DNA from: an uncultured Longilinea sp.
GTDB lineage: Bacteria > Chloroflexota > Anaerolineae > Anaerolineales > Anaerolineaceae
Assembly (NCBI GenBank): GCA_964536805.1
Contig: CAZHYQ010000011.1
Location: forward strand, 17,305 to 81,304
Length of the DNA stretch: 64,000 nucleotides
Reading direction: 5' to 3'
The position numbers and the translations under genes are program-made. The notes beneath the pieces were generated by a model. It made no database searches. It was not told where the DNA came from and saw nothing but the letters and a program-made list of their open reading frames with translations. This document shows positions 1 to 64,000 of the stretch, piece by piece. The first letter of the stretch is position 1. Each line of letters starts with the position of its first letter.

Positions 1-1902
1 CCAATCTTCAAAATCGCGCTGCAACCCGGAAATGCGTCTGGCATCGCTTAACCAGCCGGGCAACGGTGCAAAACTGGCCTGCGGGCGCGGATCGTCATTC
101 ACCTCGTCGGTTTTGTACGCACGCCAGGCGAATTGATCCCAATCGACATTCATGCTTTCAAATTGGGTGACCACGCAGGCAAAATGCTTGGAGGTATCCA
201 GGCGGTAACGGGTATTCACGTAGCGTGCCTCCGCCTGGGCAATCAATGCCGGGCGGTATACAACTCCCTTGACCTGGGTGCCGGTTGGTTGGCGGCCCGC
301 TTCAATGGCATCATTGGTGCTCAAATCCAGCGGCAGGATATATTCCGAGACTCCGGATGGCGCCACCGGCCGTGTGCCGGAAAGCGTTTCACCGCGCGGC
401 GAGGCAGCGACTGGCGCGGTTGGATTTTGCACGGACGGCTGGCTGGGAGCGACCACATTTGAGTTGTTGATCACAGCCGCAGGTGCCGCGGTTTTTCCAA
501 AAGGCTCAATGCCCTCCAGGTGGTTGAGATCCGGAATTTGAGACCTCATCAGTGGTCCGGCCAGATAATTCATAGCCCAGCGCGTGGTGAACAATTGGGG
601 CGCGGCCTTGTTGATGTTATTGATGAGAAAGACGCGTTTATCCAAGGCGGAAATTTGCCGGTCGATGGCGTCGATGTCGCTGGCACCGCTTGCCGAGCGC
701 AAGCCGTCTAGCAGCCGGTTCTTGTCCTGTTCGGTCTGTAAGCGGCCAATCAGCCAGGTGCCGGCATTTGAGAGGGCTTTGTAATCCACGTCCACCGGGT
801 TTTGCGTTGCCAGGACGATGCCCACGCCAAAGGCACGCGCCTGTTTGAGCATGCGCAGCATGACCGTCCGCGAGGGCGGGTTGGCGACGGGCGGCAGATA
901 GCCCATGATTTCGTCAAAATAAACCATCATGCGCAAACCACTGGTACCGCGCTGCGCGCGCATCCAGGATTCAACCGCCGCAAAAAGCAGCGTGACGAAG
1001 AACATGCGCTCGCCTTCACTTAGGTGGGCAATGTAGAAAATGTTATGGCGCGGCTTGCCGGCCGGCGTAAATTGCATGGCACCGATGTCGAGCGAAATGC
1101 CATCCCGCCAGGATTCGAAACTGGGAGAGGCCAGGAAGTTGTTCAGCAGCATGGCCAGGTCGAAGCGGGCTTTTTCAGGGAAGAAGGAATCCAACGGGAA
1201 AGCCCCCAGACGGTCAAAGGGCGGTTTCTGCACTTCCATGATCAGGCTGGTCAGGTCCAGCGAACGGCCTTCGCTCCAGGCGTTCTCAATCACGTTCGAG
1301 ACCAGGATATGCTCGCGCGAACGCAGCGGATCCAGGTCCGTCAGACCGATCAACCCCAGCAAGGCTGTCACGATGCTGCTGATTTTTTCGCGCAGCGTCT
1401 CGCGGTTATCTTCCCAGGGCACGTCAGGCGCGGAAAATGATGAAAGCACATTGACTGGCTGGCCGGAAGTGGAACCGGGGGTGAAAATGGAGAATTGGGC
1501 CGAATTCTTGAGGGCCATCATTTCATCGTACCCGATTCCGTACCCTGCCAGACCAGCTTTCCAGTTGGCGGCGGTTTCGGCAGCCAGTTGTTCGAGCGTC
1601 TTGCCATCCCGGCGGGCGGCTTCCGGATCCAACCAGGGCTGAAAATCGGATGGGTTGAATTCCGGAAAGTGCAGCAGCAGGTTGGTGAGATCTCCCTTGG
1701 GATCGATGATGATGGCAGGAATGCCTTTCAGCGCGGCTTCCTCCAGCATGCCGATGCCAAGGCCGGTCTTGCCCGAACCGGTCATGCCGGTAATGATGGC
1801 ATGAGTCGTCAGATTTGAAGGATCGTACAATAAAGGCTGGTCGGTGGCCTTATGTTGTGCGGGATCGTAGATACGCCCCAGAAAGAAATTTTTTGGATCC
1901 AC
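1..1902 (-). CDS. HerA/DUF87-like P-loop ATPase (3' end runs off the window; absent from the ORF track)
   Basis: GTG at 1902-1900 with GGAGG upstream. Manual translation gives MDPKNFFLGRIYDP...THAIITGMTGSGKTGLG (Walker A), IIIDPKGDL, and FDEIMGYLPP...LKQARAFGVGIVLATQNPVDVDYK (Walker B and ATQ motif). The frame is still open at base 1. Confidence 0.88.
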   Translation of the reverse strand, partial: MDPKNFFLGRIYDPAQHKATDQPLLYDPSNLTTHAIITGMTGSGKTGLGIGMLEEAALKGIPAIIIDPKGDLTNLLLHFPEFNPSDFQPWLDPEAARRDGKTLEQLAAETAANWKAGLAGYGIGYDEMMALKNSAQFSIFTPGSTSGQPVNVLSSFSAPDVPWEDNRETLREKISSIVTALLGLIGLTDLDPLRSREHILVSNVIENAWSEGRSLDLTSLIMEVQKPPFDRLGAFPLDSFFPEKARFDLAMLLNNFLASPSFESWRDGISLDIGAMQFTPAGKPRHNIFYIAHLSEGERMFFVTLLFAAVESWMRAQRGTSGLRMMVYFDEIMGYLPPVANPPSRTVMLRMLKQARAFGVGIVLATQNPVDVDYKALSNAGTWLIGRLQTEQDKNRLLDGLRSASGASDIDAIDRQISALDKRVFLINNINKAAPQLFTTRWAMNYLAGPLMRSQIPDLNHLEGIEPFGKTAAPAAVINNSNVVAPSQPSVQNPTAPVAASPRGETLSGTRPVAPSGVSEYILPLDLSTNDAIEAGRQPTGTQVKGVVYRPALIAQAEARYVNTRYRLDTSKHFACVVTQFESMNVDWDQFAWRAYKTDEVNDDPRPQASFAPLPGWLSDARRISGLQRDFEDW

Positions 1903-1966
1903 AAATACCTCCCGATTTGACCTGTTTAGTCTTAACTATACCCGAAAATTAGCCTCATCGCGAACC

Positions 1967-3961
1967 TTATTGCAGGGAATAGAGCGCATAAACATTGCTA
2001 AAAGTCTGCGGCGGTGCAAGTTTTGCCAGAAAAGAGTCCAGCGCGGTCAGATCGCTGAGCGGATGATGAGGATCTCCAGCAGTGCGCATAAAATCAACGC
2101 CGGCGGTGTAAACCAACACTTGCGTATAGCCTTCCTGCTTCCAGGAATTCAATATCGATTGCGAATCAGCCATCGTATTCAGGTCGCGCTTCCAGCGGTC
2201 AAGGATTTCATCCGATGCGCAGGTCGGAGCACAATACAGGCTGCGCGGTTCATAAAGCATGAGAACACGGCTGCCTTGCGGAAGCTCGCGCACCGCCTGC
2301 ATGGCGCGCTGGTACCAGCCCAGGTTATCAGCCAGGTAATCTTCACCAGCCTTCAGCCCTGCGGCTGCTTGAGGCGCGCCGCTCTTCCAGGTGAAGGCGC
2401 CTACTTCGAGCAGATTAAAAACCAGCACCAGCAGGATGAGGGTATTAAAGAACCGGTTCAAGCGCACCTGCGGCAGCGTCACCCGGCTCAGACCCCAGTA
2501 CCCAAAAGCTGCCAGCCCGGTGAAAGCTGGAAAAAGGGTGAAGTAATAACGCGTCTGGATCAAGTTGCCAGAAATGCGATTGGCACCTGCCCAAACCACC
2601 AAACCAGTTAGAGCAAGTACGGCTGCATTTTCAAGTGCAGCCTGTTGGTCAGGTCCGCGCCGTTCCCGCTCTAACCAGGCAAAAAGGCCAAAGCCAAGAA
2701 GGAGCGGGCCTAGAGCCACCATATAGCCGTCGCTTGCGTCCATGCCCAGGTAGGTGGCTCGCAGCGGCAGGAAAAAGAAATCCAACCAGTTGCCATAGGG
2801 GGGTACATTCTGATATACCGCCAGCCGTAACGGCGTCATGGCTCCGGCAGCAAAAAAGAACGGGTAGAAAGGGTTGCCAGTGGTCAAGAGATTCTTAATA
2901 AACCACGGGGCGGCCACGGCTAGAGCAGCACCGCCAAATTTAAGCACGTCCAGGATGCCGGCCCGCCAGGGGACTTTGCGTTTCCAGATATGCCATATCA
3001 ATGCGGCAAGCCCGGCGACCCCCAGCACGCCAGCAGTGTATTTTGTGCCCACAGCCAATCCGGTAAAAACGCCTGCCAATACCAGCGAGAGTAAATCCAG
3101 TTTTCGCCGCCAGCGGTCTAAAAGCACCAGTACGCCAAAGCCAAAAAGCAGCGCCAACCAATCCACATATCCCCAGGCTGTCAACATCACCAGGCTAAAA
3201 CCGGCCAACAAGGCCGCGACTGCGGCCCAGGCGGACGGCACGTTGAGCTTTTGACTGAAATAGCCAAGCAGGCCGACAAGGGCTAGAACGCCAAACCACC
3301 AACCCAACACTGTGGCGGCGGAAAGTCCGCCCAGGGCGATTGCCCAGGTGAAAAGCATTTCCGCGTTTTGCGGCATGCCGCTCATCACCTGGGTGGAAAA
3401 ATACTGCACCCGTCCGGCTTCGAGGTATGCCTGCGGCAGCGCCAGGTGCGAAACGAGGGCGTCAAACTTGAGTGGGGGTGCCAGGGCAACAGTCAATGCG
3501 TTGAGCAGCAGCAGGGCGCATAGGACCGCCACGGTTCGCCCCATACTGTCGCTTTCGCGCCATAAATCGCGCAGTGCACTTACCTGGCGTGCCCACTTGA
3601 GCAGCGATCGCCGCAAGGCGATTCCCACAGCGATGGGAAGAAGGCCTAAAAGCCAGACATTCAACCCGATGGTGGCGCCGACGATCAAAATAAACAAAGC
3701 ATAAACACCCAGGCCAAGCGCCGATTGAAGGCTCAAGCGCACCAGGCGCGGCAAATCATCGAACGGGGCAATCCGCTGGCCGATCGCTCCGGCTGTCGTT
3801 ATCAAAATGGCTCCCAGCAGGATTCGCCAGAAGGCAAGCGCCAGGCTGGCCGCCAGTTCAGGGCTGAAGGGTTTGTGGCTGACGTAGTACAGCATTAAAA
3901 CCAAAAACGGCCAGAGAATGGCACTCAGGCCGATCAACAGGTTGCGTGTGCGTGGCTTCAT
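1967..3961 (-). CDS. Polytopic GT-C fold glycosyltransferase (ArnT/PMT family 39-like)
   Basis: 664 aa with many TM helices. Motifs PPLKFDALVSHL..P..YL, AVGTKYT, APWFIKNLLTTGNPFYP and QTRYYF, then a soluble C-terminal domain. Confidence 0.7.
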   Translation of the reverse strand: MKPRTRNLLIGLSAILWPFLVLMLYYVSHKPFSPELAASLALAFWRILLGAILITTAGAIGQRIAPFDDLPRLVRLSLQSALGLGVYALFILIVGATIGLNVWLLGLLPIAVGIALRRSLLKWARQVSALRDLWRESDSMGRTVAVLCALLLLNALTVALAPPLKFDALVSHLALPQAYLEAGRVQYFSTQVMSGMPQNAEMLFTWAIALGGLSAATVLGWWFGVLALVGLLGYFSQKLNVPSAWAAVAALLAGFSLVMLTAWGYVDWLALLFGFGVLVLLDRWRRKLDLLSLVLAGVFTGLAVGTKYTAGVLGVAGLAALIWHIWKRKVPWRAGILDVLKFGGAALAVAAPWFIKNLLTTGNPFYPFFFAAGAMTPLRLAVYQNVPPYGNWLDFFFLPLRATYLGMDASDGYMVALGPLLLGFGLFAWLERERRGPDQQAALENAAVLALTGLVVWAGANRISGNLIQTRYYFTLFPAFTGLAAFGYWGLSRVTLPQVRLNRFFNTLILLVLVFNLLEVGAFTWKSGAPQAAAGLKAGEDYLADNLGWYQRAMQAVRELPQGSRVLMLYEPRSLYCAPTCASDEILDRWKRDLNTMADSQSILNSWKQEGYTQVLVYTAGVDFMRTAGDPHHPLSDLTALDSFLAKLAPPQTFSNVYALYSLQ

Positions 3962-4026
3962 CGATGTGCCCCTCCAATGGAATTATACATTCGATGAGCT
4001 AACCACGCCGATGCATTCGATTTACA

Positions 4027-4551
4027 CTATTGATAAATGGTTTTGAACAGGCGAGTGAAGTCCACCACTACGCTCTCGATTGCGTTGCTGACAGCCGGCG
4101 TGACCGCGTGATCAAATTCGATATCTTCGGGTTGGATCAAGATCAATTCCACCGGGCAGTTGAACTCGTGTTGGATGAATTTTACCAAGACAGATGGCGG
4201 CAGGGTATGGGTGGTGGCGCTCAGCCCGTCGGTTTGCTGCCAGTCAACCAGTTCAATAGTTCCCGGTGCCTCATCCAGAAGGGCGGCGTCAACCAATAAA
4301 ACGCAGTCCGGCTCAAATCGCCGCAAAGGCGCGGTGAATGCCTCGGGAGCCAGGCTGGCTTCAATTAATAAAAGTTGCGGCCGGGAGGCCAGCCGGGCGC
4401 GCAAAGCGCGCACCGCCAGCACCCCGGCCCCATCATCTCCATTTAGCTCGTTGCCAATACCCAGCAGTGCCAGGCGCGGCTTACGATTGAGCGCCGCACT
4501 CAACGTCGCCAGTTTCTGCGCGAGCAGCTCGCTCCAGCAGGAATTGGACAT
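4027..4551 (-). CDS. hycI: Hydrogenase maturation endopeptidase (HycI-type)
   Basis: LLGIGNELNGDDGAG, LLVDAA and TTHTLP motifs. Last gene of the hydrogenase operon. Start chosen at ATG 4551 (MSNSCW). Confidence 0.88.
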   Translation of the reverse strand: MSNSCWSELLAQKLATLSAALNRKPRLALLGIGNELNGDDGAGVLAVRALRARLASRPQLLLIEASLAPEAFTAPLRRFEPDCVLLVDAALLDEAPGTIELVDWQQTDGLSATTHTLPPSVLVKFIQHEFNCPVELILIQPEDIEFDHAVTPAVSNAIESVVVDFTRLFKTIYQ

Positions 4552-4915
4552 CTTCATCCTTACCATAATAAACTTCGAAAGGTTCGCGGGATAATTGTGC
4601 CAGTTCCCAGCCTTCATTTTGCATTTGAATGCATTGGAAGCGGCAATTTACCACGCATTGCGCGCAGAAGGTGCAGCGGTCTTCGTGGTAGCGCATCACG
4701 AATTTCTTGGCTACCTTGTCCAAGACAATCAGTTCGATTGCATCCGCTGGGCAATCTTTGATGCACAACTGGCAGCCCGAGCATTTCGCCGGATCCCAAA
4801 CCAGTCGTCCGCGCAGGTTCTCTGGCGCAGGTTTACGTTGAAACGGGTAAAGTTCCGTTACCGGGCGTTTAAAGAGCGATCGGAAAATATCGCCGAACAT
4901 TGCACCAATAGCCAT
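4481..4915 (-). CDS. 2x[4Fe-4S] ferredoxin-like hydrogenase subunit (NuoI/HycF/MbhN-like)
   Basis: CSGCQLCIKDCP and CTFCAQCVVNC motifs, and the N-terminal FKRPVTELYPF...RGRL typical of NuoI/HycF. Confidence 0.93.
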   Translation of the reverse strand: MAIGAMFGDIFRSLFKRPVTELYPFQRKPAPENLRGRLVWDPAKCSGCQLCIKDCPADAIELIVLDKVAKKFVMRYHEDRCTFCAQCVVNCRFQCIQMQNEGWELAQLSREPFEVYYGKDEDVQFLLERAARAETGDVECGAQS

Positions 4916-4927
4916 GCCAATACCTCC

Positions 4928-5863
4928 TTAGAAGAGCGGGCCGATCTGGCGGCCAATAATGATGGCCAGCAGTTGAAGCAGGCCAACCAGCGCTCCGACG
5001 CGCCACCACATGCCCACCGTTTGATCAATGCGCAGACGGGCAAACAGCGATTGCAGTCCGGCTGTCACCAATAATAACAGACCGGTTTTCCACAGAAAAT
5101 CGAGCGGATTGGCCAGGCCGCCCATGTAGAATGTGGCGATCAGGGTCAGGCCGATGACCAGTTCTACGTCCTTGCCGATGCGGAAAAGCGCCAGGCCGCG
5201 GCCTGAATATTCGGTCAGTGCACCGGAAACAATTTCGGTTTCGGCTTCAGGCGCATCGAAGGGAGAAAGTTCCAGCTTGCCCATCAGCCCAACCAGCGCC
5301 ACCAGGAAACCGATTGGCTGCGCCGCGATCATCCAGACATTTCCACGGGCATAGGCATTGATTTCGCTGATATTCCAGCTCCCGGCCGCAATGGCCGGCC
5401 CAAGCAGCGCCAAAAGGAAAGGTGCTTCATAGGAGAATATCTGGGTGAGCGTGCGGGTTGCGCCAATGATGGAGAAGCGGGAGATGTTATTCGCGCCAGC
5501 CAGTCCGATGCAGATGGTCAGCGCGCTGAGCAGGTAAAAGACGACGATCAAGTCGCCGCGGAAATTATAGGAGGCGGTAAAGCCTGCCAGCGGCACATAT
5601 AAGGCGGCCGTCAAAGCGGAGGTTAACGCGATGATGGGCAGGGCATGAAACAAGCCGGTATGCGCCCCGGTTGGAACGATTTCTTCCTTGGAGAGCAGCT
5701 TGAAGATATCGGCCAGCGGTTGAAACCAGCGCGGTCCAATGCGGTTCTGGAAACGAGCCACCAGTTTGCGGTCAGCCCATTCATAAACCAGCCCGCTCCC
5801 CAGCAGGAAAAGGCCACCAGGGAAGAACAGGAGCAGCAGGATGGAAGGTAATGGTAGGTTCAT
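4928..5863 (-). CDS. Complex I subunit-1 family membrane anchor (NuoH/HycD/MbhM-like)
   Basis: RKLVARFQNRIGP..FQPLADIFKLLSKE and PFDAPEAETEIVSGALTEYSG motifs. Confidence 0.95.
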   Translation of the reverse strand: MNLPLPSILLLLFFPGGLFLLGSGLVYEWADRKLVARFQNRIGPRWFQPLADIFKLLSKEEIVPTGAHTGLFHALPIIALTSALTAALYVPLAGFTASYNFRGDLIVVFYLLSALTICIGLAGANNISRFSIIGATRTLTQIFSYEAPFLLALLGPAIAAGSWNISEINAYARGNVWMIAAQPIGFLVALVGLMGKLELSPFDAPEAETEIVSGALTEYSGRGLALFRIGKDVELVIGLTLIATFYMGGLANPLDFLWKTGLLLLVTAGLQSLFARLRIDQTVGMWWRVGALVGLLQLLAIIIGRQIGPLF

Positions 5864-7050
5864 CGGTAGTACTCGATTCCGTGTTGGCGAAGATCTTCCC
5901 AGGTCCAGACCTGGGTGTCGTTCGTGCGGTGGATCTTGATCAGGCGGTCATTGCAGGAGAAGCACGGATCAATACCGGCCAGGATCATGGGGATATCCGC
6001 CAGCTTGTGGCCGACCGCAAAGTTGATGACCGTTGCCCAATTGCATAGGCTGGGTGTGCGGACTTTGACCCGTTCTGGTTTCTCGCTGCCGTTGCTTTTC
6101 AAGAAGTAGAATAATTCGCCGCGCGGTGCTTCAACCCGGCTGACGGTTTCACCTGCCGGGATCTTGCGCGGGACGCGCGTGGTTAATTCGCCCTCCGGCA
6201 TGTGGTCGAGCATCTCGCGGATCAGGCGGTAGCAATCGAATAATTCTTTTAACCGAACCACAAAGCGCGCCAGCAAGTCGCCGTTTTCATCGGTGATGAC
6301 ATTGATCGGGAAGGTCTTGTAGGCTGCGTAGGGCGCTGAGTCGCGGATATCGATGGTGACGCCTGACGCCCGTGCCGTCGGCCCGACAGCACCAAGTTCG
6401 ATGGCCTGTTCTTTGGTCATTGTGCCGATATCGCGTGTGCGGCCGAGGAAGGTTTCATCGGTGGTGACAACTTTCATGTAGTGGTGGGTGCGCTGTTCAA
6501 GGAAATCAATTCCCTTGAGGATCATGTCGCGTTGTTTGTCGTCGATGTCAAACTTCACGCCGCCCAGAACATTGGCCGAGTAATGAACGCGGTTGCCGCT
6601 GATGGTTTCGAGAATATCCATGACCGTTTCGCGATCGCGCCACGAGTACATGAACAAGGTGTCAAAACCGCCTTCGTGCGCAGCCACGCCCAACCAGAGC
6701 ATATGACTATGGATCCGTTCAAGTTCGGCTACCAGGGTTCGGATGACCTGTGCCCGCGGGGGAGCTTCCACCTTGGCGAGCTGCTCCACACCTGCGACAT
6801 AAGCGGTGTTATGGACGTGCGAGCAAATTCCGCAAATGCGTTCCAACAGGTAGATATTTTGCGTCCAATTGCGGTCCTCTGTGCCCTTTTCGATACCGCG
6901 ATGAACGTACCCCAACCGGACAGAGGCTCCGGTGACAATTTCACCATCCACGGCGAATTCAAAATGCCCAGGTTCCTTCAGGGCGGGGTGCTGGGGACCG
7001 ATTGGAACGATAAACTTCTGGTTTGTTTCCTGTCCGATCATCGGGTTCAC
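5860..7050 (-). CDS. Group 4 [NiFe]-hydrogenase large subunit (MbhL/HycE-like)
   Basis: L1 motif ERICGICSHVH and L2 motif DPCFSCNDR (all four Ni-Fe Cys present), followed by a C-terminal extension for proteolytic maturation. Confidence 0.95.
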   Translation of the reverse strand: MNPMIGQETNQKFIVPIGPQHPALKEPGHFEFAVDGEIVTGASVRLGYVHRGIEKGTEDRNWTQNIYLLERICGICSHVHNTAYVAGVEQLAKVEAPPRAQVIRTLVAELERIHSHMLWLGVAAHEGGFDTLFMYSWRDRETVMDILETISGNRVHYSANVLGGVKFDIDDKQRDMILKGIDFLEQRTHHYMKVVTTDETFLGRTRDIGTMTKEQAIELGAVGPTARASGVTIDIRDSAPYAAYKTFPINVITDENGDLLARFVVRLKELFDCYRLIREMLDHMPEGELTTRVPRKIPAGETVSRVEAPRGELFYFLKSNGSEKPERVKVRTPSLCNWATVINFAVGHKLADIPMILAGIDPCFSCNDRLIKIHRTNDTQVWTWEDLRQHGIEYYR

Positions 7051-7547
7051 TCCTTTCCTTCGGCTGCCGGCGCGGCAAAGCCAGTGAAAGCTTTACGAAG
7101 CGGGTAAATCCCTTCAGGCCATTCATCGGGCAGCACCAAACGGCTGGTGTCGGGGGTGTTTTCAACGGTCACGCCGAAGAGTTCAATCAACTCCCGTTCG
7201 TAGAGGGTCGCATAGGGAAAAAGGTCGCAGATTGTCGGCAAGACAGCGTCGTCGTAAGGCAGGCTGACCCGCAGGGTCAGCACCGCGTAACCGGTGGCGA
7301 AATGGTAAAGCGCTTCCAGATTGCCTTCCCCGGCCGGTTGTCCTTCTTGCGGGGCAGGTGCAGCGGCATCCAGGCCGGAAATGGTCACCAGGTAGCCCCA
7401 GGAGGCTGTTTTGAGCGCCTGTACGGCCTCATGCAGGTCCTTCCTGGCAATTACGATATCGCTGCGGTTCGCTTCCGGGCGAAGGGTGCTAACCGCCCAG
7501 GGCTGCAGCAGGGATTCGCCATTTTGTAAGTTCATTTCGGTATCCAT
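7047..7547 (-). CDS. NuoC/MbhK-like 30-kDa-family subunit
   Basis: YLVTISGLD...LYHF, ATLYERELIELFGV and LVLPDEWPEGIYPLRK motifs. Confidence 0.92.
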   Translation of the reverse strand: MDTEMNLQNGESLLQPWAVSTLRPEANRSDIVIARKDLHEAVQALKTASWGYLVTISGLDAAAPAPQEGQPAGEGNLEALYHFATGYAVLTLRVSLPYDDAVLPTICDLFPYATLYERELIELFGVTVENTPDTSRLVLPDEWPEGIYPLRKAFTGFAAPAAEGKE

Positions 7548-7558
7548 CAGTCAGCCTC

Positions 7559-8029
7559 CTATTTGGGTTTCAAGCTCTGAAGCAAGGCCACAACACCCTG
7601 AATGATGGCTTCAGGCCGCGGCGGGCAGCCCGGGATGTAGGCGCTGACCGGAAGAATCTCATCAATCCCGCCGAGGATATTGTAGCAATCATGGAAGGCG
7701 CCGCCCGAGAGGGCGCAGGATCCGATGGCCACGACAAATTTTGGATCTGGCATCTGTTCATAAATACGAAGCAGCCTGTCGCGTGATTGGCGGGTCACCG
7801 GGCCGGTGGCAAGCAGTACATCGGCATGGCGGGGACTTCCTTCCAACTTGACACCAAAACGCTCCAGATCATAGCGCGGAGTCAGTGTTGCCAGGATTTC
7901 AATGTCGCAGCCATTGCAGGAGCCGCTGTTATAGTGGATAACCCAGGGCGAATTGATGCGTGCCCAGGCGCGCAGACCATCCATGACTTTTTGCATGGGA
8001 CTTACGGGGTTCTGTACTTGAATATCCAT
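7559..8029 (-). CDS. Hydrogenase small subunit (NuoB/HycG/MbhJ-like)
   Basis: GSCNGCDIE, SPRHADVLLATG, VAIGSCALSGG and IPGCPPRPE motifs. Start taken at ATG 8029. Confidence 0.94.
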   Translation of the reverse strand: MDIQVQNPVSPMQKVMDGLRAWARINSPWVIHYNSGSCNGCDIEILATLTPRYDLERFGVKLEGSPRHADVLLATGPVTRQSRDRLLRIYEQMPDPKFVVAIGSCALSGGAFHDCYNILGGIDEILPVSAYIPGCPPRPEAIIQGVVALLQSLKPK

Positions 8030-8051
8030 AATAGAATCCTGTCCTTTCCAC

Positions 8052-8363
8052 TCAACCCAGCAGCAGGGCAATCAGGGCCAGCATCAACCCCACCAGGAAG
8101 GGTACGATGGCGGTGGTAAAACTTCCAAGGCCCAAGACCAGCATGCCAAGGTGGAGAATGGCAAAGAAAAGGGCAATCACGAAGAAGGGTGTGTAGCCAG
8201 GGGCGGCGCTTTTGGTGGGGGATTCTTCACCCGAGCCGTAAGCGGAGCTCTTGACAGCATCTTCCTTCGTCGGACCAGCCAGTTGTCTGCCAATCCAATA
8301 AATTATCAGTACGAGCGGGATGTAAATTACAAATGCAAGAGGCGGGGTTAACAGAATATTCAT
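8052..8363 (-). CDS. NuoA/MbhI-like small membrane subunit
   Basis: 103 aa with three hydrophobic segments. The loop KSSAYGSGE resembles the NuoA K..PYECG loop, and FFVIALFFAILH matches NuoA TM2 style. Confidence 0.75.
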   Translation of the reverse strand: MNILLTPPLAFVIYIPLVLIIYWIGRQLAGPTKEDAVKSSAYGSGEESPTKSAAPGYTPFFVIALFFAILHLGMLVLGLGSFTTAIVPFLVGLMLALIALLLG

Positions 8364-8378
8364 CGTTTTCCTCCTCGA

Positions 8379-9896
8379 TTAGCCGCCCATCAGCAGGAAC
8401 AGGCTGAGCGCCGCCCGGCTGGTAAGATCGGTGAGCAGTGAAGGCCAGACGCCTAGAACCACAATTGCCAAAGCCAGCAGCACCATCGGTGCAGCCATCA
8501 ATGGGGAAATTGGTTTGCCTTCCAGTACTTTCTGCGAAGGTTGACCGCGGTAAAGCCGGTTGACAATGGGAGCATAGTAGCCCAGGGAGAGCACGCTGTT
8601 GAGAGCGGCAAAAATCACCAGGATAAGCGCCACCGTGCTGCCCGTTTCGACGCCTGCGACGAAAATCTGCCATTTGGACATGAAACCAGCCAGCGGCGGC
8701 AATCCGCCCAGCGCCAGAACCGCCAGGCTGAAGGTAAAGGCTGTCACCGGATAGCGCTTCGATGCGCCGTTCAGATCGTCCAGGGTCAGAGGACCGTGGT
8801 GTCCGTTGGCAATATAGAGCGCGTAGAGCAAGGCGCCGGCTGAAAGGAAGGCCAGACCCTTCATGAGGGCGTGGTTGAAGAGGTGGAAGAAACCGCCGAT
8901 GGCGCCGTTGGCCGAACCGAAGACGAACGCCATCCCAAAACCAATCAACATGTAACCAACGTGGCTGAGGCTGGAGTATGCCAGCAGCCGTTTGACCTGG
9001 GTCTGGCGCAGAGCCATCAAGTTGCCGACCACCAGGTTGAGCACCCCAAATACCAGCAGCAGGATGCCCCAGGCATGGCTGGCGGCATAGAGAAAGCCCA
9101 GGGAGCGCAGCATGGCGACCAGGCCGGCTTCGATGACAATGCCGGAGAGCATGGCGCTGATGCCGCTGGGAGCCTGCGAATGCGCATCCGGAAGCCATGT
9201 ATGCAGCGGAACCAGGGCTGTTTTGACGCCAAAACCGATGATGAATAAGGCGCCCGCAATCTGCAGCAGCGGATCGGCGGATTGGGCAGCCTGGCGCAGC
9301 AGATCGAGCCTCAGCGTACCGGTGGCAGCAAAGGCGAGGGCGATGCCCAACATCACCAATGTGGAGCCGGTGGCGCTTTGAACCATGTACTTGAAGCCCG
9401 CTTCCAGCGAGGCTTTCTGATCGCGGTAGAAGGCTACCAGGAAGTAGGATGTTATGGCCATGGCCTCGAACCACAGCCACAGGTTGAACAAATCGGTGGC
9501 GCAGCCCAGACCAATGATCGTGCCGACCATGGCGGTCAACAGCGCGTAAAACTTTTCCTCGCCGATTTCTGCCTGCATGTAGGCGCTTGAAAACAGCGTT
9601 ACCAGAGCGCCCAGAACCAAAACGGTGACCGCCAGGAAAAGCCCCAACCCGTCCATCGTCAGGGTGAGATCCCCAAAGGTGAGGCTGACGCCGGTGTAAT
9701 TCGCGGTGGCGCCGATTCCGGCAAAGTAGGTGAACACGCCCGTTGCAAGCAGTGCCAGCAGCGCAACCCAGCGGGCTGGGTTGGCTGTACTGGAACTGCC
9801 GTTTTGGCGCGCCCAAAGACGCCCAATCAAATAGATGATGGGAGAAGCTACCAGGGGCAGCCCGATGACTAGAGTGAAAGCGATCGTTGCATTCAT
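8379..9896 (-). CDS. Antiporter-like proton-translocating subunit (MrpD/NuoN/MbhH family)
   Basis: DLFNLWLWFEAM, EAGFKYM, FGVKTALVPLHTWLPDAH..AP, KRLLAYSS, GGLPPLAGFMSK motifs. Confidence 0.93.
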   Translation of the reverse strand: MNATIAFTLVIGLPLVASPIIYLIGRLWARQNGSSSTANPARWVALLALLATGVFTYFAGIGATANYTGVSLTFGDLTLTMDGLGLFLAVTVLVLGALVTLFSSAYMQAEIGEEKFYALLTAMVGTIIGLGCATDLFNLWLWFEAMAITSYFLVAFYRDQKASLEAGFKYMVQSATGSTLVMLGIALAFAATGTLRLDLLRQAAQSADPLLQIAGALFIIGFGVKTALVPLHTWLPDAHSQAPSGISAMLSGIVIEAGLVAMLRSLGFLYAASHAWGILLLVFGVLNLVVGNLMALRQTQVKRLLAYSSLSHVGYMLIGFGMAFVFGSANGAIGGFFHLFNHALMKGLAFLSAGALLYALYIANGHHGPLTLDDLNGASKRYPVTAFTFSLAVLALGGLPPLAGFMSKWQIFVAGVETGSTVALILVIFAALNSVLSLGYYAPIVNRLYRGQPSQKVLEGKPISPLMAAPMVLLALAIVVLGVWPSLLTDLTSRAALSLFLLMGG

Positions 9897-9898
9897 GG

Positions 9899-11647
9899 CT
9901 ACCCTCCGAAGACCACAACCAACAGCACCAGGATCAAGCCGGCGATGATACCGAGGATGTTCCAGTTGAGCAGGCCGGTCTGGGTTACGCGCAGGGCTTC
10001 TGCGGTGTTTTGCGTGCCCTTGACGATGCCGCGGTTGATGGCCTCAAAGCCGAAGCTGTCCGTTGCTGCCTTTCCCACGCCTTTCAGGGAATTGGCCAGG
10101 CCGGAGAGTTTGTCGCGCCACCACCAGGCCGCCAGCCCAAGCGCAATAACTGCCAGGGCAATCAGGGTCGGCAGGCTAAGCACATCGTGGATCACTTCGC
10201 CCAGCGACGAGATTTCGATCCCGTGGGCTGGCAGCGTTTCAGCTCCCAGCAGCTTGCCAAAAGAGCCGGCCAGAAGCCAGGATGTGAGAGAGGCAAAGGC
10301 TAACGGGATGAGCGCCACTTTCATGGCAGGTCCGGCGTCGTGCACGTGTTTTTCGACATGCGTTTCGCCGAAGAAGACCATCCAGATGCAGCGGAAGGTA
10401 TAGAGGGCTGTGATGCCAGCGCCGATCAGCATCACAATGTAAGTCCAGATTGGAGCGCCGGCCAGCCCGGCTTCGAGGATCATCTCCTTGCTCCAAAAGC
10501 CGTTCAGGATGGGGATACCGGCCAGGGACAGCCCACCGATAATGAAAACGGCGCGCACAAGCGGCATTTGCTTGCCTAAACCACCCATCTGGCGCATATC
10601 GCGCGTACCAACCGCATGGATGATCGCGCCTGCACTGAGGAAGAGCAGCGCTTTGAATATGGAATGGCTGAAGAGGTGGAACTGGCTGGCATACAAACCG
10701 CCGGCGCCGACCGCATAAAACATATAACCCAGCTGGCTGACGGTGGAGTAAGCCAGGACGCGCTTGAGGTCGTTGGAAACCAGTGCCATAATGGCAGCCA
10801 TGATGGCAGTGACCATGCCAACCAGCAACACCGCCGTTGTCCAACCCGGAACGCCCTTGAAGGCCGGGTAGAAGCGGGCCATCAGGTACACGCCCGCATT
10901 GACCATGGTGGCTGCATGGATGAGCGCGCTGATAGGTGTGGGAGCTTCCATCGCGTCCGGCAACCAGGTTTGGAAGGGGAATTGGGCTGACTTGGCGGCT
11001 GCTGCTACCAGAAAGCCGAAAGCCATCACCGCCAGCAAATTGCCTGGCATGAGGGCCGGGTTGTTGATCAGGGTATTGAAATCCATCGAACCGGTGACGG
11101 CGAAAAGCAGCAATGCACCAGCCAGCAGGCCAACGCCGCCGAACTGAGTGATAATGAGCGCCTTGATGCCAGCTGCAACTGCCTTGGGATCGTCGTTGTA
11201 GAAGGAGATCAGCGCATAAGAACACAATGCCGTGATTTCCCAGAAGAAAAAGACCAGCAGCATGTTGCTGGTGAGCACCAACCCGGACATGCCGCCGATG
11301 AAGAACAACACCATGGCATAATAGCGCCCGAGTTGATCTTCGCCGTGCATATAATCGACCGAAAAAATGACGGCCAATGAACCAATCACAGTTGCGACAA
11401 CGGTCAGGAAGACGCCTAACCCGTCAGCCACAAAGGTGAAATCGCCAAAAACGCTGCCAACAGGGAAGCTGACAACGGTCTGGCTGGATGCGTAAGGGAT
11501 GAGTGCAACGCCTGCGCCGCCAGCCAGTAAGGCAAAGGCGACGGCAATGCGGTGTTTGACGCCGGGTTGGTTATTGCCGACCAACCAGACCACCAGGCCG
11601 CCCACCCAGGGAATTGCGATTGTGAGAAGTAATAATGTGGCTGCCAT
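9899..11647 (-). CDS. Antiporter-like subunit (NuoL/MrpA family)
   Basis: FFWEITALCSY, AAKSAQFPFQTWLPDAMEAPTPISALIHAATMV, KRVLAYSTVSQLG and HSIFKALLF motifs, plus a C-terminal lateral helix and final TM. Confidence 0.95.
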   Translation of the reverse strand: MAATLLLLTIAIPWVGGLVVWLVGNNQPGVKHRIAVAFALLAGGAGVALIPYASSQTVVSFPVGSVFGDFTFVADGLGVFLTVVATVIGSLAVIFSVDYMHGEDQLGRYYAMVLFFIGGMSGLVLTSNMLLVFFFWEITALCSYALISFYNDDPKAVAAGIKALIITQFGGVGLLAGALLLFAVTGSMDFNTLINNPALMPGNLLAVMAFGFLVAAAAKSAQFPFQTWLPDAMEAPTPISALIHAATMVNAGVYLMARFYPAFKGVPGWTTAVLLVGMVTAIMAAIMALVSNDLKRVLAYSTVSQLGYMFYAVGAGGLYASQFHLFSHSIFKALLFLSAGAIIHAVGTRDMRQMGGLGKQMPLVRAVFIIGGLSLAGIPILNGFWSKEMILEAGLAGAPIWTYIVMLIGAGITALYTFRCIWMVFFGETHVEKHVHDAGPAMKVALIPLAFASLTSWLLAGSFGKLLGAETLPAHGIEISSLGEVIHDVLSLPTLIALAVIALGLAAWWWRDKLSGLANSLKGVGKAATDSFGFEAINRGIVKGTQNTAEALRVTQTGLLNWNILGIIAGLILVLLVVVFGG

Positions 11648-11650
11648 GGT

Positions 11651-11962
11651 TTATCTCCGCAAGGTGGTGAGCGCTTTAACGTCCAGGGTGCCAACATGGC
11701 GGCGGATTTGAACGGCCAACGCCAGGCCGATCACCGCGACGATGGTGTCGGAGACGATGATGGTCAAAGCCATGCTCTGTGCCAATGCCATATCGCTGCG
11801 CAGACGGCCGGCAAGGGCAAAAGCCACCAGAACACCTTTGACCATGATTTGCAGGGCGATAATCATCTTGATCAGGTTGCGGACCGCCAGCAGGGCATAC
11901 AGCCCAATGCCGACCAACCCGAGAATGACGATGCCAGCGATGACAGGAATGGAAAGCGTCAT
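11651..11962 (-). CDS. NuoK/MrpC/MbhG-like subunit
   Basis: 103 aa with three TM helices. GLYALL..RNLIKMIIALQIM and the C-terminal DVKALTTLRR resemble NuoK. Confidence 0.88.
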   Translation of the reverse strand: MTLSIPVIAGIVILGLVGIGLYALLAVRNLIKMIIALQIMVKGVLVAFALAGRLRSDMALAQSMALTIIVSDTIVAVIGLALAVQIRRHVGTLDVKALTTLRR

Positions 11963-12438
11963 TCTTCCACCTCTTCTTTCTTGCCATCCGCGAGGAGACC
12001 CAACATGGCTAAAGCGCCTGCAAAAATCAATACTGCCTGCAGGAATACATCCAGGCTGCGTGATTGCCACAACGTGGTACCCAGGTCGCTGGCGGCCAGA
12101 ACTGGGGCGGCAACATCCACCCCAGGCAGCATCAGCCAACCGACCAGGAGTCCTGAAATTGCGATAACAGCCCATGCCAACGGGCGGGGAATCAATGGGT
12201 GGGCAGCCAGGGCTTCTTCACCGGAAATGTTGATGGCAAAAACAAACAACACGGTGACCAGACCGGCGCCCACGCTCAGTTCAATGACGGCAATTTCCGC
12301 AGCACCCAGGAGAAAGAGAAACAGGGCCACCAGGGCGCTTGATCCGGCCAGCCAAAGGGCTGATACCAGCAGGCGTTGTGCCCTGATCGCCATGACGGCG
12401 CATAGCAGAATTCCCACCATGACGAGAATTTGCCACAT
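11959..12438 (-). CDS. NuoJ/MbhD(E)-like membrane subunit (DUF4040-like)
   Basis: GGAGG RBS before ATG 12438. Motifs GAAEIAVIELSVGAGLVTVLFVFA and RSLDVFLQ. First gene of the operon. Confidence 0.8.
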   Translation of the reverse strand: MWQILVMVGILLCAVMAIRAQRLLVSALWLAGSSALVALFLFLLGAAEIAVIELSVGAGLVTVLFVFAINISGEEALAAHPLIPRPLAWAVIAISGLLVGWLMLPGVDVAAPVLAASDLGTTLWQSRSLDVFLQAVLIFAGALAMLGLLADGKKEEVEE

Positions 12439-12479
12439 GGGACGACCTCCTTCAAGATATGAAGAAAACAACACTTTTG

Positions 12480-12508
12480 GGTATAACCTACACCTTGAGA
12501 GTTGTCAT
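12480..12508 (-). promoter_or_regulatory. Putative sigma70-type promoter of the hydrogenase operon
   Basis: Minus strand ATGACA (12508-12503), 17-bp spacer, TATACC (12485-12480). No better candidate was seen. Confidence 0.4.
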
Positions 12509-12524
12509 GTGGTAAATATCACAA
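12507..12524. promoter_or_regulatory. Rex-type (or CRP-type) operator ATGTGGT-AAAT-ATCACAA
   Basis: One mismatch to WTGTGAW-N4-WTCACAW, and also fits TGTGA-N6-TCACA. It abuts the putative -35. Confidence 0.55.
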
Positions 12525-12736
12525 GTCTGGGTGTTTTCCATCCTGAATTGTTGACAGGTGGGGTAATTATGCGTTTATCCGGCTCCATTCCATAAAAATA
12601 CAGGAAATGGAGCCAATTTTGATGCTATTGGCTGCAACTTAAACCGGCGTGATGAACCTGAATCGCCTGCTCGATGCTGGGGGATTGCTTGAAGCTCGCA
12701 GCATCAATGGTAGGGCTGGAAGCTCCTGCGAAGCCT

Positions 12737-13210
12737 TCAGGGAAGGTGAATTGTGGCGAGATCGTCAAGCAATGCCTGCCGCTCATCTTCGCCCGGGATT
12801 AATTGGGCGCAGACGCGTGCTTCAGAGAGGTACTCCGCCGTTTTGGCGGAATTTCCAGCAACTGCCACGGAACGGGCCAGAGCTTCAAACGCATAACCGG
12901 TGTAAAAAGGCTGGCTTCCATCCCTTTGGCTGGCATCCAGCGATTTTTCTGCATAGCGGCGGGCGTTGTCAGCCTGCGCGAGAATGGCATAAACCCGCGA
13001 AATTTGCCAGCATGCGATCGACTCGCTTTGAGCGGAATAATCATCGCGCTGGGTCCAATGGTAATGCGATGCCAGCGCCAACCGAATCATTTGATCGTCC
13101 TCTTCGGGCGTGCGGCCGGTTTTGTCGATCAAATCCCAGGCCTGATTGAAGCAGTTGGCGGCAAAGAAATGATGGGCGGTTTGTAGATCAAAGGAAGGTT
13201 TCTGGGTCAT
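12737..13210 (-). CDS. Conserved all-helical (TPR-like) hypothetical protein
   Basis: 157 aa, ATG after GGAGA. Pattern AHHFFAANCFNQAWDLI...ASHYHW...WQISRVYA...YAFEALARS is typical of a widespread uncharacterised helical-repeat family. Confidence 0.7.
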   Translation of the reverse strand: MTQKPSFDLQTAHHFFAANCFNQAWDLIDKTGRTPEEDDQMIRLALASHYHWTQRDDYSAQSESIACWQISRVYAILAQADNARRYAEKSLDASQRDGSQPFYTGYAFEALARSVAVAGNSAKTAEYLSEARVCAQLIPGEDERQALLDDLATIHLP

Positions 13211-13293
13211 AGAATCTCCGGTCGCAGGATAATGGCAGGGAAGAAAAGAAACTCCTTGCCTCCCTGCCAGTACAGGGATTGATTTCCCCGTCT

Positions 13294-16200
13294 TTATGGT
13301 GCAATGGTCAGTAGGCTGCCCGCACTCGTGGCTTCGACCTCGGGGAAGTAATAAATGAAGGCATGCGCTGGCAGCACTTGAAATTCGCCGGAGGTTATCG
13401 GGACAAGCTGGTAGGTAAGCTCGTACGTACCGGCGGGCAGATAGGGCGCCACCCAGGTGACATTCTCATCACCGATCTGCGGATCTCCAAAGTACCACCA
13501 GCCCCAACCCTGGCTGAACGGATTGCGCGGGTTGTACTGCGGCCCGATGACTTGATCGGTTTGGTTTTGCTGGCTGGTCTTCAGACTCAGGTCAAGTACC
13601 TCTGCACCGGCAGGCAGCCAATCTTCCACCACTGCGTAGTATTGATCCGATGGCACCGTCAGCGAGAGGCGCACCCACACGGTTGTGTCAGCCTGCAAAC
13701 GGACGCTGGTCACTTCCGGACAATCGGGCAACTTACAATTACCAGTTACCTGGTAATAACGCCGTTCAAGGGTCATGCCCCGGCTGACCGGTTTTGCGTC
13801 CTGCGCCGGCCGGTTGACTTGCAAATAGGCACGGTAATACAATCGCCCATTTCCTGCCTGGCGGGAAATCAACAGTTCATTGGGGACGGATAACAACTGG
13901 CTCAATGGCACATTGGCGCGTACCGGATTGAGCGCGTTAACGCCCCCGGCGACGCCGCTGGCAAGCGGTGCGCCATTCAGGGTTGCGCCAAAGCTGAAAT
14001 TCGCCTGAAGATCACCGGTTCCTTTCATGGTCTCGATCAGGGCCGTGATCACCCAGGCTGATTCATAACTGGTTGACCAGCCGCCAATTTCCTTCCGATT
14101 GGTGATCAGATAGCGGGTCGCATCCACCAATAACGGGCTGGCTGGATCGAGGCGGGCGAGTGCATAAGTGACAATTGCGGTACTTAAATTGCGCGAGACG
14201 AAATTTTGCCGGTATTCAACCGCATCCTGCCAGTTAACGCCAGTGGCGGAACGCAAGGCGGTCGCCTGCAAATCGGAGAGCAGCGTGGCGGTATCGGCGT
14301 TACCGGGGTCCAGTTTATCCAGTGTCAATGCCAGCAAGGCCTTTGCCCATGGATTCAGACGGCTGCGGAAGGGCAGCAATGCTAGCGGTTCCTGGGCGGT
14401 TTGGCCTGCCTCGGCGAGTACGAAATGCTGAAACGCCAGGCGGTCAAGTTGAAAATCTTCGCTGGACATTTGCGGCGTCAGTAAACTAGCCTGTAAATAT
14501 TGCACGCCGTTGTTGAAGACCTTGGTGGAAACATCAAAACCGGCCTCTCTGGCACGAATCAGCGCCCAGACGGCATAGATGGAAATCTGGGGATCGCTGA
14601 GGGAGGTTGCATCCCAACCCCAACCGCCGTCCGATTTCTGACGGGCGAGCAATTTGGGTAAATCGGCAGTCACCTGCGCGCTCAGTTGGTCCTCCAGGAC
14701 GGAATTGCTAATTCCAAGGTCCTTCAAGGCGCGGTAGGTTTCCAGATTGGGGAGGATGCGCGAAATCAACGCTTCGGTAAAATCGAAACGATTCTGTTCG
14801 ATGATGGTCAAGTCCGAAAGTACAGTTGCAGCCAGCGATGGCGTCAATTCAACCTGCAATTCGCCGCTGCGAGCGGTGAAACTGCGCGGAAGCGAAACCG
14901 TTTCCAGCCGATCACCTGCTTCATAAAGGACGCCGGCCGTGCCAAAGGTTTGCGGTGCGGTGAAGCTCAAAACAGGCAGCTTGCCCCAGGTTGGACGGGC
15001 GAAATCCTGCAGTCCGCCGCCCTGGGCTCCAAATACCAGATCCGCTTCCTGATTGAATCCAACCGTACCCCACCATGCCACGCGCTGTTGTGCGCCGGCT
15101 GCGACCTGGATGCTCTGGACCGCCCTGGCAGGTTCATCCAAAACAAAACCGGTTGGTTGCAGGCTGACATCCACGGAGAGATTCTGAGCGGTATTGTTAT
15201 TGACCAGCGCCGCCAATTCGAGGTGATCTCCCGCAACCAGAAAGCGCGGAGTGACCGGCCGCACCAATAAATCTCGCGTGGAAATAATTTCCAGTTCGGT
15301 CTCGCCAACCAGCGAATCTTTTGTAATGCCGCGCACCATGCCGACCCAGGTTGTCACGTTATCCGGCAGCGCCAGACTGAGCTGCGCTCGACCGTTGGCA
15401 TCGGTGACAACCTCGCCGTTCCAAAAGGCGGTATCGCGAAATTCCTCGCGAACGGTTGGAGTGCTTCCCATGTCTCCGCCCCCGCCGCCCCCGCCGCGTC
15501 CGGGCGGAATGGCTAGCGGCCGCTGTCCATAGGCTGCCAGTGAAAGACTGGTTTCAACGCCGAGGGGTTGATCGCCATAATAGGCATCCCTGATCGGGGT
15601 TGAATTCGGGTCAGCCAAAGCCAGCACAGCCTTATCAATCAAAGCCAGCGAAAATTCTCCCTGAACTGGTTTTCCTGCGGAGTCTTTGACCTCCAAATTG
15701 AGGGTCAGGTTTTCGCCGGGGCGGGCTTGTTTGGGTTCGGCTGTCAGCTTCACATCCAGAATCAGCGCAGAAGGATCGACTTTGATTACCGTGTACCCTT
15801 GGCGGAAATCGAAAACCTCGCCATTATTGCCTAAAAGGGTGACTGCAACGTAAACAGTAGGCGCATAATCTTCCGTCAACGGCAGTTGGTAGTCCAACCC
15901 TGAGCCCGTTATCGAGATAACATCGCTGTGCATCACCTTTGCCCGCTCAACCGTGATCAACGCAATTGCACCGCTCGAGAACGGATTGGGTATGAAAATC
16001 CGTGCGGTTTGTCCGGGTTGGTAGGTTTGCGCATCCGGCGACAGGCGTAAACGCTGGTTCGAAAGCTGTGGCCAGGGGGCTGATCCTGCTCCGCTCACCC
16101 ATACCCACACCTGGCTGACGGCATTGCCGTTTGATACTTCCACCTGATAAACCCCCGGTTGGGTGGGCGTGAACGCGATGCGTGCCTGACCATCCGCACC

Positions 16201-19200
16201 GCTGACAAAATCGGTGCTGCCGACAGTCGTATATTCGGGCTCGCTTGAGAATTCGCCGATTTGCGCGTTGTATTTTTGTTTCCAGGTGATTTTTTGAAAT
16301 TGCGCGGTCATGGGAATATTGGCTTTAGCCTGCTGGTCCCAATCCACGGTTAAGATACTGAATCCCAATTCATCACCCGCCTGGCTGCTCCAGGCCTCCG
16401 GCTGAATGCCGATGGCAAACTCGGCCGGAAGCAAGCGCATGCTTCCGCGCCCGCTCACGGGTTGATTGGACGGGTCGGTGATGGTGGCTTCGAGCGTCAA
16501 ATCTTGCAGGGAGGTTGGGCTGAGCCCGGCTAACTGATCGGGAGTAATCGTCAGCGAATATTTTCCCGCAGCATCGGTATTTGCCTGACCGCTCAGGATA
16601 ACCTGGTCAAAGCTATATGGATAGTAAAACGCATTCAACCAGCCGGTATCCATCGGTCCGACCTGGTAGCCGCCGGGAAGATAAAAATTGCTTTGCCGGC
16701 GCGAAAGCGTCCAGTTGATCGGAAGATTGCCGGCCGGAGCGCCGAAATAATAATTTGCGGCAATGGTCGCATGCAGGTTGGACCCGGCCAGCACAGACGG
16801 CTGGTCGAAATTCACTTTTACTTCCATTTCCGGTTTGCGATAATTGGCTACCTGGAAATACTGGTAGGCATCCATGCCGGCAACTTCAAAGTGGTACTGC
16901 CCCGGAGAAGCGCTTTCCGGCAGGGTGAAACTCATGCTGAATGTTCCAAAAGCAGTGAGCGTTTTGCTTTGCTGTTCGATTGTGGCGGTGTTTCCGGTCA
17001 GCGGATCATACGGGCTGACCAGCGACACGGAATAATTGCCGTCAGGCGGGAGTTGATAACGGCCGTTCACCGGCGTGCGGACAATGCCGCGCAGAAAAAC
17101 GGTTTGTCCGGGCCGGTAAATGGGTCGGTCGGTATACAGATAAATGCCCGGTTTGGGCTCCTGTATGAGGGTCGAAATGCCGTAATCCCAACTATTGATC
17201 CCGGCAGACCAGTTGGTCACCGCCAGAGAAAAATCATCATCTCCCGGTTTTCCGGAAATGGCAAAAAGATAATCATAAATTTGGCGTTTCGGCGACAACG
17301 GAATTGCGGCTAGCCCGTTTTCATCCGTATCGCTATTGCCAACCTCGCTCTGGTTTTGGTCGTAGATGTGAATCTTCAGGCCCTTGACGGGTTGGTTCTT
17401 TTCCAAATCAACCGCCCAGACCATGATTTCGTCGATGCTTTCTTTGAGGGTCAATTGAATGTGGGATGAAACCGCCAAAAAATCGTTGTTTGAGGCATTG
17501 GTTCCCCTGATTTGCGGAGAACTTACGCTAAAGGCATACAAACCTGGCTTAAGAGATTGACCGTTGGGGGTTAATTCAATCCCGATGGTCTGGTTGCGAT
17601 TGGCTTCCAGGTTCAAGGTTTGCTGCCAGCGGGTGTCTTTACTTGGATTGACGTTGCCAAGAGCCGCCGCAATAAAATTCAGTTCATCCACCCTGCCGGA
17701 TCGGATGTCCAAAGCAAGCAGGTTGGTGGCGTTGGCTGCCAGCAGGGTGTCATTGGGTGTAAGAAAAACAACCCGGCTTCCTGTGGATTGCACAATGGGA
17801 ATACTCAATAAGGGCTGACTGTCTTTGGTGTTGAATTTCAGGATGTAATCCTGCCCCAGCTGCATGCCCCATTGATCCTTCAGTTCTGCTGACAATGTAA
17901 GGGCATATTCGGTGCTGGGGGCGAAGTAACCGCTGATGTTCAAAGACTTTTCGCTTGAATAATAGTAGTTTTCGCTGATGGGCGGGTCGAATTTCACCAA
18001 TTCAGCGAAATCCTGGTTTTGTGCCAGCGGCGATGAGAAGGAAAAGGATAAACCGCCGTATCCGCCATAATTCTGCAAGTTTCCGTTCTGAGGTGGATCG
18101 GTTTTCACCACTGACAGCGCTGGAACGCTGCGATACGTTTCGTCCACGGCCGAATTAAGCGGCGTGCCGCCCAGGCCAGCGGCTTGTTTGGATAATTGCA
18201 GGGTGTAATTAACATCCCGATCCAGCAGCGCTGTTGGTTTAAACGTTACACTGGTCGAGTCATCGCTCCAGGTAAAGCTGCCTGCGATTGGACTACCTCC
18301 CTGGGGGGAAAACTGAAAAGCGCCTTCAACGCTGCTGCGGTTAACGGGCTGGTTAAAGGTTAACGTAATGGGAGCATCCAGACCGATTACACTGCCGGAG
18401 GCTGGTTCGAGGTTTACCAGGCTCGGGACGGCAGTGCTGAATGACCAGTTGAATTTGACGTCGGGTGAAAGAGAACTGCCTGATTGGCTTGTCAGGTCTG
18501 GGTTGATTCTAATGGAATAGGTCACCCCGCCTTGTAGAGCAGGATCGGGATAGAAAATGTATGTGCTGGTGTTGATCCACTCACCGCGTCCTTCCACGGC
18601 AGGTTTTATGGTAAAGGCCTCCGGTGAAGTAGTTGTTTCCCCCAACGCCACCACGGGCAGGTTGAAAGTTGCCACAATCGCCGAAGTTGGGTCAACATCA
18701 GTGCTTTCCGGGCGCGGTAAACGTTCGGTTGCGCTTAAAAATGGCGAGGTCTGGTAATGAAAAGAAATCAGGTCCGCCATGGCCAGACCGTTTGCGGCCG
18801 TCGCGCTTTTTTCCAAAGATACCGTCAAGGATGTATCAGGCGGCAGTGGCTTGTCCGGGATAAATCGCATGGTGGAATCATCCGGCCACTCAAATTTGCC
18901 AGCCAGAGCTGGTTCGGTATGCAGTGCGCCCTCCACCGAGGAACGCTGCATCGGTTGATTGAAAAAAACGGTGACGGCGCCATTTGCCGTCAGATCGCTG
19001 TTAGGCAGCGGATCCGTTTCCACCACTGCAGCCGGCAGCGGTTTGGCGGCAGTCACCGCAACCGGAGTTGCAGACTGTACGGTCGGCGTGGCTGTGCGGG
19101 TGATCACGGGTAAATTGCAGCCTGAACTGATTAACATCAAAATGATGATCAGGCTGAAGAATATTCTGCTTAAAGGTAAACGTTTCTTATCAATTTTCCC

Positions 19201-19215
19201 GGGGATGGATTTCAT
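13294..19215 (-). CDS. Bacterial alpha-2-macroglobulin family lipoprotein with N-terminal Ig-like (Big_5-type) repeats
   Basis: Lipobox LISSG-C; three repeats of V.FN.P(M/V)...VE..F; MG domain IYLYTDRPIYRPGQTV; bait region GRGGGGGG..VREEFRDTAFW; LPDNVTTW; QKSDGGWGW; C-terminal DWLPAGAE...YLPAGTYELTY. Confidence 0.93.
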   Translation of the reverse strand: MKSIPGKIDKKRLPLSRIFFSLIIILMLISSGCNLPVITRTATPTVQSATPVAVTAAKPLPAAVVETDPLPNSDLTANGAVTVFFNQPMQRSSVEGALHTEPALAGKFEWPDDSTMRFIPDKPLPPDTSLTVSLEKSATAANGLAMADLISFHYQTSPFLSATERLPRPESTDVDPTSAIVATFNLPVVALGETTTSPEAFTIKPAVEGRGEWINTSTYIFYPDPALQGGVTYSIRINPDLTSQSGSSLSPDVKFNWSFSTAVPSLVNLEPASGSVIGLDAPITLTFNQPVNRSSVEGAFQFSPQGGSPIAGSFTWSDDSTSVTFKPTALLDRDVNYTLQLSKQAAGLGGTPLNSAVDETYRSVPALSVVKTDPPQNGNLQNYGGYGGLSFSFSSPLAQNQDFAELVKFDPPISENYYYSSEKSLNISGYFAPSTEYALTLSAELKDQWGMQLGQDYILKFNTKDSQPLLSIPIVQSTGSRVVFLTPNDTLLAANATNLLALDIRSGRVDELNFIAAALGNVNPSKDTRWQQTLNLEANRNQTIGIELTPNGQSLKPGLYAFSVSSPQIRGTNASNNDFLAVSSHIQLTLKESIDEIMVWAVDLEKNQPVKGLKIHIYDQNQSEVGNSDTDENGLAAIPLSPKRQIYDYLFAISGKPGDDDFSLAVTNWSAGINSWDYGISTLIQEPKPGIYLYTDRPIYRPGQTVFLRGIVRTPVNGRYQLPPDGNYSVSLVSPYDPLTGNTATIEQQSKTLTAFGTFSMSFTLPESASPGQYHFEVAGMDAYQYFQVANYRKPEMEVKVNFDQPSVLAGSNLHATIAANYYFGAPAGNLPINWTLSRRQSNFYLPGGYQVGPMDTGWLNAFYYPYSFDQVILSGQANTDAAGKYSLTITPDQLAGLSPTSLQDLTLEATITDPSNQPVSGRGSMRLLPAEFAIGIQPEAWSSQAGDELGFSILTVDWDQQAKANIPMTAQFQKITWKQKYNAQIGEFSSEPEYTTVGSTDFVSGADGQARIAFTPTQPGVYQVEVSNGNAVSQVWVWVSGAGSAPWPQLSNQRLRLSPDAQTYQPGQTARIFIPNPFSSGAIALITVERAKVMHSDVISITGSGLDYQLPLTEDYAPTVYVAVTLLGNNGEVFDFRQGYTVIKVDPSALILDVKLTAEPKQARPGENLTLNLEVKDSAGKPVQGEFSLALIDKAVLALADPNSTPIRDAYYGDQPLGVETSLSLAAYGQRPLAIPPGRGGGGGGGDMGSTPTVREEFRDTAFWNGEVVTDANGRAQLSLALPDNVTTWVGMVRGITKDSLVGETELEIISTRDLLVRPVTPRFLVAGDHLELAALVNNNTAQNLSVDVSLQPTGFVLDEPARAVQSIQVAAGAQQRVAWWGTVGFNQEADLVFGAQGGGLQDFARPTWGKLPVLSFTAPQTFGTAGVLYEAGDRLETVSLPRSFTARSGELQVELTPSLAATVLSDLTIIEQNRFDFTEALISRILPNLETYRALKDLGISNSVLEDQLSAQVTADLPKLLARQKSDGGWGWDATSLSDPQISIYAVWALIRAREAGFDVSTKVFNNGVQYLQASLLTPQMSSEDFQLDRLAFQHFVLAEAGQTAQEPLALLPFRSRLNPWAKALLALTLDKLDPGNADTATLLSDLQATALRSATGVNWQDAVEYRQNFVSRNLSTAIVTYALARLDPASPLLVDATRYLITNRKEIGGWSTSYESAWVITALIETMKGTGDLQANFSFGATLNGAPLASGVAGGVNALNPVRANVPLSQLLSVPNELLISRQAGNGRLYYRAYLQVNRPAQDAKPVSRGMTLERRYYQVTGNCKLPDCPEVTSVRLQADTTVWVRLSLTVPSDQYYAVVEDWLPAGAEVLDLSLKTSQQNQTDQVIGPQYNPRNPFSQGWGWWYFGDPQIGDENVTWVAPYLPAGTYELTYQLVPITSGEFQVLPAHAFIYYFPEVEATSAGSLLTIAP

Positions 19216-19389
19216 GACATTACCCTTATTATCATGCGTATAGGCAATAGATATGTGATCGTTCTTCCATCAGTTCTGAGACGCCGAAACTTAAAGAAAG
19301 GTTCCAGTCTCGTCTGATTTATTATCCCAATTATATAGCTGAGGAGTCAAGATCTGTTAACCGATCCAAAAAAACCGGCGAAGTTTGGC

Positions 19390-19416
19390 AAAAAAACGGC
19401 GGTCCAAAGACCGCCG
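19390..19416 (-). terminator. Intrinsic terminator after the SBP gene
   Basis: Stem CGGCGGTC/GACCGCCG with loop CAAA, followed by a T7 tract on the minus strand. Confidence 0.8.
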
Positions 19417-19438
19417 CGGAAAAACAGGCCTTAATCAA

Positions 19439-21085
19439 TCAGGGAAGATTCATGAAGTTGCCAAAGTACCTGCGGTAATAATCATAAGATATATCGGAGC
19501 GGTGATTTGGATCGCTGGCATCAGCCTGGGCGGCAAATGAGGCCACCACGTCGTTTGCGTCTAACATTGAACCGTTTTCGAAGGAAACATCGTAGCGCAA
19601 CAGGAATGTCCATTCGGTGAAATCGGAATTGGACGACCAGGAGTCAGCCAGGCCGGTTTTGAGGCTTAATTCCGCCAGGTTAAAGGAGGTGAGCGAGTCG
19701 AACACCAGGCGGCTGATTCGTAAAGTATCCTCCTGGCTGAAATTGACAGGCCAGAGGGCGGCGGGGGCGGAAGATTGCAGAAAATTTAGGCTCTGGTTGG
19801 AGGTGGTCATTTCAGGAAGGTTTTCGCCAAAGGCACCGATAATTACGCTGCCGACCATGGCGCGAAAACCATACACTTCGTTGGCGTAGGCCAGGGGAAC
19901 CAATGGCACTTGCTGCTTGATCCATTGGTTGATATTGTCGAAGCTGGCCTGTAAACTCTTGGGGTCATTGGTGGAGCGGGATGCATTGATCTCGGCGACC
20001 AGGGCCGGATCGGTCTTCCCGATCAAGGGGTTATCGTGGTAGAAGAAGGTTTCAAAAAAGCTGTCCGGATCAGGATAATCCGGTTTGAACGCCGCAAAGA
20101 ATAAGCCCAATTTGCCATCTTTCAGAGCCAGGTTAAAATCGGCTGTACTGAGGGGGTTGAGTCCGACCGTCACCCCGGCATCCTTTAGTTCAAGCGCCAG
20201 TTCCTGGGCTAACTCATTCGGGTTTGTGATCAAACCACTGGGGGTCGCGTCAAATGAAAGGGTGATGGTTTGATTGAAATCAAAGCCGTTCTGCTGCAGA
20301 AGATTGGCGGTTTGCTTCGAGTCGTAATCGTACCAGCGCAGGGTGCTGGTTCGCCCTGAATCAAATGCCAGCGGGATTAGTTGATCGGCGGTAACTGCCG
20401 AGGGACCAAAAAAATCATCCGTGATTTTTTGGCGGTTAAACGCCGAAGCGAAGGCTTGCCGGATGGCAGTGTTATCAAACGGTGCAAGGGTGTTGTTCAA
20501 CCCCACATAGATGGTGCTGACAACCGGCGCTTCGGCTACTTTTAAATAGGTATCCAACCGGATGGAATTTACATCGTCCGGTTGGACGGCACTGATAGCA
20601 TCGATCTGCCTCAGACTCAAGTTGAGCAGCCGTTGATTGGCTTCACTTTGCCATGAAAAGGTTATCGTCCGCTGGCGAACCGGCAAACCCCAATAGTCAG
20701 TTCGTTTTTCAAGCCGCAAGCTGTCAGGGGTAGTTAATGCAATTTTGAATGGCCCGGTACCGTTGGCGGCATTACTTATTTTCTCGATATCTCCCTGTGT
20801 TTCTGAAAGGACTGCTTCATCTTGAATTGAAAAAGCGGCGGCACCGACTTTGGATGGAAAAGTTCTGTCGGGAGAACATAATTGGAATTTTACGGTATTC
20901 TGGTCTTCGGCGCGGATAGCTCGAATCTGGTTTCCTCCGCTGCAATTGGCAGCCTCGACAGATCGAGGAACAAATTCTGTTGATTTGATAATAGATTGCG
21001 CCGATGATCCTTTCTGGCAACCGCTTAGGGCCAGGCTGGATAATAACAAGATGACCAGGATAATATTCCAGGATCGTGATTTCAC
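19439..21085 (-). CDS. Family-5 (DppA/OppA-like) ABC solute-binding lipoprotein, circularly permuted
   Basis: Lipobox LALSG-C. Motifs D..TVKF.L, NGTGPFK, YVGLN..APFDN..IRQA and DYPDPDSF. The usual N-terminal block GLADSW.....EWTF.LR..V.F..G..LDANDV lies at the C-terminus. Confidence 0.9.
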   Translation of the reverse strand: MKSRSWNIILVILLLSSLALSGCQKGSSAQSIIKSTEFVPRSVEAANCSGGNQIRAIRAEDQNTVKFQLCSPDRTFPSKVGAAAFSIQDEAVLSETQGDIEKISNAANGTGPFKIALTTPDSLRLEKRTDYWGLPVRQRTITFSWQSEANQRLLNLSLRQIDAISAVQPDDVNSIRLDTYLKVAEAPVVSTIYVGLNNTLAPFDNTAIRQAFASAFNRQKITDDFFGPSAVTADQLIPLAFDSGRTSTLRWYDYDSKQTANLLQQNGFDFNQTITLSFDATPSGLITNPNELAQELALELKDAGVTVGLNPLSTADFNLALKDGKLGLFFAAFKPDYPDPDSFFETFFYHDNPLIGKTDPALVAEINASRSTNDPKSLQASFDNINQWIKQQVPLVPLAYANEVYGFRAMVGSVIIGAFGENLPEMTTSNQSLNFLQSSAPAALWPVNFSQEDTLRISRLVFDSLTSFNLAELSLKTGLADSWSSNSDFTEWTFLLRYDVSFENGSMLDANDVVASFAAQADASDPNHRSDISYDYYRRYFGNFMNLP

Positions 21086-21426
21086 ATTGACCTTTTCTTA
21101 GATCGCTTCATGAGATGAAGATTCGATGGAGCTCAGCCGTATGCAACCCCATAATGGCTTATGGGATCGATTATACAATCTAGGCGGGTAAAAAATATCC
21201 GGCCGAGGTCAGTTTGCAGATTTGTAGAGTTGCGGTATACTCCGCTCCGATAAGCCTTTGTATCATTGTAATAATCTTCATCTTCAGATATCGAGAATTC
21301 AAACTCAGCTATCTTTCCCAAAGCCATCATCGAGGAAAATGGATTGTGGTGATGACCAGGCGGTTGGGGGTTGGAACAGCCGTCATTTTCGGATGAATGC
21401 AGGTGATAAGTGAAAGACAGAAGAAT

Positions 21427-21969
21427 ATGTTCCATCGATTGATGGCTTTGGATCAACGGATTAGCCAATGGGTAAGACTGCAGCAAAATGGCGGTCCGGC
21501 TTGGAAATTGGCGGTATTCTTCGCCCATTCTGGCGATTCCTGGTTCTGGATGGCCGGCTTGGCAATAATCTGGTTATTCACCCGGGGATCCTGGCATAGG
21601 AATGCCATGCTGCTGGCCATTGGCGTGGCTGTTTTAGCTGTGCTGGTACTTGCGATCAAGTTCAGCATCCGGCGCGAGCGTCCAGAAGGCGAGTGGGGTT
21701 CCATCTACCGCAAAACCGATCCTCATTCGTTTCCATCCGGCCATGCGGCCCGGGCAGCCATGCTGGCTGTAATGGCGCTTGGGTTAGGCCCTGCCTGGTT
21801 TGGTTGGATGGTGTTCACCTGGGCACCTTTGGTCAGCTTGGCCCGCGTTTCCACCGGCGTCCATTATCTGACCGATATCCTGGCTGGGTTGGTGTTTGGC
21901 GCAGCCGCGGGCTTTGGCATGCTTGCGCTGGCACCTGTGCTGGTGAGGTGGTTGCCGTTTCTATTTTAG
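21427..21969 (+). CDS. PAP2-family membrane phosphatase
   Basis: K...RRERP, SFPSGHA and ARV..GVHYLTDILAG (C1-C3 motifs). Start uncertain (21397 or 21427). Confidence 0.9.
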   Translation: MFHRLMALDQRISQWVRLQQNGGPAWKLAVFFAHSGDSWFWMAGLAIIWLFTRGSWHRNAMLLAIGVAVLAVLVLAIKFSIRRERPEGEWGSIYRKTDPHSFPSGHAARAAMLAVMALGLGPAWFGWMVFTWAPLVSLARVSTGVHYLTDILAGLVFGAAAGFGMLALAPVLVRWLPFLF

Positions 21970-22003
21970 GTAAGATCGATCCTGGTTAAAAGCCGGAAGG
22001 CAA

Positions 22004-22038
22004 AATAAAACAGCCCGCTGCCTTTGCAGCGGGCTGTT
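22004..22038 (-). terminator. Intrinsic terminator between the convergent PAP2 and ATP-grasp genes
   Basis: 13-bp stem AACAGCCCGCTGC/GCAGCGGGCTGTT with loop CTTT, and a T-rich tail on the minus strand. Confidence 0.85.
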
Positions 22039-22051
22039 CATTTGGGTCAGG

Positions 22052-23260
22052 TCAGTTCAGCATCATGGTCGCCATGGACGGCAGCATGTGCATCAAGGCA
22101 GGCACGCGGAGAGGTTTTTCCTCTTCCTGGCCGCGCTCGGGCAGCATTCCGTGGCGGGATGCGCCCAAATCAAGGATCTCCAGGATTAAATCGGTGTAGG
22201 AAATGCCCTCAGCGCCGGCAATGACGCACAGGTCGCTAAAATCGGGCGTCAGACCTGGCAGCGTGTTAATTTCCAGCAGGCGCGGGTTTCCCTCGGAATC
22301 TAGGCGAAAATCGACTCGTGACACGTCAAACGCGCCTAGCGCTAAATGAGCACGAATGGCCAGCGATTGCAGCTTTTCAGCCAGGTGCGGTTCCACCATC
22401 GCCGGGCAAAGAAAACCGGGAACGCCGGCTTCGCCAGTGTGAAGGGTTTTGGCTTTGTAGCCGTAGATGCCAGGCGTGACGGAGGAAGCATTGTCGACTT
22501 CCAGAATGGGGAAGCGGTGGAAACCATCCCCGTCATACCATTCCGGGTGGCGGCTGAAGGACGCGGCGTCTGCCCGTCCCATCACTGCCACGGTAAATTC
22601 GCGGCCAGGCAGGAATTCTTCCACCAATGCCGGCTGTTGGTAGCTATCCACCACCCAGGCCACGCGGTGGCGAAGTGCACCTTCATCGTAAACGATCGCA
22701 CCAGAGTCCATGCCCATGCCCGTACCCTCGCGGGCTGGTTTTACGAACATCGGGAAGCGTAGCCCCGGGTTGAGCGGTTCATCCGCACTGGAGAATTCTT
22801 GAAAGGCTGCGGTGGGCAGACCTTGCTCTCGCCAGATCCGTTTGGTCATGGTCTTATCGAGACCAACCGCATTGGCCAGCACACGCGAGGCTGTATAGGG
22901 AATGTGCAGCATTTCAAGCAGCGCGGGCACCTGCGCTTCGCGTCCATCGCCGCAAATACCTTCGGCAATGTTGAAGCAGATGTCGGGGCTAAAATCGCGT
23001 AGTGCGAAGGGTAAATTGGCGTCGGCCGAAAGGAATTTTGTGTAATGGCCGTCTGATTCAATGGCGGTTTGAATCGCCTGGATTGTTTCTTTACGGTCAA
23101 ATTCCGCGCCGGCATCGGCTGGTGCATCCTGGGGCAGCTTGGTTTCCCCCTTCATGTTGGCAATCACTGCTACCCGCCAGGCGCGAACCGGTCGCGGAGG
23201 CATACTGGGGGGTTTGTCTTCTCCAGGAGGCTCTGTTTCAAGAATATCGATTTCTTCCAT
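22052..23260 (-). CDS. D-Ala-D-Ala ligase-like ATP-grasp enzyme
   Basis: FNIAEG..G..RE.QVPALLE, LDKTMTK, FVKP.REGTGMG, LVEEFLPGREFTV, RVDFRLD and LEINTLPGL motifs. Confidence 0.85.
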   Translation of the reverse strand: MEEIDILETEPPGEDKPPSMPPRPVRAWRVAVIANMKGETKLPQDAPADAGAEFDRKETIQAIQTAIESDGHYTKFLSADANLPFALRDFSPDICFNIAEGICGDGREAQVPALLEMLHIPYTASRVLANAVGLDKTMTKRIWREQGLPTAAFQEFSSADEPLNPGLRFPMFVKPAREGTGMGMDSGAIVYDEGALRHRVAWVVDSYQQPALVEEFLPGREFTVAVMGRADAASFSRHPEWYDGDGFHRFPILEVDNASSVTPGIYGYKAKTLHTGEAGVPGFLCPAMVEPHLAEKLQSLAIRAHLALGAFDVSRVDFRLDSEGNPRLLEINTLPGLTPDFSDLCVIAGAEGISYTDLILEILDLGASRHGMLPERGQEEEKPLRVPALMHMLPSMATMMLN

Positions 23261-23286
23261 TTTTCAACCTTTTTAATCGGTGTCTG

Positions 23287-23342
23287 GTTGTCCAATTTTG
23301 GACAACAGCATCGTAGTATAGTCCGTTTTTTTTAGAATGCAA
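23287..23342 (-). promoter_or_regulatory. sigma70-type promoter of the ATP-grasp gene with a downstream 20-bp palindrome
   Basis: TTGCAT (23342-23337), 16-bp spacer, TATACT (23320-23315). Palindrome GTTGTCCAA-TT-TTGGACAAC at 23287-23306. Confidence 0.6.
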
Positions 23343-23518
23343 GAGGTGATTTTTGTTTTTGTCAATATTGTTAATCATTAAAGTTCGCAACCTTGTGCGG
23401 AGAAGCAGGTTTATTGATGGAGGATGGGAAAGTTTATACCAGGCAAAACAAGAGGAGGTCATTATGGTCTTGCCAGTCACGGAAAAATGGCTATGATTAA
23501 GATAATCATTAGAGAAGG

Positions 23519-23788
23519 ATGGTCTATATGAGAATGCCTTATCTGCCTCCCATTCCTTTTATGCCAGCCACGATGCCAGTTTGGCTGTCCTATATTTTGG
23601 TGTTTGCCGCGGTTACCGCCGTGGTTTTGGTGATCATATTAATTCTTTTCAAATTTGCCACCAGCGCATCCGGCGCCATTCTGTCGATTGCCCTGATCGT
23701 CCTGTTCCTTGCGGCGGTCTATTTGTTGATTGTCAATTCCGGCTCCATTACCAATTTTATCCGGCAGATATTTGGACCAATCCTGTAA
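23519..23788 (+). CDS. Small membrane protein (2-3 TM), function unknown
   Basis: 89 aa with two long hydrophobic helices, AGAAGG upstream; fills an otherwise empty interval. Confidence 0.6.
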   Translation: MVYMRMPYLPPIPFMPATMPVWLSYILVFAAVTAVVLVIILILFKFATSASGAILSIALIVLFLAAVYLLIVNSGSITNFIRQIFGPIL

Positions 23789-23829
23789 GCGGATGATGCC
23801 CGTCTAACCATCCTGTAGAATCTTTTTAC

Positions 23830-23858
23830 TTTACAATCCTTATTGGCTGGGTTATCCT
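23830..23858 (+). promoter_or_regulatory. sigma70-type promoter of selC
   Basis: TTTACA (23830-35), 17-bp spacer, TATCCT (23853-58), ending 7 nt before the tRNA 5' end. Confidence 0.65.
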
Positions 23859-23865
23859 TACTGGC

Positions 23866-23961
23866 GGGAGTGGATGAGTTCCGGTGGGCTCCCCGGTCTT
23901 CAAAACCGGTGACGGGTCGCGTTGCGGGCCGTGGTGGGTTCGACTCCCATCCATTCCTGCC
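23866..23961 (+). tRNA. selC: tRNA-Sec (anticodon UCA)
   Basis: Manual fold: 8-bp acceptor GGGAGTGG/CCATTCCT; 6-bp D stem GAGTTC/GGGCTC with loop CGGT; anticodon loop CTTCAAA; long variable arm; 5-bp T stem with TTCGACT loop; discriminator G at 23959. Confidence 0.95.
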
Positions 23962-24017
23962 TGATGATTAATGGTGTGGCATGCACGTATTCGGCGAAAA
24001 TGGCAATAGGAGAACTT

Positions 24018-25235
24018 ATGAGTACACCACCTGAGGTGGATAATTCCGTTCTGGATGCGCTGGTGCGGCGCATTTTTATTATCGATGACATAACCATTGG
24101 CCGCGGCGATCAGGATTATGTGGTGCGTTATCACGGCCATTTGCTCAATTCAGATTCGGCAGCGGCCTATGATCAACTGGCTGAAACGGTAAAAAGCTAC
24201 AAATTAACCCCGCTTTTTCGTTGGGACGGCGACCGGCAGGCTGTTTACCTGGTTCGCGGCGTTCCGCGCATTAATACCGGCAGCCCGGTCATCAACCTGA
24301 TCTTCTTCATCCTCACATTGATCAGCGTCATCTACACGGGTGGTGTGTTGGGGATGACGGAAGCATTGCCCAAGGAGCCCCTCTTACAGGTCCTGGCAAT
24401 ATTTAAAGCAGGTTGGCCGTTCGCAATCAGCATGATTGCCATCCTGGCGGCACATGAATTTGGCCATTACTTCGCGGCGCGGCTGCATGGTATTCATGTC
24501 AGCCTGCCGTATTTTCTGCCGCTGCACTGGCCGATCAGTCCATTTGGCACCCTGGGCGCTTTTATCAACATGACACAGCTGCCGCGCAACCGCCGCCAGT
24601 TGTTGGATATCGCCATCGCCGGGCCTTTAGCCGGCATCATTGTGGCTATTCCCGTCCTGCTCATCGGATTATCGCTCTCGCATATCAACGCGCTACCCAC
24701 ACAGCCGTCCGCGAATGCAGCGGTGGGCAATATGATGGAAGGCAATTCCATCCTGTACCTGTTGATAAAATATTTGCGATTCGGTCAATTGTTGCCAGCA
24801 CCCGCTACTTATGGCGATGTAACGCCGATGGTTTACTGGCTGCGGTATTTCTTCACCGCCCGGCCGCTGCCTTACGGGGGTCTGGATGTGACGGTACACC
24901 CGGTTGCCTGGGCGGGCTGGGGCGGTTTGTTGGTGACCGCCATGAACCTCATCCCGGCCGGCCAGCTGGACGGCGGTCACCTGCTTTATGTGCTATTCGG
25001 CCAAAAAACGGCCCGGCGCATTCTGCCTTTCATCCTGGTATTCCTGGGCATCCTGGGATTCTTCTGGAACGGCTGGTGGTTGTGGGCTGTGCTCATTTTC
25101 TTCCTGGTGGGCCGTTCTTATGCTGAACCCCTGGACCAGATCACAACCCTGGACAGCCGCCGCAAATGGCTGGCCGCAATGGGATTGATTGTGTTCATCC
25201 TGGTCTTCACGCCCGTTCCGCTGTACCTGATGTAA
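24018..25235 (+). CDS. Site-2 intramembrane metalloprotease (M50 family)
   Basis: AGGAGA RBS then ATG 24018. Motifs HEFGH, AGPLAG and NLIPAGQLDGGH. Confidence 0.92.
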   Translation: MSTPPEVDNSVLDALVRRIFIIDDITIGRGDQDYVVRYHGHLLNSDSAAAYDQLAETVKSYKLTPLFRWDGDRQAVYLVRGVPRINTGSPVINLIFFILTLISVIYTGGVLGMTEALPKEPLLQVLAIFKAGWPFAISMIAILAAHEFGHYFAARLHGIHVSLPYFLPLHWPISPFGTLGAFINMTQLPRNRRQLLDIAIAGPLAGIIVAIPVLLIGLSLSHINALPTQPSANAAVGNMMEGNSILYLLIKYLRFGQLLPAPATYGDVTPMVYWLRYFFTARPLPYGGLDVTVHPVAWAGWGGLLVTAMNLIPAGQLDGGHLLYVLFGQKTARRILPFILVFLGILGFFWNGWWLWAVLIFFLVGRSYAEPLDQITTLDSRRKWLAAMGLIVFILVFTPVPLYLM

Positions 25236-25272
25236 ACACATATTGGTGTTTGAGCTCCGGATCAGATCTGGC

Positions 25273-26379
25273 CTAACAATTCATTGTTGCAATTGGACGG
25301 CCGTCCAGGGTCAGGTAGCGCTTAAGCGCGGATACGGCCAGACAAGAATGCGCAGGCAGGATGACAAGCAGCCCGCCGACCTGGATCTGGCCCAGCCATG
25401 CTTGGGGAATATGAATCAATCCATGCTCCTGTGACAGCGAGCTGACATAGGCACCTCGCAAAGGTTCGCTCCAACCTGTAGGCGTCGGAAGCGCAACCAG
25501 GCCATAGGCACGCTCTCCCTGGTAACTGGTGAAGTCCTTATTCAGGTGGATGGCGCCGCCGTAAACGATGACTGTCTCCCGCTCAGGATGGATTGCCACA
25601 ACCGGGCAAGCTATCCCAACGGCAATCTGGTCAGCCAGGCATGTATTCCATAAATATTGTTCGGCATCATAAAAGATGAAGTTCCCTGGCCGGATTTCAT
25701 CCACGCCTTTAAGATCCTCCACCAAGGTGCAGGCAGGCGTGTCGCCAACAGAAATTTCCAATGCTGTCTGCGAGGCTGGTTGTACAAAGGCGCGAACCAA
25801 TGCCAGTCTTTGCCGGGTTTCCTCATAAATCCGGTTGACTTCCTCCCGCGACCCGGCACCGTAAGTGTGCCCGGCATGCGTTAACAGTCCGCGTACGGTA
25901 AGCCATGGCGCTGATTTCAGACTGTCAAGGATTGGGAAAATCTTTTCAGGACTATTAAAAGGAATACCAGTCCGTCCGGAACCGACGTCCATTTTGATCC
26001 AGATATCCGCGGAAGCTTTCAACCGTTGTGCCAGAAATGACGCGCTTTGGGCTGATTCGACCAGCAAACCCAGATGGATCTGTTGCGCCAGTGCGTTCAA
26101 TCTGTCGATTTGGCGGAGATTGACCGGAAAGGCGATGGTGATATCATCCCACCCCTGGCTGGCGAAGTACTCGGCCATGTCGACCGATGAAACCGTGATG
26201 GCGGTCACGCCGTAAGGCCGGAACCATGTGCCGATTTCTGCGGATTGGTGGGTCTTAAAATGCGGTCTGAAACGCACGCCATTCCGGGCAGCTTTTTCGG
26301 CCATGAACGAGATATTTGCACGCGCGCGGGTTTCGTCCAGCAGCAAGACCGGTTGCTCGATCGAGTCATACATCGTCAT
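25273..26379 (-). CDS. Fold-type III PLP enzyme (D-threonine aldolase / D-serine dehydratase, DSD1-like)
   Basis: FRPHFKTHQS (PLP Lys), LLTHAGH, ISVGDTP, EIRPGNFIFYD, SQEHG and ILPAHSC motifs. Start placed after GGAGG. Confidence 0.88.
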   Translation of the reverse strand: MTMYDSIEQPVLLLDETRARANISFMAEKAARNGVRFRPHFKTHQSAEIGTWFRPYGVTAITVSSVDMAEYFASQGWDDITIAFPVNLRQIDRLNALAQQIHLGLLVESAQSASFLAQRLKASADIWIKMDVGSGRTGIPFNSPEKIFPILDSLKSAPWLTVRGLLTHAGHTYGAGSREEVNRIYEETRQRLALVRAFVQPASQTALEISVGDTPACTLVEDLKGVDEIRPGNFIFYDAEQYLWNTCLADQIAVGIACPVVAIHPERETVIVYGGAIHLNKDFTSYQGERAYGLVALPTPTGWSEPLRGAYVSSLSQEHGLIHIPQAWLGQIQVGGLLVILPAHSCLAVSALKRYLTLDGRPIATMNC

Positions 26380-26449
26380 GCTTGCCTCCATAGGGATAGC
26401 ACCATTTTACCTGACATCCTCTATGACGGCTGTTGTGTATAATAATCAC

Positions 26450-28183
26450 ATGAATAATGAAGAAATTGCCGCTATTTTTGATCGCATCGCCGATCTATCA
26501 GAAATCAAGGGCGAAATCATCTATAAAACGCTGGCCTACCGCCGGGCGGCGGAGAACATCCGCAACCTGGGCGCCGATGTTGAAGCTGTACATCACGAAG
26601 GCAAACTGCTAGAAATTCCGGGGGTTGGCAAAGCCATTGCCGAAAAGATCGATGAATTGCTGACCACCGGCAAGCTTGAGTTTCTGGAAAAATTGGAGCG
26701 GGAAGTACCCCCGACCCTGGTTGATTTGCTGCAAGTGCCGGACGTCGGACCCAAAAAAGCTGCCATGTTTTGGAAGCAAGGCGGGATCACCTCCCTAGCC
26801 GACCTGGAAACGGCCGCCCGGGCTGGCAAATTGCGCGGGTTACCCGGCATGGGCGAGAAATCCGAAACGCGCATATTGGCGGGTCTGGAAGCTTTGGGGC
26901 GGCGGAGCAAACGCTTGCCGCTGGGGGTGGCCTTGCCCATTGCGCTGCGTTGGGTAGATTGGCTGCGTAAATTGCCCGGGATCGAGCAGGTGGAAGCCGC
27001 CGGCAGTTTGCGCAGGCGAAAAATCACAATCGGAGACCTGGATTTTGTCGCGGCTGCCCGCGATACGCAGCCCATCATGGAAGCATTTATCCATCACCCC
27101 GAAGTACAACGCATTGTCGGCCAGGGGGAAAACAAATCCAGCATCGAAACAACAGGCGGGATTAATATGCAGCTCTGGATCCAACCCCCCGAGCGCTTCG
27201 GCACCTTGCTGCAGTTCGTCACGGGGTCCAAAGAGCATAATGTAAGGCTGCGCGAATTGGCTCAAAAAAAGGGTCTTTCACTGTCGGAACAGTCCATTAG
27301 CAGCGAGGATGGCAGCGAAAGGTTCTTTGCCGACGAAAATGGCGTATATGCAGCCTTGGGGCTTCCCTGGATACCGCCTGAAATGCGCGAGGACCGCGGC
27401 GAAATCGCGGCTGCCCTGGCTGGCAAGCTGCCGCACCTTTTGAAACGATCGGACCTGGTTGCCGACCTGCATGTCCATTCAACCTGGAGCGACGGCGCAG
27501 CCACCATTGCCGAAATGGCGGCCGCTGCCCGCGATCGGGGTTTGAAGGTATTGGCGATCAGCGATCATTCCGGCAGCCTGGGGGTGGCAGGGGGCATGTC
27601 GGTGGAAAAACTGCACGAGCGCCGGGCGGAGATTGCCAGCGTGCAGGAGAAAATGGGCAATTCCTTGCGGCTGCTGCAGGGAGCCGAGGTTGAAATTCAC
27701 GCCGACGGCAGCCTGGATTATTCCGACGATGTGCTGGCTGAATTGGATGTGGTCGTGGCATCGCTGCATTCAAGCCTACGCCAACCACGCGAACAAATCA
27801 CCGAACGTCTGTTACGGGCCATGCGAAATCCGCATGTGGATATCATCGGGCATCCTTCCGGTCGGCTGCTGCCAAACCGTGAAGGGGCTGATCTGGATTG
27901 GGACCAGGTATTGGGTACAGCAAAGGAAACGGGTGTTGCATTGGAAATCAATGCCCATCCCTCCCGCCTCGATCTGGATGAGGTGTATTCGAGGCGGGCG
28001 GCTGAAATGGGCATTCTGCTCAGCCTAAATACGGATGCGCACGCCCCCGACCAGTTGGACCTGATTGAATATGGCATCAGTGCAACCCGGCGCGCCTGGT
28101 TGGAACCGGATCAGATTATCAATGCCTGGCCGGTGGAACAATTATTGGCGTGGTTGGAAAAACGGGGAAATCATCGCGATTAA
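26450..28183 (+). CDS. polX: DNA polymerase X / PHP 3'-5' exonuclease
   Basis: HhH motifs IPGVGK, VPDVGPKK and LPGMGEK; GSLRR..TIGDLD; FVTGSKEHN; PHP motifs DLHVHS.WSDG, SDH, GHPSGR and NTDAH. Confidence 0.95.
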   Translation: MNNEEIAAIFDRIADLSEIKGEIIYKTLAYRRAAENIRNLGADVEAVHHEGKLLEIPGVGKAIAEKIDELLTTGKLEFLEKLEREVPPTLVDLLQVPDVGPKKAAMFWKQGGITSLADLETAARAGKLRGLPGMGEKSETRILAGLEALGRRSKRLPLGVALPIALRWVDWLRKLPGIEQVEAAGSLRRRKITIGDLDFVAAARDTQPIMEAFIHHPEVQRIVGQGENKSSIETTGGINMQLWIQPPERFGTLLQFVTGSKEHNVRLRELAQKKGLSLSEQSISSEDGSERFFADENGVYAALGLPWIPPEMREDRGEIAAALAGKLPHLLKRSDLVADLHVHSTWSDGAATIAEMAAAARDRGLKVLAISDHSGSLGVAGGMSVEKLHERRAEIASVQEKMGNSLRLLQGAEVEIHADGSLDYSDDVLAELDVVVASLHSSLRQPREQITERLLRAMRNPHVDIIGHPSGRLLPNREGADLDWDQVLGTAKETGVALEINAHPSRLDLDEVYSRRAAEMGILLSLNTDAHAPDQLDLIEYGISATRRAWLEPDQIINAWPVEQLLAWLEKRGNHRD

Positions 28184-28899
28184 CCAGGCAGAACTTCGCC
28201 CTGGCAGTATTTCTTTTGTTGGTTTTTACGCGCCAAAGTGACGCAACTGCGGCCGCGCACCTGGAAGCCCGTTTTTGAACAGATCAGCGCGGTATCGCCT
28301 TCAATTCCGACCAGCAGGTATTTTTGGACCAGCAGTGGGATGGCATTCTTTAAGAAACCAGGCAATTCGTCAAAGTGCGGCATGACGATGCTGTTGGGCA
28401 AATAGGCAAAGGATGGTTGCAGGTTGAACGGATTCTGACCGCGTGGTACGCGTTCTCCGAATATCATGGCGCCAGCGCTGCAGCCCGCTACCACGCCCCC
28501 GCCGGCAAGGACCGACTCGATTGCCTGCCAGACGGGCGTATTCACCAGCGTTTCCCACAAATAGGCGGGTTTTCCGCCCGAAAGATACACAAAATTGGCA
28601 GCGCGTATTTGATCTGCGTAAGCTGCGACATTGGCAGAATCGCGGTCGATGACCGGTAGGGCTTGTACTGTGGCTGCACCCAGGTTCTGGAAGTGCTCAA
28701 TGCCCAGCTGATTCCAATAACCGATGCGTTCATCGCCTTCGGTGCCGGCTGCCGTGGGCAGGCAGACCACATTGGCAGGCTGCTTCAGCCAATCCATCAG
28801 CCAGCGGTCGACCGGCTGCATACCGGGAAGGTATTCGCCGCTGCCCACCAGCGCCAGCAAGCCATCGCCGGGAAGATTAGCCTGCAATTCCAGGTTCAT
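28180..28899 (-). CDS. Peptidase S51 / cyanophycinase-like class I glutamine amidotransferase-fold protein
   Basis: LALVGSGE, LPTAAG, YLSGGKP, AGCSAGAM (nucleophile Ser), MPHFD and GIEGDTAL motifs. Confidence 0.85.
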   Translation of the reverse strand: MNLELQANLPGDGLLALVGSGEYLPGMQPVDRWLMDWLKQPANVVCLPTAAGTEGDERIGYWNQLGIEHFQNLGAATVQALPVIDRDSANVAAYADQIRAANFVYLSGGKPAYLWETLVNTPVWQAIESVLAGGGVVAGCSAGAMIFGERVPRGQNPFNLQPSFAYLPNSIVMPHFDELPGFLKNAIPLLVQKYLLVGIEGDTALICSKTGFQVRGRSCVTLARKNQQKKYCQGEVLPG

Positions 28900-31229
28900 G
28901 GCAATGAGGCGTAATAAAGCTGGTTGCCAAAAGCGAAAACGGCCAGACGGCCCGGTGTGACCGCAAAAGCCGTCACGGCCTGGTTTGGCAAGGTGAAATC
29001 GGCATTCACCGCGGGCCGGAGTACTTTTGCCAGGTAAAGCTGCAGGCTGAACTGATAGATCGCCGGGCCTTTCTTGCCATCCAAAATATAAAGGGAGGCT
29101 TCAGGCGGCTGGGTAACCTGCAGATGCATAAATTGCGCATCGCTAAAGGCAACCGGGTTCTGCTCGCGGCCCGCCCGCGCATCCTCGTAGGGAGCAGGAT
29201 CGGTGCAGCGGGTCGGCGAGAAGTCGAAATTGCTGTAGGTACAGCGGCTCATTTGACCGGACTGGTGCAGTAGATACAGATCATCCTGGTAGATGGTCAA
29301 ATCGATGGCATCCGCCATGACGGGCACTTCACGGTCAAAAAAGAGCCGCGGCATGTCAGGAAAGATCAGATCGGTGCCATCGTAACGCCAGACGGCATTG
29401 TTTTTGACATCCAGTACATAAAGAACATTCTGGCTGTAGGCAATGGAGACAATCTGTCCCCATCCATTGTCTGGGGGCTTTAGGGTGGTCTGGTTGGAGG
29501 CGGTGATATTTGGGCCGCACAAGAGCAAATTGCCGGTATCGTCGATGCCCATTACAGTTGCCTTGTGCGAATTGGTGAGCGGGACGGCAACCAAATCGAT
29601 CAACGGTCGAATGATCACGGATCCTTTTTCGCCAGGCGAACAATCAAACTTCGGATCCACTTCATAACCCTGTCCGGTCAAAAACAGGCGCATAATGCGT
29701 CCCTGGCTGGAATCCAGCAAATACAGGTCAGTGCTCGAGGTGACGATGCGGGTAATATTGACCGGCGATCCAAAGCCACCCGACAGGGCAGGTTGCAAAT
29801 TCAAGCGGGTGATTCCATCCAACGAATCCAACGCTGCCTGCACCTTATCGCGGTCAGCCACCGATTGATCGGAACGGCCGTAGTTTTCAGCCTGTTTGAT
29901 CCAATATAGCGCTTGTTCCCAACTGGCGCGCTGCAGGGCAGCGTCAGTCTGTTCGCCGGCCTGTTGAATGAATTTTTCGGCCTGTACCAGGTAGGTGGCG
30001 TGTTGCTCGCCTCGGCCGCTGCGGAAATAAACCGTCATTGCCAGTGCAACGACCACCAGCGGAATAACCAGGGCAATAAAAAGCATCGAAGCTGTAGAAA
30101 GACCGCGTTGGTCGCCGTTGTTGGGCAACATTCGCAATGTAAATGTTTTGACAGCCTGCCCAACGCGCGATCTGAAGGCGTTGTAACCCTTCCAAATTCC
30201 GGAAATCCGCCGGCGCGTGGCCGGATTAAGCGTGGCAGGTGCAGCTTTGCGGCGTTCACGGGCGGTACGAGGTACATCGGCGGCTGCAGCCGGCGGCGTT
30301 GTTTGTGCAACAGGAGGCGCAACCTGGCGGTGAATGGTTGCTATGGATTCTTCCGGAGGCAGTTCCAGTCCATCCAATGATGCATCAACTTCACTTGAAA
30401 CACCGGATGAAGTTGATTCGGAAGAATATTCATACGGCAGGGGCGGTGCCGCAGCTGGCGCGATTGGAATATCGGCTGCCGGAACGGTTGTCAAAGGATT
30501 GTTGACGGCTGTTGGCTCAATTTTCTGCGGCGGTTGACCGCGCAGGGGACGCACTTCGCCAGACCCGGGTTGTATCTGGAGGATCACTGCCTGTAAATCG
30601 GGGCCGCTTTGCCCGGTCAACCGGCGGCGGATGGCTTCGCCGCCCAATTGATTCAGATTCGAAAGCACGGCTGGCGACCACGCCGGCGGCGGGTAGGGAC
30701 TGACCAATAGTAAATCGCCAGGACCTAAGCCTGGCTGGTAAAACCGCAGGGTTGAGGTCCGGCTCAGCCCTAAGCCACGTCCCAGGCTGGCATCTTTAAT
30801 TACATCGACCCGGGAGCCAGAGATAATAAAAGAGCTTGCCTGGCCGGCCTGGGCAAGCAGTATTTGATCTTTGTGAATGACCAGAAAGGTCAAAATGCCA
30901 GCAGCTTGCAATCCTTCGCGGGCCGTCTTAAGATTGCGCTCCAGCAGGAATTCGTTCACAGAATCTGCGGCTTCGCGTAAACCCGAGGTCACCGAATGCT
31001 GTGAGCGGTAATATACCTCGGCTGTGTGCAGCAACAGGCTTTCTTGAGCAGGCGCTGGCAGCGGAGAATTACCATCAAGGCCAAGCAGGATCAGCAGAAT
31101 ATCGCCGTTGCGGTTGCGGGAAGCTTTGCGCGGCGATTGTGATATGAACAATCCAGGCAGGCTGCTTTGTTCCTGACCGGCGGCCAGTGAAAGGGGATGA
31201 AAAAGAAGATCAAACAAGGTCGTATCCAA
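28896..31229 (-). CDS. Hypothetical membrane-anchored protein: degenerate PP2C-like domain, Pro-rich linker, TM, helical region, beta-propeller
   Basis: LLAQAGQA...GDLLLVS resembles the PP2C beta-sandwich but lacks the SDG motif. One TM (FIALVIPLVVVALAM), then NHL-like blades (LYLLDS..GRI, LYVLDV.NNAVWRY, LYILDG). Confidence 0.6.
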   Translation of the reverse strand: MDTTLFDLLFHPLSLAAGQEQSSLPGLFISQSPRKASRNRNGDILLILLGLDGNSPLPAPAQESLLLHTAEVYYRSQHSVTSGLREAADSVNEFLLERNLKTAREGLQAAGILTFLVIHKDQILLAQAGQASSFIISGSRVDVIKDASLGRGLGLSRTSTLRFYQPGLGPGDLLLVSPYPPPAWSPAVLSNLNQLGGEAIRRRLTGQSGPDLQAVILQIQPGSGEVRPLRGQPPQKIEPTAVNNPLTTVPAADIPIAPAAAPPLPYEYSSESTSSGVSSEVDASLDGLELPPEESIATIHRQVAPPVAQTTPPAAAADVPRTARERRKAAPATLNPATRRRISGIWKGYNAFRSRVGQAVKTFTLRMLPNNGDQRGLSTASMLFIALVIPLVVVALAMTVYFRSGRGEQHATYLVQAEKFIQQAGEQTDAALQRASWEQALYWIKQAENYGRSDQSVADRDKVQAALDSLDGITRLNLQPALSGGFGSPVNITRIVTSSTDLYLLDSSQGRIMRLFLTGQGYEVDPKFDCSPGEKGSVIIRPLIDLVAVPLTNSHKATVMGIDDTGNLLLCGPNITASNQTTLKPPDNGWGQIVSIAYSQNVLYVLDVKNNAVWRYDGTDLIFPDMPRLFFDREVPVMADAIDLTIYQDDLYLLHQSGQMSRCTYSNFDFSPTRCTDPAPYEDARAGREQNPVAFSDAQFMHLQVTQPPEASLYILDGKKGPAIYQFSLQLYLAKVLRPAVNADFTLPNQAVTAFAVTPGRLAVFAFGNQLYYASLP

Positions 31230-31405
31230 TCCGGTCCTGAGTGCTGGTTGAGGTGATTATACATCAAAGCCCTGGGTTGATTGCCAGGCTACTGGTTACT
31301 AAGCAACATCCGTGCCAGTTAGGCCGTCCAGTAAAAGGCATTCAACCTGACTTGAGTTGACCAAGGGGACCTGACCGTTGGTATGCAATTATTAGCGGAT
31401 ACGGT

Positions 31406-32305
31406 TTATTCTTCCCAATCGTCCGGTTCAATGTGGACGTATGCCCGATCGACATCGGGGAGTGCCTGCAGACGCCGGCTGACCTCATCTGAAATTAAAT
31501 GCGCTTCACTCAAAGTAATGTTACTGTCCAGGTTGATGTGCAAATCCACCATCAATTTGGGACCGACGTAATCGGTCATTGTATGGTGCACGCGGATAAC
31601 GCCAGGTACCGATTCGGCGATTTCGACAATCTGCTGCCGCAATTCCTCGCTCGCACCGGCACCGGTTAGAAATTTCAGGTTTTCTCGCGCCGCGTTGAAG
31701 GCAGCCCGGAAAATCCAGGCTGCAACAATCAGACCGGCAATTGGATCCAACAGAGACCAGAAAGATGAACCGACAATCCCGATAAACGCGGCCATGGATG
31801 TCATTACATCGCTTAAATTATCGGCGGCAGTGGTGGACAGGGTGGGGCTGTTGACTTTTTTGGCAATACGGCGGATGGAAACAAACATGCCAGCTTTTAT
31901 TAGTGCCGCCATCACCAATACGAAGACTGGCAATCCCAATTCAATTTTTTGGCCGCCAGCGATGAACCGTGCAATGGAATTATGGGCTGCTTGATACCCA
32001 GCGAATGCCATCGAAAATGTTACCATCAAACCCACCAGGGGTTCGAAACGGCCATGCCCTTGCGGGTGGCTGATATCTGGCGGGCGCTGCGCCACCCACA
32101 GACCTAACACCATCAGGAGTGAATAGGCAACATCCGATACCGAATTGGCTGCATCGGCATACAGCGCGGCGCTGCCTGAAATGGCAGCCGCAATCCCCTT
32201 GGCAACTGCCAGCAGGATATTTCCTGCCACAGTAATGATCAATGCCGTGCGAAAAAGTCTTCCTCTTTCAGGCTCCGGCTGATAATCGCGAACCCAACGC
32301 ATCAT
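31406..32305 (-). CDS. Cation diffusion facilitator, probably Mn2+-type (MntE-like)
   Basis: ADAANSVSD (TM2), HPQGHGRFEP, AADNLSD (TM5) and a C-terminal dimerisation domain ending VHIEP. Start taken at 32305. Confidence 0.9.
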   Translation of the reverse strand: MMRWVRDYQPEPERGRLFRTALIITVAGNILLAVAKGIAAAISGSAALYADAANSVSDVAYSLLMVLGLWVAQRPPDISHPQGHGRFEPLVGLMVTFSMAFAGYQAAHNSIARFIAGGQKIELGLPVFVLVMAALIKAGMFVSIRRIAKKVNSPTLSTTAADNLSDVMTSMAAFIGIVGSSFWSLLDPIAGLIVAAWIFRAAFNAARENLKFLTGAGASEELRQQIVEIAESVPGVIRVHHTMTDYVGPKLMVDLHINLDSNITLSEAHLISDEVSRRLQALPDVDRAYVHIEPDDWEE

Positions 32306-32475
32306 CCAGCTTCTTTCGAAAAAAAACACCCGGTCGAGCGGGTGACCGCAACCAATTAACAGGCGCAAGTATAGCACACCTGTTACGGGATTTGCTATTA
32401 ATTCAGGCAGTACCATTCCCTACTTTTGTCTAGTGCGAAACCCCGGGGATTATTGGTAAAGTAATTGTGGCGTAA

Positions 32476-32499
32476 CAACTTAAAAAAAACATTCCCGTA
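32476..32499 (+). promoter_or_regulatory. Putative ECF-sigma promoter of the Lia-like cluster
   Basis: CAAC (32476-79), 16-bp spacer, CGTA (32496-99): the AAC-N16-CGT pattern of many ECF promoters. Confidence 0.35.
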
Positions 32500-32565
32500 T
32501 GGATAGATGCAGGTCAACGTACCTGGCGAATGAAACGAAACAAATCTTTGAAAGGGCTTGATGAC

Positions 32566-33072
32566 ATGGAAACGAAACAACGTTCTGGTTTGGCTTTCGG
32601 ATCGATTATCCTGCTCGTCGGCATCTGGCTGCTGGCCGTACAGATTGTACCTTCGTTGCGGATTTGGGCTCAGCAGTTTGAAACCTGGCCGATGATCATT
32701 CTCGGCGCGGCGGCACTTTTACTGCTGCTGGGGCTTATTACCCGTGATGCAAATCTGATGGTACCAGCCTGTATTGTTGCCACGGTTGGCGGCATCCTGA
32801 TGGTCAACACCATGACTGGCAATTACCTCTCCTGGGCTTATGCCTGGGCTCTTCTTCCGGGCGGTGCTGGTGTTGGCGATGTCTTGGCTGGCATTATGGG
32901 AAGCGAACGCGGCCGCATAAATCGTGGACTGAATGAAATAGCCACCAGCCTCATTCTCTTTGTCATTTTTGCTTCGTTTTTTGGTGGACTGACCTGGTTG
33001 GGACCTTACTGGCCGGTGCTTGTAATTGTAGCCGGCCTGTGGCTGCTCGTCCGGGCATTTTGGCGAAAGTAG
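32566..33072 (+). CDS. LiaI/LiaF-TM-like membrane protein
   Basis: G.ILLLVG.WLL...WPMIILG at the N-terminus and GPYWPVLVIVAGLWLL at the C-terminus; all membrane. Confidence 0.7.
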   Translation: METKQRSGLAFGSIILLVGIWLLAVQIVPSLRIWAQQFETWPMIILGAAALLLLLGLITRDANLMVPACIVATVGGILMVNTMTGNYLSWAYAWALLPGGAGVGDVLAGIMGSERGRINRGLNEIATSLILFVIFASFFGGLTWLGPYWPVLVIVAGLWLLVRAFWRK

Positions 33073-33099
33073 TTCTTATTCAGATAGGTCGAGGAGAAA

Positions 33100-33900
33100 A
33101 TGATGCGACGCAACCGTCTTTTTTGGGGTTTCATTGTTCTGCTGGCTGGCGTTTTGCTTTTGATGAATACCCTCAATATTTTCACTTTCAATTTCTGGAG
33201 CGTTTTTTGGGCACTCCTGCTCATTCTGGCAGGCGTGTGGTTTTTACTGGGTCCGCGACTTTTCAAGCGTGAATTCAGCGAGGAGAAGGTTTCTATACCC
33301 CTGGAAGGCGCCAGTGAATCCGATATTCGTATCGATCATGGCGCTGGTCAATTGACAATAAATTCGGCCAGTCTGCCCGCAGAAATACTGAACGGTACAG
33401 TTTCAGGCGGTCTTGAAAAAGTGACCTCACGCAGCGGCAGCATTGTCTCGGTGAGACTTTCAATGGCTAAGGATAGCCTGTTGGTTCCCTTTCCCAATAT
33501 GGATTTCAAAGGTTTCATTTGGAATCTGGCAATTAACCGCGATCTTCCATTGCGGCTCGAACTCAACACCGGCGCTGGTGAAACGGTCCTTGACCTGAAC
33601 GACACATTGGTCAAACAACTCCGCATTGAAACCGGCGCCAGTTCCACCCGCGTAACGCTTCCATCGCGTGCCGGCATGACCCGGGTGGCCGCCAAAGCGG
33701 GCATGGCTTCACTGGAATTCAATGTTCCGCAGGGGGTCGCTGCCCGCATCGGCCTGCGCACAGGAATTTCAGGCACCAAAATCGACACAACCCGCTTTCC
33801 TCAAAATGGCGATACCTACCAATCGCCGGATTTTGACACTGCAGCCAACAAAGTGGACATCGAAATCGAAGCCGGCATGGGCGGCATTGAAATCCGGTAA
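33100..33900 (+). CDS. LiaF-like TM domain (DUF5668-like) plus beta-solenoid adhesin-like domain
   Basis: LFWGFIVLLAGVLLL...FWALLLILAG, followed by repeats such as IDHGAGQLTI, LNTGAGETVL, IETGASSTRV and IEAGMGGIEI. Confidence 0.75.
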   Translation: MMRRNRLFWGFIVLLAGVLLLMNTLNIFTFNFWSVFWALLLILAGVWFLLGPRLFKREFSEEKVSIPLEGASESDIRIDHGAGQLTINSASLPAEILNGTVSGGLEKVTSRSGSIVSVRLSMAKDSLLVPFPNMDFKGFIWNLAINRDLPLRLELNTGAGETVLDLNDTLVKQLRIETGASSTRVTLPSRAGMTRVAAKAGMASLEFNVPQGVAARIGLRTGISGTKIDTTRFPQNGDTYQSPDFDTAANKVDIEIEAGMGGIEIR

Positions 33901-33938
33901 TTGCTGGAATTTTCCGATCTTGATAATTGGAGTCTAAA

Positions 33939-34580
33939 ATGAAGAATTCAAATTCCTGGCGCGTTTTGGTTGGGGTGGGGTTGGTGCTGGTTGGCGCGTT
34001 GGCATTGCTGCAAACGCTTACCGGTTGGGAAATCGGGGGTATCTTCTGGGGTATTTTATTTGCCGCAGCCGGCGCGGGATTTCTGTATGTTTTATTTCAG
34101 GACCGCCGCCGCTGGTGGGCGGCCATTCCTGGCGTGATCCTCTTGGGAATCGGCGCGACCATTGTCCTTTCCACGGTGGCGCCAACTGCAGCAGAGTGGA
34201 TTAGCGGGTTAATCATTCTGGGTGGGATCAGTGCGGCTTTCTTCGCCGTATATGCGCTTAGTCCATTAAATTGGTGGGCATTAATTCCTGCTGGCGTGAT
34301 GGCTACCCTGGCACTGGTGAGTGTGCTGGACAATATTCATAACTTTGACAGCGGTTGGGTTTTCCTTTTGGGCATGGCAGCGACCTTTGCCATGGTGGCT
34401 TTGTTGCCAGAGCGGACCACAGGTCGAAAACTGACGTGGGCATGGTACCCCGCGGTTGCCCTGGCGGTGATTGCAGCTATCGTGTTGATTTCATCCTTTG
34501 AAGTCACCAGCGTAGTATGGGCGGTGCTGTTGATTGGCGGCGGCTTGCTGCTGGTCTGGCAGGCTATGCGGAAATCGTAA
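33939..34580 (+). CDS. Lia-like multi-TM membrane protein
   Basis: Internal repeat WWA.IP.G(V/I) x2 and WAWYPA; about 7 hydrophobic helices. Confidence 0.7.
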   Translation: MKNSNSWRVLVGVGLVLVGALALLQTLTGWEIGGIFWGILFAAAGAGFLYVLFQDRRRWWAAIPGVILLGIGATIVLSTVAPTAAEWISGLIILGGISAAFFAVYALSPLNWWALIPAGVMATLALVSVLDNIHNFDSGWVFLLGMAATFAMVALLPERTTGRKLTWAWYPAVALAVIAAIVLISSFEVTSVVWAVLLIGGGLLLVWQAMRKS

Positions 34581-34612
34581 TCCGGGATTCTTGGGTGAAG
34601 GAGAAAAATACC

Positions 34613-35680
34613 ATGGAAGAGAAACGAATTCAAACCCGGCACAGCCTTTTCTGGCCGTTGATGCTGATTGCTTTTGGGGTGGTGTTATTGATGACCAACA
34701 TGAATACTCTACCTGGCAATCTGTGGGACTATGTTGCGAAATACTGGCCGGTGTTATTCATCCTCAGCGGATTGGATCACATTTATCAGGGAAAGAATTG
34801 GGTTGGTGCGGTGATCCTGGTTGGGCTGGGAGGCGTCCTTTTGGCAGGCAACCTTAACCAGCTGCCCTGGAGCGGTTTGGATTTGTTGCTGCGCCTGTGG
34901 CCGGTGTTGATTGTGGCAGCGGGTCTGGATTTAATGATGCAGGGTCGGACATCAACACTCGGCGCAGTTCTCATCGTGCTTTTGGCAGTGGCCCTAGTGG
35001 CTGGCATGGTCTGGATCGGTTTTGCAGCACCTGGCAGCGCGGCAACAGCTCCCATTGAAGTTAACCAGCCCTTGCAGGGCGCTCAAAGCGCATCGGTGAT
35101 TCTTACAATTCTTACGGGGAATGCGAACATTGCCGGCGGGGCTGAAAGCAGCCAGTTAATCTCCGGCACAGTTTTTATGCCCAACCAGGTGAGAGCAAAG
35201 GAGAGTTATTCTGTTAATGGCGGCGAAGGCCGGTACGAACTGCAACCTGCGTCCAATACACGCATGCCGGTCTTTGGGTCAGTAAATGACAAGCAGACGG
35301 ATTTGAAAGTAAACAGCTCCATTCCCACAGATCTCAACCTGACCTTGATTGCCGGCGTGGAAAACCTGGATCTGCGTGCCATCAAAACCTCGGCACTGGA
35401 AACGGAAAACATCTTTGGCAGGACAGTCATCACGCTGCCATCCAATGGCCGTTTTACGGGAAAAGCCGGGGTCATTTTCGGCGAATTGATCGTTCGGGTA
35501 CCGCGCGGCGTGCCGGTTGAATTCAACATGGATACGGTCATTGTGGGAAAAGATTTTCCGCAGGATTTTCTGCGGGAAGGCGACAAGATCCTTTCGCCTG
35601 AGGCCGCCAGCGGCAGAGCCGATATCGTCCTGTCGCTGGAAAATGTGTTTGGCAGGGTAAAAATAGAATACTTGCCTTGA
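34613..35680 (+). CDS. LiaI-LiaF-like TM repeats plus LiaF C-terminal (DUF2154-like) domain
   Basis: LFWPLMLIAFG, YWPVLFIL.GL and LWPVLIVAAGLDL, then a beta-rich domain ending LENVFGRVKI. Confidence 0.75.
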   Translation: MEEKRIQTRHSLFWPLMLIAFGVVLLMTNMNTLPGNLWDYVAKYWPVLFILSGLDHIYQGKNWVGAVILVGLGGVLLAGNLNQLPWSGLDLLLRLWPVLIVAAGLDLMMQGRTSTLGAVLIVLLAVALVAGMVWIGFAAPGSAATAPIEVNQPLQGAQSASVILTILTGNANIAGGAESSQLISGTVFMPNQVRAKESYSVNGGEGRYELQPASNTRMPVFGSVNDKQTDLKVNSSIPTDLNLTLIAGVENLDLRAIKTSALETENIFGRTVITLPSNGRFTGKAGVIFGELIVRVPRGVPVEFNMDTVIVGKDFPQDFLREGDKILSPEAASGRADIVLSLENVFGRVKIEYLP

Positions 35681-35699
35681 CACTTAACGTTTGGTTGAT

Positions 35700-35739
35700 A
35701 AGGTGGACGGTCTACGACAGGCCTGTCCACCTTTTTCTT
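35700..35739 (+). terminator. Intrinsic terminator after the Lia-like cluster
   Basis: Stem AAGGTGGAC/GTCCACCTT with an inner GGTCT/AGGCC helix, followed by TTTCTT. Confidence 0.75.
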
Positions 35740-35747
35740 GAAAACAG

Positions 35748-35774
35748 GGAACTATTTGAAACAATTTTCGTCTA
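35748..35774 (+). promoter_or_regulatory. Putative RpoE-type ECF promoter of the SIMPL gene
   Basis: GGAACT (35748-53), 16-bp spacer, GTCTA (35770-74), about 30 nt before an AAAGGAG RBS. Confidence 0.55.
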
Positions 35775-35805
35775 GTATGTAATTGGAAACCAAAGGAGAA
35801 GAACC

Positions 35806-36528
35806 ATGTACAAGTACATTACCTTAGCTGTTATTGTTATCCTCGTCGCAGGTCTTTTGAGCGCCTGCTCGCCGGCTTCTGCGACCAATTCTTTAAATCC
35901 TTACCCCCGCCAATTGAGCGCCTCCGGCCAGGGAAAGGTTTACATCGTGCCTGATTTGGCTTACATCTACATCGGAGTTCGCGTTCAAACGGCCAATTTA
36001 AGCGATTCGCTCAACCAGAGCAATAGCAAGTCCGCCGAGATCGCCTCGCAATTGAAGGAGCTTGGGGTGGCCGATCAGGATATCCAGACAAGTGCCTTCA
36101 ATGTTTATCCGCAGCAAAACTACGACCAGAACGGTCAATCTACCGGCACGGAGTATGTGGTCGAGAATACCGTGAATGTGACGGTACGCGATCTGAATAA
36201 ACTTGGCCAGGTGCTGGATTCAGTCGTCCGGTCGGGTGCCAACAGCATCAACAGCATCTCGTTCGATGTAGCCGACCGCGCTGCCGCTGAAAAACAGGCC
36301 CGTGAACTGGCGCTCAAAGATGCGCGGGCTCGTGCCGAAGAAATTGCCGGAATCTCTGGCGTCGAACTTGGCAAGCTGATTTCAGTCAGCGTTTACAACT
36401 CTGGCTCTCCTGCCCCAGTTTATGAAGGCAAGGGCGGTGCGGCGATGTCGAGCTCGGGTCAGGTGCCTGTGGCGGCCGGCCAGCTGCTCATCACCGCTGA
36501 TGCCAGCGTGTCCTTCGAAATCAAGTAG
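35806..36528 (+). CDS. SIMPL-domain (DUF541) lipoprotein
   Basis: Lipobox LLSA-C. Motifs G.GKV..VPDLA...GV, DIQTS.FNVYPQ, V.VRDLNKLGQVLD and GANSINSISF. Confidence 0.9.
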   Translation: MYKYITLAVIVILVAGLLSACSPASATNSLNPYPRQLSASGQGKVYIVPDLAYIYIGVRVQTANLSDSLNQSNSKSAEIASQLKELGVADQDIQTSAFNVYPQQNYDQNGQSTGTEYVVENTVNVTVRDLNKLGQVLDSVVRSGANSINSISFDVADRAAAEKQARELALKDARARAEEIAGISGVELGKLISVSVYNSGSPAPVYEGKGGAAMSSSGQVPVAAGQLLITADASVSFEIK

Positions 36529-36549
36529 AAGTCCCTTCCTCAAATCAGA

Positions 36550-36583
36550 AAACAAGGCGCCGGTAATTACCAGCGCCTTGTTT
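36550..36583. terminator. Bidirectional intrinsic terminator (SIMPL / glpX)
   Basis: 11-bp stem AAACAAGGCGC/GCGCCTTGTTT between convergent genes. Confidence 0.8.
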
Positions 36584-36600
36584 GATTCATTTAGTAAAGT

Positions 36601-37587
36601 TTAGTAATGAATTTCGCTGATGCGGGAAAGTTTGGCGAAGCTGTGTTGCGCGTTGATACGGCGCACGGTGCCGGTCAATCCGCGCATGACAATACTTTCG
36701 GTTGTGGCACCGGCCCCAGTATAAGAGACGCCATGCAGTAATTCGCCGCCGGTAATGCCGGTGGCGGCAAAAAAAGTGTCTTCAGAAGAAACCAAATCTT
36801 CCAGTTTGAGCACTTTGTCGAGCTGGTAACCCAGATCGATGCCTTTCTGGCGTTCCTCATCGTTTCGCGGGAAAATTTTCCCCTGCATATTTCCACCCAG
36901 GCAACGCAGCGCACAGGCTGCAAGCACGCCTTCAGGAGTACCGCCTACACCCATCAGAATGTCAATACCGGTCTCTGGAATGGCTGTCATCAAAACGCCG
37001 GCCACGTCGCCATCCGGAATCAGCCGGATGCGGGCATTGAGACGGCGTACTTCAGCGATCAGATTCGCGTGCCGCGGGCGGTCCAGGATGACGACGGTCA
37101 GGTCTTCAACATCCATGCCTTTGGCCCGGGCAACGGCATGCAGGTTGTCGCTGACCGATGCGTTGATATCGATGACATCGCGCGCCTCTGGTCCAACGGC
37201 GATTTTATCCATGTATACAAAAGGACCAGGGTTGAACATAGTGCCGCGCGGGGCCAGGGCTACAGTCGAGATCGAGTTATAGAGGCCATGAGCCAACGGG
37301 CGCGTACCGTCTATGGGATCTACAGCGATGTCCACCTCTGGCGGCTCGCCGTTGCCAAGATGCTCGCCGTTATAAAGCATGGGGGCTTCATCTTTTTCGC
37401 CTTCACCAATCACAATGATGCCATCCATCTCAACTTCGTTTAGAACCAGCCGCATGGCATCAACCGATGCTTTGTCCGCGGCAATTTTATCTCCGCGTCC
37501 CATAAACCGTCCGGCAGCCAGGGCGGCCGCCTCCGTTACACGCACCAGATCAAGGGCAAGGTTACGCGTTGGCTTGGAGTGTTTCAT
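36601..37587 (-). CDS. glpX: Class II fructose-1,6-bisphosphatase
   Basis: LVRVTEAAALAA, IGEGEKDEAPML, AVDPIDGT, LDRPRH, GGTPEGVLAACA and FAATGIT motifs. Confidence 0.97.
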   Translation of the reverse strand: MKHSKPTRNLALDLVRVTEAAALAAGRFMGRGDKIAADKASVDAMRLVLNEVEMDGIIVIGEGEKDEAPMLYNGEHLGNGEPPEVDIAVDPIDGTRPLAHGLYNSISTVALAPRGTMFNPGPFVYMDKIAVGPEARDVIDINASVSDNLHAVARAKGMDVEDLTVVILDRPRHANLIAEVRRLNARIRLIPDGDVAGVLMTAIPETGIDILMGVGGTPEGVLAACALRCLGGNMQGKIFPRNDEERQKGIDLGYQLDKVLKLEDLVSSEDTFFAATGITGGELLHGVSYTGAGATTESIVMRGLTGTVRRINAQHSFAKLSRISEIHY

Positions 37588-37637
37588 TTTGCCTCCTCAG
37601 GATGAATGGATCGGCTACGGCTGGCAATCCGCCAGGG

Positions 37638-38444
37638 TCACCACAGCCAGATGATCAAATAGAAGCCGATGGGGGCTGCCCACAACCAGGAATCGATCCG
37701 GTCGAAGATGCCGCCATGGCCTGGGAGTATGTGACTTGAATCTTTAATATTAAACTGGCGTTTAATCATGCTTTCGCCAAGATCACCCATGATCGAGAAA
37801 ACAGATAAAACCAGCCCCATGATCAAACCGCGCTGCGCTGTGATGGCTGGCGCCATCAGCCCCCATAATGCCCCCAACCCCGCGCCGCCCAGGGTGCCAA
37901 TTACGATACCGCCAATATAACCTTCCCAGGTTTTTTTTGGGCTGATCAGCGGTGCGAGCGGGTGTTTTCCCAGACGGCTGCCCACAAAATAAGCGCCCGC
38001 ATCGGCCAGACCGATGGTGGGAATGACCAACATGGTCCACCACAACCCATCAGGAATATTTCGCAGCGAAATAAAATAACTCCCCAGCCAGCCAATATAG
38101 AGGATGCCGGCAATGGTGATGGTGAAATCGGTGGCCGAGTGTTCATCCCCCTTTTCAAGATGGATGGTGTGCAGTCCGATGGCAGCCAAAACCAGTCCAG
38201 CCAGTGCGGCATCGGCATTGTGAAAATCAAAGAGGAAGCGTGTCATCGCCAATAAAACAGCCCCGCCGATCAACAGCGACGGCGAGGGCGAGTGGCCGCC
38301 CGTTTTATAGATGCGCCAGTACTCCCAGGAGGCAACGCCAAGCGTGAGTGTGATAAAGATCGCGTACGGCCAGCCGCCTAATGCGATAAATGTGACCCCG
38401 ATCGGTATCAGCAGGATTGCAACCAGGAGTCGCTGAATCAGCAT
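37638..38444 (-). CDS. cdsA: Phosphatidate cytidylyltransferase
   Basis: ISPKKTWEG, GDLGESMIKR..KDS..ILPGHGGIFDRIDS motifs. Confidence 0.96.
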   Translation of the reverse strand: MLIQRLLVAILLIPIGVTFIALGGWPYAIFITLTLGVASWEYWRIYKTGGHSPSPSLLIGGAVLLAMTRFLFDFHNADAALAGLVLAAIGLHTIHLEKGDEHSATDFTITIAGILYIGWLGSYFISLRNIPDGLWWTMLVIPTIGLADAGAYFVGSRLGKHPLAPLISPKKTWEGYIGGIVIGTLGGAGLGALWGLMAPAITAQRGLIMGLVLSVFSIMGDLGESMIKRQFNIKDSSHILPGHGGIFDRIDSWLWAAPIGFYLIIWLW

Positions 38445-38454
38445 TGAATTTCCC

Positions 38455-39198
38455 CTAACACCCTGAGGTCGATAACCGGCCGAAACGGCGATCGCGCTGG
38501 CTGTAATCCTCAAGCGCTTTTCGCAGCTCATCCTTATCAAAATCGGGCCAGAGAGTCGGCGTGAAGTACCACTCTGAATAGGCTGACTGCCAGGTTAGAA
38601 AATTGCTGGTCCGCATTTCTCCTGAGGTGCGAATAACCAGATCGGGATCAGGAATGCCGGCCGTGAAAAGATATTGGCTTACCAGATCCTCATCAATTTC
38701 GGCCATTTGCTTTCCATCCGCGATCAAATGCTGGATGGCATAAATAATTTCATCTCGGCTGCCATAATTCCAGGCAACACAAAGCACAAGCCGGCGGTTT
38801 TCACGCGTGGCTTCAACAGCATGCAAGACCTTTTTACGCAGATCTTCCTGCATCCGGTCTATACGGCCGATATGCCGGATTTGCACACCTTCTTGATTCA
38901 ATTCCTCAAGCTCATTATCAATCACGTCAGAAAGAATGTGCATGAGGCCTTCCACCTCATCGTTGGGCCGGCCCCAGTTTTCGGTGGAAAAGGCGTAAAT
39001 TGTTAAGTACTGGATTCCAAATTCGACGCTGGCCTGGATAATGCGGCGCAGATTCTCAGTTCCGGCGCGATGGCCCATCATGCGCGGAAGTCCGCGAGAG
39101 GTAGCCCAACGGCCGTTTCCATCCATGATGATGGCTACATGCGTTGGAATGTTATGAGGCAGATCTGCAGGCGGAATGGAAGGTGAAGGTTGGCTCAT
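38455..39198 (-). CDS. uppS: cis-Isoprenyl (undecaprenyl) diphosphate synthase
   Basis: PTHVAIIMDGNGRWA, YAFSTENWGRP, IRTSGEMRTSNFLTWQ and RRFG motifs. Confidence 0.97.
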   Translation of the reverse strand: MSQPSPSIPPADLPHNIPTHVAIIMDGNGRWATSRGLPRMMGHRAGTENLRRIIQASVEFGIQYLTIYAFSTENWGRPNDEVEGLMHILSDVIDNELEELNQEGVQIRHIGRIDRMQEDLRKKVLHAVEATRENRRLVLCVAWNYGSRDEIIYAIQHLIADGKQMAEIDEDLVSQYLFTAGIPDPDLVIRTSGEMRTSNFLTWQSAYSEWYFTPTLWPDFDKDELRKALEDYSQRDRRFGRLSTSGC

Positions 39199-39212
39199 GA
39201 GAAAGTGGCTGC

Positions 39213-39770
39213 TTACACTTCCATGATTTCTTTTTCTTTATGGGTGCCGATTTCTTCCGTATGCGCGATCATCTTATCCGTTAATTTCTGCAGCTCTTCC
39301 TCGCCCTTCTTGAGATCGTCTTCAGAAATTAACTTTTCATGTTCGAATTCGCGTAAATCCTTCACCAGATCGCGGCGTACATTGCGAATGGAGACCCGGC
39401 ATTCTTCCAACCGTCCATGAACGACTTTCACCAGATCGCGCCGGCGCTCTTCGGTAAGGGGCGGAAGATTCAAACGGATTACTTTTCCGTCATTATTCGG
39501 TGTCAGACCCAAATCCGACGCAATGATGGCGCGTTCAATGGTCTTTAGGCTGGATCCATCAAATGGCCGAATCATGAGCGTTCGTGGATCGGGAACACTG
39601 ATGCTGGCCAACTGCATCAATGGCGTGTCCATTCCGTAGTACTCTACGGCTAATTTTTCTACCAATGCCGGACTGGCGCGTCCGGTACGGATGGTTGCGA
39701 GGCTTTCTTCCAGATTCTGGATGGCACCTTTCATGCGAATTTCAGCATCTTTGAGTGATTCTTTTATCAC
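39213..39770 (-). CDS. frr: Ribosome recycling factor
   Basis: IRTGRASP, GLTPNNDG..IRLNLPPLTEERRRDLVK and RNVRRD motifs. GTG start after GGAGG. Confidence 0.98.
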   Translation of the reverse strand: MIKESLKDAEIRMKGAIQNLEESLATIRTGRASPALVEKLAVEYYGMDTPLMQLASISVPDPRTLMIRPFDGSSLKTIERAIIASDLGLTPNNDGKVIRLNLPPLTEERRRDLVKVVHGRLEECRVSIRNVRRDLVKDLREFEHEKLISEDDLKKGEEELQKLTDKMIAHTEEIGTHKEKEIMEV

Positions 39771-39959
39771 ATCAGCCTCCCTGTGCATCATTGCTCCGGG
39801 TTTTTATGCGTTGGCAAGACCCTGGAAAGAAATAGTAGCCTGGAAACGCCTATAAGGATACCTTAAAACGAAAAAAAAAGCTATCCAATCCAGACAGGAA
39901 GAGCTCTCCATAGCAGGAAGGACAATTCTTTAGTCAATTGATTTTCTTATCAAGAGCTC

Positions 39960-40355
39960 TTAGAGTTTCTTCGCTTGTTGCAAGCGAATATACTCCTGGG
40001 CAGCAGCTCGAAAAGTGTCCAAACCAAGCGTTGAACAGCGCGGGCGGGTTTGCACCAGTTCCTTGCCCAGCATCTCCACCACGGTGGATTGGTCTAAATC
40101 CGCCACTGATTCGACGCTTTGACCAATCAGTTGTTCTGTGAGCATCGAAGCTGCAGCCTGGCTGATGGTACAGCCATCGCCTGTAAACGAAGCGGCCGCG
40201 ATACGGCCGTTCTCGATTCTTAAGTAGGCAGTCACCACGTCGCTACATCCGGGCAAGCCGCCGTTCCAAATGGCATTGGCTTCGGGTAATTCGCCCTTGT
40301 TTCGGGGATTGTGATAGTAATCCAAGACCAATTCTAATATTTCGCTGCGGTCCAT
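39960..40355 (-). CDS. U-type Fe-S scaffold / sulfur acceptor (SufU/IscU/NifU-N-like)
   Basis: DYYHNPRNKG, three Cys (PGCSD, GDGCTISQAAASM, TRPRC). Confidence 0.88.
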   Translation of the reverse strand: MDRSEILELVLDYYHNPRNKGELPEANAIWNGGLPGCSDVVTAYLRIENGRIAAASFTGDGCTISQAAASMLTEQLIGQSVESVADLDQSTVVEMLGKELVQTRPRCSTLGLDTFRAAAQEYIRLQQAKKL

Positions 40356-40365
40356 CGGTTCTCAA

Positions 40366-41214
40366 TCAGCCTTTTTCGATGGGGGCGCCGACCAGATTGC
40401 CCCATTCGGTCCAGGAGCCATCATAATTGCGGACATTGCTGAAACCCAACAGGTATTTCAGCACAAACCAGGTGTGCGAGCTGCGTTCGCCTATGCGGCA
40501 ATAGGCGACGGTTTCTGCACCTGGGTCAAGGCTGTTTTCAGCCTGATACAGTTGGGCTAATTCTTCGCGGGATTTGAAGGTACCCGTAACCTCGCTAATC
40601 GCCTGCGACCAGGGGATGTTCCGGGCACCAGGTATATGTCCTCCGCGCATGGCGCCTTCCTGGGGATAGTTGGGCATGTGCAGCAGCTCGCCGCTGAATT
40701 CGCCTGGCGAGCGGACATCGACCAGGGCGCCGTTCCTGTTGATGTGCGCCATGACCTGGTCGCGGTAGGCCCGGATGGATTGGTCCGGTTTGGACGCCTG
40801 GTAGGATGTCGGTGGGTAAACTGGAAATTCCATCGCGATCGGCCGGTTTTCCTTGAGCCATTTCATTCGGCCGCCGTTGAGGATTTTGCATTCAGAATGC
40901 CCGTAGTATTTGAACAGCCAAAAGGCATAGCAGGCAAACCAGTTGTTACGATCGCCGTAAAAAACCACAATTGTGTTGCGATCGATGCCCAGGCGGGAAC
41001 AGAGGTTTTCAAAAGCCGGCTCATCAATAAATTCCCGTCTGACCGAATCCTGGAGGGTGGTAAACCAATCAACTTTGACCGCTCCAGGAATATGACCAGT
41101 GTCATAAAGCAGGTAATCTTCATTTGATTCGACGATCCTGACTTTCGGATCGGATAAATGTTGGGCTACCCATTCCGTTTCCACCAATACTTCTGGTCGG
41201 GCATAACCGATCAT
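40366..41214 (-). CDS. Tandem-rhodanese sulfurtransferase (SseA/CysA-like)
   Basis: [33 protein letters not shown], active-site loop YCRIGER, and NYDGSW.EW. Confidence 0.95.
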
Positions 41215-41313
41215 GGTGAACTCCTTCTGGAGAGATTATTATTGATTATATTTATGATAATAGTATAAATAATTGCCCTTTGAAAGTCAAGTAATATTCC
41301 TTGAAATTGGTAC

Positions 41314-41365
41314 TTGAAAATATGTTCTATCCGTGTATAATATGGATAATAGAATAAATATTCTA
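41314..41365 (+). promoter_or_regulatory. sigma70 promoter with two LexA-like boxes
   Basis: TTGAAA (41314-19), 16-bp spacer, TATAAT (41336-41). GAAA-ATAT-GTTC at 41316-27, and the perfect palindrome TAGAAT-AAAT-ATTCTA at 41350-65. Confidence 0.65.
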
Positions 41366-41375
41366 AGGTGACCCT

Positions 41376-42176
41376 ATGACAATACCTGATTTACTCCAAG
41401 TTCGTCCCGCTGCTCCAACCCGACTCGATTTGAGGGTTTCCAGACAAAACCACGCCGCCAATCCCTTTGCACGGTTATCTCTCGAAGGATTATTGAACCA
41501 ACATCCATACCTGCCGGAGGAAACGGCGGTCCTCGGCATTTGCGACGACGGACTTCCAGTTCTGTTGGATTTCACTGATCCAATGCCCGGTTCTGTTCTG
41601 GTAGCCGGGTCGCAATTGACAGGATCGAGGCAGCTGCTTCAATTGGTGCTTTCATCCACCCTGCGCCGGACAACATCCCATGGCATGGATGTCCTCGTTG
41701 TATCGCAGGATCCGGCTGCCTGGCAATCTGTAATTAATAAGCCTGGCAGACATCATCTTGAGATTTTACCCATTTACGACCGGATTTCCGGGGTAGCCAT
41801 TCTTCATCTCAGTCGCATGTTGGAACAGCGCATGAATGGAAGGTCACGCAGTGAGACGGCATTTTTGTTCATTGACGATGTTCAAAGTGTTAGTCAATTG
41901 GATCTGGATGTTCAGGTAAATCTACAATGGCTTATCGACCAGGGTCCCCAATACGGCATTTGGTCATTCGCCGCGATGGCCGCAAATGGCATGGAAAAAT
42001 TCGACTCATTTGTGCCATCCTTCCGGACTCGGATTCTTGGCCAGGTGGACGAACCAGGGCTAACCGCCCGGTTGGCAAATGTACGGTCACTTGACACTAC
42101 AAAATTTCACCCCTCGCAGCAGTTTTGCGTCAGGATCAAACATAATTGGATGAATTTTTGGCTTCCAGGCCAGTAA
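41376..42176 (+). CDS. Degenerate FtsK/SpoIIIE-like (EccC-type) P-loop domain protein
   Basis: AVLGICDDGLPVLLDF..P.PGSVLVAGSQLTGSR aligns with the FtsK-domain start but the Walker A Lys is lost. Walker B-like FLFIDD and QGPQYGIW. Confidence 0.65.
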   Translation: MTIPDLLQVRPAAPTRLDLRVSRQNHAANPFARLSLEGLLNQHPYLPEETAVLGICDDGLPVLLDFTDPMPGSVLVAGSQLTGSRQLLQLVLSSTLRRTTSHGMDVLVVSQDPAAWQSVINKPGRHHLEILPIYDRISGVAILHLSRMLEQRMNGRSRSETAFLFIDDVQSVSQLDLDVQVNLQWLIDQGPQYGIWSFAAMAANGMEKFDSFVPSFRTRILGQVDEPGLTARLANVRSLDTTKFHPSQQFCVRIKHNWMNFWLPGQ

Positions 42177-42188
42177 AGGAAGGGTAAG

Positions 42189-42416
42189 ATGGAAACAGGC
42201 ATGTTATGGTTCGATAATGATCCGCGCAGCGATTTGCCAGCAAAAGTGACTCAGGCAGCCGATTATTACCAGAAGAAATATGGCAAGAAACCGGATGTAT
42301 GTTTTGTTCACCCGAGTGCCGTCAAGGAAGAGCAGCGCTACAATGGCATTGCCATCCGGCGCAGCCAAATGGTTTTGCCAAATCATCTTTGGATCGGTTT
42401 ATTGGAGCATGCATAA
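42189..42416 (+). CDS. Conserved small hypothetical protein (75 aa)
   Basis: AAGGAAGGG RBS, 12 nt after the upstream stop. Ordered-looking sequence WFDNDP...AADYYQKKYGKKPDVCFVHP...VLPNHLWIG, followed by a terminator. Confidence 0.8.
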   Translation: METGMLWFDNDPRSDLPAKVTQAADYYQKKYGKKPDVCFVHPSAVKEEQRYNGIAIRRSQMVLPNHLWIGLLEHA

Positions 42417-42424
42417 GTCTAGAA

Positions 42425-42452
42425 AGCCGCTGGTTGACCAGCGGCTCTTTTT
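42425..42452 (+). terminator. Intrinsic terminator closing the two-gene operon
   Basis: Stem AGCCGCTGG/CCAGCGGCT with loop TTGA, then CTTTTT. Confidence 0.8.
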
Positions 42453-42455
42453 GAC

Positions 42456-43457
42456 TTATTCCCCCGCTTCATTTCCTTTTTTATCTTCCGAGGGTTTTTC
42501 AGGTTCAGGGCCGGGCAATTCCCGGTTATCTGAAAAAATGCTTCCAATCAGTTTAAATAAATTGGAAAGGTGGCGAAACCGGGTTGAAGCATAAGCTTCG
42601 GTAAAGTGTTGCGCGGCGTCCTGCAGGCTGACATCCTGATGCATCTCTTCGCGCAAATACCAAAGGTGTTCAATGATCCACAAATAAAGGTCTGCTTCGG
42701 TCCGGCCCGGGAATTCCTTTAATGTACCCTGTTCGCGGATCACCTTGACCAATGGGAGATAAACGTCATCATACCAGGAGATGGTTGCGTCCTCGAATGA
42801 GGCCGGATGGTTCCACTGCTCGCCCATGAACCATCTGTGAGTCTCAATGTGTTCGATCAGCTTGTTATAAACGCCTGGCAGCGATAATTCAACCTTCGCC
42901 TCTGGCCGAAGTAGGGACAGGTGAGTGCGTTCCTCAAATTCCTGTTTTTCGACTTCACGAATAAAGTCGTCAATATTCGTCGTTTCATCCACCGCGACCG
43001 GAGTTTCGATTTCGATGACATAGGCATCAATATCTGCCTGCCCCCGCTCCCTTGCGACCGACACGCGGTGATTTCCATCTTTGACGAAGTATGCTTCGCC
43101 GATTTTATAAACTTCGATGGGTGGAAGGATGACATCCTGCAGATGCGCCATGTCAATGCTGACCCAACGCGAACTGAGTTCCGAACGGCGCGGAAGGAAG
43201 GCCCGATCGAAATCCTGGTAGCGTCCTACGCTGCCGACGATTTTGTGTACTGGGACCTGGCGCATGCCCAAATAATGTTGTCCCTGAAAAGGCAGTAATC
43301 GGCGCACTTCATCAAAGGGCAGCAGGCTGTTATCTTTTCCATTAAACCACGTCGAAACTGAACGCCAGAATCCTTTTCGCAAAGCCACGTCAAAATCCGA
43401 TTTGGCAGTCTGAGAAACGATGGCGCTTATTGAATTCGGTTTGCTCTCATCAGACAC
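42456..43457 (-). CDS. ParB/Sulfiredoxin-like N-domain plus DUF4032-like C-domain protein
   Basis: IVGSVGRY.DFDR.FLP, LPPIEVYKIGEAYFVKDGNHRVSVAR (ParB/Srx G.HR motif), then a helical C-domain with SWYDDVYLP and TEADLYLW. Confidence 0.75.
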   Translation of the reverse strand: MSDESKPNSISAIVSQTAKSDFDVALRKGFWRSVSTWFNGKDNSLLPFDEVRRLLPFQGQHYLGMRQVPVHKIVGSVGRYQDFDRAFLPRRSELSSRWVSIDMAHLQDVILPPIEVYKIGEAYFVKDGNHRVSVARERGQADIDAYVIEIETPVAVDETTNIDDFIREVEKQEFEERTHLSLLRPEAKVELSLPGVYNKLIEHIETHRWFMGEQWNHPASFEDATISWYDDVYLPLVKVIREQGTLKEFPGRTEADLYLWIIEHLWYLREEMHQDVSLQDAAQHFTEAYASTRFRHLSNLFKLIGSIFSDNRELPGPEPEKPSEDKKGNEAGE

Positions 43458-43491
43458 TTCTCACCTCCATTCAACCGGTCGTGCAGCCGGT

Positions 43492-44142
43492 TTACCGAAG
43501 TTTAGGGCGCCGGGGAACATTGATATAAAATTCCCGGTATCCGAAAGTGTTCATAACCAGGGTATTTTCAAATTGTGTTTGTGTCACCGTATCCTGGCGG
43601 TAAACATGAATATGACCATGCAAATGCACCTGGGGCTTAAACACATGGTCAAACCAGCGAAATGCCTTCACGCCCTGGTGTGGCCGATCTTCCATATCGT
43701 GAATTTTCCAGGGTGGTGCGTGGCTGACGAACACATCGAGATAACGGCCATACAGCAACTTGTTGAAGAATAAGGCTGGCGTCATCTTCCAAACCATCAT
43801 CCACATTTCAGCCTGTGAATACTGGTGCGGCCCGAGGTTGTATTGTATGGTGCCTTCCATGCCTGCCAGCAAGAGACCAGTATCGTCCTGTATGACCTTG
43901 TTGTGCAGGTTGATCGCTCCCCAGGGTTCAGTGCGCTCGCCCATGGATGTCAATTCAACCTTATTGGCATGGTTGCCCCGCACATGGTAAAGGGGGACGT
44001 TGAGTGAGCTGATGATGTATTCGAGGTAATAATAAGGTAAATCGCCGCAACTGATGACAAGGTCAACGTCGTAAAATCGCTCGGCAATTTGCGAGCTATA
44101 AATAATACGGAGTTCAACGTCACTTACCGACAGGATTTTCAT
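43492..44142 (-). CDS. Calcineurin-like metallophosphoesterase
   Basis: LSVSD, SCGDL, VRGNH, VSHAPP and LHGHIH motifs. Confidence 0.9.
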   Translation of the reverse strand: MKILSVSDVELRIIYSSQIAERFYDVDLVISCGDLPYYYLEYIISSLNVPLYHVRGNHANKVELTSMGERTEPWGAINLHNKVIQDDTGLLLAGMEGTIQYNLGPHQYSQAEMWMMVWKMTPALFFNKLLYGRYLDVFVSHAPPWKIHDMEDRPHQGVKAFRWFDHVFKPQVHLHGHIHVYRQDTVTQTQFENTLVMNTFGYREFYINVPRRPKLR

Positions 44143-44156
44143 CGACCAGATTGATT

Positions 44157-44564
44157 TTAACTCATTTTATTCTGGTCAACTGATCCTGAAATTATAGGTT
44201 CTCCCAACGCAATAGCTACCGCCAGGGCAAGGGTGCTGGTATGGCTGATGCTGATGGACCAGGTAAACAAACCAAGGCTTTCAGCCAGCCTGGCTGCCTC
44301 GCCATGCAATACCAGTTGCGGTTCGCCGGCCGGACCTTCAACAGTTTCGATTTCCTGCCAGCTGACTGGCCCAATGCCGGTTTGCAGCGCCTTTGCGACT
44401 GCCTCTTTCACCGCAAAACGGCCAGCCAGGCTGGCATTTAAATTGTGGCTATTCTCCAGTTCTTGCGGGGTGAACACACGTTTTAGGAAACGCGGTTTTA
44501 TGTTCGGGTTTAACCGCTCGAAACGGTCTATTTCCACCACATCCACCCCGGTGCGTAACTGCAT
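44157..44564 (-). CDS. acpS: Holo-[acyl-carrier-protein] synthase
   Basis: GVDVVEI.RF, RVFT..E, LAGRFAVKEAVAKAL.TG, and ISISH motifs. Confidence 0.96.
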   Translation of the reverse strand: MQLRTGVDVVEIDRFERLNPNIKPRFLKRVFTPQELENSHNLNASLAGRFAVKEAVAKALQTGIGPVSWQEIETVEGPAGEPQLVLHGEAARLAESLGLFTWSISISHTSTLALAVAIALGEPIISGSVDQNKMS

Positions 44565-44574
44565 CCAATACCCC

Positions 44575-45867
44575 CTAGACTAATTCGGGCCCAGAACTTA
44601 TGGTAACCATGCGATCTGGAAATAAGTAATGCCGGGCGGCCTGAAGAACATCTTCTGGCGTAATGGCTGCCACATGTCTCGAGAATTGCTGGTAATAATC
44701 CATCCCTAAATGAAAACGTTCCAAATTTAGCAGCGCTGCCGCGACGCCGTTATTGGATTCCATTGAAAGCGGCAGCCGCCCAATGTAATTTGCCTGGCTA
44801 TCTTGAAGTTCCTCAATACTGACCGGTTCAGAAATGAACCTTTGTATTTCGGTCAAAATGAGGTCAATCGTGCGTTGTAGATTTGCCGGGTTAACGCCGG
44901 CGGAGACTTCCCATGAGCCTGTATAGATCCAGGAATTTAAACTGGTGGAAGCATAATAAGCCAGGCCGGCCTGTTCGCGAACCACATCGCCAATACGGCC
45001 CATCATGCCGAATTGGCCGAGAATGTTGTTGCCGAGGGATGCAGCCAGATAATCGGGGCTGCTGCGTTTTGGACCAAAACCGCCCATGACCAGATCAGTC
45101 TGGCTTTTTCCTGCCAAAGGGATGTGCTCCCGGACCGCTGCTGTTATCGGCTGGAGAGATGGAAGGATGGGCGGTTCGGGCTGAAAAGGATTTTCCCATC
45201 CGCCCAGCACATCGTTGACGAAATCATAGGCTTGGCTGGCTGAAACAGCCCCGACGACCACCAGTACCATGTTTCGGGGTCCGTAAACAAGCTGATGATG
45301 TTGGAGAATATCCTCGCGTTGGACGGATTGAATAGTTTCTGTAAAACCATCCTCAGGCAAACCGTAAGGATGATTGGGAAAAACGATTTCATCAAAACGA
45401 ATCGATGCCCGGTCCGCCGTATCCTGGTCGCGCATCGCCAACCCGGTGAGAAGTTGCGCGCGCAGCCGTTCGATATGGTCCGCTGGGAAAATGGGTTCGC
45501 GAATGGCTTCGCTGAGTGTTCCCAACAGCAAGGGCAGATCTTCGGCCAAGGCCCGGCCGCCAAAACTGGTATTATGTACACTCGCGCCAAACCCCAGGCT
45601 GGCTCCTACCGATTCTAGGCCGTCATAAATCTGTTGGAAGGTATGTTTTTGCGTGCCCCGCATGAGCGCGAGGGCAGTGTAATGGGCAAGTCCAAGTTTC
45701 TCGCGCGAGTCGAAAATGCTGCCGCTGGGAAGATATCCGCTGACCACAACGGAAGGGCTGCTGAAATTGGACCGGGTGAGCAGGATGATGCCATTGGGCA
45801 GAATGCTGCGCGTAATATCCTGCGGACCAGGTAGCGATTTCCAAGAAATTTCTGCAGCACTTTTCAT
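44575..45867 (-). CDS. M16B peptidase, non-catalytic partner subunit
   Basis: M16 fold with the HxxEH site degenerate (AHYTALAL); LGQFG..GR...VREQAGLAY. Confidence 0.88.
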   Translation of the reverse strand: MKSAAEISWKSLPGPQDITRSILPNGIILLTRSNFSSPSVVVSGYLPSGSIFDSREKLGLAHYTALALMRGTQKHTFQQIYDGLESVGASLGFGASVHNTSFGGRALAEDLPLLLGTLSEAIREPIFPADHIERLRAQLLTGLAMRDQDTADRASIRFDEIVFPNHPYGLPEDGFTETIQSVQREDILQHHQLVYGPRNMVLVVVGAVSASQAYDFVNDVLGGWENPFQPEPPILPSLQPITAAVREHIPLAGKSQTDLVMGGFGPKRSSPDYLAASLGNNILGQFGMMGRIGDVVREQAGLAYYASTSLNSWIYTGSWEVSAGVNPANLQRTIDLILTEIQRFISEPVSIEELQDSQANYIGRLPLSMESNNGVAAALLNLERFHLGMDYYQQFSRHVAAITPEDVLQAARHYLFPDRMVTISSGPELV

Positions 45868-47156
45868 TCCTGGGCGTTCTCCTCTCCATTGGGGATATAA
45901 ACGCCAACCACCCTGCGACGGGGATCGAGGTATTCCCGGGCAATTCGCTGCAAATCTGCCGGTGTCACCTGTGCGAGCCGTTCCATATATTCATTAAACC
46001 AATGGTACGTCGCGAACATCTCGGCATAACCCAGCCAAAAAGCCTGGTTGGTAATATTTTCGCTGCCGTAAGCGAATATTGCGCGTGCTTGTTTAATGGC
46101 GCGGGTGATTTCATCGGGGTGAACCATGTCCTGCTGCAAACGTTCAATTTCAGCATCCACCGCCTTCAATATGGCATCGACGCTTTGGCCAGGCCGAACG
46201 GTAACGGTTATCTCATATAAAAATGGATCAACAGTGGCTTGCGTGCCGCCGCCAATGCCAGTTGCCAGTTCTTTTTCGACCAATGCCCGGTATAAACGGC
46301 TGGTTTTATTTGAGGTACCGCCGCCTCCAAACATGTTTAAACTGGTTGGTCCGGTCAGCAGGCTATCCATCACAGCAAACGGGAAGAAGTCCGGATTGGC
46401 TGCGGCAGGGGAACGGTAGGAAAGTTGGACGAAGGTGGTCTTCCCGGGCCCTTTCACCTCCACCCGGCGTTCAGCAGCCAAAGGCGGTTCGGGTTGCACG
46501 GAGTGGCTGTTTGTTCCGCCTGAGGGGATGGCACCGTAAAGGTGTTCCAGCCGCTTAATCATTGCACCCGTTTCGAAATCTCCAGCGATGGCGACCAGAG
46601 CGTTGCCAGGATGGTAATTTGCCTTGTAATGCCGGAAAAGATCCTCCCGTTGAATCGCCGCCAGATCCTGCGGCGAGCCGATGATCTCATTCCGGTATGG
46701 GTGATGGTCAAAACCTGCCAATTGGACGGCTTCGCCCAGGCGGAAGAGCGGTTCGTTTTCGCTGCCTTCCCGTTCGGATAAAATGACCGAACGTTCCGAT
46801 TCAACTTCCTCGGTTTTGAACAGACTGTTCACCATGCGGTCTGATTCAAGGCGCAACCCCAGGTCTATCTTCTCAGCAGGCAGTGTTTCGAAAAAGGTTG
46901 TCCAGTCAAGGTGGGTAAAAGCATTCCAGAAACCACCTTCGCGGGAGATTGCTTTATCCAACATGCCGGCCGGAAAGTTCGTTGAACCTTTAAATTGCAT
47001 ATGCTCGACCCAGTGGGAAATGCCGGTCTGTCCTGGCAACTCGTCACGCGAGCCAATGCGGTACCACACCCAATGGCTGATGATGGGGGCAGTGTGGATT
47101 TCTTTCAGATGGATGGTTAAACCATTGGGGAGGTGTACCAAGGTTGGAGGGGTCAT
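45864..47156 (-). CDS. M16B zinc peptidase, catalytic subunit
   Basis: GSRDE..GQTGISHWVEHMQFKGS (HxxEH), GG.WNAFT..D.T and ER.VI.SER motifs. Start taken at 47156. Confidence 0.93.
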   Translation of the reverse strand: MTPPTLVHLPNGLTIHLKEIHTAPIISHWVWYRIGSRDELPGQTGISHWVEHMQFKGSTNFPAGMLDKAISREGGFWNAFTHLDWTTFFETLPAEKIDLGLRLESDRMVNSLFKTEEVESERSVILSEREGSENEPLFRLGEAVQLAGFDHHPYRNEIIGSPQDLAAIQREDLFRHYKANYHPGNALVAIAGDFETGAMIKRLEHLYGAIPSGGTNSHSVQPEPPLAAERRVEVKGPGKTTFVQLSYRSPAAANPDFFPFAVMDSLLTGPTSLNMFGGGGTSNKTSRLYRALVEKELATGIGGGTQATVDPFLYEITVTVRPGQSVDAILKAVDAEIERLQQDMVHPDEITRAIKQARAIFAYGSENITNQAFWLGYAEMFATYHWFNEYMERLAQVTPADLQRIAREYLDPRRRVVGVYIPNGEENAQE

Positions 47157-47182
47157 ATGGTTGGGATTATCCTCAGGATTGG

Positions 47183-47857
47183 CTAAGGGATGATGGCTGC
47201 GCAAAATGGATTGGGTTTTGTGCCGCATAAAGCCTCTTCCCAACTGCCCGGAATTTTACTGAGCAGTTCCCGGAAGGGACCTATTGCGTCGCGTAAATTG
47301 ACCAATGGGGTATGCAAACCGGTCTGGTTAAGCGGGATATCCACAGGAACAGCCAGGGTGATTGGGATCTTCTGATCCACCGGAATTGAAAGTGTGAGGT
47401 GAATGGGTAAATTCGTACCGGAGGGAAGAATGATATCGGCTGGCGCATTGAGTGTGAATGCACCGTTGTTGATGTCCACGTTCGCATTATCCACAGCCGT
47501 GTCCTGAGTGAGGCGTACGGTCGTATCCGTATCCACCTGCAGATCGAATTTGGCAGGAACATTGGTATCGAGATTGACTGTGGTTTGAATAAGGCTAACG
47601 TCCATTTGATTGATATTATCAACCAGCGGGTTTACGAGCCCTTTTTCAAGTGTGTTCTTGAGGGTGAAGATTTGCGAAAAAAGAAAAATGACGATACAGA
47701 CCAGGATTAAATTGACAACGATTGAAGCAATGGCCGTAATTGTCCAAAAAGTTGGATGGTAGTTTTCAGGTCGTGGACTATGCCTCTTGGAAATAGACCG
47801 GATAACCGTTGGTTTTGTATCCTCTGTGGCAAGTGGTTCGGGTTCAGGCAGATTCAT
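47183..47857 (-). CDS. Single-pass membrane protein of unknown function
   Basis: One TM (FWTITAIASIVVNLILVCIVIFLF), then beta-strand-rich I/V-P-V-D repeats and a C-terminal Cys pair. Confidence 0.7.
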   Translation of the reverse strand: MNLPEPEPLATEDTKPTVIRSISKRHSPRPENYHPTFWTITAIASIVVNLILVCIVIFLFSQIFTLKNTLEKGLVNPLVDNINQMDVSLIQTTVNLDTNVPAKFDLQVDTDTTVRLTQDTAVDNANVDINNGAFTLNAPADIILPSGTNLPIHLTLSIPVDQKIPITLAVPVDIPLNQTGLHTPLVNLRDAIGPFRELLSKIPGSWEEALCGTKPNPFCAAIIP

Positions 47858-48028
47858 GGTTTGCGGCGGTCCTTTCTTTGCCTAAAAAAATATTCACCCT
47901 TCATTATTATCGATCCATGCCGACCCGGACGAGTTGACTATAGCATAGATTTTTTAAAAAAGAAAACGAAACTCCTGTATAATCATCTTGGCATAATCGA
48001 TGATATTTTCGATCGTTGGATGGTGGAC

Positions 48029-49369
48029 ATGCTAACCAACAAACATCTCGTCGCTGTGGTGGGGGCTGGCCCGGCTGGCCTTTTTGCTGCCCGTGAGTTG
48101 GCTGTGCAAGGTGTGGATGTTTTCCTTTTTAATCGCGATATTAAACCGGGCGGATTGGCCGAGTATGGCATTTTTCCCGATAAGCACAAAATGAAAGAAG
48201 GGCTGCGAACTCAATTCCGCCAGGTACTATCACTGCCAAATGTGCATTATTACGGCAACGTGACCATTGGCAGCCAGGCGGACTTGAGCCTGGATGATTT
48301 GCGATCAATGGGATTCCAGGCAATTCTGGTTACCGTGGGTGCGCAAGGGACCAAATGGCTGGGCTTGCCCGGCGAAGATCTCAAGGGGGTTTATCACGCC
48401 AAGGATCTGGTCTATCACTACAACCGCCTTCCGCCATTTAGCAGCCGGAATTTTGAAATTGGCAAACGGGTTGCCATTATTGGCGCCGGAAATGTGAGTA
48501 TGGATATTTCCCGTTACCTTGCGACCAGCCGCATGGTCGATGAGATCAGTGTGGTGATTCGGCGCGGTCCTGCCGAGGTTAAGTTTGATAGCAAAGAACT
48601 CGAACATGTAGTCTCATACATTGACCTGACGGCGTTGCGTAACGAATTGGAACGCGTGCGCCCGATCATGCTTGCATTCGGCCAGGATCCGGTACATTTC
48701 CGCGAGGCGGTCATGGCCGCGCGTGAAAAAGGTGACGTAAGCACATCCAGAACCCACATCAGGCTAATGTTCCTGGTCTCGCCCACCCGCATGTTGGGAG
48801 ATGATCACGATCATGTTGCCGGGATAGAACTGGAAGACAACACTCTGGTCGCTGAAGATGGCGAGATAAAAGCGCGCGGCCTGGGCAGCCATAAAGCCAT
48901 CGAGGTGGATACGGTGATTTTTGCCATTGGCGACCGGGTGGATGGCGCGTTGGGTCTCCCGGTTAAAGGCAGCGAATTTGCCAAGAATCTCAATCCGCGC
49001 TACCCGGTTGAGCAGCAGACCTTTGAACTGATCAATCCCGTCGATAACACGCCGATTGATGATATTTTTGTGGCAGGCTGGGCGCGCAAAGCCAGTACCG
49101 GGTTGGTGGGGATTGCGCGCAAAGACGGTACCAATGGCGCGCGCGTCGTAATGCAATACCTTTTGACGCAACCTGAGTTAGAAACTGATACCCTGGACCA
49201 GATCGATAAACGGATTCTTTCGTTGCCAAAACCAGTGGTCACCTGGCATGACCTGCAACAATTGCAGACGGCCGAGCAGGCAATGGCTGAGAATAACCAG
49301 ATTGAAGAATTTAAGTTTTTTACCAATGATGAAATGTTGAGAGCCATTGGAATTTCAGAAATCCATTAG
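48029..49369 (+). CDS. Adrenodoxin-reductase-like ferredoxin/flavodoxin-NADP+ reductase (FprA-like)
   Basis: VAVVGAGPAG, PGGLAEYGIFPD, IIGAGNVSMD and FVAGWARKASTG motifs. Confidence 0.88.
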   Translation: MLTNKHLVAVVGAGPAGLFAARELAVQGVDVFLFNRDIKPGGLAEYGIFPDKHKMKEGLRTQFRQVLSLPNVHYYGNVTIGSQADLSLDDLRSMGFQAILVTVGAQGTKWLGLPGEDLKGVYHAKDLVYHYNRLPPFSSRNFEIGKRVAIIGAGNVSMDISRYLATSRMVDEISVVIRRGPAEVKFDSKELEHVVSYIDLTALRNELERVRPIMLAFGQDPVHFREAVMAAREKGDVSTSRTHIRLMFLVSPTRMLGDDHDHVAGIELEDNTLVAEDGEIKARGLGSHKAIEVDTVIFAIGDRVDGALGLPVKGSEFAKNLNPRYPVEQQTFELINPVDNTPIDDIFVAGWARKASTGLVGIARKDGTNGARVVMQYLLTQPELETDTLDQIDKRILSLPKPVVTWHDLQQLQTAEQAMAENNQIEEFKFFTNDEMLRAIGISEIH

Positions 49370-49375
49370 AACCAA

Positions 49376-49400
49376 AAATACCGGCTTATGGCCGGTGTTT
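49376..49400. terminator. Probable bidirectional terminator
   Basis: Stem ACCGGC/GCCGGT flanked by A-rich and T-rich tracts, between convergent genes. Confidence 0.55.
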
Positions 49401-49426
49401 GATCGTTTACTTGGGAGAAGATTTAT

Positions 49427-49912
49427 TTATGCTGGTATCCTGTAAGGGATCAGCATCAAGAATCCAATTGCTATGATTGCCTGGCCGACTTCAACGCCGG
49501 CAGCCTGCCAATGGCCAAAATAAATCAAGCCGGGAAGGGGATGACTGCCCAGGCCAAAGATATCTGCCATGCCGGCAAAAACAGCGATGACGTATCCCGT
49601 GGAGACCAGGCGCAAGCCCAGATCGGCGGCGATGGAGGTTTGCTGTTTTTTCCACAACGCCATCATGCTCAGGTACCCGCCGATGCAAATCAGTGCCAGA
49701 CCCACCAGGAACACCGCGATTTGGACAAAACCGATCACCGGGCTGCGGTCCAAACCAAATATGCTCGGCCGCGCACCAATTAAAAAGGTTAGAAAACCCA
49801 CCAATGTGATTGACAAACCCGTGCGGATACGCCGGCGCGAATAAGGCCGTTCGGGAATGGTATCTTCAGAAGTGATGGAGGGGATGGGAACGCTGGGGAC
49901 CGATTCACTCAT
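49427..49912 (-). CDS. Hypothetical 4-TM membrane protein
   Basis: 161 aa with four hydrophobic helices. Its start overlaps the dipeptidase stop (ATGA coupling). Confidence 0.75.
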   Translation of the reverse strand: MSESVPSVPIPSITSEDTIPERPYSRRRIRTGLSITLVGFLTFLIGARPSIFGLDRSPVIGFVQIAVFLVGLALICIGGYLSMMALWKKQQTSIAADLGLRLVSTGYVIAVFAGMADIFGLGSHPLPGLIYFGHWQAAGVEVGQAIIAIGFLMLIPYRIPA

Positions 49913-51009
49913 GACGCGGGCAAGCCTCTTTCGAGTATGTGCTGCCAGTTGCCGTTGAATATTGATTGTACCTCATCTTGCTGGTAGCCGTGCTCAATTA
50001 ATTTATTTTCCAGTTTTTGCAAATCTGCAATGGTATCGATTTCATAAGGCACTGCCGGCCAGCCAAAGCCGCCATCAAAATCAGTGCCCAGGGCGGCATG
50101 GTTGGCATCCCCTGCCAACTGGCAGATGTGATCGATATGGGCCACAAGATGCTCGAGGGTGACCCACTCGCGCGGATCGCTGTTCTTCCACTCAGGCACC
50201 AGAAAACGATTATAAGGCAATACGCCCATCACACCGTCGCGCTCAATCAAACGGCAGATGGTCTCATCCGTCAGGTGGCGTTCGCCGTAAGCGCCATGGA
50301 TCAGGCTGCGTGAATTTGCGTGGGATGCTATGATGGTGCCTTCGTATCGATCCAGCGCTTCCAGGGCTGATTGTTCTGTCATATGCGCCAGGTCCAGCGT
50401 ATATTCCAGACCGGCCATGACCTCCAATAGTTCGCGGCCTTCGCGCGAGAAACCGCCTTTTTCATGCATGCCGCCGCACCAGCGTGTGCCAGCCCATACC
50501 GGTCCAAAAATGCGCAAGCCGTTTTGCCACCACTCTTCCAATTCGCGCGGGTTCTCCAACCCTTCGCCACCTTCCATCAACAGCACCAATCCAACCGGAT
50601 TGGTGATTTCCGGATATACGGCTGGCTGAGTCTGCCAGGCGCCCAGGACGGATTGCAGATCTTTCCGTGTGCGGACCAGCCGGAATTTATCAGGGTTTTC
50701 GTCAGTCAATCGCTGGTAATAATCCAGTTGCGCCTGATATAACCGTTTGGCAGAAGCAGCATCGTCGAAAACCTGGTTTTCCCAGGCGCCTCCGGCATAA
50801 CGACGGGGAGCAATGAACAGGGTGGAAAAAATGAGTGCAATCTGTCCGCGCTGAAAATCCGGCCAACCCAGCAGTGTATCGCTGGTCAGCGCTGGCGTGG
50901 CAGTCCCAATTTCCAGCTTGCGGATTTCCGCTGCCGATTTAAGATAATCTCGCTGGAAAGACAACGCATTATAGGCCAAATCCTGGTGTGCATCGATGAT
51001 AAAAGTCAT
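49909..51009 (-). CDS. Membrane dipeptidase (peptidase M19)
   Basis: IIDAHQD, LLMEG, LDLAH, IASHAN, LVAHIDH and LGTDFDG motifs. Confidence 0.92.
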   Translation of the reverse strand: MTFIIDAHQDLAYNALSFQRDYLKSAAEIRKLEIGTATPALTSDTLLGWPDFQRGQIALIFSTLFIAPRRYAGGAWENQVFDDAASAKRLYQAQLDYYQRLTDENPDKFRLVRTRKDLQSVLGAWQTQPAVYPEITNPVGLVLLMEGGEGLENPRELEEWWQNGLRIFGPVWAGTRWCGGMHEKGGFSREGRELLEVMAGLEYTLDLAHMTEQSALEALDRYEGTIIASHANSRSLIHGAYGERHLTDETICRLIERDGVMGVLPYNRFLVPEWKNSDPREWVTLEHLVAHIDHICQLAGDANHAALGTDFDGGFGWPAVPYEIDTIADLQKLENKLIEHGYQQDEVQSIFNGNWQHILERGLPAS

Positions 51010-51033
51010 CGGGTTTCCTCAGCAATCCGTAGT

Positions 51034-51060
51034 AAAAGGAGCGCACCATTGGTGCGCTCC
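51034..51060 (-). terminator. Intrinsic terminator of rpsA
   Basis: 10-bp stem GGAGCGCACC/GGTGCGCTCC, then TTTT on the minus strand. Confidence 0.85.
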
Positions 51061-51084
51061 CTGATCCTTACGTTTGAAAAGGGC

Positions 51085-52509
51085 TTAGGCTACCGGTTCG
51101 CCGGCTGGTTTTTCAGAGTCGTCAACCGATTTCTCAGCTTCGTCAGCCGCTTTTTCAGCTTCGACAACTACTTTTTTAGCCCTTGAAGCCCGTTTTTTGG
51201 GTTCGGCAGCTGGTTTTTCGGCTTCGGCAACCGGTTTTTCGAGTTCCTCTACCGGCTTTTCGGCCACAGCAATGGTTTCTTCGGGTTCTTCGGCGGGTTT
51301 TTCTTCTTCATTGCCGAGGATTTCATCCAAAGACTGCCAATCCATGTCAGCGTAGGCCATTGATTCGACGCGGCGCAGGCTCAGGCCGATGCGGTGATTC
51401 TCAGGATCAATCTTGATGATCCGCAGCGTAACCTGTTCGCCTTCGTGCAACACTTCTTTGGGGTGTTCAATGCGCTTTTCGCTGATTTCCGAGATGTGGA
51501 TCAAACCTTCCAGGTCGTCTTCCAGGCGGGCAAAAGCGCCGAACTTGGTGAGCCGGGTAATGTTTGCTTCCACCAGCTGGCCAACCACGAATTGGGCAGA
51601 GCGTTGGGTCCAGGGATCATCGAGCAGTTGGCGAATGGAAAGTCCGATGCGCTTCTTCTCGCGTTCAATGCTGATGACTTTGACCTTGACTTCTTGTCCG
51701 ACCTTGAGAACCTCGCCAGGATGCTGGATGCGGTCCCAGGAGATTTCAGAGAGATGAACCAGGCCGTCGGCGCCGTTGATGTTGACGAAAGCGCCAAAAT
51801 CAGCCAGGCTGGTAACGCGTCCGGTGCGGATTTCGCCTTCTTTCAATTCGTCAATCACGCGTTCCTTGATGGTTTCGCGAGTCTCGGTGCTGGCAGCGCG
51901 TTCTGATAAGATCAGGCGGCGGCGTTCGCGGTCGACTTCGATCACGACCACATCGATCTCCTGGCCGATCATTTTGCTCCAGCGCTGGTCGGGGGTTTCG
52001 CCCGAAAGTCCTGCACGCCGGGAAAGGCTGATTTGGGAGGAGGGCACAAAACCGCGCAGGCCGCCAACAGGAACGATCAATCCGCCCTTGTTGTAGCCAA
52101 CGATCGAACTGTGATAGACCTCTTTGGATGTGAGCAGCTCTTCAGTGCGCGTCCAACTGACCTCTTCACGCGCCCGAACGTATGAGAGAACAAGATTCCC
52201 GTTCTGGTCTTCGGGATTAACGACGAATACCGGAATTTCCTGTCCTACTTTGAGTTCAGAAAGCTCTTCTGAAGGAATCAACTCATATTCCTTGCCAGTA
52301 ATCATGCCTTCTGATTTGGTTCCGACGCTGACTAGAATCTGACCAGGGGTAATGCTGGCGATTACGCCGTCGCGAATCTCGCCGGCCTTGGGAAATTCAA
52401 TCCCAGGACCTTCCTGATCGAGAAGAGAGGCCATGTCGTTTTGGTTGTCAATGAGATGATTCTCGGGCGTTTCCCCCTGCTCGAGTTGGGCGTCGTTTTG
52501 ATCCATCAT
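51085..52509 (-). CDS. rpsA: 30S ribosomal protein S1 (four S1 domains plus a charged tail)
   Basis: S1 repeats including NKGGLIV..GLRGFVPSSQI, DFGAFV..GADGLVHLSEISW and FGAFA...EGLIHISEI. Confidence 0.95.
   Translation of the reverse strand: MMDQNDAQLEQGETPENHLIDNQNDMASLLDQEGPGIEFPKAGEIRDGVIASITPGQILVSVGTKSEGMITGKEYELIPSEELSELKVGQEIPVFVVNPEDQNGNLVLSYVRAREEVSWTRTEELLTSKEVYHSSIVGYNKGGLIVPVGGLRGFVPSSQISLSRRAGLSGETPDQRWSKMIGQEIDVVVIEVDRERRRLILSERAASTETRETIKERVIDELKEGEIRTGRVTSLADFGAFVNINGADGLVHLSEISWDRIQHPGEVLKVGQEVKVKVISIEREKKRIGLSIRQLLDDPWTQRSAQFVVGQLVEANITRLTKFGAFARLEDDLEGLIHISEISEKRIEHPKEVLHEGEQVTLRIIKIDPENHRIGLSLRRVESMAYADMDWQSLDEILGNEEEKPAEEPEETIAVAEKPVEELEKPVAEAEKPAAEPKKRASRAKKVVVEAEKAADEAEKSVDDSEKPAGEPVA
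51106..51315 (-). repeat. Degenerate 21-bp tandem repeat (about 10 units) encoding heptads in the S1 tail
   Basis: Units such as TGGTTTTTCGGCTTCGGCAAC, CGGTTTTTCGAGTTCCTCTAC and TGGTTTTTCAGAGTCGTCAAC, giving peptides IAVAEKP, VEELEKP, VAEAEKP, ADEAEKS, VDDSEKP. Confidence 0.8.
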
Positions 52510-52546
52510 ACGATCTGTGTGCTCCGGTTACGAAAATATAAGAACC

Positions 52547-52588
52547 ATTATAAAGGTATCCAATCATCTTGACAACCCTTAGGTTGTC
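52547..52588 (-). promoter_or_regulatory. rpsA promoter with a palindrome over the -35
   Basis: TTGTCA (52575-70), 17-bp spacer, TATAAT (52552-47). GACAACC-CTTA-GGTTGTC at 52571-88. Confidence 0.65.
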
Positions 52589-52718
52589 CAGATAACCAGT
52601 ATCTCTATAACTAAATGATTATACCAGAATTAAATGTCAAGCGATTAATAAGAATACAGGTGCAAGTATTTGCTCTTTGCACCTGTATTTTCCAGAATCC
52701 GTTAATTACATCATCGTT

Positions 52719-55700
52719 TTAGTGGTGGCGCCGTTTTTTCTTGTTTGCCGTACGGTCAACCGGGATTGGAGCTGCTGTTGGGGTGGAAGCGGTTTCTTCT
52801 CCGCTTTCCAACGCTTCCGGAACATCCACGCGTTCGCGGTCGATGCTGATGGAGGCTTCGCGGCTGGGACGGAAGGTGAACATGCGGTTGACCACGCCGG
52901 AACGGATTTCTTTCAGCAGGTCCTGGAACAATTCGGAAGCCTTGCCCTTGTACATGACCAATGGGTCGCGCTGGGCATAGGCTTCCAACCCGATTGAAAC
53001 GCGCAAGGCTTCGACGCGGGTCAGGTATTCGACCCAGGCCTGCGAAATGACCGAAAGCAGCAATTCGCGGAAACTCTCATTCAGCAGGCGTTTTCCCAAT
53101 GCACCAACCAGTTGGTTGCGGTCTTCCTGCGACATTTCAGCAAGCGGCCTCTCCGCTAGTTCATTCATCTTTTCGATGCCGGTTTGTTCGCGTAAATAAT
53201 CCTGGTGGCGCACATCCAGCTGATTGAGCGTTACCTCATTCTGGTTCAGCCGCTTCCATTCTGCCAGGCCCCAAATGATGGTCAAAGCGCCGATGGCTCC
53301 GCGGGCGTGTTCCAATACCTGCTCGGTCACTTCGCTGGCCGGACGGCCTTCCAGTTGGCGCGCCGCCAGGTAAACATAATTAAGCCTGGTAAAGCGCTGG
53401 GTTGCCTGCCGGTGCGTGCGTTTGTCAAAGGATACGCGGGTACCCTGCGCCATGAAGGTGAGCATCGCCATCATATTGCGCTCCACGACGGGCGCATCCT
53501 TGAGCTTGTCCATCAGGGGTTCCAGGTCGCGTGCGATTTGCCCATTTTGGCCGACCAGCCGTTGCGCTTGTTCATCCAGTGCGCTCATAACCGCCTGAAG
53601 CAGCGTTTCTGAAATCTCCTGCCAGTTCAAGTTTTGCAATTGGCCGGGTTTAAAACCCAGGTTTTCAACGCGGCGTTCCAAGGCTGTCACCGAGCGGGCA
53701 ATGGCAATGTTGAGCAGGTTGGATTCGATTTGTTCCTGGATTACCCCTTTGACTTCCTCCTGACCGTCGACAAGTTGGCGCAGTTGTTCAGAGGTAAGCC
53801 GTAGCGGAATGTGCAGCAGCCCGCCCAATTCTTCTGCGATTTCCTGCGGTTTGCGCTGCAAAGATCGATCATCTTCTTCCTCTTTGCTCTGCAGCGATTC
53901 GAGGTAGTTATCCAATATTTCAAAACGATCGTCGCGCTGGCGTTCCAGGGCTTCGCTCATGCGGTCGAGCAAGGTGCGCGCAGCCTTCACAATATGGTCG
54001 CGTTCGGCCTGCAAGGCTCGACTTGCGGTTTCCATGCACGCTTCGCGCATATCGTAAACGGTTCCCGGGGTTTTCTCGAGCCGTTTTTGCAGATCGTCCA
54101 CCAGGATGCGCAGGGTCAGCGAAGGGTAAAGCACGCCTTCGAAGTCGAGTGTAGGCTGAACTTCATCCATGAAGGCCAGAAGTTTCCAGGGACCTTCCTC
54201 TTTGTCCTTCAAAGCATCGGGAACGCGCAGGTTCAGATCCGTTTCCAAAATCTCGATGACATCCTCGGTTAAATCAGGTTTGGTGAAGGCGCGATCGCGT
54301 TGCGCATAAATACGCTGGCGTTGCGAATTTAGCACGTCATCGTATTCCAGCAGGTGCTTGCGGACATCAAAGTTGCTGCCTTCCACCCGTTCCTGGGCTT
54401 GTTCCACCAACCGGCCCAACAGGTTGTGCTCGATGGGATAGCTTTCATCGATGTTCAGCCGTTTGATAAGGTTGTCAACCTGGCCGCCGCCGAACAAGCG
54501 CATCAATTCATCTTCGAGGGAGAGGTAAAAACGGGAAGACCCTGGATCGCCCTGCCGGGCAGAGCGGCCGCGCAGCTGGTTGTCAATGCGGCGTGCCTCG
54601 TGGCGTTCCGATCCGACCACATGCAGCCCGCCCAATTGGCGCACGCGTTCCATGTCGTCCATGTAGGCGAGGAAAGCATCAACCGCTTCCACATAGATGC
54701 CGTAATCATCGCGCGATATGGCCAGCAGCGCCTTACGGCGGTCTTCGTTGGTCATATCATAGGGATCGTTCTGGGTGCGCTGCAAAACGCGAATGACGCC
54801 CGCCAGAACATCGTCGGGCAATTCGCCGCCCAATTTGATGTCGACACCGCGGCCGGCCATATTGGTGGCGATGGTCACCATGCCAAAAGAACCGGCGCGG
54901 GCTATGATCTGGGATTCCTCATCATGTTTGCGCGCATTTAGAACCTGATGCGGCACTCCGCCTTGAATGGTTTTGATCAGGCGGTCCTTCTCGTTTTGAG
55001 ATAGATCCAATGCCCGGATCAGCATGTCCAGATTGGCTGGATCCTCCGGGTTGATCGAAGCCAGGCCAAGCGGTTTGGCAGCCTGGCGCAATTCGCCCGG
55101 GTTCAGATCATCCAGGGGTTTATTTAGGAATTCCAATTCCGGGATGCGCTGCTCGATGAAATCCTGTTTATTCTTTTCCATCCAGGCCCGGCGTACTAAA
55201 AGAATCTGCAGCAAGCGCCGGATTGGCTCGGCCTTTAAACGGTCGGAAAGACGCTCCGAATGTTCCACCGAGGTGGTGCCGACCAGTTGCGGACGCCCGA
55301 GCAGGTAATAGCGCAGGATCTCTTCAATGATGGCACGCAGCTTGGCTTCTTCGGTACGGTAAACCACGTCCGGAAAGTCCTTGCGCCGCCAAAACACAGG
55401 AGTCTTTGTCGGGTCGCCTTTGCGGGTATAAAAACTCACTTTATAACCGTTTTCATCCTTGCCTTCCACCTCGGCAAGTTCGGCATTGGCGCGCATGGCG
55501 GAATATTCCAGGTTGGTGGGAATGGGCTGGACTTCCAATTTGTAAATCTTATGGAATTCTTCCGATTCGGTCAGGCCGGTGCCGGTCATGCCCGCCAGCT
55601 TTTCGTACATGCGGAAATAATTCTGAATGGTGATGGTGGCATAGGTGACGTTTTCCGGTTCGACCTTCACGCCTTCCTTGGCTTCCACCGCCTGATGGAG

Positions 55701-56795
55701 ACCTTCAGACCAACGCCGGCCCGGCATGAGCCGACCGGTGAACTCATCCACAATCACCACTTTTCCGGACTGGACAAGATAGTCCTTGTTGCGGCGGAAA
55801 AGGAATTGAGCGCGCAGGCCTTGTTCGAGGAAGCCCATGATGCGGGCCTGTTCGGGGGTAATATCCTCCGGACGGTCGGGGTCGCGCAGGGTCATGCCCA
55901 TCAATGCTTCTACGTGCGCTTCTCCAGCTTCCGTCAGGCTGACAGTGCGGTCTTTCTCGCTGATTTCGTAATCCTCAGGCTGCAAGGCACGTACGACCTG
56001 CGCCATGCGGTTGTACCAATCGGCATCATCCGCAGCCGGGCCCGAAATGATCAGCGGAGTACGCGCTTCATCGATGAGGATATTATCCACTTCATCGACA
56101 ATGGCATAATGGTGGCCGCGCTGAACCCGATCTGATAGACGGTAGGTGAGGTTGTCGCGCAGAAAATCGAAGCCATATTCGCTGTTCATGCCATAAGTGA
56201 TATCGGCTTTGTAGGCTTCACCGCGGTCTACAAGACGCAGCTGATGCTGATCTTCGAACGGCGAACTTTTTTCCAGATCGACGATGAAAGCTTTCTTGCC
56301 GTTTTCGGTGCGCGAAGCCATTTGAAGCACGCCAACGCTCATTCCCAGCAGGTTATAGATGGGAGCCATCCAGCGTGCATCGCGCCGGGCCAGGTAGTCA
56401 TTAACGGTGACCAGGTGGACGCCGCGCCCGGTTAACCCGTTCAGGTAAAGCGGCAGCGTTGCAACCAGCGTCTTGCCCTCGCCAGTGCGCATTTCGGCAA
56501 TTTTTCCGCTGTGAAGCACCAGGCCGCCAATCAATTGGACGTCATAATGCCGGAGCCCGATGGTTCGTTTGCCGGCCTCGCGCACGGCAGCAAAGGCTTC
56601 CGGCAAAATATCATCCAGTTCCTCGCCGTCGGCCAGCCGCTGCTTGAATTCAACCGTTTTACCGCTAAGTTCTTCGTCGCTTAAGGTTTCAAAGGCAGGC
56701 TCGAGTGCATTGATTTGCTCTACGATTTGCGATAATTTATCAATTTCACGCTTGAGGGGGTCGCCCCCCAGAATGCGAATGAATTTATTAAACAT
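52719..56795 (-). CDS. secA: Preprotein translocase ATPase SecA (enlarged, 1358 aa)
   Basis: EMRTGEGKTL, VTVNDYLA, VDEVDNILIDEARTPLIISG, ATNMAGRGVDI, RRIDNQLRGRSARQGDPG and YAQRDPL motifs. Confidence 0.98.
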   Translation of the reverse strand: MFNKFIRILGGDPLKREIDKLSQIVEQINALEPAFETLSDEELSGKTVEFKQRLADGEELDDILPEAFAAVREAGKRTIGLRHYDVQLIGGLVLHSGKIAEMRTGEGKTLVATLPLYLNGLTGRGVHLVTVNDYLARRDARWMAPIYNLLGMSVGVLQMASRTENGKKAFIVDLEKSSPFEDQHQLRLVDRGEAYKADITYGMNSEYGFDFLRDNLTYRLSDRVQRGHHYAIVDEVDNILIDEARTPLIISGPAADDADWYNRMAQVVRALQPEDYEISEKDRTVSLTEAGEAHVEALMGMTLRDPDRPEDITPEQARIMGFLEQGLRAQFLFRRNKDYLVQSGKVVIVDEFTGRLMPGRRWSEGLHQAVEAKEGVKVEPENVTYATITIQNYFRMYEKLAGMTGTGLTESEEFHKIYKLEVQPIPTNLEYSAMRANAELAEVEGKDENGYKVSFYTRKGDPTKTPVFWRRKDFPDVVYRTEEAKLRAIIEEILRYYLLGRPQLVGTTSVEHSERLSDRLKAEPIRRLLQILLVRRAWMEKNKQDFIEQRIPELEFLNKPLDDLNPGELRQAAKPLGLASINPEDPANLDMLIRALDLSQNEKDRLIKTIQGGVPHQVLNARKHDEESQIIARAGSFGMVTIATNMAGRGVDIKLGGELPDDVLAGVIRVLQRTQNDPYDMTNEDRRKALLAISRDDYGIYVEAVDAFLAYMDDMERVRQLGGLHVVGSERHEARRIDNQLRGRSARQGDPGSSRFYLSLEDELMRLFGGGQVDNLIKRLNIDESYPIEHNLLGRLVEQAQERVEGSNFDVRKHLLEYDDVLNSQRQRIYAQRDRAFTKPDLTEDVIEILETDLNLRVPDALKDKEEGPWKLLAFMDEVQPTLDFEGVLYPSLTLRILVDDLQKRLEKTPGTVYDMREACMETASRALQAERDHIVKAARTLLDRMSEALERQRDDRFEILDNYLESLQSKEEEDDRSLQRKPQEIAEELGGLLHIPLRLTSEQLRQLVDGQEEVKGVIQEQIESNLLNIAIARSVTALERRVENLGFKPGQLQNLNWQEISETLLQAVMSALDEQAQRLVGQNGQIARDLEPLMDKLKDAPVVERNMMAMLTFMAQGTRVSFDKRTHRQATQRFTRLNYVYLAARQLEGRPASEVTEQVLEHARGAIGALTIIWGLAEWKRLNQNEVTLNQLDVRHQDYLREQTGIEKMNELAERPLAEMSQEDRNQLVGALGKRLLNESFRELLLSVISQAWVEYLTRVEALRVSIGLEAYAQRDPLVMYKGKASELFQDLLKEIRSGVVNRMFTFRPSREASISIDRERVDVPEALESGEETASTPTAAPIPVDRTANKKKRRHH

Positions 56796-56905
56796 ATGGC
56801 ACCCTTTCCGGCTGGATTATAGCATAGGCAGTTAATAATTCGATAAATAATGTTGGCCACCGAGCCTGGAGGACCGCGTGGGATGGGACTCCGAATAAAG
56901 GTAGA

Positions 56906-56930
56906 GGCGCACCTCAGTGCGCCCCTTTTT
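56906..56930. terminator. Hairpin downstream of lpdA
   Basis: Stem GGCGCAC/GTGCGCC with loop CTCA. The T-tract is on the plus strand; only TCTACCTTT follows on the minus strand. Confidence 0.55.
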
Positions 56931-56957
56931 ATGCGTGTGCGGTGAGAAAATAGTCAC

Positions 56958-58355
56958 TTAGATATGAATGGCATGACCTTCGGCACCTTCGGCTGCTTCC
57001 ATGATGGCCTCGCTCAGGGTGGGATGGGCATGCACATTGCGCGCGATTTCTGCGGTAGTCAATTCCATGCGCTGTGCCAGGGTAAGCTCGGGCAGGAGTT
57101 CGCTGACGTCCGGTCCGATCATGTGCGCGCCGAGGATCTCGCCATATTTGGCATCCGTGATGATTTTGACGAAGCCGGCAGTTTCGCCCAGGCCGAGCGC
57201 TTTGCCATTGGGTTGGAAAGGAAAGCGGCCGATCTTGACTTCGTAGCCAGCTTCTTTGGCCTGCGTTTCCGTATATCCAAAAGATGCAACCTGGGGTTGG
57301 CTGTAGGTGGCGCGCGGCATCATGCGGTAATCCAACGTAACGGTTTCGACGCCGGCAATATTCTCGGCTGCAACCACGCCCATGGCCGAGGCAACATGTG
57401 CCAGCAGCAATTGCCCGGTAACATCACCGATGGCATAAATATTTGGAATGCTGGTCTGCATCTTCTCGTTGATCTTGACGAACTTGCGTTCGGTTAATTC
57501 AACGCCAACCTCTTCCAGACCGATGTTGAGGCTGTTGGGTTTGAAACCGATCGCCATTAATGCCTGTTCGGCTTCCAAAATAGTTTCCTGCCCGTCCACG
57601 CTCACCACCACCTTAACCCCATTGTCAGTAGCCTGAACAGACTGGACTTTGTGGCCGGTAAGAATCTGGATGCCGCGTTTCTTGAAGGCTTTGGCCAGTT
57701 CGTTGCTAACCTCTTCGTCTTCCAGCGGCAGCACGCGCGGCAGCATTTCAACAATGGTCACCTGGCTGCCGTAGCCGCTCCAGACCGTGGCAAATTCCAT
57801 CCCGATGGCACCGGCACCGATGATGACCACCGATTCGGGCCGTTTTTCCTGCAGGATGGCTTCCTGGTAGGAAACGATCTTCTGACCGTCAACCGTGACG
57901 CCTGGAATGGTGGCGGAAAATGCACCGGTGGCGATGATGATGTTTTTAGCCTTAAGCTCCTCCACCTTGCCGTCCTTGTCGGTAACGGTTAGTGAACTGG
58001 GACTGGTCAATTTGGCCGCGCCCATAAAGACGTCGACGTTGTTCTTCTTCATCAGGAAGCCAACGCCCTTGACCAGCCGGTCGGAGACCTGACGGCTGCG
58101 TTTGACCGCAGCCGAGAAGTCCAGTTGCAGGTTCTCAAAGGAGAAACCAAAATCTTTGCCGCGTTCTCGCAGCGTGTGTGCCACTTCGGCGTTCTTAAGC
58201 AGCGCCTTGGATGGAATGCAACCGACATTCAAACAAACGCCGCCAAGCCATTGCTTGTCGACAATGGCGGTTTTCAAACCCAATTGCGAGGCGCGGATGG
58301 CAGAAACATACCCGCCAGGGCCAGCGCCGATCACGACCACATCATATTCATTCAT
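56958..58355 (-). CDS. lpdA: Dihydrolipoyl dehydrogenase (E3)
   Basis: GAGPGGY, GGVCLNVGCIPSK (redox CxxxxC), GAGAIGME, AIGDV and HAHPTLSE motifs. Confidence 0.98.
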   Translation of the reverse strand: MNEYDVVVIGAGPGGYVSAIRASQLGLKTAIVDKQWLGGVCLNVGCIPSKALLKNAEVAHTLRERGKDFGFSFENLQLDFSAAVKRSRQVSDRLVKGVGFLMKKNNVDVFMGAAKLTSPSSLTVTDKDGKVEELKAKNIIIATGAFSATIPGVTVDGQKIVSYQEAILQEKRPESVVIIGAGAIGMEFATVWSGYGSQVTIVEMLPRVLPLEDEEVSNELAKAFKKRGIQILTGHKVQSVQATDNGVKVVVSVDGQETILEAEQALMAIGFKPNSLNIGLEEVGVELTERKFVKINEKMQTSIPNIYAIGDVTGQLLLAHVASAMGVVAAENIAGVETVTLDYRMMPRATYSQPQVASFGYTETQAKEAGYEVKIGRFPFQPNGKALGLGETAGFVKIITDAKYGEILGAHMIGPDVSELLPELTLAQRMELTTAEIARNVHAHPTLSEAIMEAAEGAEGHAIHI

Positions 58356-58528
58356 GGATATCCCTCAAATTTGTGATTAGGCCTGCTCTTGTAGAGTTAT
58401 TGTCGATTATGACATGGAAACTACTGGATGAAAAGCAGGAATTCAAAGCTTCGGTTAATCAATATTGCGAAGAGCTCAGGTTAATAAGCGGCATTGGAAT
58501 AAAAATTGGAGAGAGGTGGAAGAATGTG

Positions 58529-59446
58529 CTACCACTTCTTTTGGCCGATAAATTTGATTCCGGAAACAAAAAGGTCATCGGTGGATGGCGTTTTGGTTTT
58601 AATCAGACCTGGATATTTCCAGATCATGCGCAGACCGTCAAAGGATAAAGTCTCTACATAACCAATTGCCTTTACCTGGCTTTTTCTTTCTCGAAAAATG
58701 CCGCGGTATTGGTCAACAGAATATTCATTTACGAAAGGTCCAATCGTTTTATTCATGGCTGGGTTATCGTAAGTTTTCGTGAGCGATTCGCGGTTTTCAT
58801 CCAGGTATTTCTGGATTGTGCTTTTGGAAAAAAGAAGCTGAGGATAAGCCATGCCCAACCTCCGGGCAGCATGTAAGCCCCAAGGCGAATAATATAAAGG
58901 ATTAAATGCGATGAAAATGAGCCCTCCCGGGCGGATAACTCGGATCATCTCGTCCAGGATAAATTCTGGATGTTCAAAATGCTCGAAGGAATTAATTGAA
59001 TAAACAAGATCAAAAGCATTATTGCAATAAGGAAGACGGCCGGCATCGCCGAGGGCGAGATTAATGGCAGAACTGTTTACTTCAGGATATAAATTCAGGG
59101 CGATATCATTGGCATATATGGATTGTTTATTTTGATTGAAGAGATGAGCAATCCAGCCTGTGCCGCAGCCAACTTCTAAAACTCTGTAAGTCCCTTCTTT
59201 AGGGATAAATTCGGAAATTCTTTTGTACCATTTTTGTTGTTGGTCCTGGTAAGCTTTTATGGTTGATTTTCCCGCGAGCGTAGACTCGCGGTTCAGGTCG
59301 ATTAATGCCTGATAGCTCAAAAATTCCTCTTTCTGCTTTGGAAATAGGAGAAAAAGTGCAGTTACTTTTACAAAAATTTGTAAAAAGAAAAAATATATTT
59401 TTTCTATCCGTAAACGCAATAAGTAATTCTGTGTGAAGATGTACAT
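58529..59446 (-). CDS. Class I SAM-dependent methyltransferase, AT-rich
   Basis: VLEVGCGTG, GDAGRLPY..NAFDLVYS.NSFEHF and E..RVIRPGG motifs. Start uncertain (59446 or 59575). Confidence 0.85.
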   Translation of the reverse strand: MYIFTQNYLLRLRIEKIYFFFLQIFVKVTALFLLFPKQKEEFLSYQALIDLNRESTLAGKSTIKAYQDQQQKWYKRISEFIPKEGTYRVLEVGCGTGWIAHLFNQNKQSIYANDIALNLYPEVNSSAINLALGDAGRLPYCNNAFDLVYSINSFEHFEHPEFILDEMIRVIRPGGLIFIAFNPLYYSPWGLHAARRLGMAYPQLLFSKSTIQKYLDENRESLTKTYDNPAMNKTIGPFVNEYSVDQYRGIFRERKSQVKAIGYVETLSFDGLRMIWKYPGLIKTKTPSTDDLFVSGIKFIGQKKW

Positions 59447-59626
59447 ACGATGGTTGGCCTGGTGTTTAGTTTTATTATGGTATGAAAAGACCTGCTCGAG
59501 GATGATTAATTGGAACGTACAAAGCTGCCAGAAAGGATGAAAGACCAATCCTTCAGACAGGAAATGTTGACCCATTATAGCTGCGGAATGCGGACAGCAG
59601 GGTCTTTCGATTCAATTAGCCGATAA

Positions 59627-60961
59627 TCAATCCCATCCTTGTAAAACGGAGACAATCTTGCCAAGGAATTTATCCGCGGAATCGCCGTCCAGGATGCGGT
59701 GATCGAAGGTTAGCGAAAGATAAACCATCGGACGGACCGCGATGGCATCATCTTCAAGCACCACCACTCGTTTTTGAATGGCGCCGACGCCCAGGATGGC
59801 GCATTGCGGCTGATTAATAATGGGCATGGCAAACAATGACCCGCCCGTGCCGTGGTTGGTGATGGTGAACGTGCCTCCCTGGACTTCATCCGGTTGCAGG
59901 CGGTGACCGCGGGCGCGGGCGGCCAGGTCATTGATTGTGCGCGCCAACCCCAGCAGCGATAGTCCGTCAGCCTGCTTGATGACCGGCACAATCAGACCTT
60001 CCTCGCCCAGCGAGGTGGCCATGCCGATGTTGACGTTTCCGTGAATCCAGACGCCTTCATCGCGCCAGGAGGAGTTGACCAGCGGGAATGCGCGCAGTGC
60101 TGCCGCTGCGGCAGCCATGAAATAAGCAGTGTAGGTCAAATTGACGCCGTCGCGAACGAAAAGCGGTTTGTTGGTTTCACGGTGGGCCACGACCTTTTTC
60201 AAATCAACTTCCATCACGGTTGTGACATGCGGGGATGTGTGCCGGCTGAGCACCATATGCTCGGCGATGCGCCTGCGCATTTGCGAGAGGGGCACCAGGC
60301 GGCCTGCCATGACTGGCGATTGTCCCTGGCTGCCGGACGGAATGGATTGAACTGCCGAAGGGGCTGGCGGCAGGTTATTGGCAAACATCAACTCAGTGGG
60401 CCGGAAGAGATCGCCTTCGCCGGGTGTTTCCCAGGCAGCCGGCTCTGGTTTTCCAATCTCGGCGGAAGGCGCAGGGTTCCCATCGAGGTATGCCAGAACA
60501 TCCTTTTTGGTAATGCGGCCGCCTTCGCCGCTGCCCTTGACTGCATGCAAATCAAGGTTGTGTTCGCGGGCAATTTTGGCGACCACCGGCGAGACAAAAC
60601 CCAAATCACGGCCGCTGACCGCAGATTCAGGAATTCTCTTTGCCTGGCCAGCTTCTGGCGTCGAAATCATGGGTTGCGGAGCATTTGTAGCCTTAACGGG
60701 TGAACTGCCCTCGACGGTCTCGCCGGGCTGTCCGATCCACGCGATGATGGTGCCGGCTTTGACTGTTTCTCCTTCGGCTGCGAGAAGCCGCAGCACCACG
60801 CCGGCGGCCGGGCTGGGAATTTCTGAATTGACTTTATCGGTGTTGACCTCAAGCAGCGATTCAAACTCGTCGATACGGTCGCCCTCGTGCTTGAACCATT
60901 GCATGACGGTGCCTTCGACCACTGATTCGCCAAGCTGCGGCATGATGACTTGAGTCGCCAT
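59627..60961 (-). CDS. Dihydrolipoamide acyltransferase (E2), branched-chain 2-oxoacid dehydrogenase type
   Basis: MPQLGESVVEG, lipoyl site NTDKV, peripheral-subunit-binding domain SPVVAKIAREH..GSG.GGRITK.DV, and catalytic DHRILDG. Confidence 0.96.
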   Translation of the reverse strand: MATQVIMPQLGESVVEGTVMQWFKHEGDRIDEFESLLEVNTDKVNSEIPSPAAGVVLRLLAAEGETVKAGTIIAWIGQPGETVEGSSPVKATNAPQPMISTPEAGQAKRIPESAVSGRDLGFVSPVVAKIAREHNLDLHAVKGSGEGGRITKKDVLAYLDGNPAPSAEIGKPEPAAWETPGEGDLFRPTELMFANNLPPAPSAVQSIPSGSQGQSPVMAGRLVPLSQMRRRIAEHMVLSRHTSPHVTTVMEVDLKKVVAHRETNKPLFVRDGVNLTYTAYFMAAAAAALRAFPLVNSSWRDEGVWIHGNVNIGMATSLGEEGLIVPVIKQADGLSLLGLARTINDLAARARGHRLQPDEVQGGTFTITNHGTGGSLFAMPIINQPQCAILGVGAIQKRVVVLEDDAIAVRPMVYLSLTFDHRILDGDSADKFLGKIVSVLQGWD

Positions 60962-60976
60962 TTTGTTCTCCTCGGA

Positions 60977-61960
60977 TTAATAACGCGCCAATTGGCGAAT
61001 GGCCTCGGCAATTTTTGCCGGGTTCAGCATAAACCAATCCTGCATCGGGTGACTGAATGGCACGGCCGGAACGTCCGGTCCAGCCAGGCGGCGCACAGGA
61101 GCATCCAGGTCGCTGAAGACCTGCTCGGCAATGGTGGCTGCGATTTCAGCGCCATAACCGCCGGTCAGGTTATCCTCATGGACAATTAATGCTTTGCCGG
61201 TCTTGCGTACCGATGTCAGAATGGTCTGGCGGTCGACCGGGTAGAGTGTGCGCAAATCGACCACTTCCACATCGATTCCCTCTTTGGCTACCTGGGCAGC
61301 TGCCTGCAGGGTGTAATAATGCATCATGCCATAGCTGAAAACGGTCAAATCGCTGCCCGCGCGGGTTACATTAGCCGGGCCGATCGCCACGGTATATTCG
61401 CCATCCGGCACCTCGCCCTTGATCAGGCGGTAACCTTTCTTGGGTTCAAAGAAGAGGATTGGATTCGGGTCTCGTACGGCTGATTTTAACAATCCCTTGG
61501 CATCGTACGGGCTGGAGGGGATGACCACTTTCAGACCCGGGGTGTGGGTGAAAAGCGCTTCCAGACTTTGCGAGTGATACAAACCGCCGCCAATGCCGCC
61601 GCCGTAGGGGGCGCGGATGACCATCGGCACCGTCCAATCGCCATTGGAGCGGTAACACATCTTGGCGGCTTCATTGATGATCTGGTTGAATGCCGGATGG
61701 ATAAAATCGGCAAACTGAATTTCGCAGATGGGACGCATGCCGTAGAGCGCCGCACCGATGCCGACCCCCACAATGGAGGCTTCGGCCAGGGGTGAATCGA
61801 TCACGCGCTCGCCGCCGTACTTATCAAATAGACCCAACGTGGCGCGGAAGACACCACCGCGTTTACCGACATCCTCGCCGACGATGAATACGTTTTCGTC
61901 GCGCGCCAATTCCTCGTCCATCGCCTGGCGGACTGCTTCGATCAGGGTGATTTCAGCCAC
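60977..61960 (-). CDS. 2-oxoacid dehydrogenase E1 beta (branched-chain type)
   Basis: GEDVGKRGGVFR, DSPLAEASIVG, EIQFADF, GGLYHSQS and EVVDLRTL motifs. GTG start after GAGGAGG. Confidence 0.96.
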   Translation of the reverse strand: MAEITLIEAVRQAMDEELARDENVFIVGEDVGKRGGVFRATLGLFDKYGGERVIDSPLAEASIVGVGIGAALYGMRPICEIQFADFIHPAFNQIINEAAKMCYRSNGDWTVPMVIRAPYGGGIGGGLYHSQSLEALFTHTPGLKVVIPSSPYDAKGLLKSAVRDPNPILFFEPKKGYRLIKGEVPDGEYTVAIGPANVTRAGSDLTVFSYGMMHYYTLQAAAQVAKEGIDVEVVDLRTLYPVDRQTILTSVRKTGKALIVHEDNLTGGYGAEIAATIAEQVFSDLDAPVRRLAGPDVPAVPFSHPMQDWFMLNPAKIAEAIRQLARY

Positions 61961-62936
61961 GGCGCACCTCCTCGGCATAGACGGGATAGGCGGCGTCTTC
62001 ATCGGCGGGGTATGGAGCTGCTTCGGCGGTTTTGACTGCCTCGTCGATGATCGCTTTGGCGCGGGCTTCCATCTCATCCGCCTGAGCTTCGGTCAACAAA
62101 TTTTCCTTTTCCAGCGACTGGCGGGCAATGATTAAGGGATCGCTCTTTTTATGGTCTTCCACCTCTTCGCGCGAGCGGTAGGTGCGGTCGTCATCATCTG
62201 ATGAATGCGGCGTGATGCGGTACATGCGGGTTTCAATCAGGGTTGGACCTTCGCCCTTGCGGGCGCGATCCACAGCCTTGCTCACCGCGGCGAAAACGGC
62301 AAAAACATCTGTGCCGTCGACCATGATGCCCGGCAGACCCAATCCGCAGGCCTTATCTGCCGAACTTGGCACCGCCATTTGCATTTCCGGCGGGACCGAG
62401 ATGGCATACTGGTTGTTTTCCACGATAAAAATGACCGGCAGGCGGTGAACGGCTGCCCAGTTGACGCCTTCATACCACTCACCCTGCGAGGTGGAGCCTT
62501 CGCCGATGGTGGTCAGCACGACTTTATCTTCGTGACGCAGTTTGATGGCCAACCCGATGCCGGAGGCATGCACGGTTTGAGTGGCAACCGGCGCGGAATG
62601 GCTGACGGCGTTGGCCTTGCGCAGACTCCAGTGGCTTGGCATTTGGCGCCCGCCGGAACTGGGCTCGGCCGCCTTGCCCATCAGGCTTAACATGAAATCA
62701 GCGGGCGTGTAACCCAGGGCCAGCATCAGGGCCAGATCGCGGTAGTAGGGCGTAACCCAGTCGTAACCGCGGCGCAGTGCGAAGGCTGCTCCGATTTGGG
62801 CGGCTTCATGCCCGATGCCCGATATGTGGAAGGCAATTTTTCCCTGACGGTGAAGCACCCAGGCGCGTTCATCCACCCGGCGCGCCAGCAGCATCATCCA
62901 GTACATCTCCCGCTTGTCGTCCGCTGACAGATCCAT
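61953..62936 (-). CDS. 2-oxoacid dehydrogenase E1 alpha (branched-chain type)
   Basis: RQGKIAF, PYYRD, GGRQMPSH, TPP-binding GEGSTSQG..EG.N, ENNQYAIS and HSSDDD motifs. Confidence 0.95.
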   Translation of the reverse strand: MDLSADDKREMYWMMLLARRVDERAWVLHRQGKIAFHISGIGHEAAQIGAAFALRRGYDWVTPYYRDLALMLALGYTPADFMLSLMGKAAEPSSGGRQMPSHWSLRKANAVSHSAPVATQTVHASGIGLAIKLRHEDKVVLTTIGEGSTSQGEWYEGVNWAAVHRLPVIFIVENNQYAISVPPEMQMAVPSSADKACGLGLPGIMVDGTDVFAVFAAVSKAVDRARKGEGPTLIETRMYRITPHSSDDDDRTYRSREEVEDHKKSDPLIIARQSLEKENLLTEAQADEMEARAKAIIDEAVKTAEAAPYPADEDAAYPVYAEEVRRG

Positions 62937-63069
62937 TCCGCTTGACCTCCTGAGAATTATGAAGGCAAATTCTGAAGCATATTGTAATTATTTATCTATT
63001 ATATAAAGTTTACCACCACACAAAATACCAGGCAAATTGCTTTGCATTAGCAATGGATTAGAAAGCGCG

Positions 63070-63954
63070 TCAAAGGGAGGGTGTGAGCTTTGGCCGGACG
63101 ATGGCATCTGTCATGCGCGCCACGCGCGCCATCATTTCCACATCGTGTACGCGGATGATATCCGCGCCGCGTGCAATGCCGACCGCGACGGCTGCGGCAG
63201 TGCCCTCGGCGCGCTGGTCGGGCGGCAGGTTAAGCGTATAGCCAATAAATGATTTGCGCGAAGGACCCAGCAACAACGGGAATCCCAGTGCCCGGATTTC
63301 ATCCAGCCGGTTGAGCAATTCCAGGTTCTGGTCGACCGTTTTCCCAAAGCCGATGCCAGGGTCGAGAATAATGTTCTCATCCTTCACGCCTGCCGCGAGC
63401 GCCAGGGCAACGCTTTCCAACAATTCCCGGCAGACATCGGAAATCAAATCCTGATAATCGACGCCGACATAGCGTCCGCCCAGGCGGGATTGCAGTTCGG
63501 CGTTGCCCGGTTTGCTGCGGTTGTGCATCAGGATGACCGGAGAAGCATTTTGGGCAGCAACTTCAGCCATTTTTGGGTCGGCACGCAAGCCCCACACATC
63601 GTTAATCCAATGAGCGCCGGCACTTAAGGCCGCCTGCGCCACGGTGGCTTTGTAGGTATCCACGGACAACACCGCGGCGATATCCTCGTTGGCAAGCGCC
63701 TGCACCACCGGAATGACCCGCTCCAGTTCCTCCGCTTCGCTCACCTGGGCGGCGCCTGGCCGGGTGCTTTCGCCGCCGATGTCAATGATATCTGCACCGG
63801 CGGCCACAAACCGGCGTGCCTGTTCAATGGCAAAAGGGATCACCTCATCCTGCTGCAGCAAGCCGTCGCCGGAAAAACTATCCGGGGTGACATTGAGAAT
63901 GCCCATGATGAACGTCCGGGAACCCCATGCGAACGGGTAGGGGAGAGGAGACAT
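63070..63954 (-). CDS. folP: Dihydropteroate synthase
   Basis: MGILNVTPDSFSG, IGGESTRPG, SVDTYKA, INDV, LDPGIGFGK, SRKSFIG and RVHDV motifs. Confidence 0.98.
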   Translation of the reverse strand: MSPLPYPFAWGSRTFIMGILNVTPDSFSGDGLLQQDEVIPFAIEQARRFVAAGADIIDIGGESTRPGAAQVSEAEELERVIPVVQALANEDIAAVLSVDTYKATVAQAALSAGAHWINDVWGLRADPKMAEVAAQNASPVILMHNRSKPGNAELQSRLGGRYVGVDYQDLISDVCRELLESVALALAAGVKDENIILDPGIGFGKTVDQNLELLNRLDEIRALGFPLLLGPSRKSFIGYTLNLPPDQRAEGTAAAVAVGIARGADIIRVHDVEMMARVARMTDAIVRPKLTPSL

Positions 63955-64000
63955 TGGCCCACCTCCAGAAATCTATGAAAGGATTTTCTTCAGCGTTTCA

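Follow-up and report, generated by a model that had tools for sequence, protein, structure and literature searches.

What does the operon at this locus encode, an enzyme of the respiratory complex I type or a hydrogenase, and how is its membrane arm built relative to those of known ion-pumping enzymes?

Operon layout and the catalytic arm

We analyzed a window of 64,000 nucleotides from an uncultured Longilinea sp., in which eleven tightly packed genes, running on the minus strand from position 12438 to 4027, code for ten hydrogenase subunits and a maturation protease, all intact. Pfam and NCBIfam assignments give the gene order J-K-L-M-A-B-C-D-H-I-HycI, and all eleven genes were found on that strand in the order and within the interval (4027-12438) that the original prediction had claimed. 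Because the genes overlap or are separated by only 2-22 nt, with ATGA overlaps at J/K (where the K start overlaps the J stop), C/D and D/H, they form a single operon composed of the following genes:

11959..12438, minus strand: J subunit, 159 aa, about 5 TM, NuoJ/ND6-like (Pfam MbhD 4.5e-8, Oxidored_q3 5e-8)
11651..11962, minus strand: K subunit, 103 aa, 3 TM, NuoK/MbhG/MrpC-like (Pfam Oxidored_q2 2.5e-16)
9899..11647, minus strand: L subunit, 582 aa, NuoL/MrpA-class antiporter-like (Proton_antipo_N/M; NCBIfam NuoL 461 bits, MrpA 367 bits)
8379..9896, minus strand: M subunit, 505 aa, 14 TM, MbhH/MrpD-class antiporter-like (Pfam Proton_antipo_M 1.7e-64)
8052..8363, minus strand: A subunit, 103 aa, 3 TM, NuoA/ND3-like (Pfam Oxidored_q4 4e-5)
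7559..8029, minus strand: B, hydrogenase small subunit, 156 aa (Pfam Oxidored_q6 6.7e-33; NCBIfam nuoB_fam)
7047..7547, minus strand: C subunit, 166 aa, NuoC/MbhK-like (Pfam Complex1_30kDa 1.3e-24)
5860..7050, minus strand: D, [NiFe] large subunit, 396 aa (Pfam Complex1_49kDa and NiFeSe_Hases)
4928..5863, minus strand: H subunit, 311 aa, NuoH/MbhM-like membrane anchor (Pfam NADHdh 1.8e-71)
4481..4915, minus strand: I subunit, 144 aa, NuoI/MbhN/EchF-like (Pfam Fer4/Fer4_7, NCBIfam NuoI-type models)
4027..4557, minus strand: HycI-type maturation endopeptidase, about 175 aa (Pfam HycI 1.3e-11)

The ATG of J has a GGAGG upstream and B has an alternative TTG start at 8071. The start of HycI is uncertain (4551, 4557 or 4617), with its 5' part overlapping the 3' end of I; this overlap is kept in orthologous loci, and the position of HycI is kept in all complete loci. 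The operon is flanked by genes for an alpha-2-macroglobulin, a PMT_2-like membrane protein and a HerA-like ATPase and by a 157-aa ORF without a family. A promoter and terminator scan gave counts not above shuffled expectation. An Rfam scan of the window had a tRNA-Sec, unrelated to the operon, as its sole match.

The D subunit keeps all four Ni-Fe cysteines in its L1 (RICGICSHVH) and L2 (DPCFSCNDR) motifs. Specifically, its sequence contains LLERICGICSHVH and IDPCFSCNDR, the latter followed by a 27-residue C-terminal tail, as well as a Glu that aligns with the proton-relay residue E21 of MbhL. Its PDB matches are MbhL (295 bits), HycE (256 bits) and Nqo4 (216 bits), and it is 94% identical to a Longilinea arvoryzae protein. 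The B subunit has four Cys for a single [4Fe-4S] cluster (CNGC, GSC and GCPP), of which the CNGC motif is of the hydrogenase type, as opposed to the CC of NuoB, and the I subunit carries two [4Fe-4S] motifs, CSGCQLCIKDCP and CTFCAQCVVNCR, and is the presumed docking site of ferredoxin. The L1 and L2 motifs, a NuoB-like subunit with one [4Fe-4S] cluster, a NuoI-like subunit with two, a NuoH-like subunit and at least one antiporter-like subunit are together the hallmarks of a group 4 [NiFe]-hydrogenase. Respiratory complex I is rejected by the four Ni-Fe cysteines of D and the CNGC of B, and with the 27-aa tail and HycI present as well, the earlier call of a hydrogenase and not complex I stands.

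A membrane arm with two antiporter-like subunits

The gene assignments also confirm that exactly two antiporter-like subunits are present together with NuoA-, NuoH-, NuoJ- and NuoK-like subunits. The L subunit is best matched in the PDB by NdhF/NuoL (283-286 bits), followed by MrpA (249 bits) and MbhH (175 bits), and NuoL, ND5 and MrpA are also the top Foldseek matches (TM about 0.8) of its AF2 model (pLDDT 84, pTM 0.88). This model has a lateral amphipathic helix (residues 515-555) and a C-terminal anchor TM (TM16, residues 561-581), and the channel residues conserved in L include the TM5 Glu, the TM7 Lys, a His/His/Lys set and the TM12 Lys-Glu. The M subunit is best matched by MbhH (6cfw_H, 236 bits), then by MbsH (174 bits) and NuoN (132 bits), and has a Lys at the TM12 position.

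Among the smaller subunits, the N-terminal half of J resembles MbhD, and the top PDB matches of J are MbhD (6cfw_D, 36.6 bits) and then NuoJ across the full length. The K subunit matches MbhG (34.7 bits) and NuoK (31.5 bits). In an alignment of 60 orthologues its residues Q38, K42, D72 and T73 are invariant, replacing E36 and E72 of NuoK. Thus K lacks the two glutamates that are important in complex I and has an invariant Q38/K42/D72 set instead, indicating that its coupling chemistry may differ. The A subunit scores 24.2 bits against Oxidored_q4, barely above the cut-off of 23.3. Its TM1-2 loop (Y42-x-S-G45-E46 and P55-G56-Y57) and H71 are invariant in the orthologue alignment, ND3 is its sole PDB match (E = 0.12), and the PDB search gave no match of A to MbhI. 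Judged by its sequence, A is NuoA-like and not MbhI-like. Finally, TM15 and TM16 of L are joined by a linker of 56 aa, whereas the equivalent stretch measures 68-71 aa in two relatives with three modules and spans 80-112 aa in Hfo and complex I. As a sign of a two-module arm this short lateral-helix linker is only suggestive.

One tentative reading is that this bacterial hydrogenase has a true complex-I arm in the order H-A/J/K-M-L, in which one antiporter module would have been lost relative to three-module sister enzymes, the L helix shortened and the NuoK-like subunit rewired through Q38/K42/D72. Together these changes may lower the ion/2e- ratio to fit the small energy of the step from ferredoxin to H2. 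We regard this combination as possible, though on balance doubtful. Since that step releases little free energy, pumping may not involve every one of the three putative ion paths (the E-channel, M and L).

The membrane order could instead follow MBH, with the NuoH-like H docked against an antiporter-like subunit and J and K in a distal position. The colinearity of J-K-(L)-M-A-B-C-D-H-I with mbhD/E-G-H-I-J-K-L-M-N and the closeness of M, J and K to Mbh subunits argue for such an arm, but L, a complete subunit of the NuoL/MrpA type, has a lateral helix and an anchor of its own and, from our reading of Mrp and MBH structures, would sit on the very face where MbhM docks in MBH. The NuoA-like character of A, with its conserved loop and lack of an MbhI match, also argues against it, as does the absence of MrpEFG-like subunits, by which MBH and Mrp are capped on the J/K side. 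We consider an MBH-like arrangement rather unlikely.

Distribution, genome context and proposed function

The order J-K-L-M-A-B-C-D-H-I-HycI is present in every sufficiently long locus, in about 80 Anaerolineae species, indicating that the arrangement is not due to chance. The eleven-gene set recurs without additions in the complete genomes and long contigs of these species, 75 of the 80 orthologous loci retain both Ni-Fe motifs, and the large subunit occurs in 80/121 genomes and 53/74 genera of the host family, the Anaerolineaceae. The operon is typical of a gene family that is common in this family. When flanking ORFs from 40 loci were clustered, no conserved donor-module neighbor (FDH, CODH, ferredoxin or hyp) was observed; only alpha-2-macroglobulin recurs (14/40), and the flanks are otherwise not conserved.

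The assembly from which the window derives is 93% complete and consists of 80 contigs. MrpE/F/G genes are missing from the operon at every locus, and a search of the genome for MrpE (PF01899) gave no match while controls responded, in agreement with the predicted lack of an MrpE/F/G module. The genome encodes a 1200-aa PFOR and two further OFOR-type enzymes, and a full hypABFCDE set, with the only HypD match of the genome, is located on another contig (C3), which is consistent with the claim that the window holds no hyp genes. The organism is more than a simple fermenter, since its genome also encodes two complex I operons along with hydrogenases of the uptake type and of group 3.

We propose that the operon probably codes for a ferredoxin-driven, H2-evolving, ion-pumping ten-subunit group 4 [NiFe]-hydrogenase of this Longilinea fermenter. 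Profile assignments of the operon genes reveal no FDH, CODH or NuoEFG, as had been predicted, and since a dedicated input module is lacking, ferredoxin is the likely donor. Ferredoxin reduced by pyruvate:ferredoxin and other 2-oxoacid:ferredoxin oxidoreductases would dock on the NuoI-like I subunit, from which electrons would pass through its two [4Fe-4S] clusters to the single cluster of B and on to the Ni-Fe site of D, where 2 H+ would be reduced to H2, disposing of surplus fermentation electrons. The free energy would be transferred at the D/B/H interface and relayed by the NuoH-, NuoA-, NuoJ- and NuoK-like subunits to M and L, in a presumed complex-I-like membrane order of H-A/J/K-M-L. M and L would move H+ (less likely Na+) outward, with the lateral helix and C-terminal anchor of L clamping M. 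In this way the cell may gain membrane potential from fermentation, especially with a partner that holds H2 low. Maturation of D would involve the Hyp proteins from the other contig, with the HycI of the operon cutting the 27-residue tail. Relatives with the same core act in this manner, namely the MBH of Pyrococcus furiosus and, when purified, the 4g enzyme Ech2 of Thermoanaerobacter kivui, in which Fd-dependent H2 evolution is coupled to H+ translocation (PMC9356269).

The same enzyme might run mainly in reverse in vivo, with membrane potential driving H2-dependent ferredoxin reduction, a direction proposed for Eha/Ehb, methanogen Ech and Hfo. Group 4 enzymes are reversible, the respiratory complexes of this genome could supply the potential, and Hfo, which falls in the same large-subunit clade, has been proposed to run toward ferredoxin reduction (Loh et al., bioRxiv 10.1101/2020.12.10.419648). 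However, the PFOR and other OFORs make reduced ferredoxin, and none of the 40 loci has a ferredoxin-consuming CO2-fixation module near the operon. Cultured Anaerolineaceae are, moreover, H2-producing fermenters that are helped by methanogens, and we consider predominant reverse operation unlikely.

The pumped ion could also be Na+, or the enzyme could couple H+ and Na+ movement in the manner of MBH. In favor of this are the P. furiosus MBH subunits being the closest solved relatives of D, M, J and K, given that MBH yields a Na+ gradient, and the unusual invariant polar residues of the NuoK-like subunit. The Na+ path of MBH and Mrp is, however, attributed to the MrpEFG/MbhABC-side module, for which the operon has no genes and the genome no MrpE, and H+ is the ion translocated by T. 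kivui Ech2, another enzyme without that module. A sodium pump is accordingly improbable relative to a proton pump.

It is highly improbable that the complex is incomplete as encoded and draws a third antiporter-like subunit, an FDH/CODH input or Mrp subunits from elsewhere: the incomplete assembly, a complex I operon that reaches a contig end and the three antiporter modules of close relatives leave some room for it, but the same eleven genes recur with nothing added between unconserved flanks, MrpE is missing from the genome, and the L linker is shorter than the 68-112 aa of three-module systems. The original prediction had itself raised a third antiporter supplied in trans, and when L and M were used as tblastn queries on the entire assembly, the other antiporter-like genes recovered lay only inside the two ordinary complex I operons.

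The proposed hydrogenase is probably the main route by which Anaerolineaceae, which are among the most abundant fermenters of anaerobic digesters, sediments and rice soils, conserve energy while releasing H2 to methanogens. To our knowledge, complex-I-like hydrogenases have so far been represented only by archaeal metagenomes (Hfo, Heimdallarchaeia), MBH and the differently built Ech2 of T. kivui, and our literature searches found no paper that specifically describes the Anaerolineae enzyme. The operon is carried by the cultured Longilinea arvoryzae, Bellilinea caldifistulae, Anaerolinea thermophila, Ornatilinea apprima and Leptolinea sp. HRD-7, and with these carriers in culture, thermophiles among them, the family offers a practical system for work on the structure and ion stoichiometry of complex-I-like hydrogenases. 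If the two-module complex-I arm is real, they would also be a culturable bacterial model for the tuning of pump stoichiometry along the hydrogenase-to-complex-I lineage.

Phylogeny and comparison with known systems

In large-subunit trees built with FastTree and IQ-TREE and rooted on NuoD, D groups with Mbh-like enzymes of Methanoregula and Hfo-like ones of Bathyarchaeota (SH-aLRT 90), in a clade that is weakly sister to the MbhL (4d) clade (support 57). The NuoD and NuoCD of the same genome fall in a separate clade, and HycE and HyfG are distant. A sister-group relationship to complex I is rejected, as the clade nests among Mbh-like/4g-like hydrogenases, far from complex I and from HycE/HyfG. 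A Bathyarchaeota homologue in this clade is 47% identical; Loh et al. place the Bathyarchaeota enzymes in 4g, and a Bathyarchaeota locus taken for comparison has the full Hfo layout. Close relatives with the same or nearly the same gene order have three antiporter modules.

MBH of P. furiosus (MbhA-N; PDB 6CFW; group 4d) provides the best solved-structure match for D, M, J and K, and shares with the Anaerolineae enzyme the colinear gene order, the Ni-Fe motifs, the Glu of the proton relay and a NuoI-like subunit suitable as an entry point for electrons from ferredoxin. In contrast to MBH, the Anaerolineae operon lacks MbhA/B/C (MrpEFG) and MbhF, has an additional subunit of the NuoL/MrpA type that carries a lateral helix of its own, has one fused NuoJ-like protein as J and a NuoA-like gene at the mbhI position, and codes for a D with a cleavable tail together with its own HycI. 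MBH sensu stricto was rejected on the missing MrpE/F/G genes, the two antiporter-like subunits with the lateral helix on L, and the lack of an MbhI match. Ech (4e), with six subunits and one antiporter-like subunit, does not accommodate ten structural genes that include NuoA/J/K-like subunits and a second antiporter-like subunit, and Hyc/Hyf (4a) was rejected because C and D are separate genes with no HycB or FDH nearby.

Hfo, a bathyarchaeal Fpo-like 11-subunit [NiFe]-hydrogenase of group 4g with complex-I architecture (Loh et al., bioRxiv 10.1101/2020.12.10.419648), has in common with the Anaerolineae enzyme the NuoA/B/C/D/H/I/J/K/L/M-type set, intact Ni-Fe ligands and the absence of NuoEFG. 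It differs in being archaeal, in having three antiporter-like subunits, a canonical nuo/fpo order, a fused C-D and an adjacent FrhB-like gene, and in its longer L (649 aa with a 112-aa linker), and its 11-subunit layout does not fit the ten homologues, two antiporter-like subunits and J-K-L-M-A-B-C-D-H-I order observed here. Complex I (Nuo, 11-14 subunits) likewise shares ten of its eleven core-subunit homologues, among them a NuoA-like subunit and a NuoL-type one that bears a lateral helix, but the Anaerolineae enzyme has Ni-Fe cysteines in D, CxxC versus a tandem CC in B, one antiporter-like subunit fewer and an added HycI.

The premise that known enzymes have either one or three antiporter-like subunits proved incomplete. 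T. kivui Ech2 has two, the NuoL-like Ech2A1 and the NuoM-like Ech2A2, and as in the Anaerolineae operon there is no Mrp module (PMC4320612, PMC9356269), and PDB 6u8y shows a pair of antiporter-like chains in the MBS of P. furiosus. Compared by its published description, Ech2 differs in having eight subunits, a HycB-type polyferredoxin, no reported separate NuoA/J/K-like genes and another gene order. Shortened complex-I-like membrane arms are also described for the 4j/4m/4p/4q hydrogenases of Heimdallarchaeia (Appler et al., bioRxiv 10.1101/2024.07.04.601786), archaeal enzymes that we liken by published description. The intermediate architecture proposed at the outset is consequently not a new find, since the idea of hydrogenase/complex I intermediates was already published and Ech2, Hfo and the Heimdallarchaeia enzymes precede it; the distinct stoichiometry proposed with it is purely inferential. 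The Anaerolineae enzyme is an as yet unstudied bacterial version of the kinds of enzyme described in archaea and Thermoanaerobacter, and rather than overturning current views it adds a bacterial branch to an already recognized series.

The eleven-gene operon and its conservation

The ORF list and a reading of the sequence show that the operon consists of eleven closely packed genes that run from 12438 to 4027 on the minus strand of the window, with start and stop codons overlapping at J/K, C/D and D/H. Gene identities were taken from Pfam and NCBIfam.

Genes of the hydrogenase operon, in operon order
J, minus strand, 159 aa, MbhD and NuoJ families
K, 11651-11962, minus strand, 103 aa, NuoK
L, minus strand, 582 aa, NuoL/MrpA-type
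M, minus strand, 505 aa, antiporter-like
A, minus strand, 103 aa, NuoA, barely over the Pfam cut-off
B, minus strand, 156 aa, NuoB/small subunit
C, minus strand, 166 aa, NuoC
D, minus strand, 396 aa, NuoD and NiFeSe_Hases
H, minus strand, 311 aa, NuoH
I, minus strand, 144 aa, two 4Fe-4S motifs
Last gene, minus strand, HycI-family endopeptidase (Pfam/NCBIfam)

The large subunit D contains the motifs RICGICSHVH and DPCFSCNDR, extends beyond them by a 27-residue tail, and has a Glu at the position aligned with E21 of MbhL from the Pyrococcus furiosus membrane-bound hydrogenase (MBH). The small subunit B has the hydrogenase-type CNGC motif, while the NuoB of the same genome has a tandem CC. These features indicate that the operon codes for a hydrogenase, and the ORF list, Pfam/NCBIfam matches and motifs bear out the gene content and coordinates of the original prediction. 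The window also contains a selenocysteine tRNA (23866-23958, plus strand; Rfam tRNA-Sec, 71 bits), indicating that the organism uses Sec; in D, each of the four ligands is a Cys.

D shares 94% identity with a protein of Longilinea arvoryzae and has thousands of homologues at >70% identity in Anaerolineaceae, with relatives encoded on 344 stretches of one-genome-per-species contigs. Among 80 retrieved loci, every one that is long enough has the order J-K-L-M-A-B-C-D-H-I-HycI, including those of L. arvoryzae KOME-1, Leptolinea sp. HRD-7, Ornatilinea apprima, Bellilinea caldifistulae and Anaerolinea thermophila, and 75 of the 80 have both Ni-Fe motifs. The eleven-gene arrangement is thus conserved and no chance grouping. 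An orthologue is present in 80/121 genomes and 53/74 genera of the organism's own family; when the whole class is evenly sampled, there is a close orthologue in 13/201 and a 50-55% relative in six more. This conservation indicates that the window's copy is a typical, ordinary member of a widespread Anaerolineaceae family.

Flanking genes vary among 40 loci, and no formate dehydrogenase, CODH, ferredoxin or hyp genes accompany the operon in these flanks. The most frequent upstream neighbour (14/40 loci) codes for an alpha-2-macroglobulin-like protein, which in the window is a 1973-aa bacterial form with Big_5 domains (13294-19215, minus strand); no functional link to the hydrogenase is apparent.

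Large-subunit phylogeny and antiporter number

FastTree and IQ-TREE trees were built from the 150 best 50%-identity cluster representatives of an exhaustive search, together with E. coli HycE, HyfG and NuoCD, MbhL as read from the PDB alignment, and NuoD and NuoCD of the studied genome. The Anaerolineae clade (SH-aLRT 100) has as its sister (88.9) another type found in Anaerolineae, that of Pelolinea sp., whose large subunit is 360 aa long and has no tail. A larger clade of 27 members (90.1) unites these two types with a 'membrane-bound hydrogenase' of Methanoregula and a Bathyarchaeota enzyme in which C and D are fused; its sister, with weak support (57), is the MbhL clade, and HycE/HyfG and complex I lie far from the Anaerolineae clade. 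Since HydDB put the bathyarchaeal enzyme in 4g (Loh et al.), the class expected from sequence for the studied enzyme is likely 4g or 4d, with group 4g being acknowledged as polyphyletic and heterogeneous (PMC13582414).

The loci of these relatives differ in their antiporter genes. The Methanoregula locus reads J1-J2-K, a 1094-aa protein with two antiporter domains, a 490-aa protein, then A-B-C-D-H-I-HycI. The Pelolinea-type locus, J1-J2-K-652-488-503-A-B-C-D-H-I, has three antiporter-like genes and no protease, as does that of another genome (670-499-501). The Bathyarchaeota locus is A-B-CD-H-I-J-K-L-M-N plus a FrhB-like gene, with intact Ni-Fe motifs, and a 49%-identical relative (locus L085) has two antiporter genes followed by J-K-A-B-C-D-H-I-HycI. 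Antiporter modules therefore range from two to three inside one clade, with the Anaerolineaceae type representing the form that has two.

In L085 (3446-6396), all that is present of the first antiporter-like gene is a C-terminal part of 334 aa, possibly because of a rearrangement or an assembly join, and hypA and hypB, with a truncated hypF, sit immediately upstream. Large subunits that end right after CxxCxxR, with no C-terminal extension, were seen in three family genomes (G264, G308, G301) and five class genomes (G113, G072, G159, G098, G030); the operon of the tail-less sister type also lacks a HycI gene and has three antiporter-like genes.

Arrangement of the membrane arm

Among solved structures D is closest to MbhL (295 bits), then HycE (256) and Nqo4 (216), and M is clearly MbhH-like (236 bits; MbsH 174, NuoN 132). 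J is nearest to MbhD, yet covers the whole of NuoJ; K is about as close to MbhG as to NuoK; and A matches ND3 alone, and weakly, with nothing to MbhI. The best matches of L are NuoL/NdhF (283-286 bits), followed by MrpA (249), with MbhH far behind (175). In an AlphaFold2 model of L from 28 orthologues (pLDDT 84, pTM 0.88), TM15 (494-509) is followed by lateral helices (515-555) and then by a last TM (561-581); Foldseek matches this model to NuoL/ND5/NdhF and MrpA with TM-scores of ~0.8. L also retains NuoL's TM5 Glu, TM7 Lys, His/His/Lys and TM12 Lys-Glu. These matches indicate that the complex joins an MBH-like hydrogenase module, an MbhH-like pump, a NuoL/MrpA-type distal subunit and a NuoA-like subunit, without the MrpEFG/MbhABC (sodium module) side.

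The membrane order would be complex-I-like, H-A/J/K-M-L, because L is a complete subunit of the NuoL/MrpA type that brings its own clamp helix, because A is NuoA-like with a TM1-2 loop that is invariant in the orthologue alignment, and because the MrpEFG side is missing. An arm arranged as in MBH is the less likely alternative. The linker that joins TM15 to TM16 in L has 56 aa in the studied operon. Its counterparts are longer, with 68-71 aa in two relatives that have three modules, 80-88 aa in NuoL of E. coli and of the studied genome, and 112 aa in L of Bathyarchaeota; the short linker would fit a helix spanning one neighbour, which is only suggestive. In K, Q38, K42, D72 and T73 are invariant in an alignment of 60/60 Anaerolineae orthologues. 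NuoK has two membrane glutamates, E36 and E72, whereas the Anaerolineae K has Q38, K42 and D72 instead; Glu is retained at the first position in K of Methanoregula and the 49%-identical relative and, as aligned, of Bathyarchaeota.

The reading with the best support is a ferredoxin:H+ oxidoreductase that would evolve H2, with ions crossing via H/A/J/K, M and L, and with maturation by Hyp proteins and the operon's own HycI. By our own reasoning, the small free energy between ferredoxin and H2 speaks against one ion being pumped by every one of these three putative paths.

Genome context and known enzymes

The assembly (3.18 Mb, 80 contigs, 93% complete) contains a complete 14-gene nuo operon (contig C9, 66.6-80.9 kb) and a second complex I in two loci, with B, a fused 580-aa C-D and I at C1:304126-307191 and A-H-J-K-L at C27:28038-31881, running past the contig end. 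There are no antiporter-like genes in the assembly beyond the studied operon and the complex I loci. A group 1-like hydrogenase is present on C17, and a group 3-like hydrogenase on C3 adjoins a full hypABFCDE set. Candidates for reducing ferredoxin are a 1200-aa PFOR and two more genes of the 2-oxoacid:ferredoxin oxidoreductase type.

Elsewhere in the window, a SecA homologue (52719-56795, minus strand) reaches an unusual length of 1358 aa; its DEAD-like domain takes up 402 residues against the 290 positions of the model and its P-loop and wing domains are split, which suggests large insertions, possibly an intein. No Pfam family matches a 777-aa ORF (28896-31229, minus strand) at E <= 1e-5.

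Our literature searches found no paper on the Anaerolineae enzyme itself. The original prediction saw an intermediate architecture in two antiporters combined with NuoA/H/J/K-like subunits and no sodium module. This interpretation is supported in part. The antiporter count stands, as does the lack of a sodium module, with MrpE (PF01899) giving no match in the 93%-complete genome while control genomes respond. However, the architecture is not unprecedented, as Ech2 (4g) of Thermoanaerobacter kivui also has a pair of antiporter-like subunits and likewise lacks an Mrp module, and the purified enzyme translocates H+ as it forms H2 in a ferredoxin-dependent reaction (PMC4320612, PMC9356269). Judged from its sequence, the studied enzyme is best described as a bacterial variant within the known kind of energy-converting hydrogenase that includes Mbh, the Bathyarchaeia Fpo-like 11-subunit hydrogenase Hfo and Ech2.

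Follow-up and report, generated by a model that had tools for sequence, protein, structure and literature searches.

[quoted passage not shown] SOS regulons have been charted in detail for Proteobacteria, Firmicutes, and Actinobacteria but barely for Chloroflexota, a large phylum whose members are filamentous and mostly uncultured. The window analyzed here—a 64,000-nucleotide stretch from an uncultured Longilinea sp.—had been proposed in an earlier note to contain a self-contained unit of a promoter, two open reading frames, and a terminator, all of which are present (Table 1). Judged by its promoter operators and two-product architecture, the unit is, with good probability, a LexA-repressed (SOS) bicistronic operon.

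Table 1 Features of the predicted operon and its downstream neighbor (positions refer to the window)
Feature	Position	Strand	Description	Basis
Sigma-70-type promoter	-35, 41314-41319; -10, 41336-41341	+	-35 TTGAAA, 16-nt spacer, -10 TATAAT	Promoter scan
LexA box 1 (predicted)	41314-41329	.	TTGAAAATATGTTCTA; GAAA-ATAT-GTTC, over -35 and spacer	LexA matrix, genus conservation
LexA box 2 (predicted)	41350-41365	.	TAGAATAAATATTCTA; TAGAAT-AAAT-ATTCTA, over predicted transcription start	LexA matrix, genus conservation
ORF1	41376-42176	+	266 aa; ribosome-binding site AAGGTGA upstream	
Intercistronic spacer	42177-42188	+	12 nt; contains ORF2 ribosome-binding site AGGAAGGG	Read from sequence
ORF2	42189-42416	+	75 aa; begins 12 nt past ORF1 stop	
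Intrinsic terminator	42425-42452	+	9-bp stem (42425-42446; 7 G-C pairs, 4-nt loop), then CTTTTT	
DUF4032 gene	42456-43457	-	Convergent, next downstream	

In a scan, the promoter matched 11 of 12 consensus positions, and its –35 element, spacer, and –10 element are near-invariant across four congeneric species despite ORF1 identities of only 48–70%. The operon is flanked by rhodanese, NifU, frr, uppS, DUF4032, and acpS genes within a conserved housekeeping synteny; it occupies a fixed place in the chromosome and is passed on vertically, and a search for a phage or plasmid origin returned no matches in phage records.

Two operator-like sites had been described at this promoter, one over the –35 element and one over the start site, and both are found as described. 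Box 1 differs from GAAC-N4-GTTC by one mismatch. Box 2 has perfectly complementary 6-nt arms around a 4-nt spacer that is itself non-palindromic and, because it begins ~8 nt past the –10 element, spans the expected transcription start. Neither is an exact consensus (GAAA..GTTC and GAAT..ATTC), as had been pointed out at the outset. We scanned the 3.18-Mb genome with a LexA matrix built from 34 lexA and recA operators of relatives. Box 1 scored 17.26 bits (rank 7 genome-wide) and is one of only nine sites at or above 16 bits; the genome's own operators reach 15.41 bits at lexA—below box 1—and 19.1 bits at recA, and the other top-scoring sites precede recA, lexA, uvrA, uvrB, and NurA. Box 2, at 9.99 bits, is weak taken alone and not significant, since 133 genome sites reach 10 bits, that is, chance level. 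Across the four congeneric species, the promoter alignment shows box 1 to be conserved, while box 2 has invariant arms (TAGAA/TTCTA), a conserved position, and a variable center; in one of these species box 2 reads TAGAACTTATATTCTA and scores 12.4 bits.

The motif recognized by the host LexA is, as had been supposed, GAAC-N4-GTTC: in the clade, (A)GAAC-N4-GTTC sits between the –35 and –10 elements of lexA promoters (27 relatives) and recA promoters (14). The host LexA gene itself (C20:39237–39956) retains the Ser/Lys dyad (GESM, TLKYF) and encodes Ala-Ser instead of Ala-Gly at the expected cleavage site. Sites of at least 14 bits lie upstream of 24 of 31 operons that begin with ORF1, of 14 of 20 stand-alone ORF2 genes, and of 9 of 15 loci in distant members of the phylum (10 of 15 at ≥13 bits), compared with 0.4% of 3712 control upstream regions. 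Exact GAAC-N4-GTTC occurs in 12 of 30 loci, and orthologous promoters of other genera, orders, and classes carry it at the equivalent position, with a ~150-fold enrichment relative to control upstream regions. The two-box layout also recurs in other genera, with the canonical TAGAAC-N4-GTTCTA in the place of box 1 and a site after the –10 element that is usually an exact TAGAAC-N4-GTTCTA. The boxes are retained both across the genus and at orthologous promoters.

These data bear on one alternative, in which the boxes are A+T-rich promoter palindromes or are bound by a different regulator, and the pair is a constitutive housekeeping unit beside frr, uppS, and acpS. Both boxes being off consensus, box 2 scoring at chance level, and the surrounding housekeeping synteny would all be in keeping with it; however, box 1 outscores the lexA operator, exact motifs are enriched at the orthologous promoters, and the same matrix recovers recA, lexA, uvrA, and uvrB, leaving this explanation distinctly improbable. 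In silico, LexA control of the two-gene operon is strongly supported, and the operon is very probably kept off by LexA. The proposal of a lineage-specific two-gene unit controlled by LexA boxes finds computational support. LexA would occupy box 1, over the –35 element and spacer, as well as box 2 at the transcription start, and in these positions bound LexA would block RNA polymerase. Following the general SOS pathway, DNA damage would give rise to RecA filaments, LexA would cleave itself, and ORF1 and ORF2 would be co-expressed.

As to which product is central, 25 of 30 family loci have ORF2 immediately after ORF1, with its start 10–150 nt downstream, and ORF2 is also present in 62 of the 66 ORF1-positive genomes; the co-occurrence check found the two genes adjacent wherever both exist. 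The earlier note had presented ORF2 as a small partner protein, a view that needs correcting: ORF2 occurs in twice as many genomes (124 of 151 in the family and 88 of 401 in the phylum, often without ORF1) and frequently stands alone behind a LexA box of its own. ORF2 is the conserved core, not an accessory to ORF1, and the FtsK-like gene an optional upstream partner. More than 190 ORF2 homologs were collected at 45–93% identity, and public data hold 2389 clusters of the family at 50% identity. ORF2 appears to be a phylum-wide SOS gene across Chloroflexota, and would be the real conserved effector of the operon.

ORF2 is a soluble alpha/beta protein with the invariant motifs GMLWFDN, YY.KKYG..P..C, and H.W.G, and without a membrane segment. 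Searches of Pfam, NCBIfam, PHROGs, and PADLOC gave no match. Its structure model (pLDDT 87) had no fold match in the PDB (E 0.95 or weaker), and its best match in BFVD was an unnamed phage protein (E 2.5e-3). We discarded a nuclease reading: PDDEXK_10 is matched only faintly, by 7 of 59 members at E 0.02 or weaker, and the catalytic residues are not conserved, the window ORF2 having Ala in place of the 'GIEVR' Glu. A metal site formed by Asp9, Cys38, His41, and His66 was likewise dropped, with Cys and His replaced in distant members and the site thus not a family feature. Nor is ORF2 a divergent ImuB-C, given an hhalign probability of 0.2% against a 22-sequence DUF6504 alignment. Some relatives carry the ORF2-like domain joined to a long, basic Ala/Lys/Pro tail; these C-terminal tails are of low complexity, lack Pfam matches, and may be a hint to function. 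The C-terminal end of the long forms reads Q-x-x-L-W, which in our reading resembles a clamp-binding motif.

Sequence and structure model describe ORF1 as a soluble, stand-alone FtsK/EccC-type P-loop domain that comprises the core only. The model (pLDDT 86.8, pTM 0.84; residues 1–35 disordered) shows no hydrophobic anchor, and ORF1 has neither the N-terminal membrane domain nor the C-terminal gamma (winged-helix) domain of true FtsK. Foldseek searches of the PDB matched it to EssC, EccC, TcpA, and the motor of FtsK with E values between 2e-10 and 1e-8 (probability 1.0, query-normalized TM-score 0.6–0.68), in agreement with the FtsK/EccC outline originally recognized; these neighbors are of the FtsK/HerA type, with KaiC and RAD51 paralogs appearing only at E 2.5e-5 or weaker. 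The ORF1 family profile matches EccC5 and EccC at E ~1e-8. The window ORF1 itself has no Pfam match even when E values up to 1 are allowed; FtsK_SpoIIIE (PF01580) is matched by 35 of 58 relatives (E 1.8e-8 or weaker), and NCBIfam EccCb, with its cut-off at 346 bits, yields only 13.9 bits for ORF1. Where relatives of ORF1 have long N-terminal extensions, these are of low complexity and without Pfam match, and some relatives bear long Pro-rich linkers.

ORF1 carries a degenerate Walker A (GSQLTGSR, aligned with GxxxxGKT in relatives), a Walker-B-like FLFIDD, and an invariant C-terminal NW.NFWLPG. Sequence and structure model agree with the earlier note that the Walker A lysine and a transmembrane anchor are missing. 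In this genus ORF1 presumably cannot bind ATP through a normal P-loop, so that it would act by binding and not as a motor. The label 'dead ATPase' holds for this genus and fails for the family as a whole: 15 of 31 sampled relatives retain G-x4-GK[ST], and with so many intact Walker A motifs the label fits only some lineages, including that of the window. The P-loop has been lost independently at least three times (3–4) within the family, with LexA control and pairing kept.

This history weighs on a second alternative, in which ORF1 would be an SOS-induced soluble DNA translocase—similar to SftA or to E. coli ftsK/dinH—that at division sites clears or resolves damaged chromosomes, with ORF2 as its targeting subunit. 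Such a role would accord with the fold match to the FtsK motor, with the roughly half of the family that combines G-x4-GK[ST] with a Walker-B-like hhhhDD, with linkers that are long and Pro-rich as in FtsK, and with the SOS control of E. coli ftsK. Yet the window ORF1, devoid of both the Walker A Lys and Thr, cannot be a motor; LexA control and partner gene outlasted each loss of the P-loop, gamma and membrane domains are missing, and the genome already encodes two full-length FtsK proteins elsewhere. We consider a translocase improbable. The same structural matches, topped by ATPase domains of EssC and EccC and by TcpA, a coupling protein, could also indicate a remnant of a secretion-type system or mobile element (an EccC/EssC-like ATPase, or a conjugative coupling one, together with a small substrate) or a pair for anti-phage defense, all the more as degenerate EccC domains bind small substrate proteins. 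ORF1, however, has no membrane domain, tandem ATPase domains, WXG100-like partner, or nearby secretion genes, PADLOC, PHROGs, and phage records gave no matches, and the locus is fixed in the chromosome and inherited vertically; an origin of this kind is most improbable. ORF1 is best pictured as an FtsK/EccC-type RecA-fold domain that would work by binding. Its initial comparison with SulA and ImuA can be kept as a conceptual analogy without homology; neither Pfam nor NCBIfam gave a match to a SulA or ImuA family.

What, then, might ORF2 act on? Our preferred reading, put forward at less than even odds, is that ORF2 attaches to some conserved DNA-proximal component of the cytoplasm and in this way links chromosome damage with division or segregation, ORF1 serving as an optional scaffold or decoy. 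Genomic context offers a pointer toward division: in 14 genomes from other Chloroflexota families, ORF2-like genes lie 0.4–2.9 kb from mraZ (one more at 5.6 kb), in divergent orientation in those inspected. In the window genome, ORF2 is distant from the division gene cluster, an observation that runs against a division role, as does its missing membrane segment, which most small SOS division inhibitors possess. The partnering of ORF2-like genes with DUF6504 (ImuB-C-like) genes elsewhere in the phylum points instead to lesion tolerance. Separately, a LexA-like box of 14.8 bits at the start of mraZ (C10:8002) overlaps the Met-Phe codons of that gene and is probably coincidental.

The DUF6504 partnership underlies the remaining alternative, a lesion-tolerance (mutasome-type) accessory that would be equally LexA-controlled and would differ from the preferred reading only in its target. 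ORF1 would then play an ImuA-like part, that of a RecA-fold, often ATPase-dead scaffold, and ORF2 that of an adaptor which, alone or with a stand-alone ImuB-C-like protein, recruits a translesion polymerase or RecA to DNA lesions. In all seven genomes of one Chloroflexota family (f49), the ORF2-like gene comes immediately after a DUF6504 gene, with a 19.6-bit LexA box ahead of the two; in a second family (f33), one locus (G389) has a DUF6504-like gene before the ORF2-like gene behind a 21.7-bit box. DUF6504 was matched in only one of 14 control genomes, that of Caulobacter, and the pattern of its conserved residues agrees with ImuB-C as described in the literature (PMC3765255), suggesting that DUF6504 is ImuB-C-like; ImuB-C, in turn, binds the RecA-fold ImuA (PMC12926913). 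The window genome has one stand-alone DUF6504 gene and one Y-family polymerase gene, and the clamp-binding-like end of the long ORF2 forms would suit a mutasome as well. Against this, ORF1 is of the FtsK/EccC and not the RecA/ImuA type, ORF2 is unrelated to DUF6504, none of ~50 Anaerolineaceae loci examined has a DUF6504 gene in or near the operon, and the genome's own DUF6504 gene lacks a LexA box. ImuB was not found: the sole Y-family polymerase gene has an open frame of 404 aa, and DUF6504 is encoded by a gene standing alone. We regard a mutasome role as possible, if rather unlikely.

For the roles that the earlier note had suggested—a dominant-negative FtsK mimic, an inhibitor of division or segregation, or a mutasome accessory—the context hints at a link to division and also at one of the mutasome type, without settling either. 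In its boldest form, the preferred division/segregation reading would make the ORF2 family a soluble SOS checkpoint effector of the filamentous Chloroflexota that, upon DNA damage, halts septation or chromosome partitioning through a conserved component of the divisome or segregation machinery, joined in Anaerolineaceae by a catalytically dead FtsK copy as decoy or scaffold for the genuine FtsK—a proposition that we consider doubtful. Literature searches on the operon, the Anaerolineae SOS regulon, and DUF6504 retrieved no published description of the operon. The outcome is a testable predicted LexA regulon for one member of the Chloroflexota, among whose most conserved genes is one for a 75-residue protein with no annotation and no known fold. 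The ORF1 family, coupled to ORF2 in many genera, offers a natural example of a motor domain becoming a binding module, with ATP binding repeatedly given up. Once found, the target of ORF2 would reveal how division, segregation, or lesion tolerance is tied to DNA damage in this phylum, and the SOS repertoire would gain an effector of a new kind.

Among known systems, the Cheo box GAAC-N4-GTTC is the Gram-positive-type LexA operator, found for instance at B. subtilis lexA, recA, and yneA, and is also recognized by Dehalococcoides LexA. The operon promoter shares with Gram-positive-type SOS promoters the motif and the placement of operators over the –35/–10 region and transcription start, and with lexA promoters, here and elsewhere, the presence of two operators; it departs from other Cheo-box promoters in the extended consensus TAGAAC-N4-GTTCTA and in the degeneration of both boxes in this genus. 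None of the SOS regulons described so far contains an equivalent of the two genes that it controls.

Partial parallels exist for each product. E. coli ftsK is transcribed from the SOS promoter dinH, and B. subtilis SftA is a soluble FtsK-like protein that works without a membrane anchor; the former resembles ORF1 as an FtsK-family protein tied to the damage response and the latter in being anchor-free, whereas ORF1 consists of the core ATPase domain only, with no KOPS-reading gamma domain and, here, no Walker A lysine. The D2 and D3 domains of EccC/EssC from type VII secretion, FtsK-like domains that are degenerate and work through the binding of small proteins, not through hydrolysis, are the best fold and profile matches of ORF1 and share its degeneracy, but ORF1 is single, cytoplasmic, and LexA-controlled and lacks membrane segments, WXG100 substrates, and Ecc/Ess neighbors. 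Small, lineage-restricted, LexA-controlled, and usually unannotated proteins such as SulA, YneA, SosA, ChiZ, DivS, and SidA invite comparison with ORF2, whose family in other Chloroflexota lies next to mraZ, where the division gene cluster starts. ORF2 nevertheless resembles none of them in sequence or fold: it carries no membrane segment or LysM domain, in contrast to YneA, SosA, ChiZ, and SidA, and is not SulA-like either.

For the pair as a whole, two precedents come close. The ImuA-ImuB(-C)-DnaE2 system is likewise LexA-controlled and unites a RecA-fold, often ATPase-dead protein with a small non-catalytic adaptor, and the partnering of ORF2-like genes with DUF6504 elsewhere in the phylum recalls its ImuB-C modules; it differs in that ORF1 is FtsK-type, ORF2 is unrelated to ImuB-C, and the operon contains no polymerase gene. 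SmeA/SffA differs in its membrane protein SmeA, its reversed gene order, its developmental rather than SOS control, and the intact ATPase motifs of SffA, while sharing the same basic plan: a two-gene unit that joins a small protein to an FtsK-like ATPase.

The transcription unit is compact, spanning 41314-42452 on the + strand of the window, and the promoter, two ORFs and terminator that the earlier note had read there were all located in the sequence, together with both of its operator-like sites: box 1, overlapping the −35 and the spacer, and box 2, over the predicted transcription start. The window belongs to contig C11 of an Anaerolineaceae assembly (3.18 Mb) sharing its genus with Longilinea arvoryzae, where the orthologous locus lies in full synteny. 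Downstream and convergent, 42456-44142 encodes a DUF4032 protein and a metallophosphoesterase, with synteny kept in L. arvoryzae; we saw no tie of these genes to the SOS operon. The promoter region of the divergent rhodanese gene contains an imperfect inverted repeat (ATTATTGATTATATT / AATAGTATAAATAAT; 41238-41273), whose GTATAAATA portion is unchanged across four species of the genus. This repeat may serve the rhodanese-NifU genes as an operator, or it may simply be the −10 region of their minus-strand promoter (TTGACT-17-TATACT).

Features of the two-gene unit and predicted LexA sites elsewhere in the host genome (window positions unless a contig is named)
Feature	Position	Strand	Remark
Rhodanese gene	40366-41214	minus	divergent neighbour on one side of unit
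Promoter TTGAAA, 16 nt, TATAAT	41314-41341	+	11/12 consensus positions matched
Box 1, TTGAAAATATGTTCTA	41314-41329		operator-like site
Box 2, TAGAATAAATATTCTA	41350-41365		operator-like site
ORF1, 266 aa	41376-42176	+	good ribosome-binding site
ORF2, 75 aa	42189-42416	+	good ribosome-binding site; 12 nt from ORF1
Terminator	42425-42452		9-bp G+C-rich hairpin, then T-run; end of unit
DUF4032 gene	42456-43457	minus	convergent neighbour on other side of unit
Unknown 182-aa gene	C6:146788		preceded by LexA box, 20.2 bits
LuxR-type regulator	C6:147312		preceded by LexA box, 15.8 bits
Locus without assigned gene	C7:83738		LexA box, 20.2 bits
DUF5131 gene	C30:1082		preceded by LexA box, 18.9 bits
Unknown 137-aa gene	C21:21698		preceded by LexA box, 18.1 bits
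NurA-domain gene	C35:1745		preceded by LexA box, 14.2 bits
uvrB	C3:200365		preceded by LexA box, 15.1 bits
uvrA	C31:12392		preceded by LexA box, 11.8 bits

The host genome carries a single lexA (C20:39237-39956) and a single recA, and we gathered the regions upstream of both genes from 30 relatives. In nearly all lexA promoters, (A)GAAC-N4-GTTC(G) stands between TTGACA and the −10; in recA promoters, TGAAC-N4-GTAC is joined onto the −10. Given these operators, the clade motif is of the Gram-positive/Dehalococcoides type, as had been assumed. Past the −10, lexA promoters of the family contain a further conserved element, GCACAAATGA(A/C)CGATAAT, likely a second, weaker operator. The Ser/Lys dyad of the host LexA is intact. 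LexA proteins are mostly cleaved at an Ala-Gly bond; at the expected site the host and several relatives have Ala-Ser (GRIVA-SAPIP) instead, and both variants occur among the relatives.

A symmetrised 16-nt matrix, derived from 34 non-redundant operators, was scanned over the whole genome. Box 1 scored 17.26 bits—rank 7 in 3.18 Mb, where only nine sites reach at least 16 bits—exceeding the genome's own lexA operator (15.41 bits) and coming near that of recA (19.07 bits). Box 2 fared differently: its 9.99 bits are equalled or bettered by 133 genome sites and are meaningless in isolation. Other high-scoring intergenic sites lie upstream of recA, lexA, uvrB, uvrA, the NurA and DUF5131 genes and several unknown genes; with recA, lexA, uvrA and uvrB behind top sites, the matrix yields a sensible SOS regulon. 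Several genes behind these boxes are additional, unannotated SOS candidates. An exact GAAC-N4-GTTC (TAGAACTAATGTTCCT, 14.8 bits) also covers the mraZ start codon (ATG TTC, Met-Phe) at C10:8002-8017, directly 3′ of GTGGGA repeats; this match is probably coincidental, although mraZ heads the division gene cluster.

The comparative evidence for LexA control is stronger than these single-genome scores. Among four species of the genus, whose ORF1 proteins are just 48-70% identical, CTTGAAA(A/T)TATGTTCTAT, the −10 and the box 2 arms TAGAA and ATTCTA are invariant; the box 2 centre varies, reading TAGAACTTATATTCTA in one species. In other genera of the family, the promoters of orthologous operons have boxes with one mismatch or none, usually a TAGAAC-N4-GTTCTA after TATAAT, and frequently also a second box between −35 and −10, which reproduces the two-box layout of the window. 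Sites of at least 14 bits were found 300-400 nt or less upstream of 24/31 operons (contig ends truncate two of the others) and upstream of 14/20 stand-alone ORF2 genes, versus 0.4% of control upstream regions in the host genome (n=3712). Canonical boxes extend to distant relatives of ORF2 from other classes of Chloroflexota (at least 13 bits in 10/15, e.g., TAGAACATATGTTCTA). The conservation of the boxes is therefore borne out, and LexA control of the operon is very probable.

ORF1 matched no Pfam model, and its sole NCBIfam match was EccCb (13.9 bits). A profile search retrieved over 2700 Anaerolineae relatives about 260 aa long, many with weak FtsK_SpoIIIE matches, and the family profile reaches EccC by sequence (~1e-8). 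AlphaFold predicts the fold with confidence (pLDDT 86.8, pTM 0.84); among solved structures the model most resembles the FtsK motor, the coupling protein TcpA and the ATPase domains of EssC and EccC (E 2e-10 to 1e-8), in agreement with the FtsK/EccC outline described in the earlier note. ORF1 is the core domain alone, with residues 1-35 disordered and neither a membrane segment nor a gamma domain; in certain genera the N-terminus is extended by a long, disordered, Pro-rich stretch. Two full-length FtsK proteins are encoded elsewhere in the genome. Where relatives have G-x4-GK[ST], ORF1 reads GSQLTGSR, as the earlier note has it, and a Walker-B-like FLFIDD is retained. A tree with 31 members of the family shows three to four independent losses of the P-loop signature, with LexA boxes and partner gene kept; ATP turnover is therefore dispensable for whatever selection maintains, and in the window's genus ORF1 must act by binding. 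The missing P-loop rules out an active translocase there, and nothing supported secretion, mobile-element or defence readings.

ORF2, which had been cast as a small partner protein, is indeed paired with ORF1—adjacent and co-oriented in 25/30 loci, that is, wherever both occur and the contig permits—but is itself the core of the unit. It is single-copy and present in 124/151 family genomes (66/74 genera), and its relatives across the family are 55-60% identical (ORF1, ~30%). ORF1 was detected in 66/151 genomes, 62 of which also have ORF2; the other four belong to one genus with a long ORF1 form. ORF2 occurs without ORF1 in a further 62 genomes; in 20 loci of this kind the ORF1 profile gave no match, and ORF2 adjoins frr and uppS behind its own LexA box. 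Profile searches traced the ORF2 family to 88/401 Chloroflexota genomes (47/218 genera) and, in a library of 1.84 billion proteins, to 2389 clusters (50% identity). The predicted structure (pLDDT 87), a small beta-alpha-beta4 domain, matched nothing significantly in the PDB and only weakly resembled uncharacterised phage proteins in BFVD; Pfam, NCBIfam, PHROGs and PADLOC gave no named family.

In silico, then, LexA operators are predicted to occlude a strong promoter from which ORF1, an FtsK-type domain deficient in ATP binding, and ORF2, a conserved soluble SOS protein, would be co-transcribed. Upon DNA damage, LexA cleavage would trigger a burst of both proteins; ORF2 would bind a highly conserved cytoplasmic target, assisted by ORF1 as scaffold or decoy.

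The gene ahead of ORF2 varies by lineage (FtsK-like, DUF6504-like or none), and ORF2 is invariably the downstream or sole gene behind the operator. In 14 genomes of the Chloroflexota families f33 and f81, ORF2-like genes lie 0.4-2.9 kb from mraZ, which opens the division and cell-wall cluster, divergently in the orientations checked; in one additional genome the distance is 5.6 kb and the two genes point the same way. This proximity, the homology of ORF1 to FtsK and the general pattern of small lineage-specific SOS inhibitors make a division or segregation checkpoint a possible, if tentative, target of ORF2, against which the absent membrane anchor has to be weighed.

A second conserved operon type consists of a LexA box, a DUF6504 gene and an ORF2-like gene. 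In family f49 (7/7 genomes; e.g., L143:1530-2222 in G211) the latter directly follows DUF6504 behind a 19.6-bit box; at one f33 locus (G389, L145:1045-2204) a DUF6504-like gene precedes it behind a 21.7-bit box, divergent from mraZ. Among control genomes, DUF6504 matched in Caulobacter only. Its conserved pattern agrees with that of the published ImuB-C domain (PMC3765255; PMC12926913), which we take DUF6504 to be. The host genome has a lone DUF6504 gene (C2:44815-45180) without recognisable LexA box, one Y-family polymerase gene (C6:158237-158671) and no detected ImuB-type fusion. In family f46 (L135-L142, e.g., L135:2498-4369), proteins of 305-624 aa without Pfam match begin with the ORF2-like domain, the remainder being a basic low-complexity Ala/Pro/Lys/Thr tail; a LexA box precedes most of these genes. 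A Lys/Ala-rich tail is found in another, metagenomic member, and such basic tails suggest DNA or nucleoid association. Five f46 proteins finish with Q-x-x-L-W, ~15 residues and RRK-x-A, where Q-x-x-L-W could, by resemblance, be a clamp-binding-like peptide. An accessory role in mutasome-type lesion tolerance would fit the ImuB-C-like partner, the basic tails with their possible clamp motif, and the analogy to ImuA, a dead RecA-fold scaffold; we consider this somewhat less likely than the checkpoint. Against it, the operon lacks a polymerase gene and DUF6504 is absent from all of the ~50 Anaerolineaceae loci examined.

A full-text literature search found no paper on the operon, the Anaerolineae SOS regulon or DUF6504. 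The closest known counterparts are ftsK of E. coli, driven by its SOS promoter dinH; SftA, soluble and FtsK-like; EccC, whose degenerate domains bind substrate; the ImuA/ImuB-C pairing; small SOS division inhibitors; and smeA-sffA of Streptomyces. Each has one trait in common with the ORF1-ORF2 operon and differs in others. The regulation is an ordinary Cheo-box SOS circuit, whereas ORF1 and ORF2 are absent from every described SOS regulon—a known circuit with undescribed effectors.
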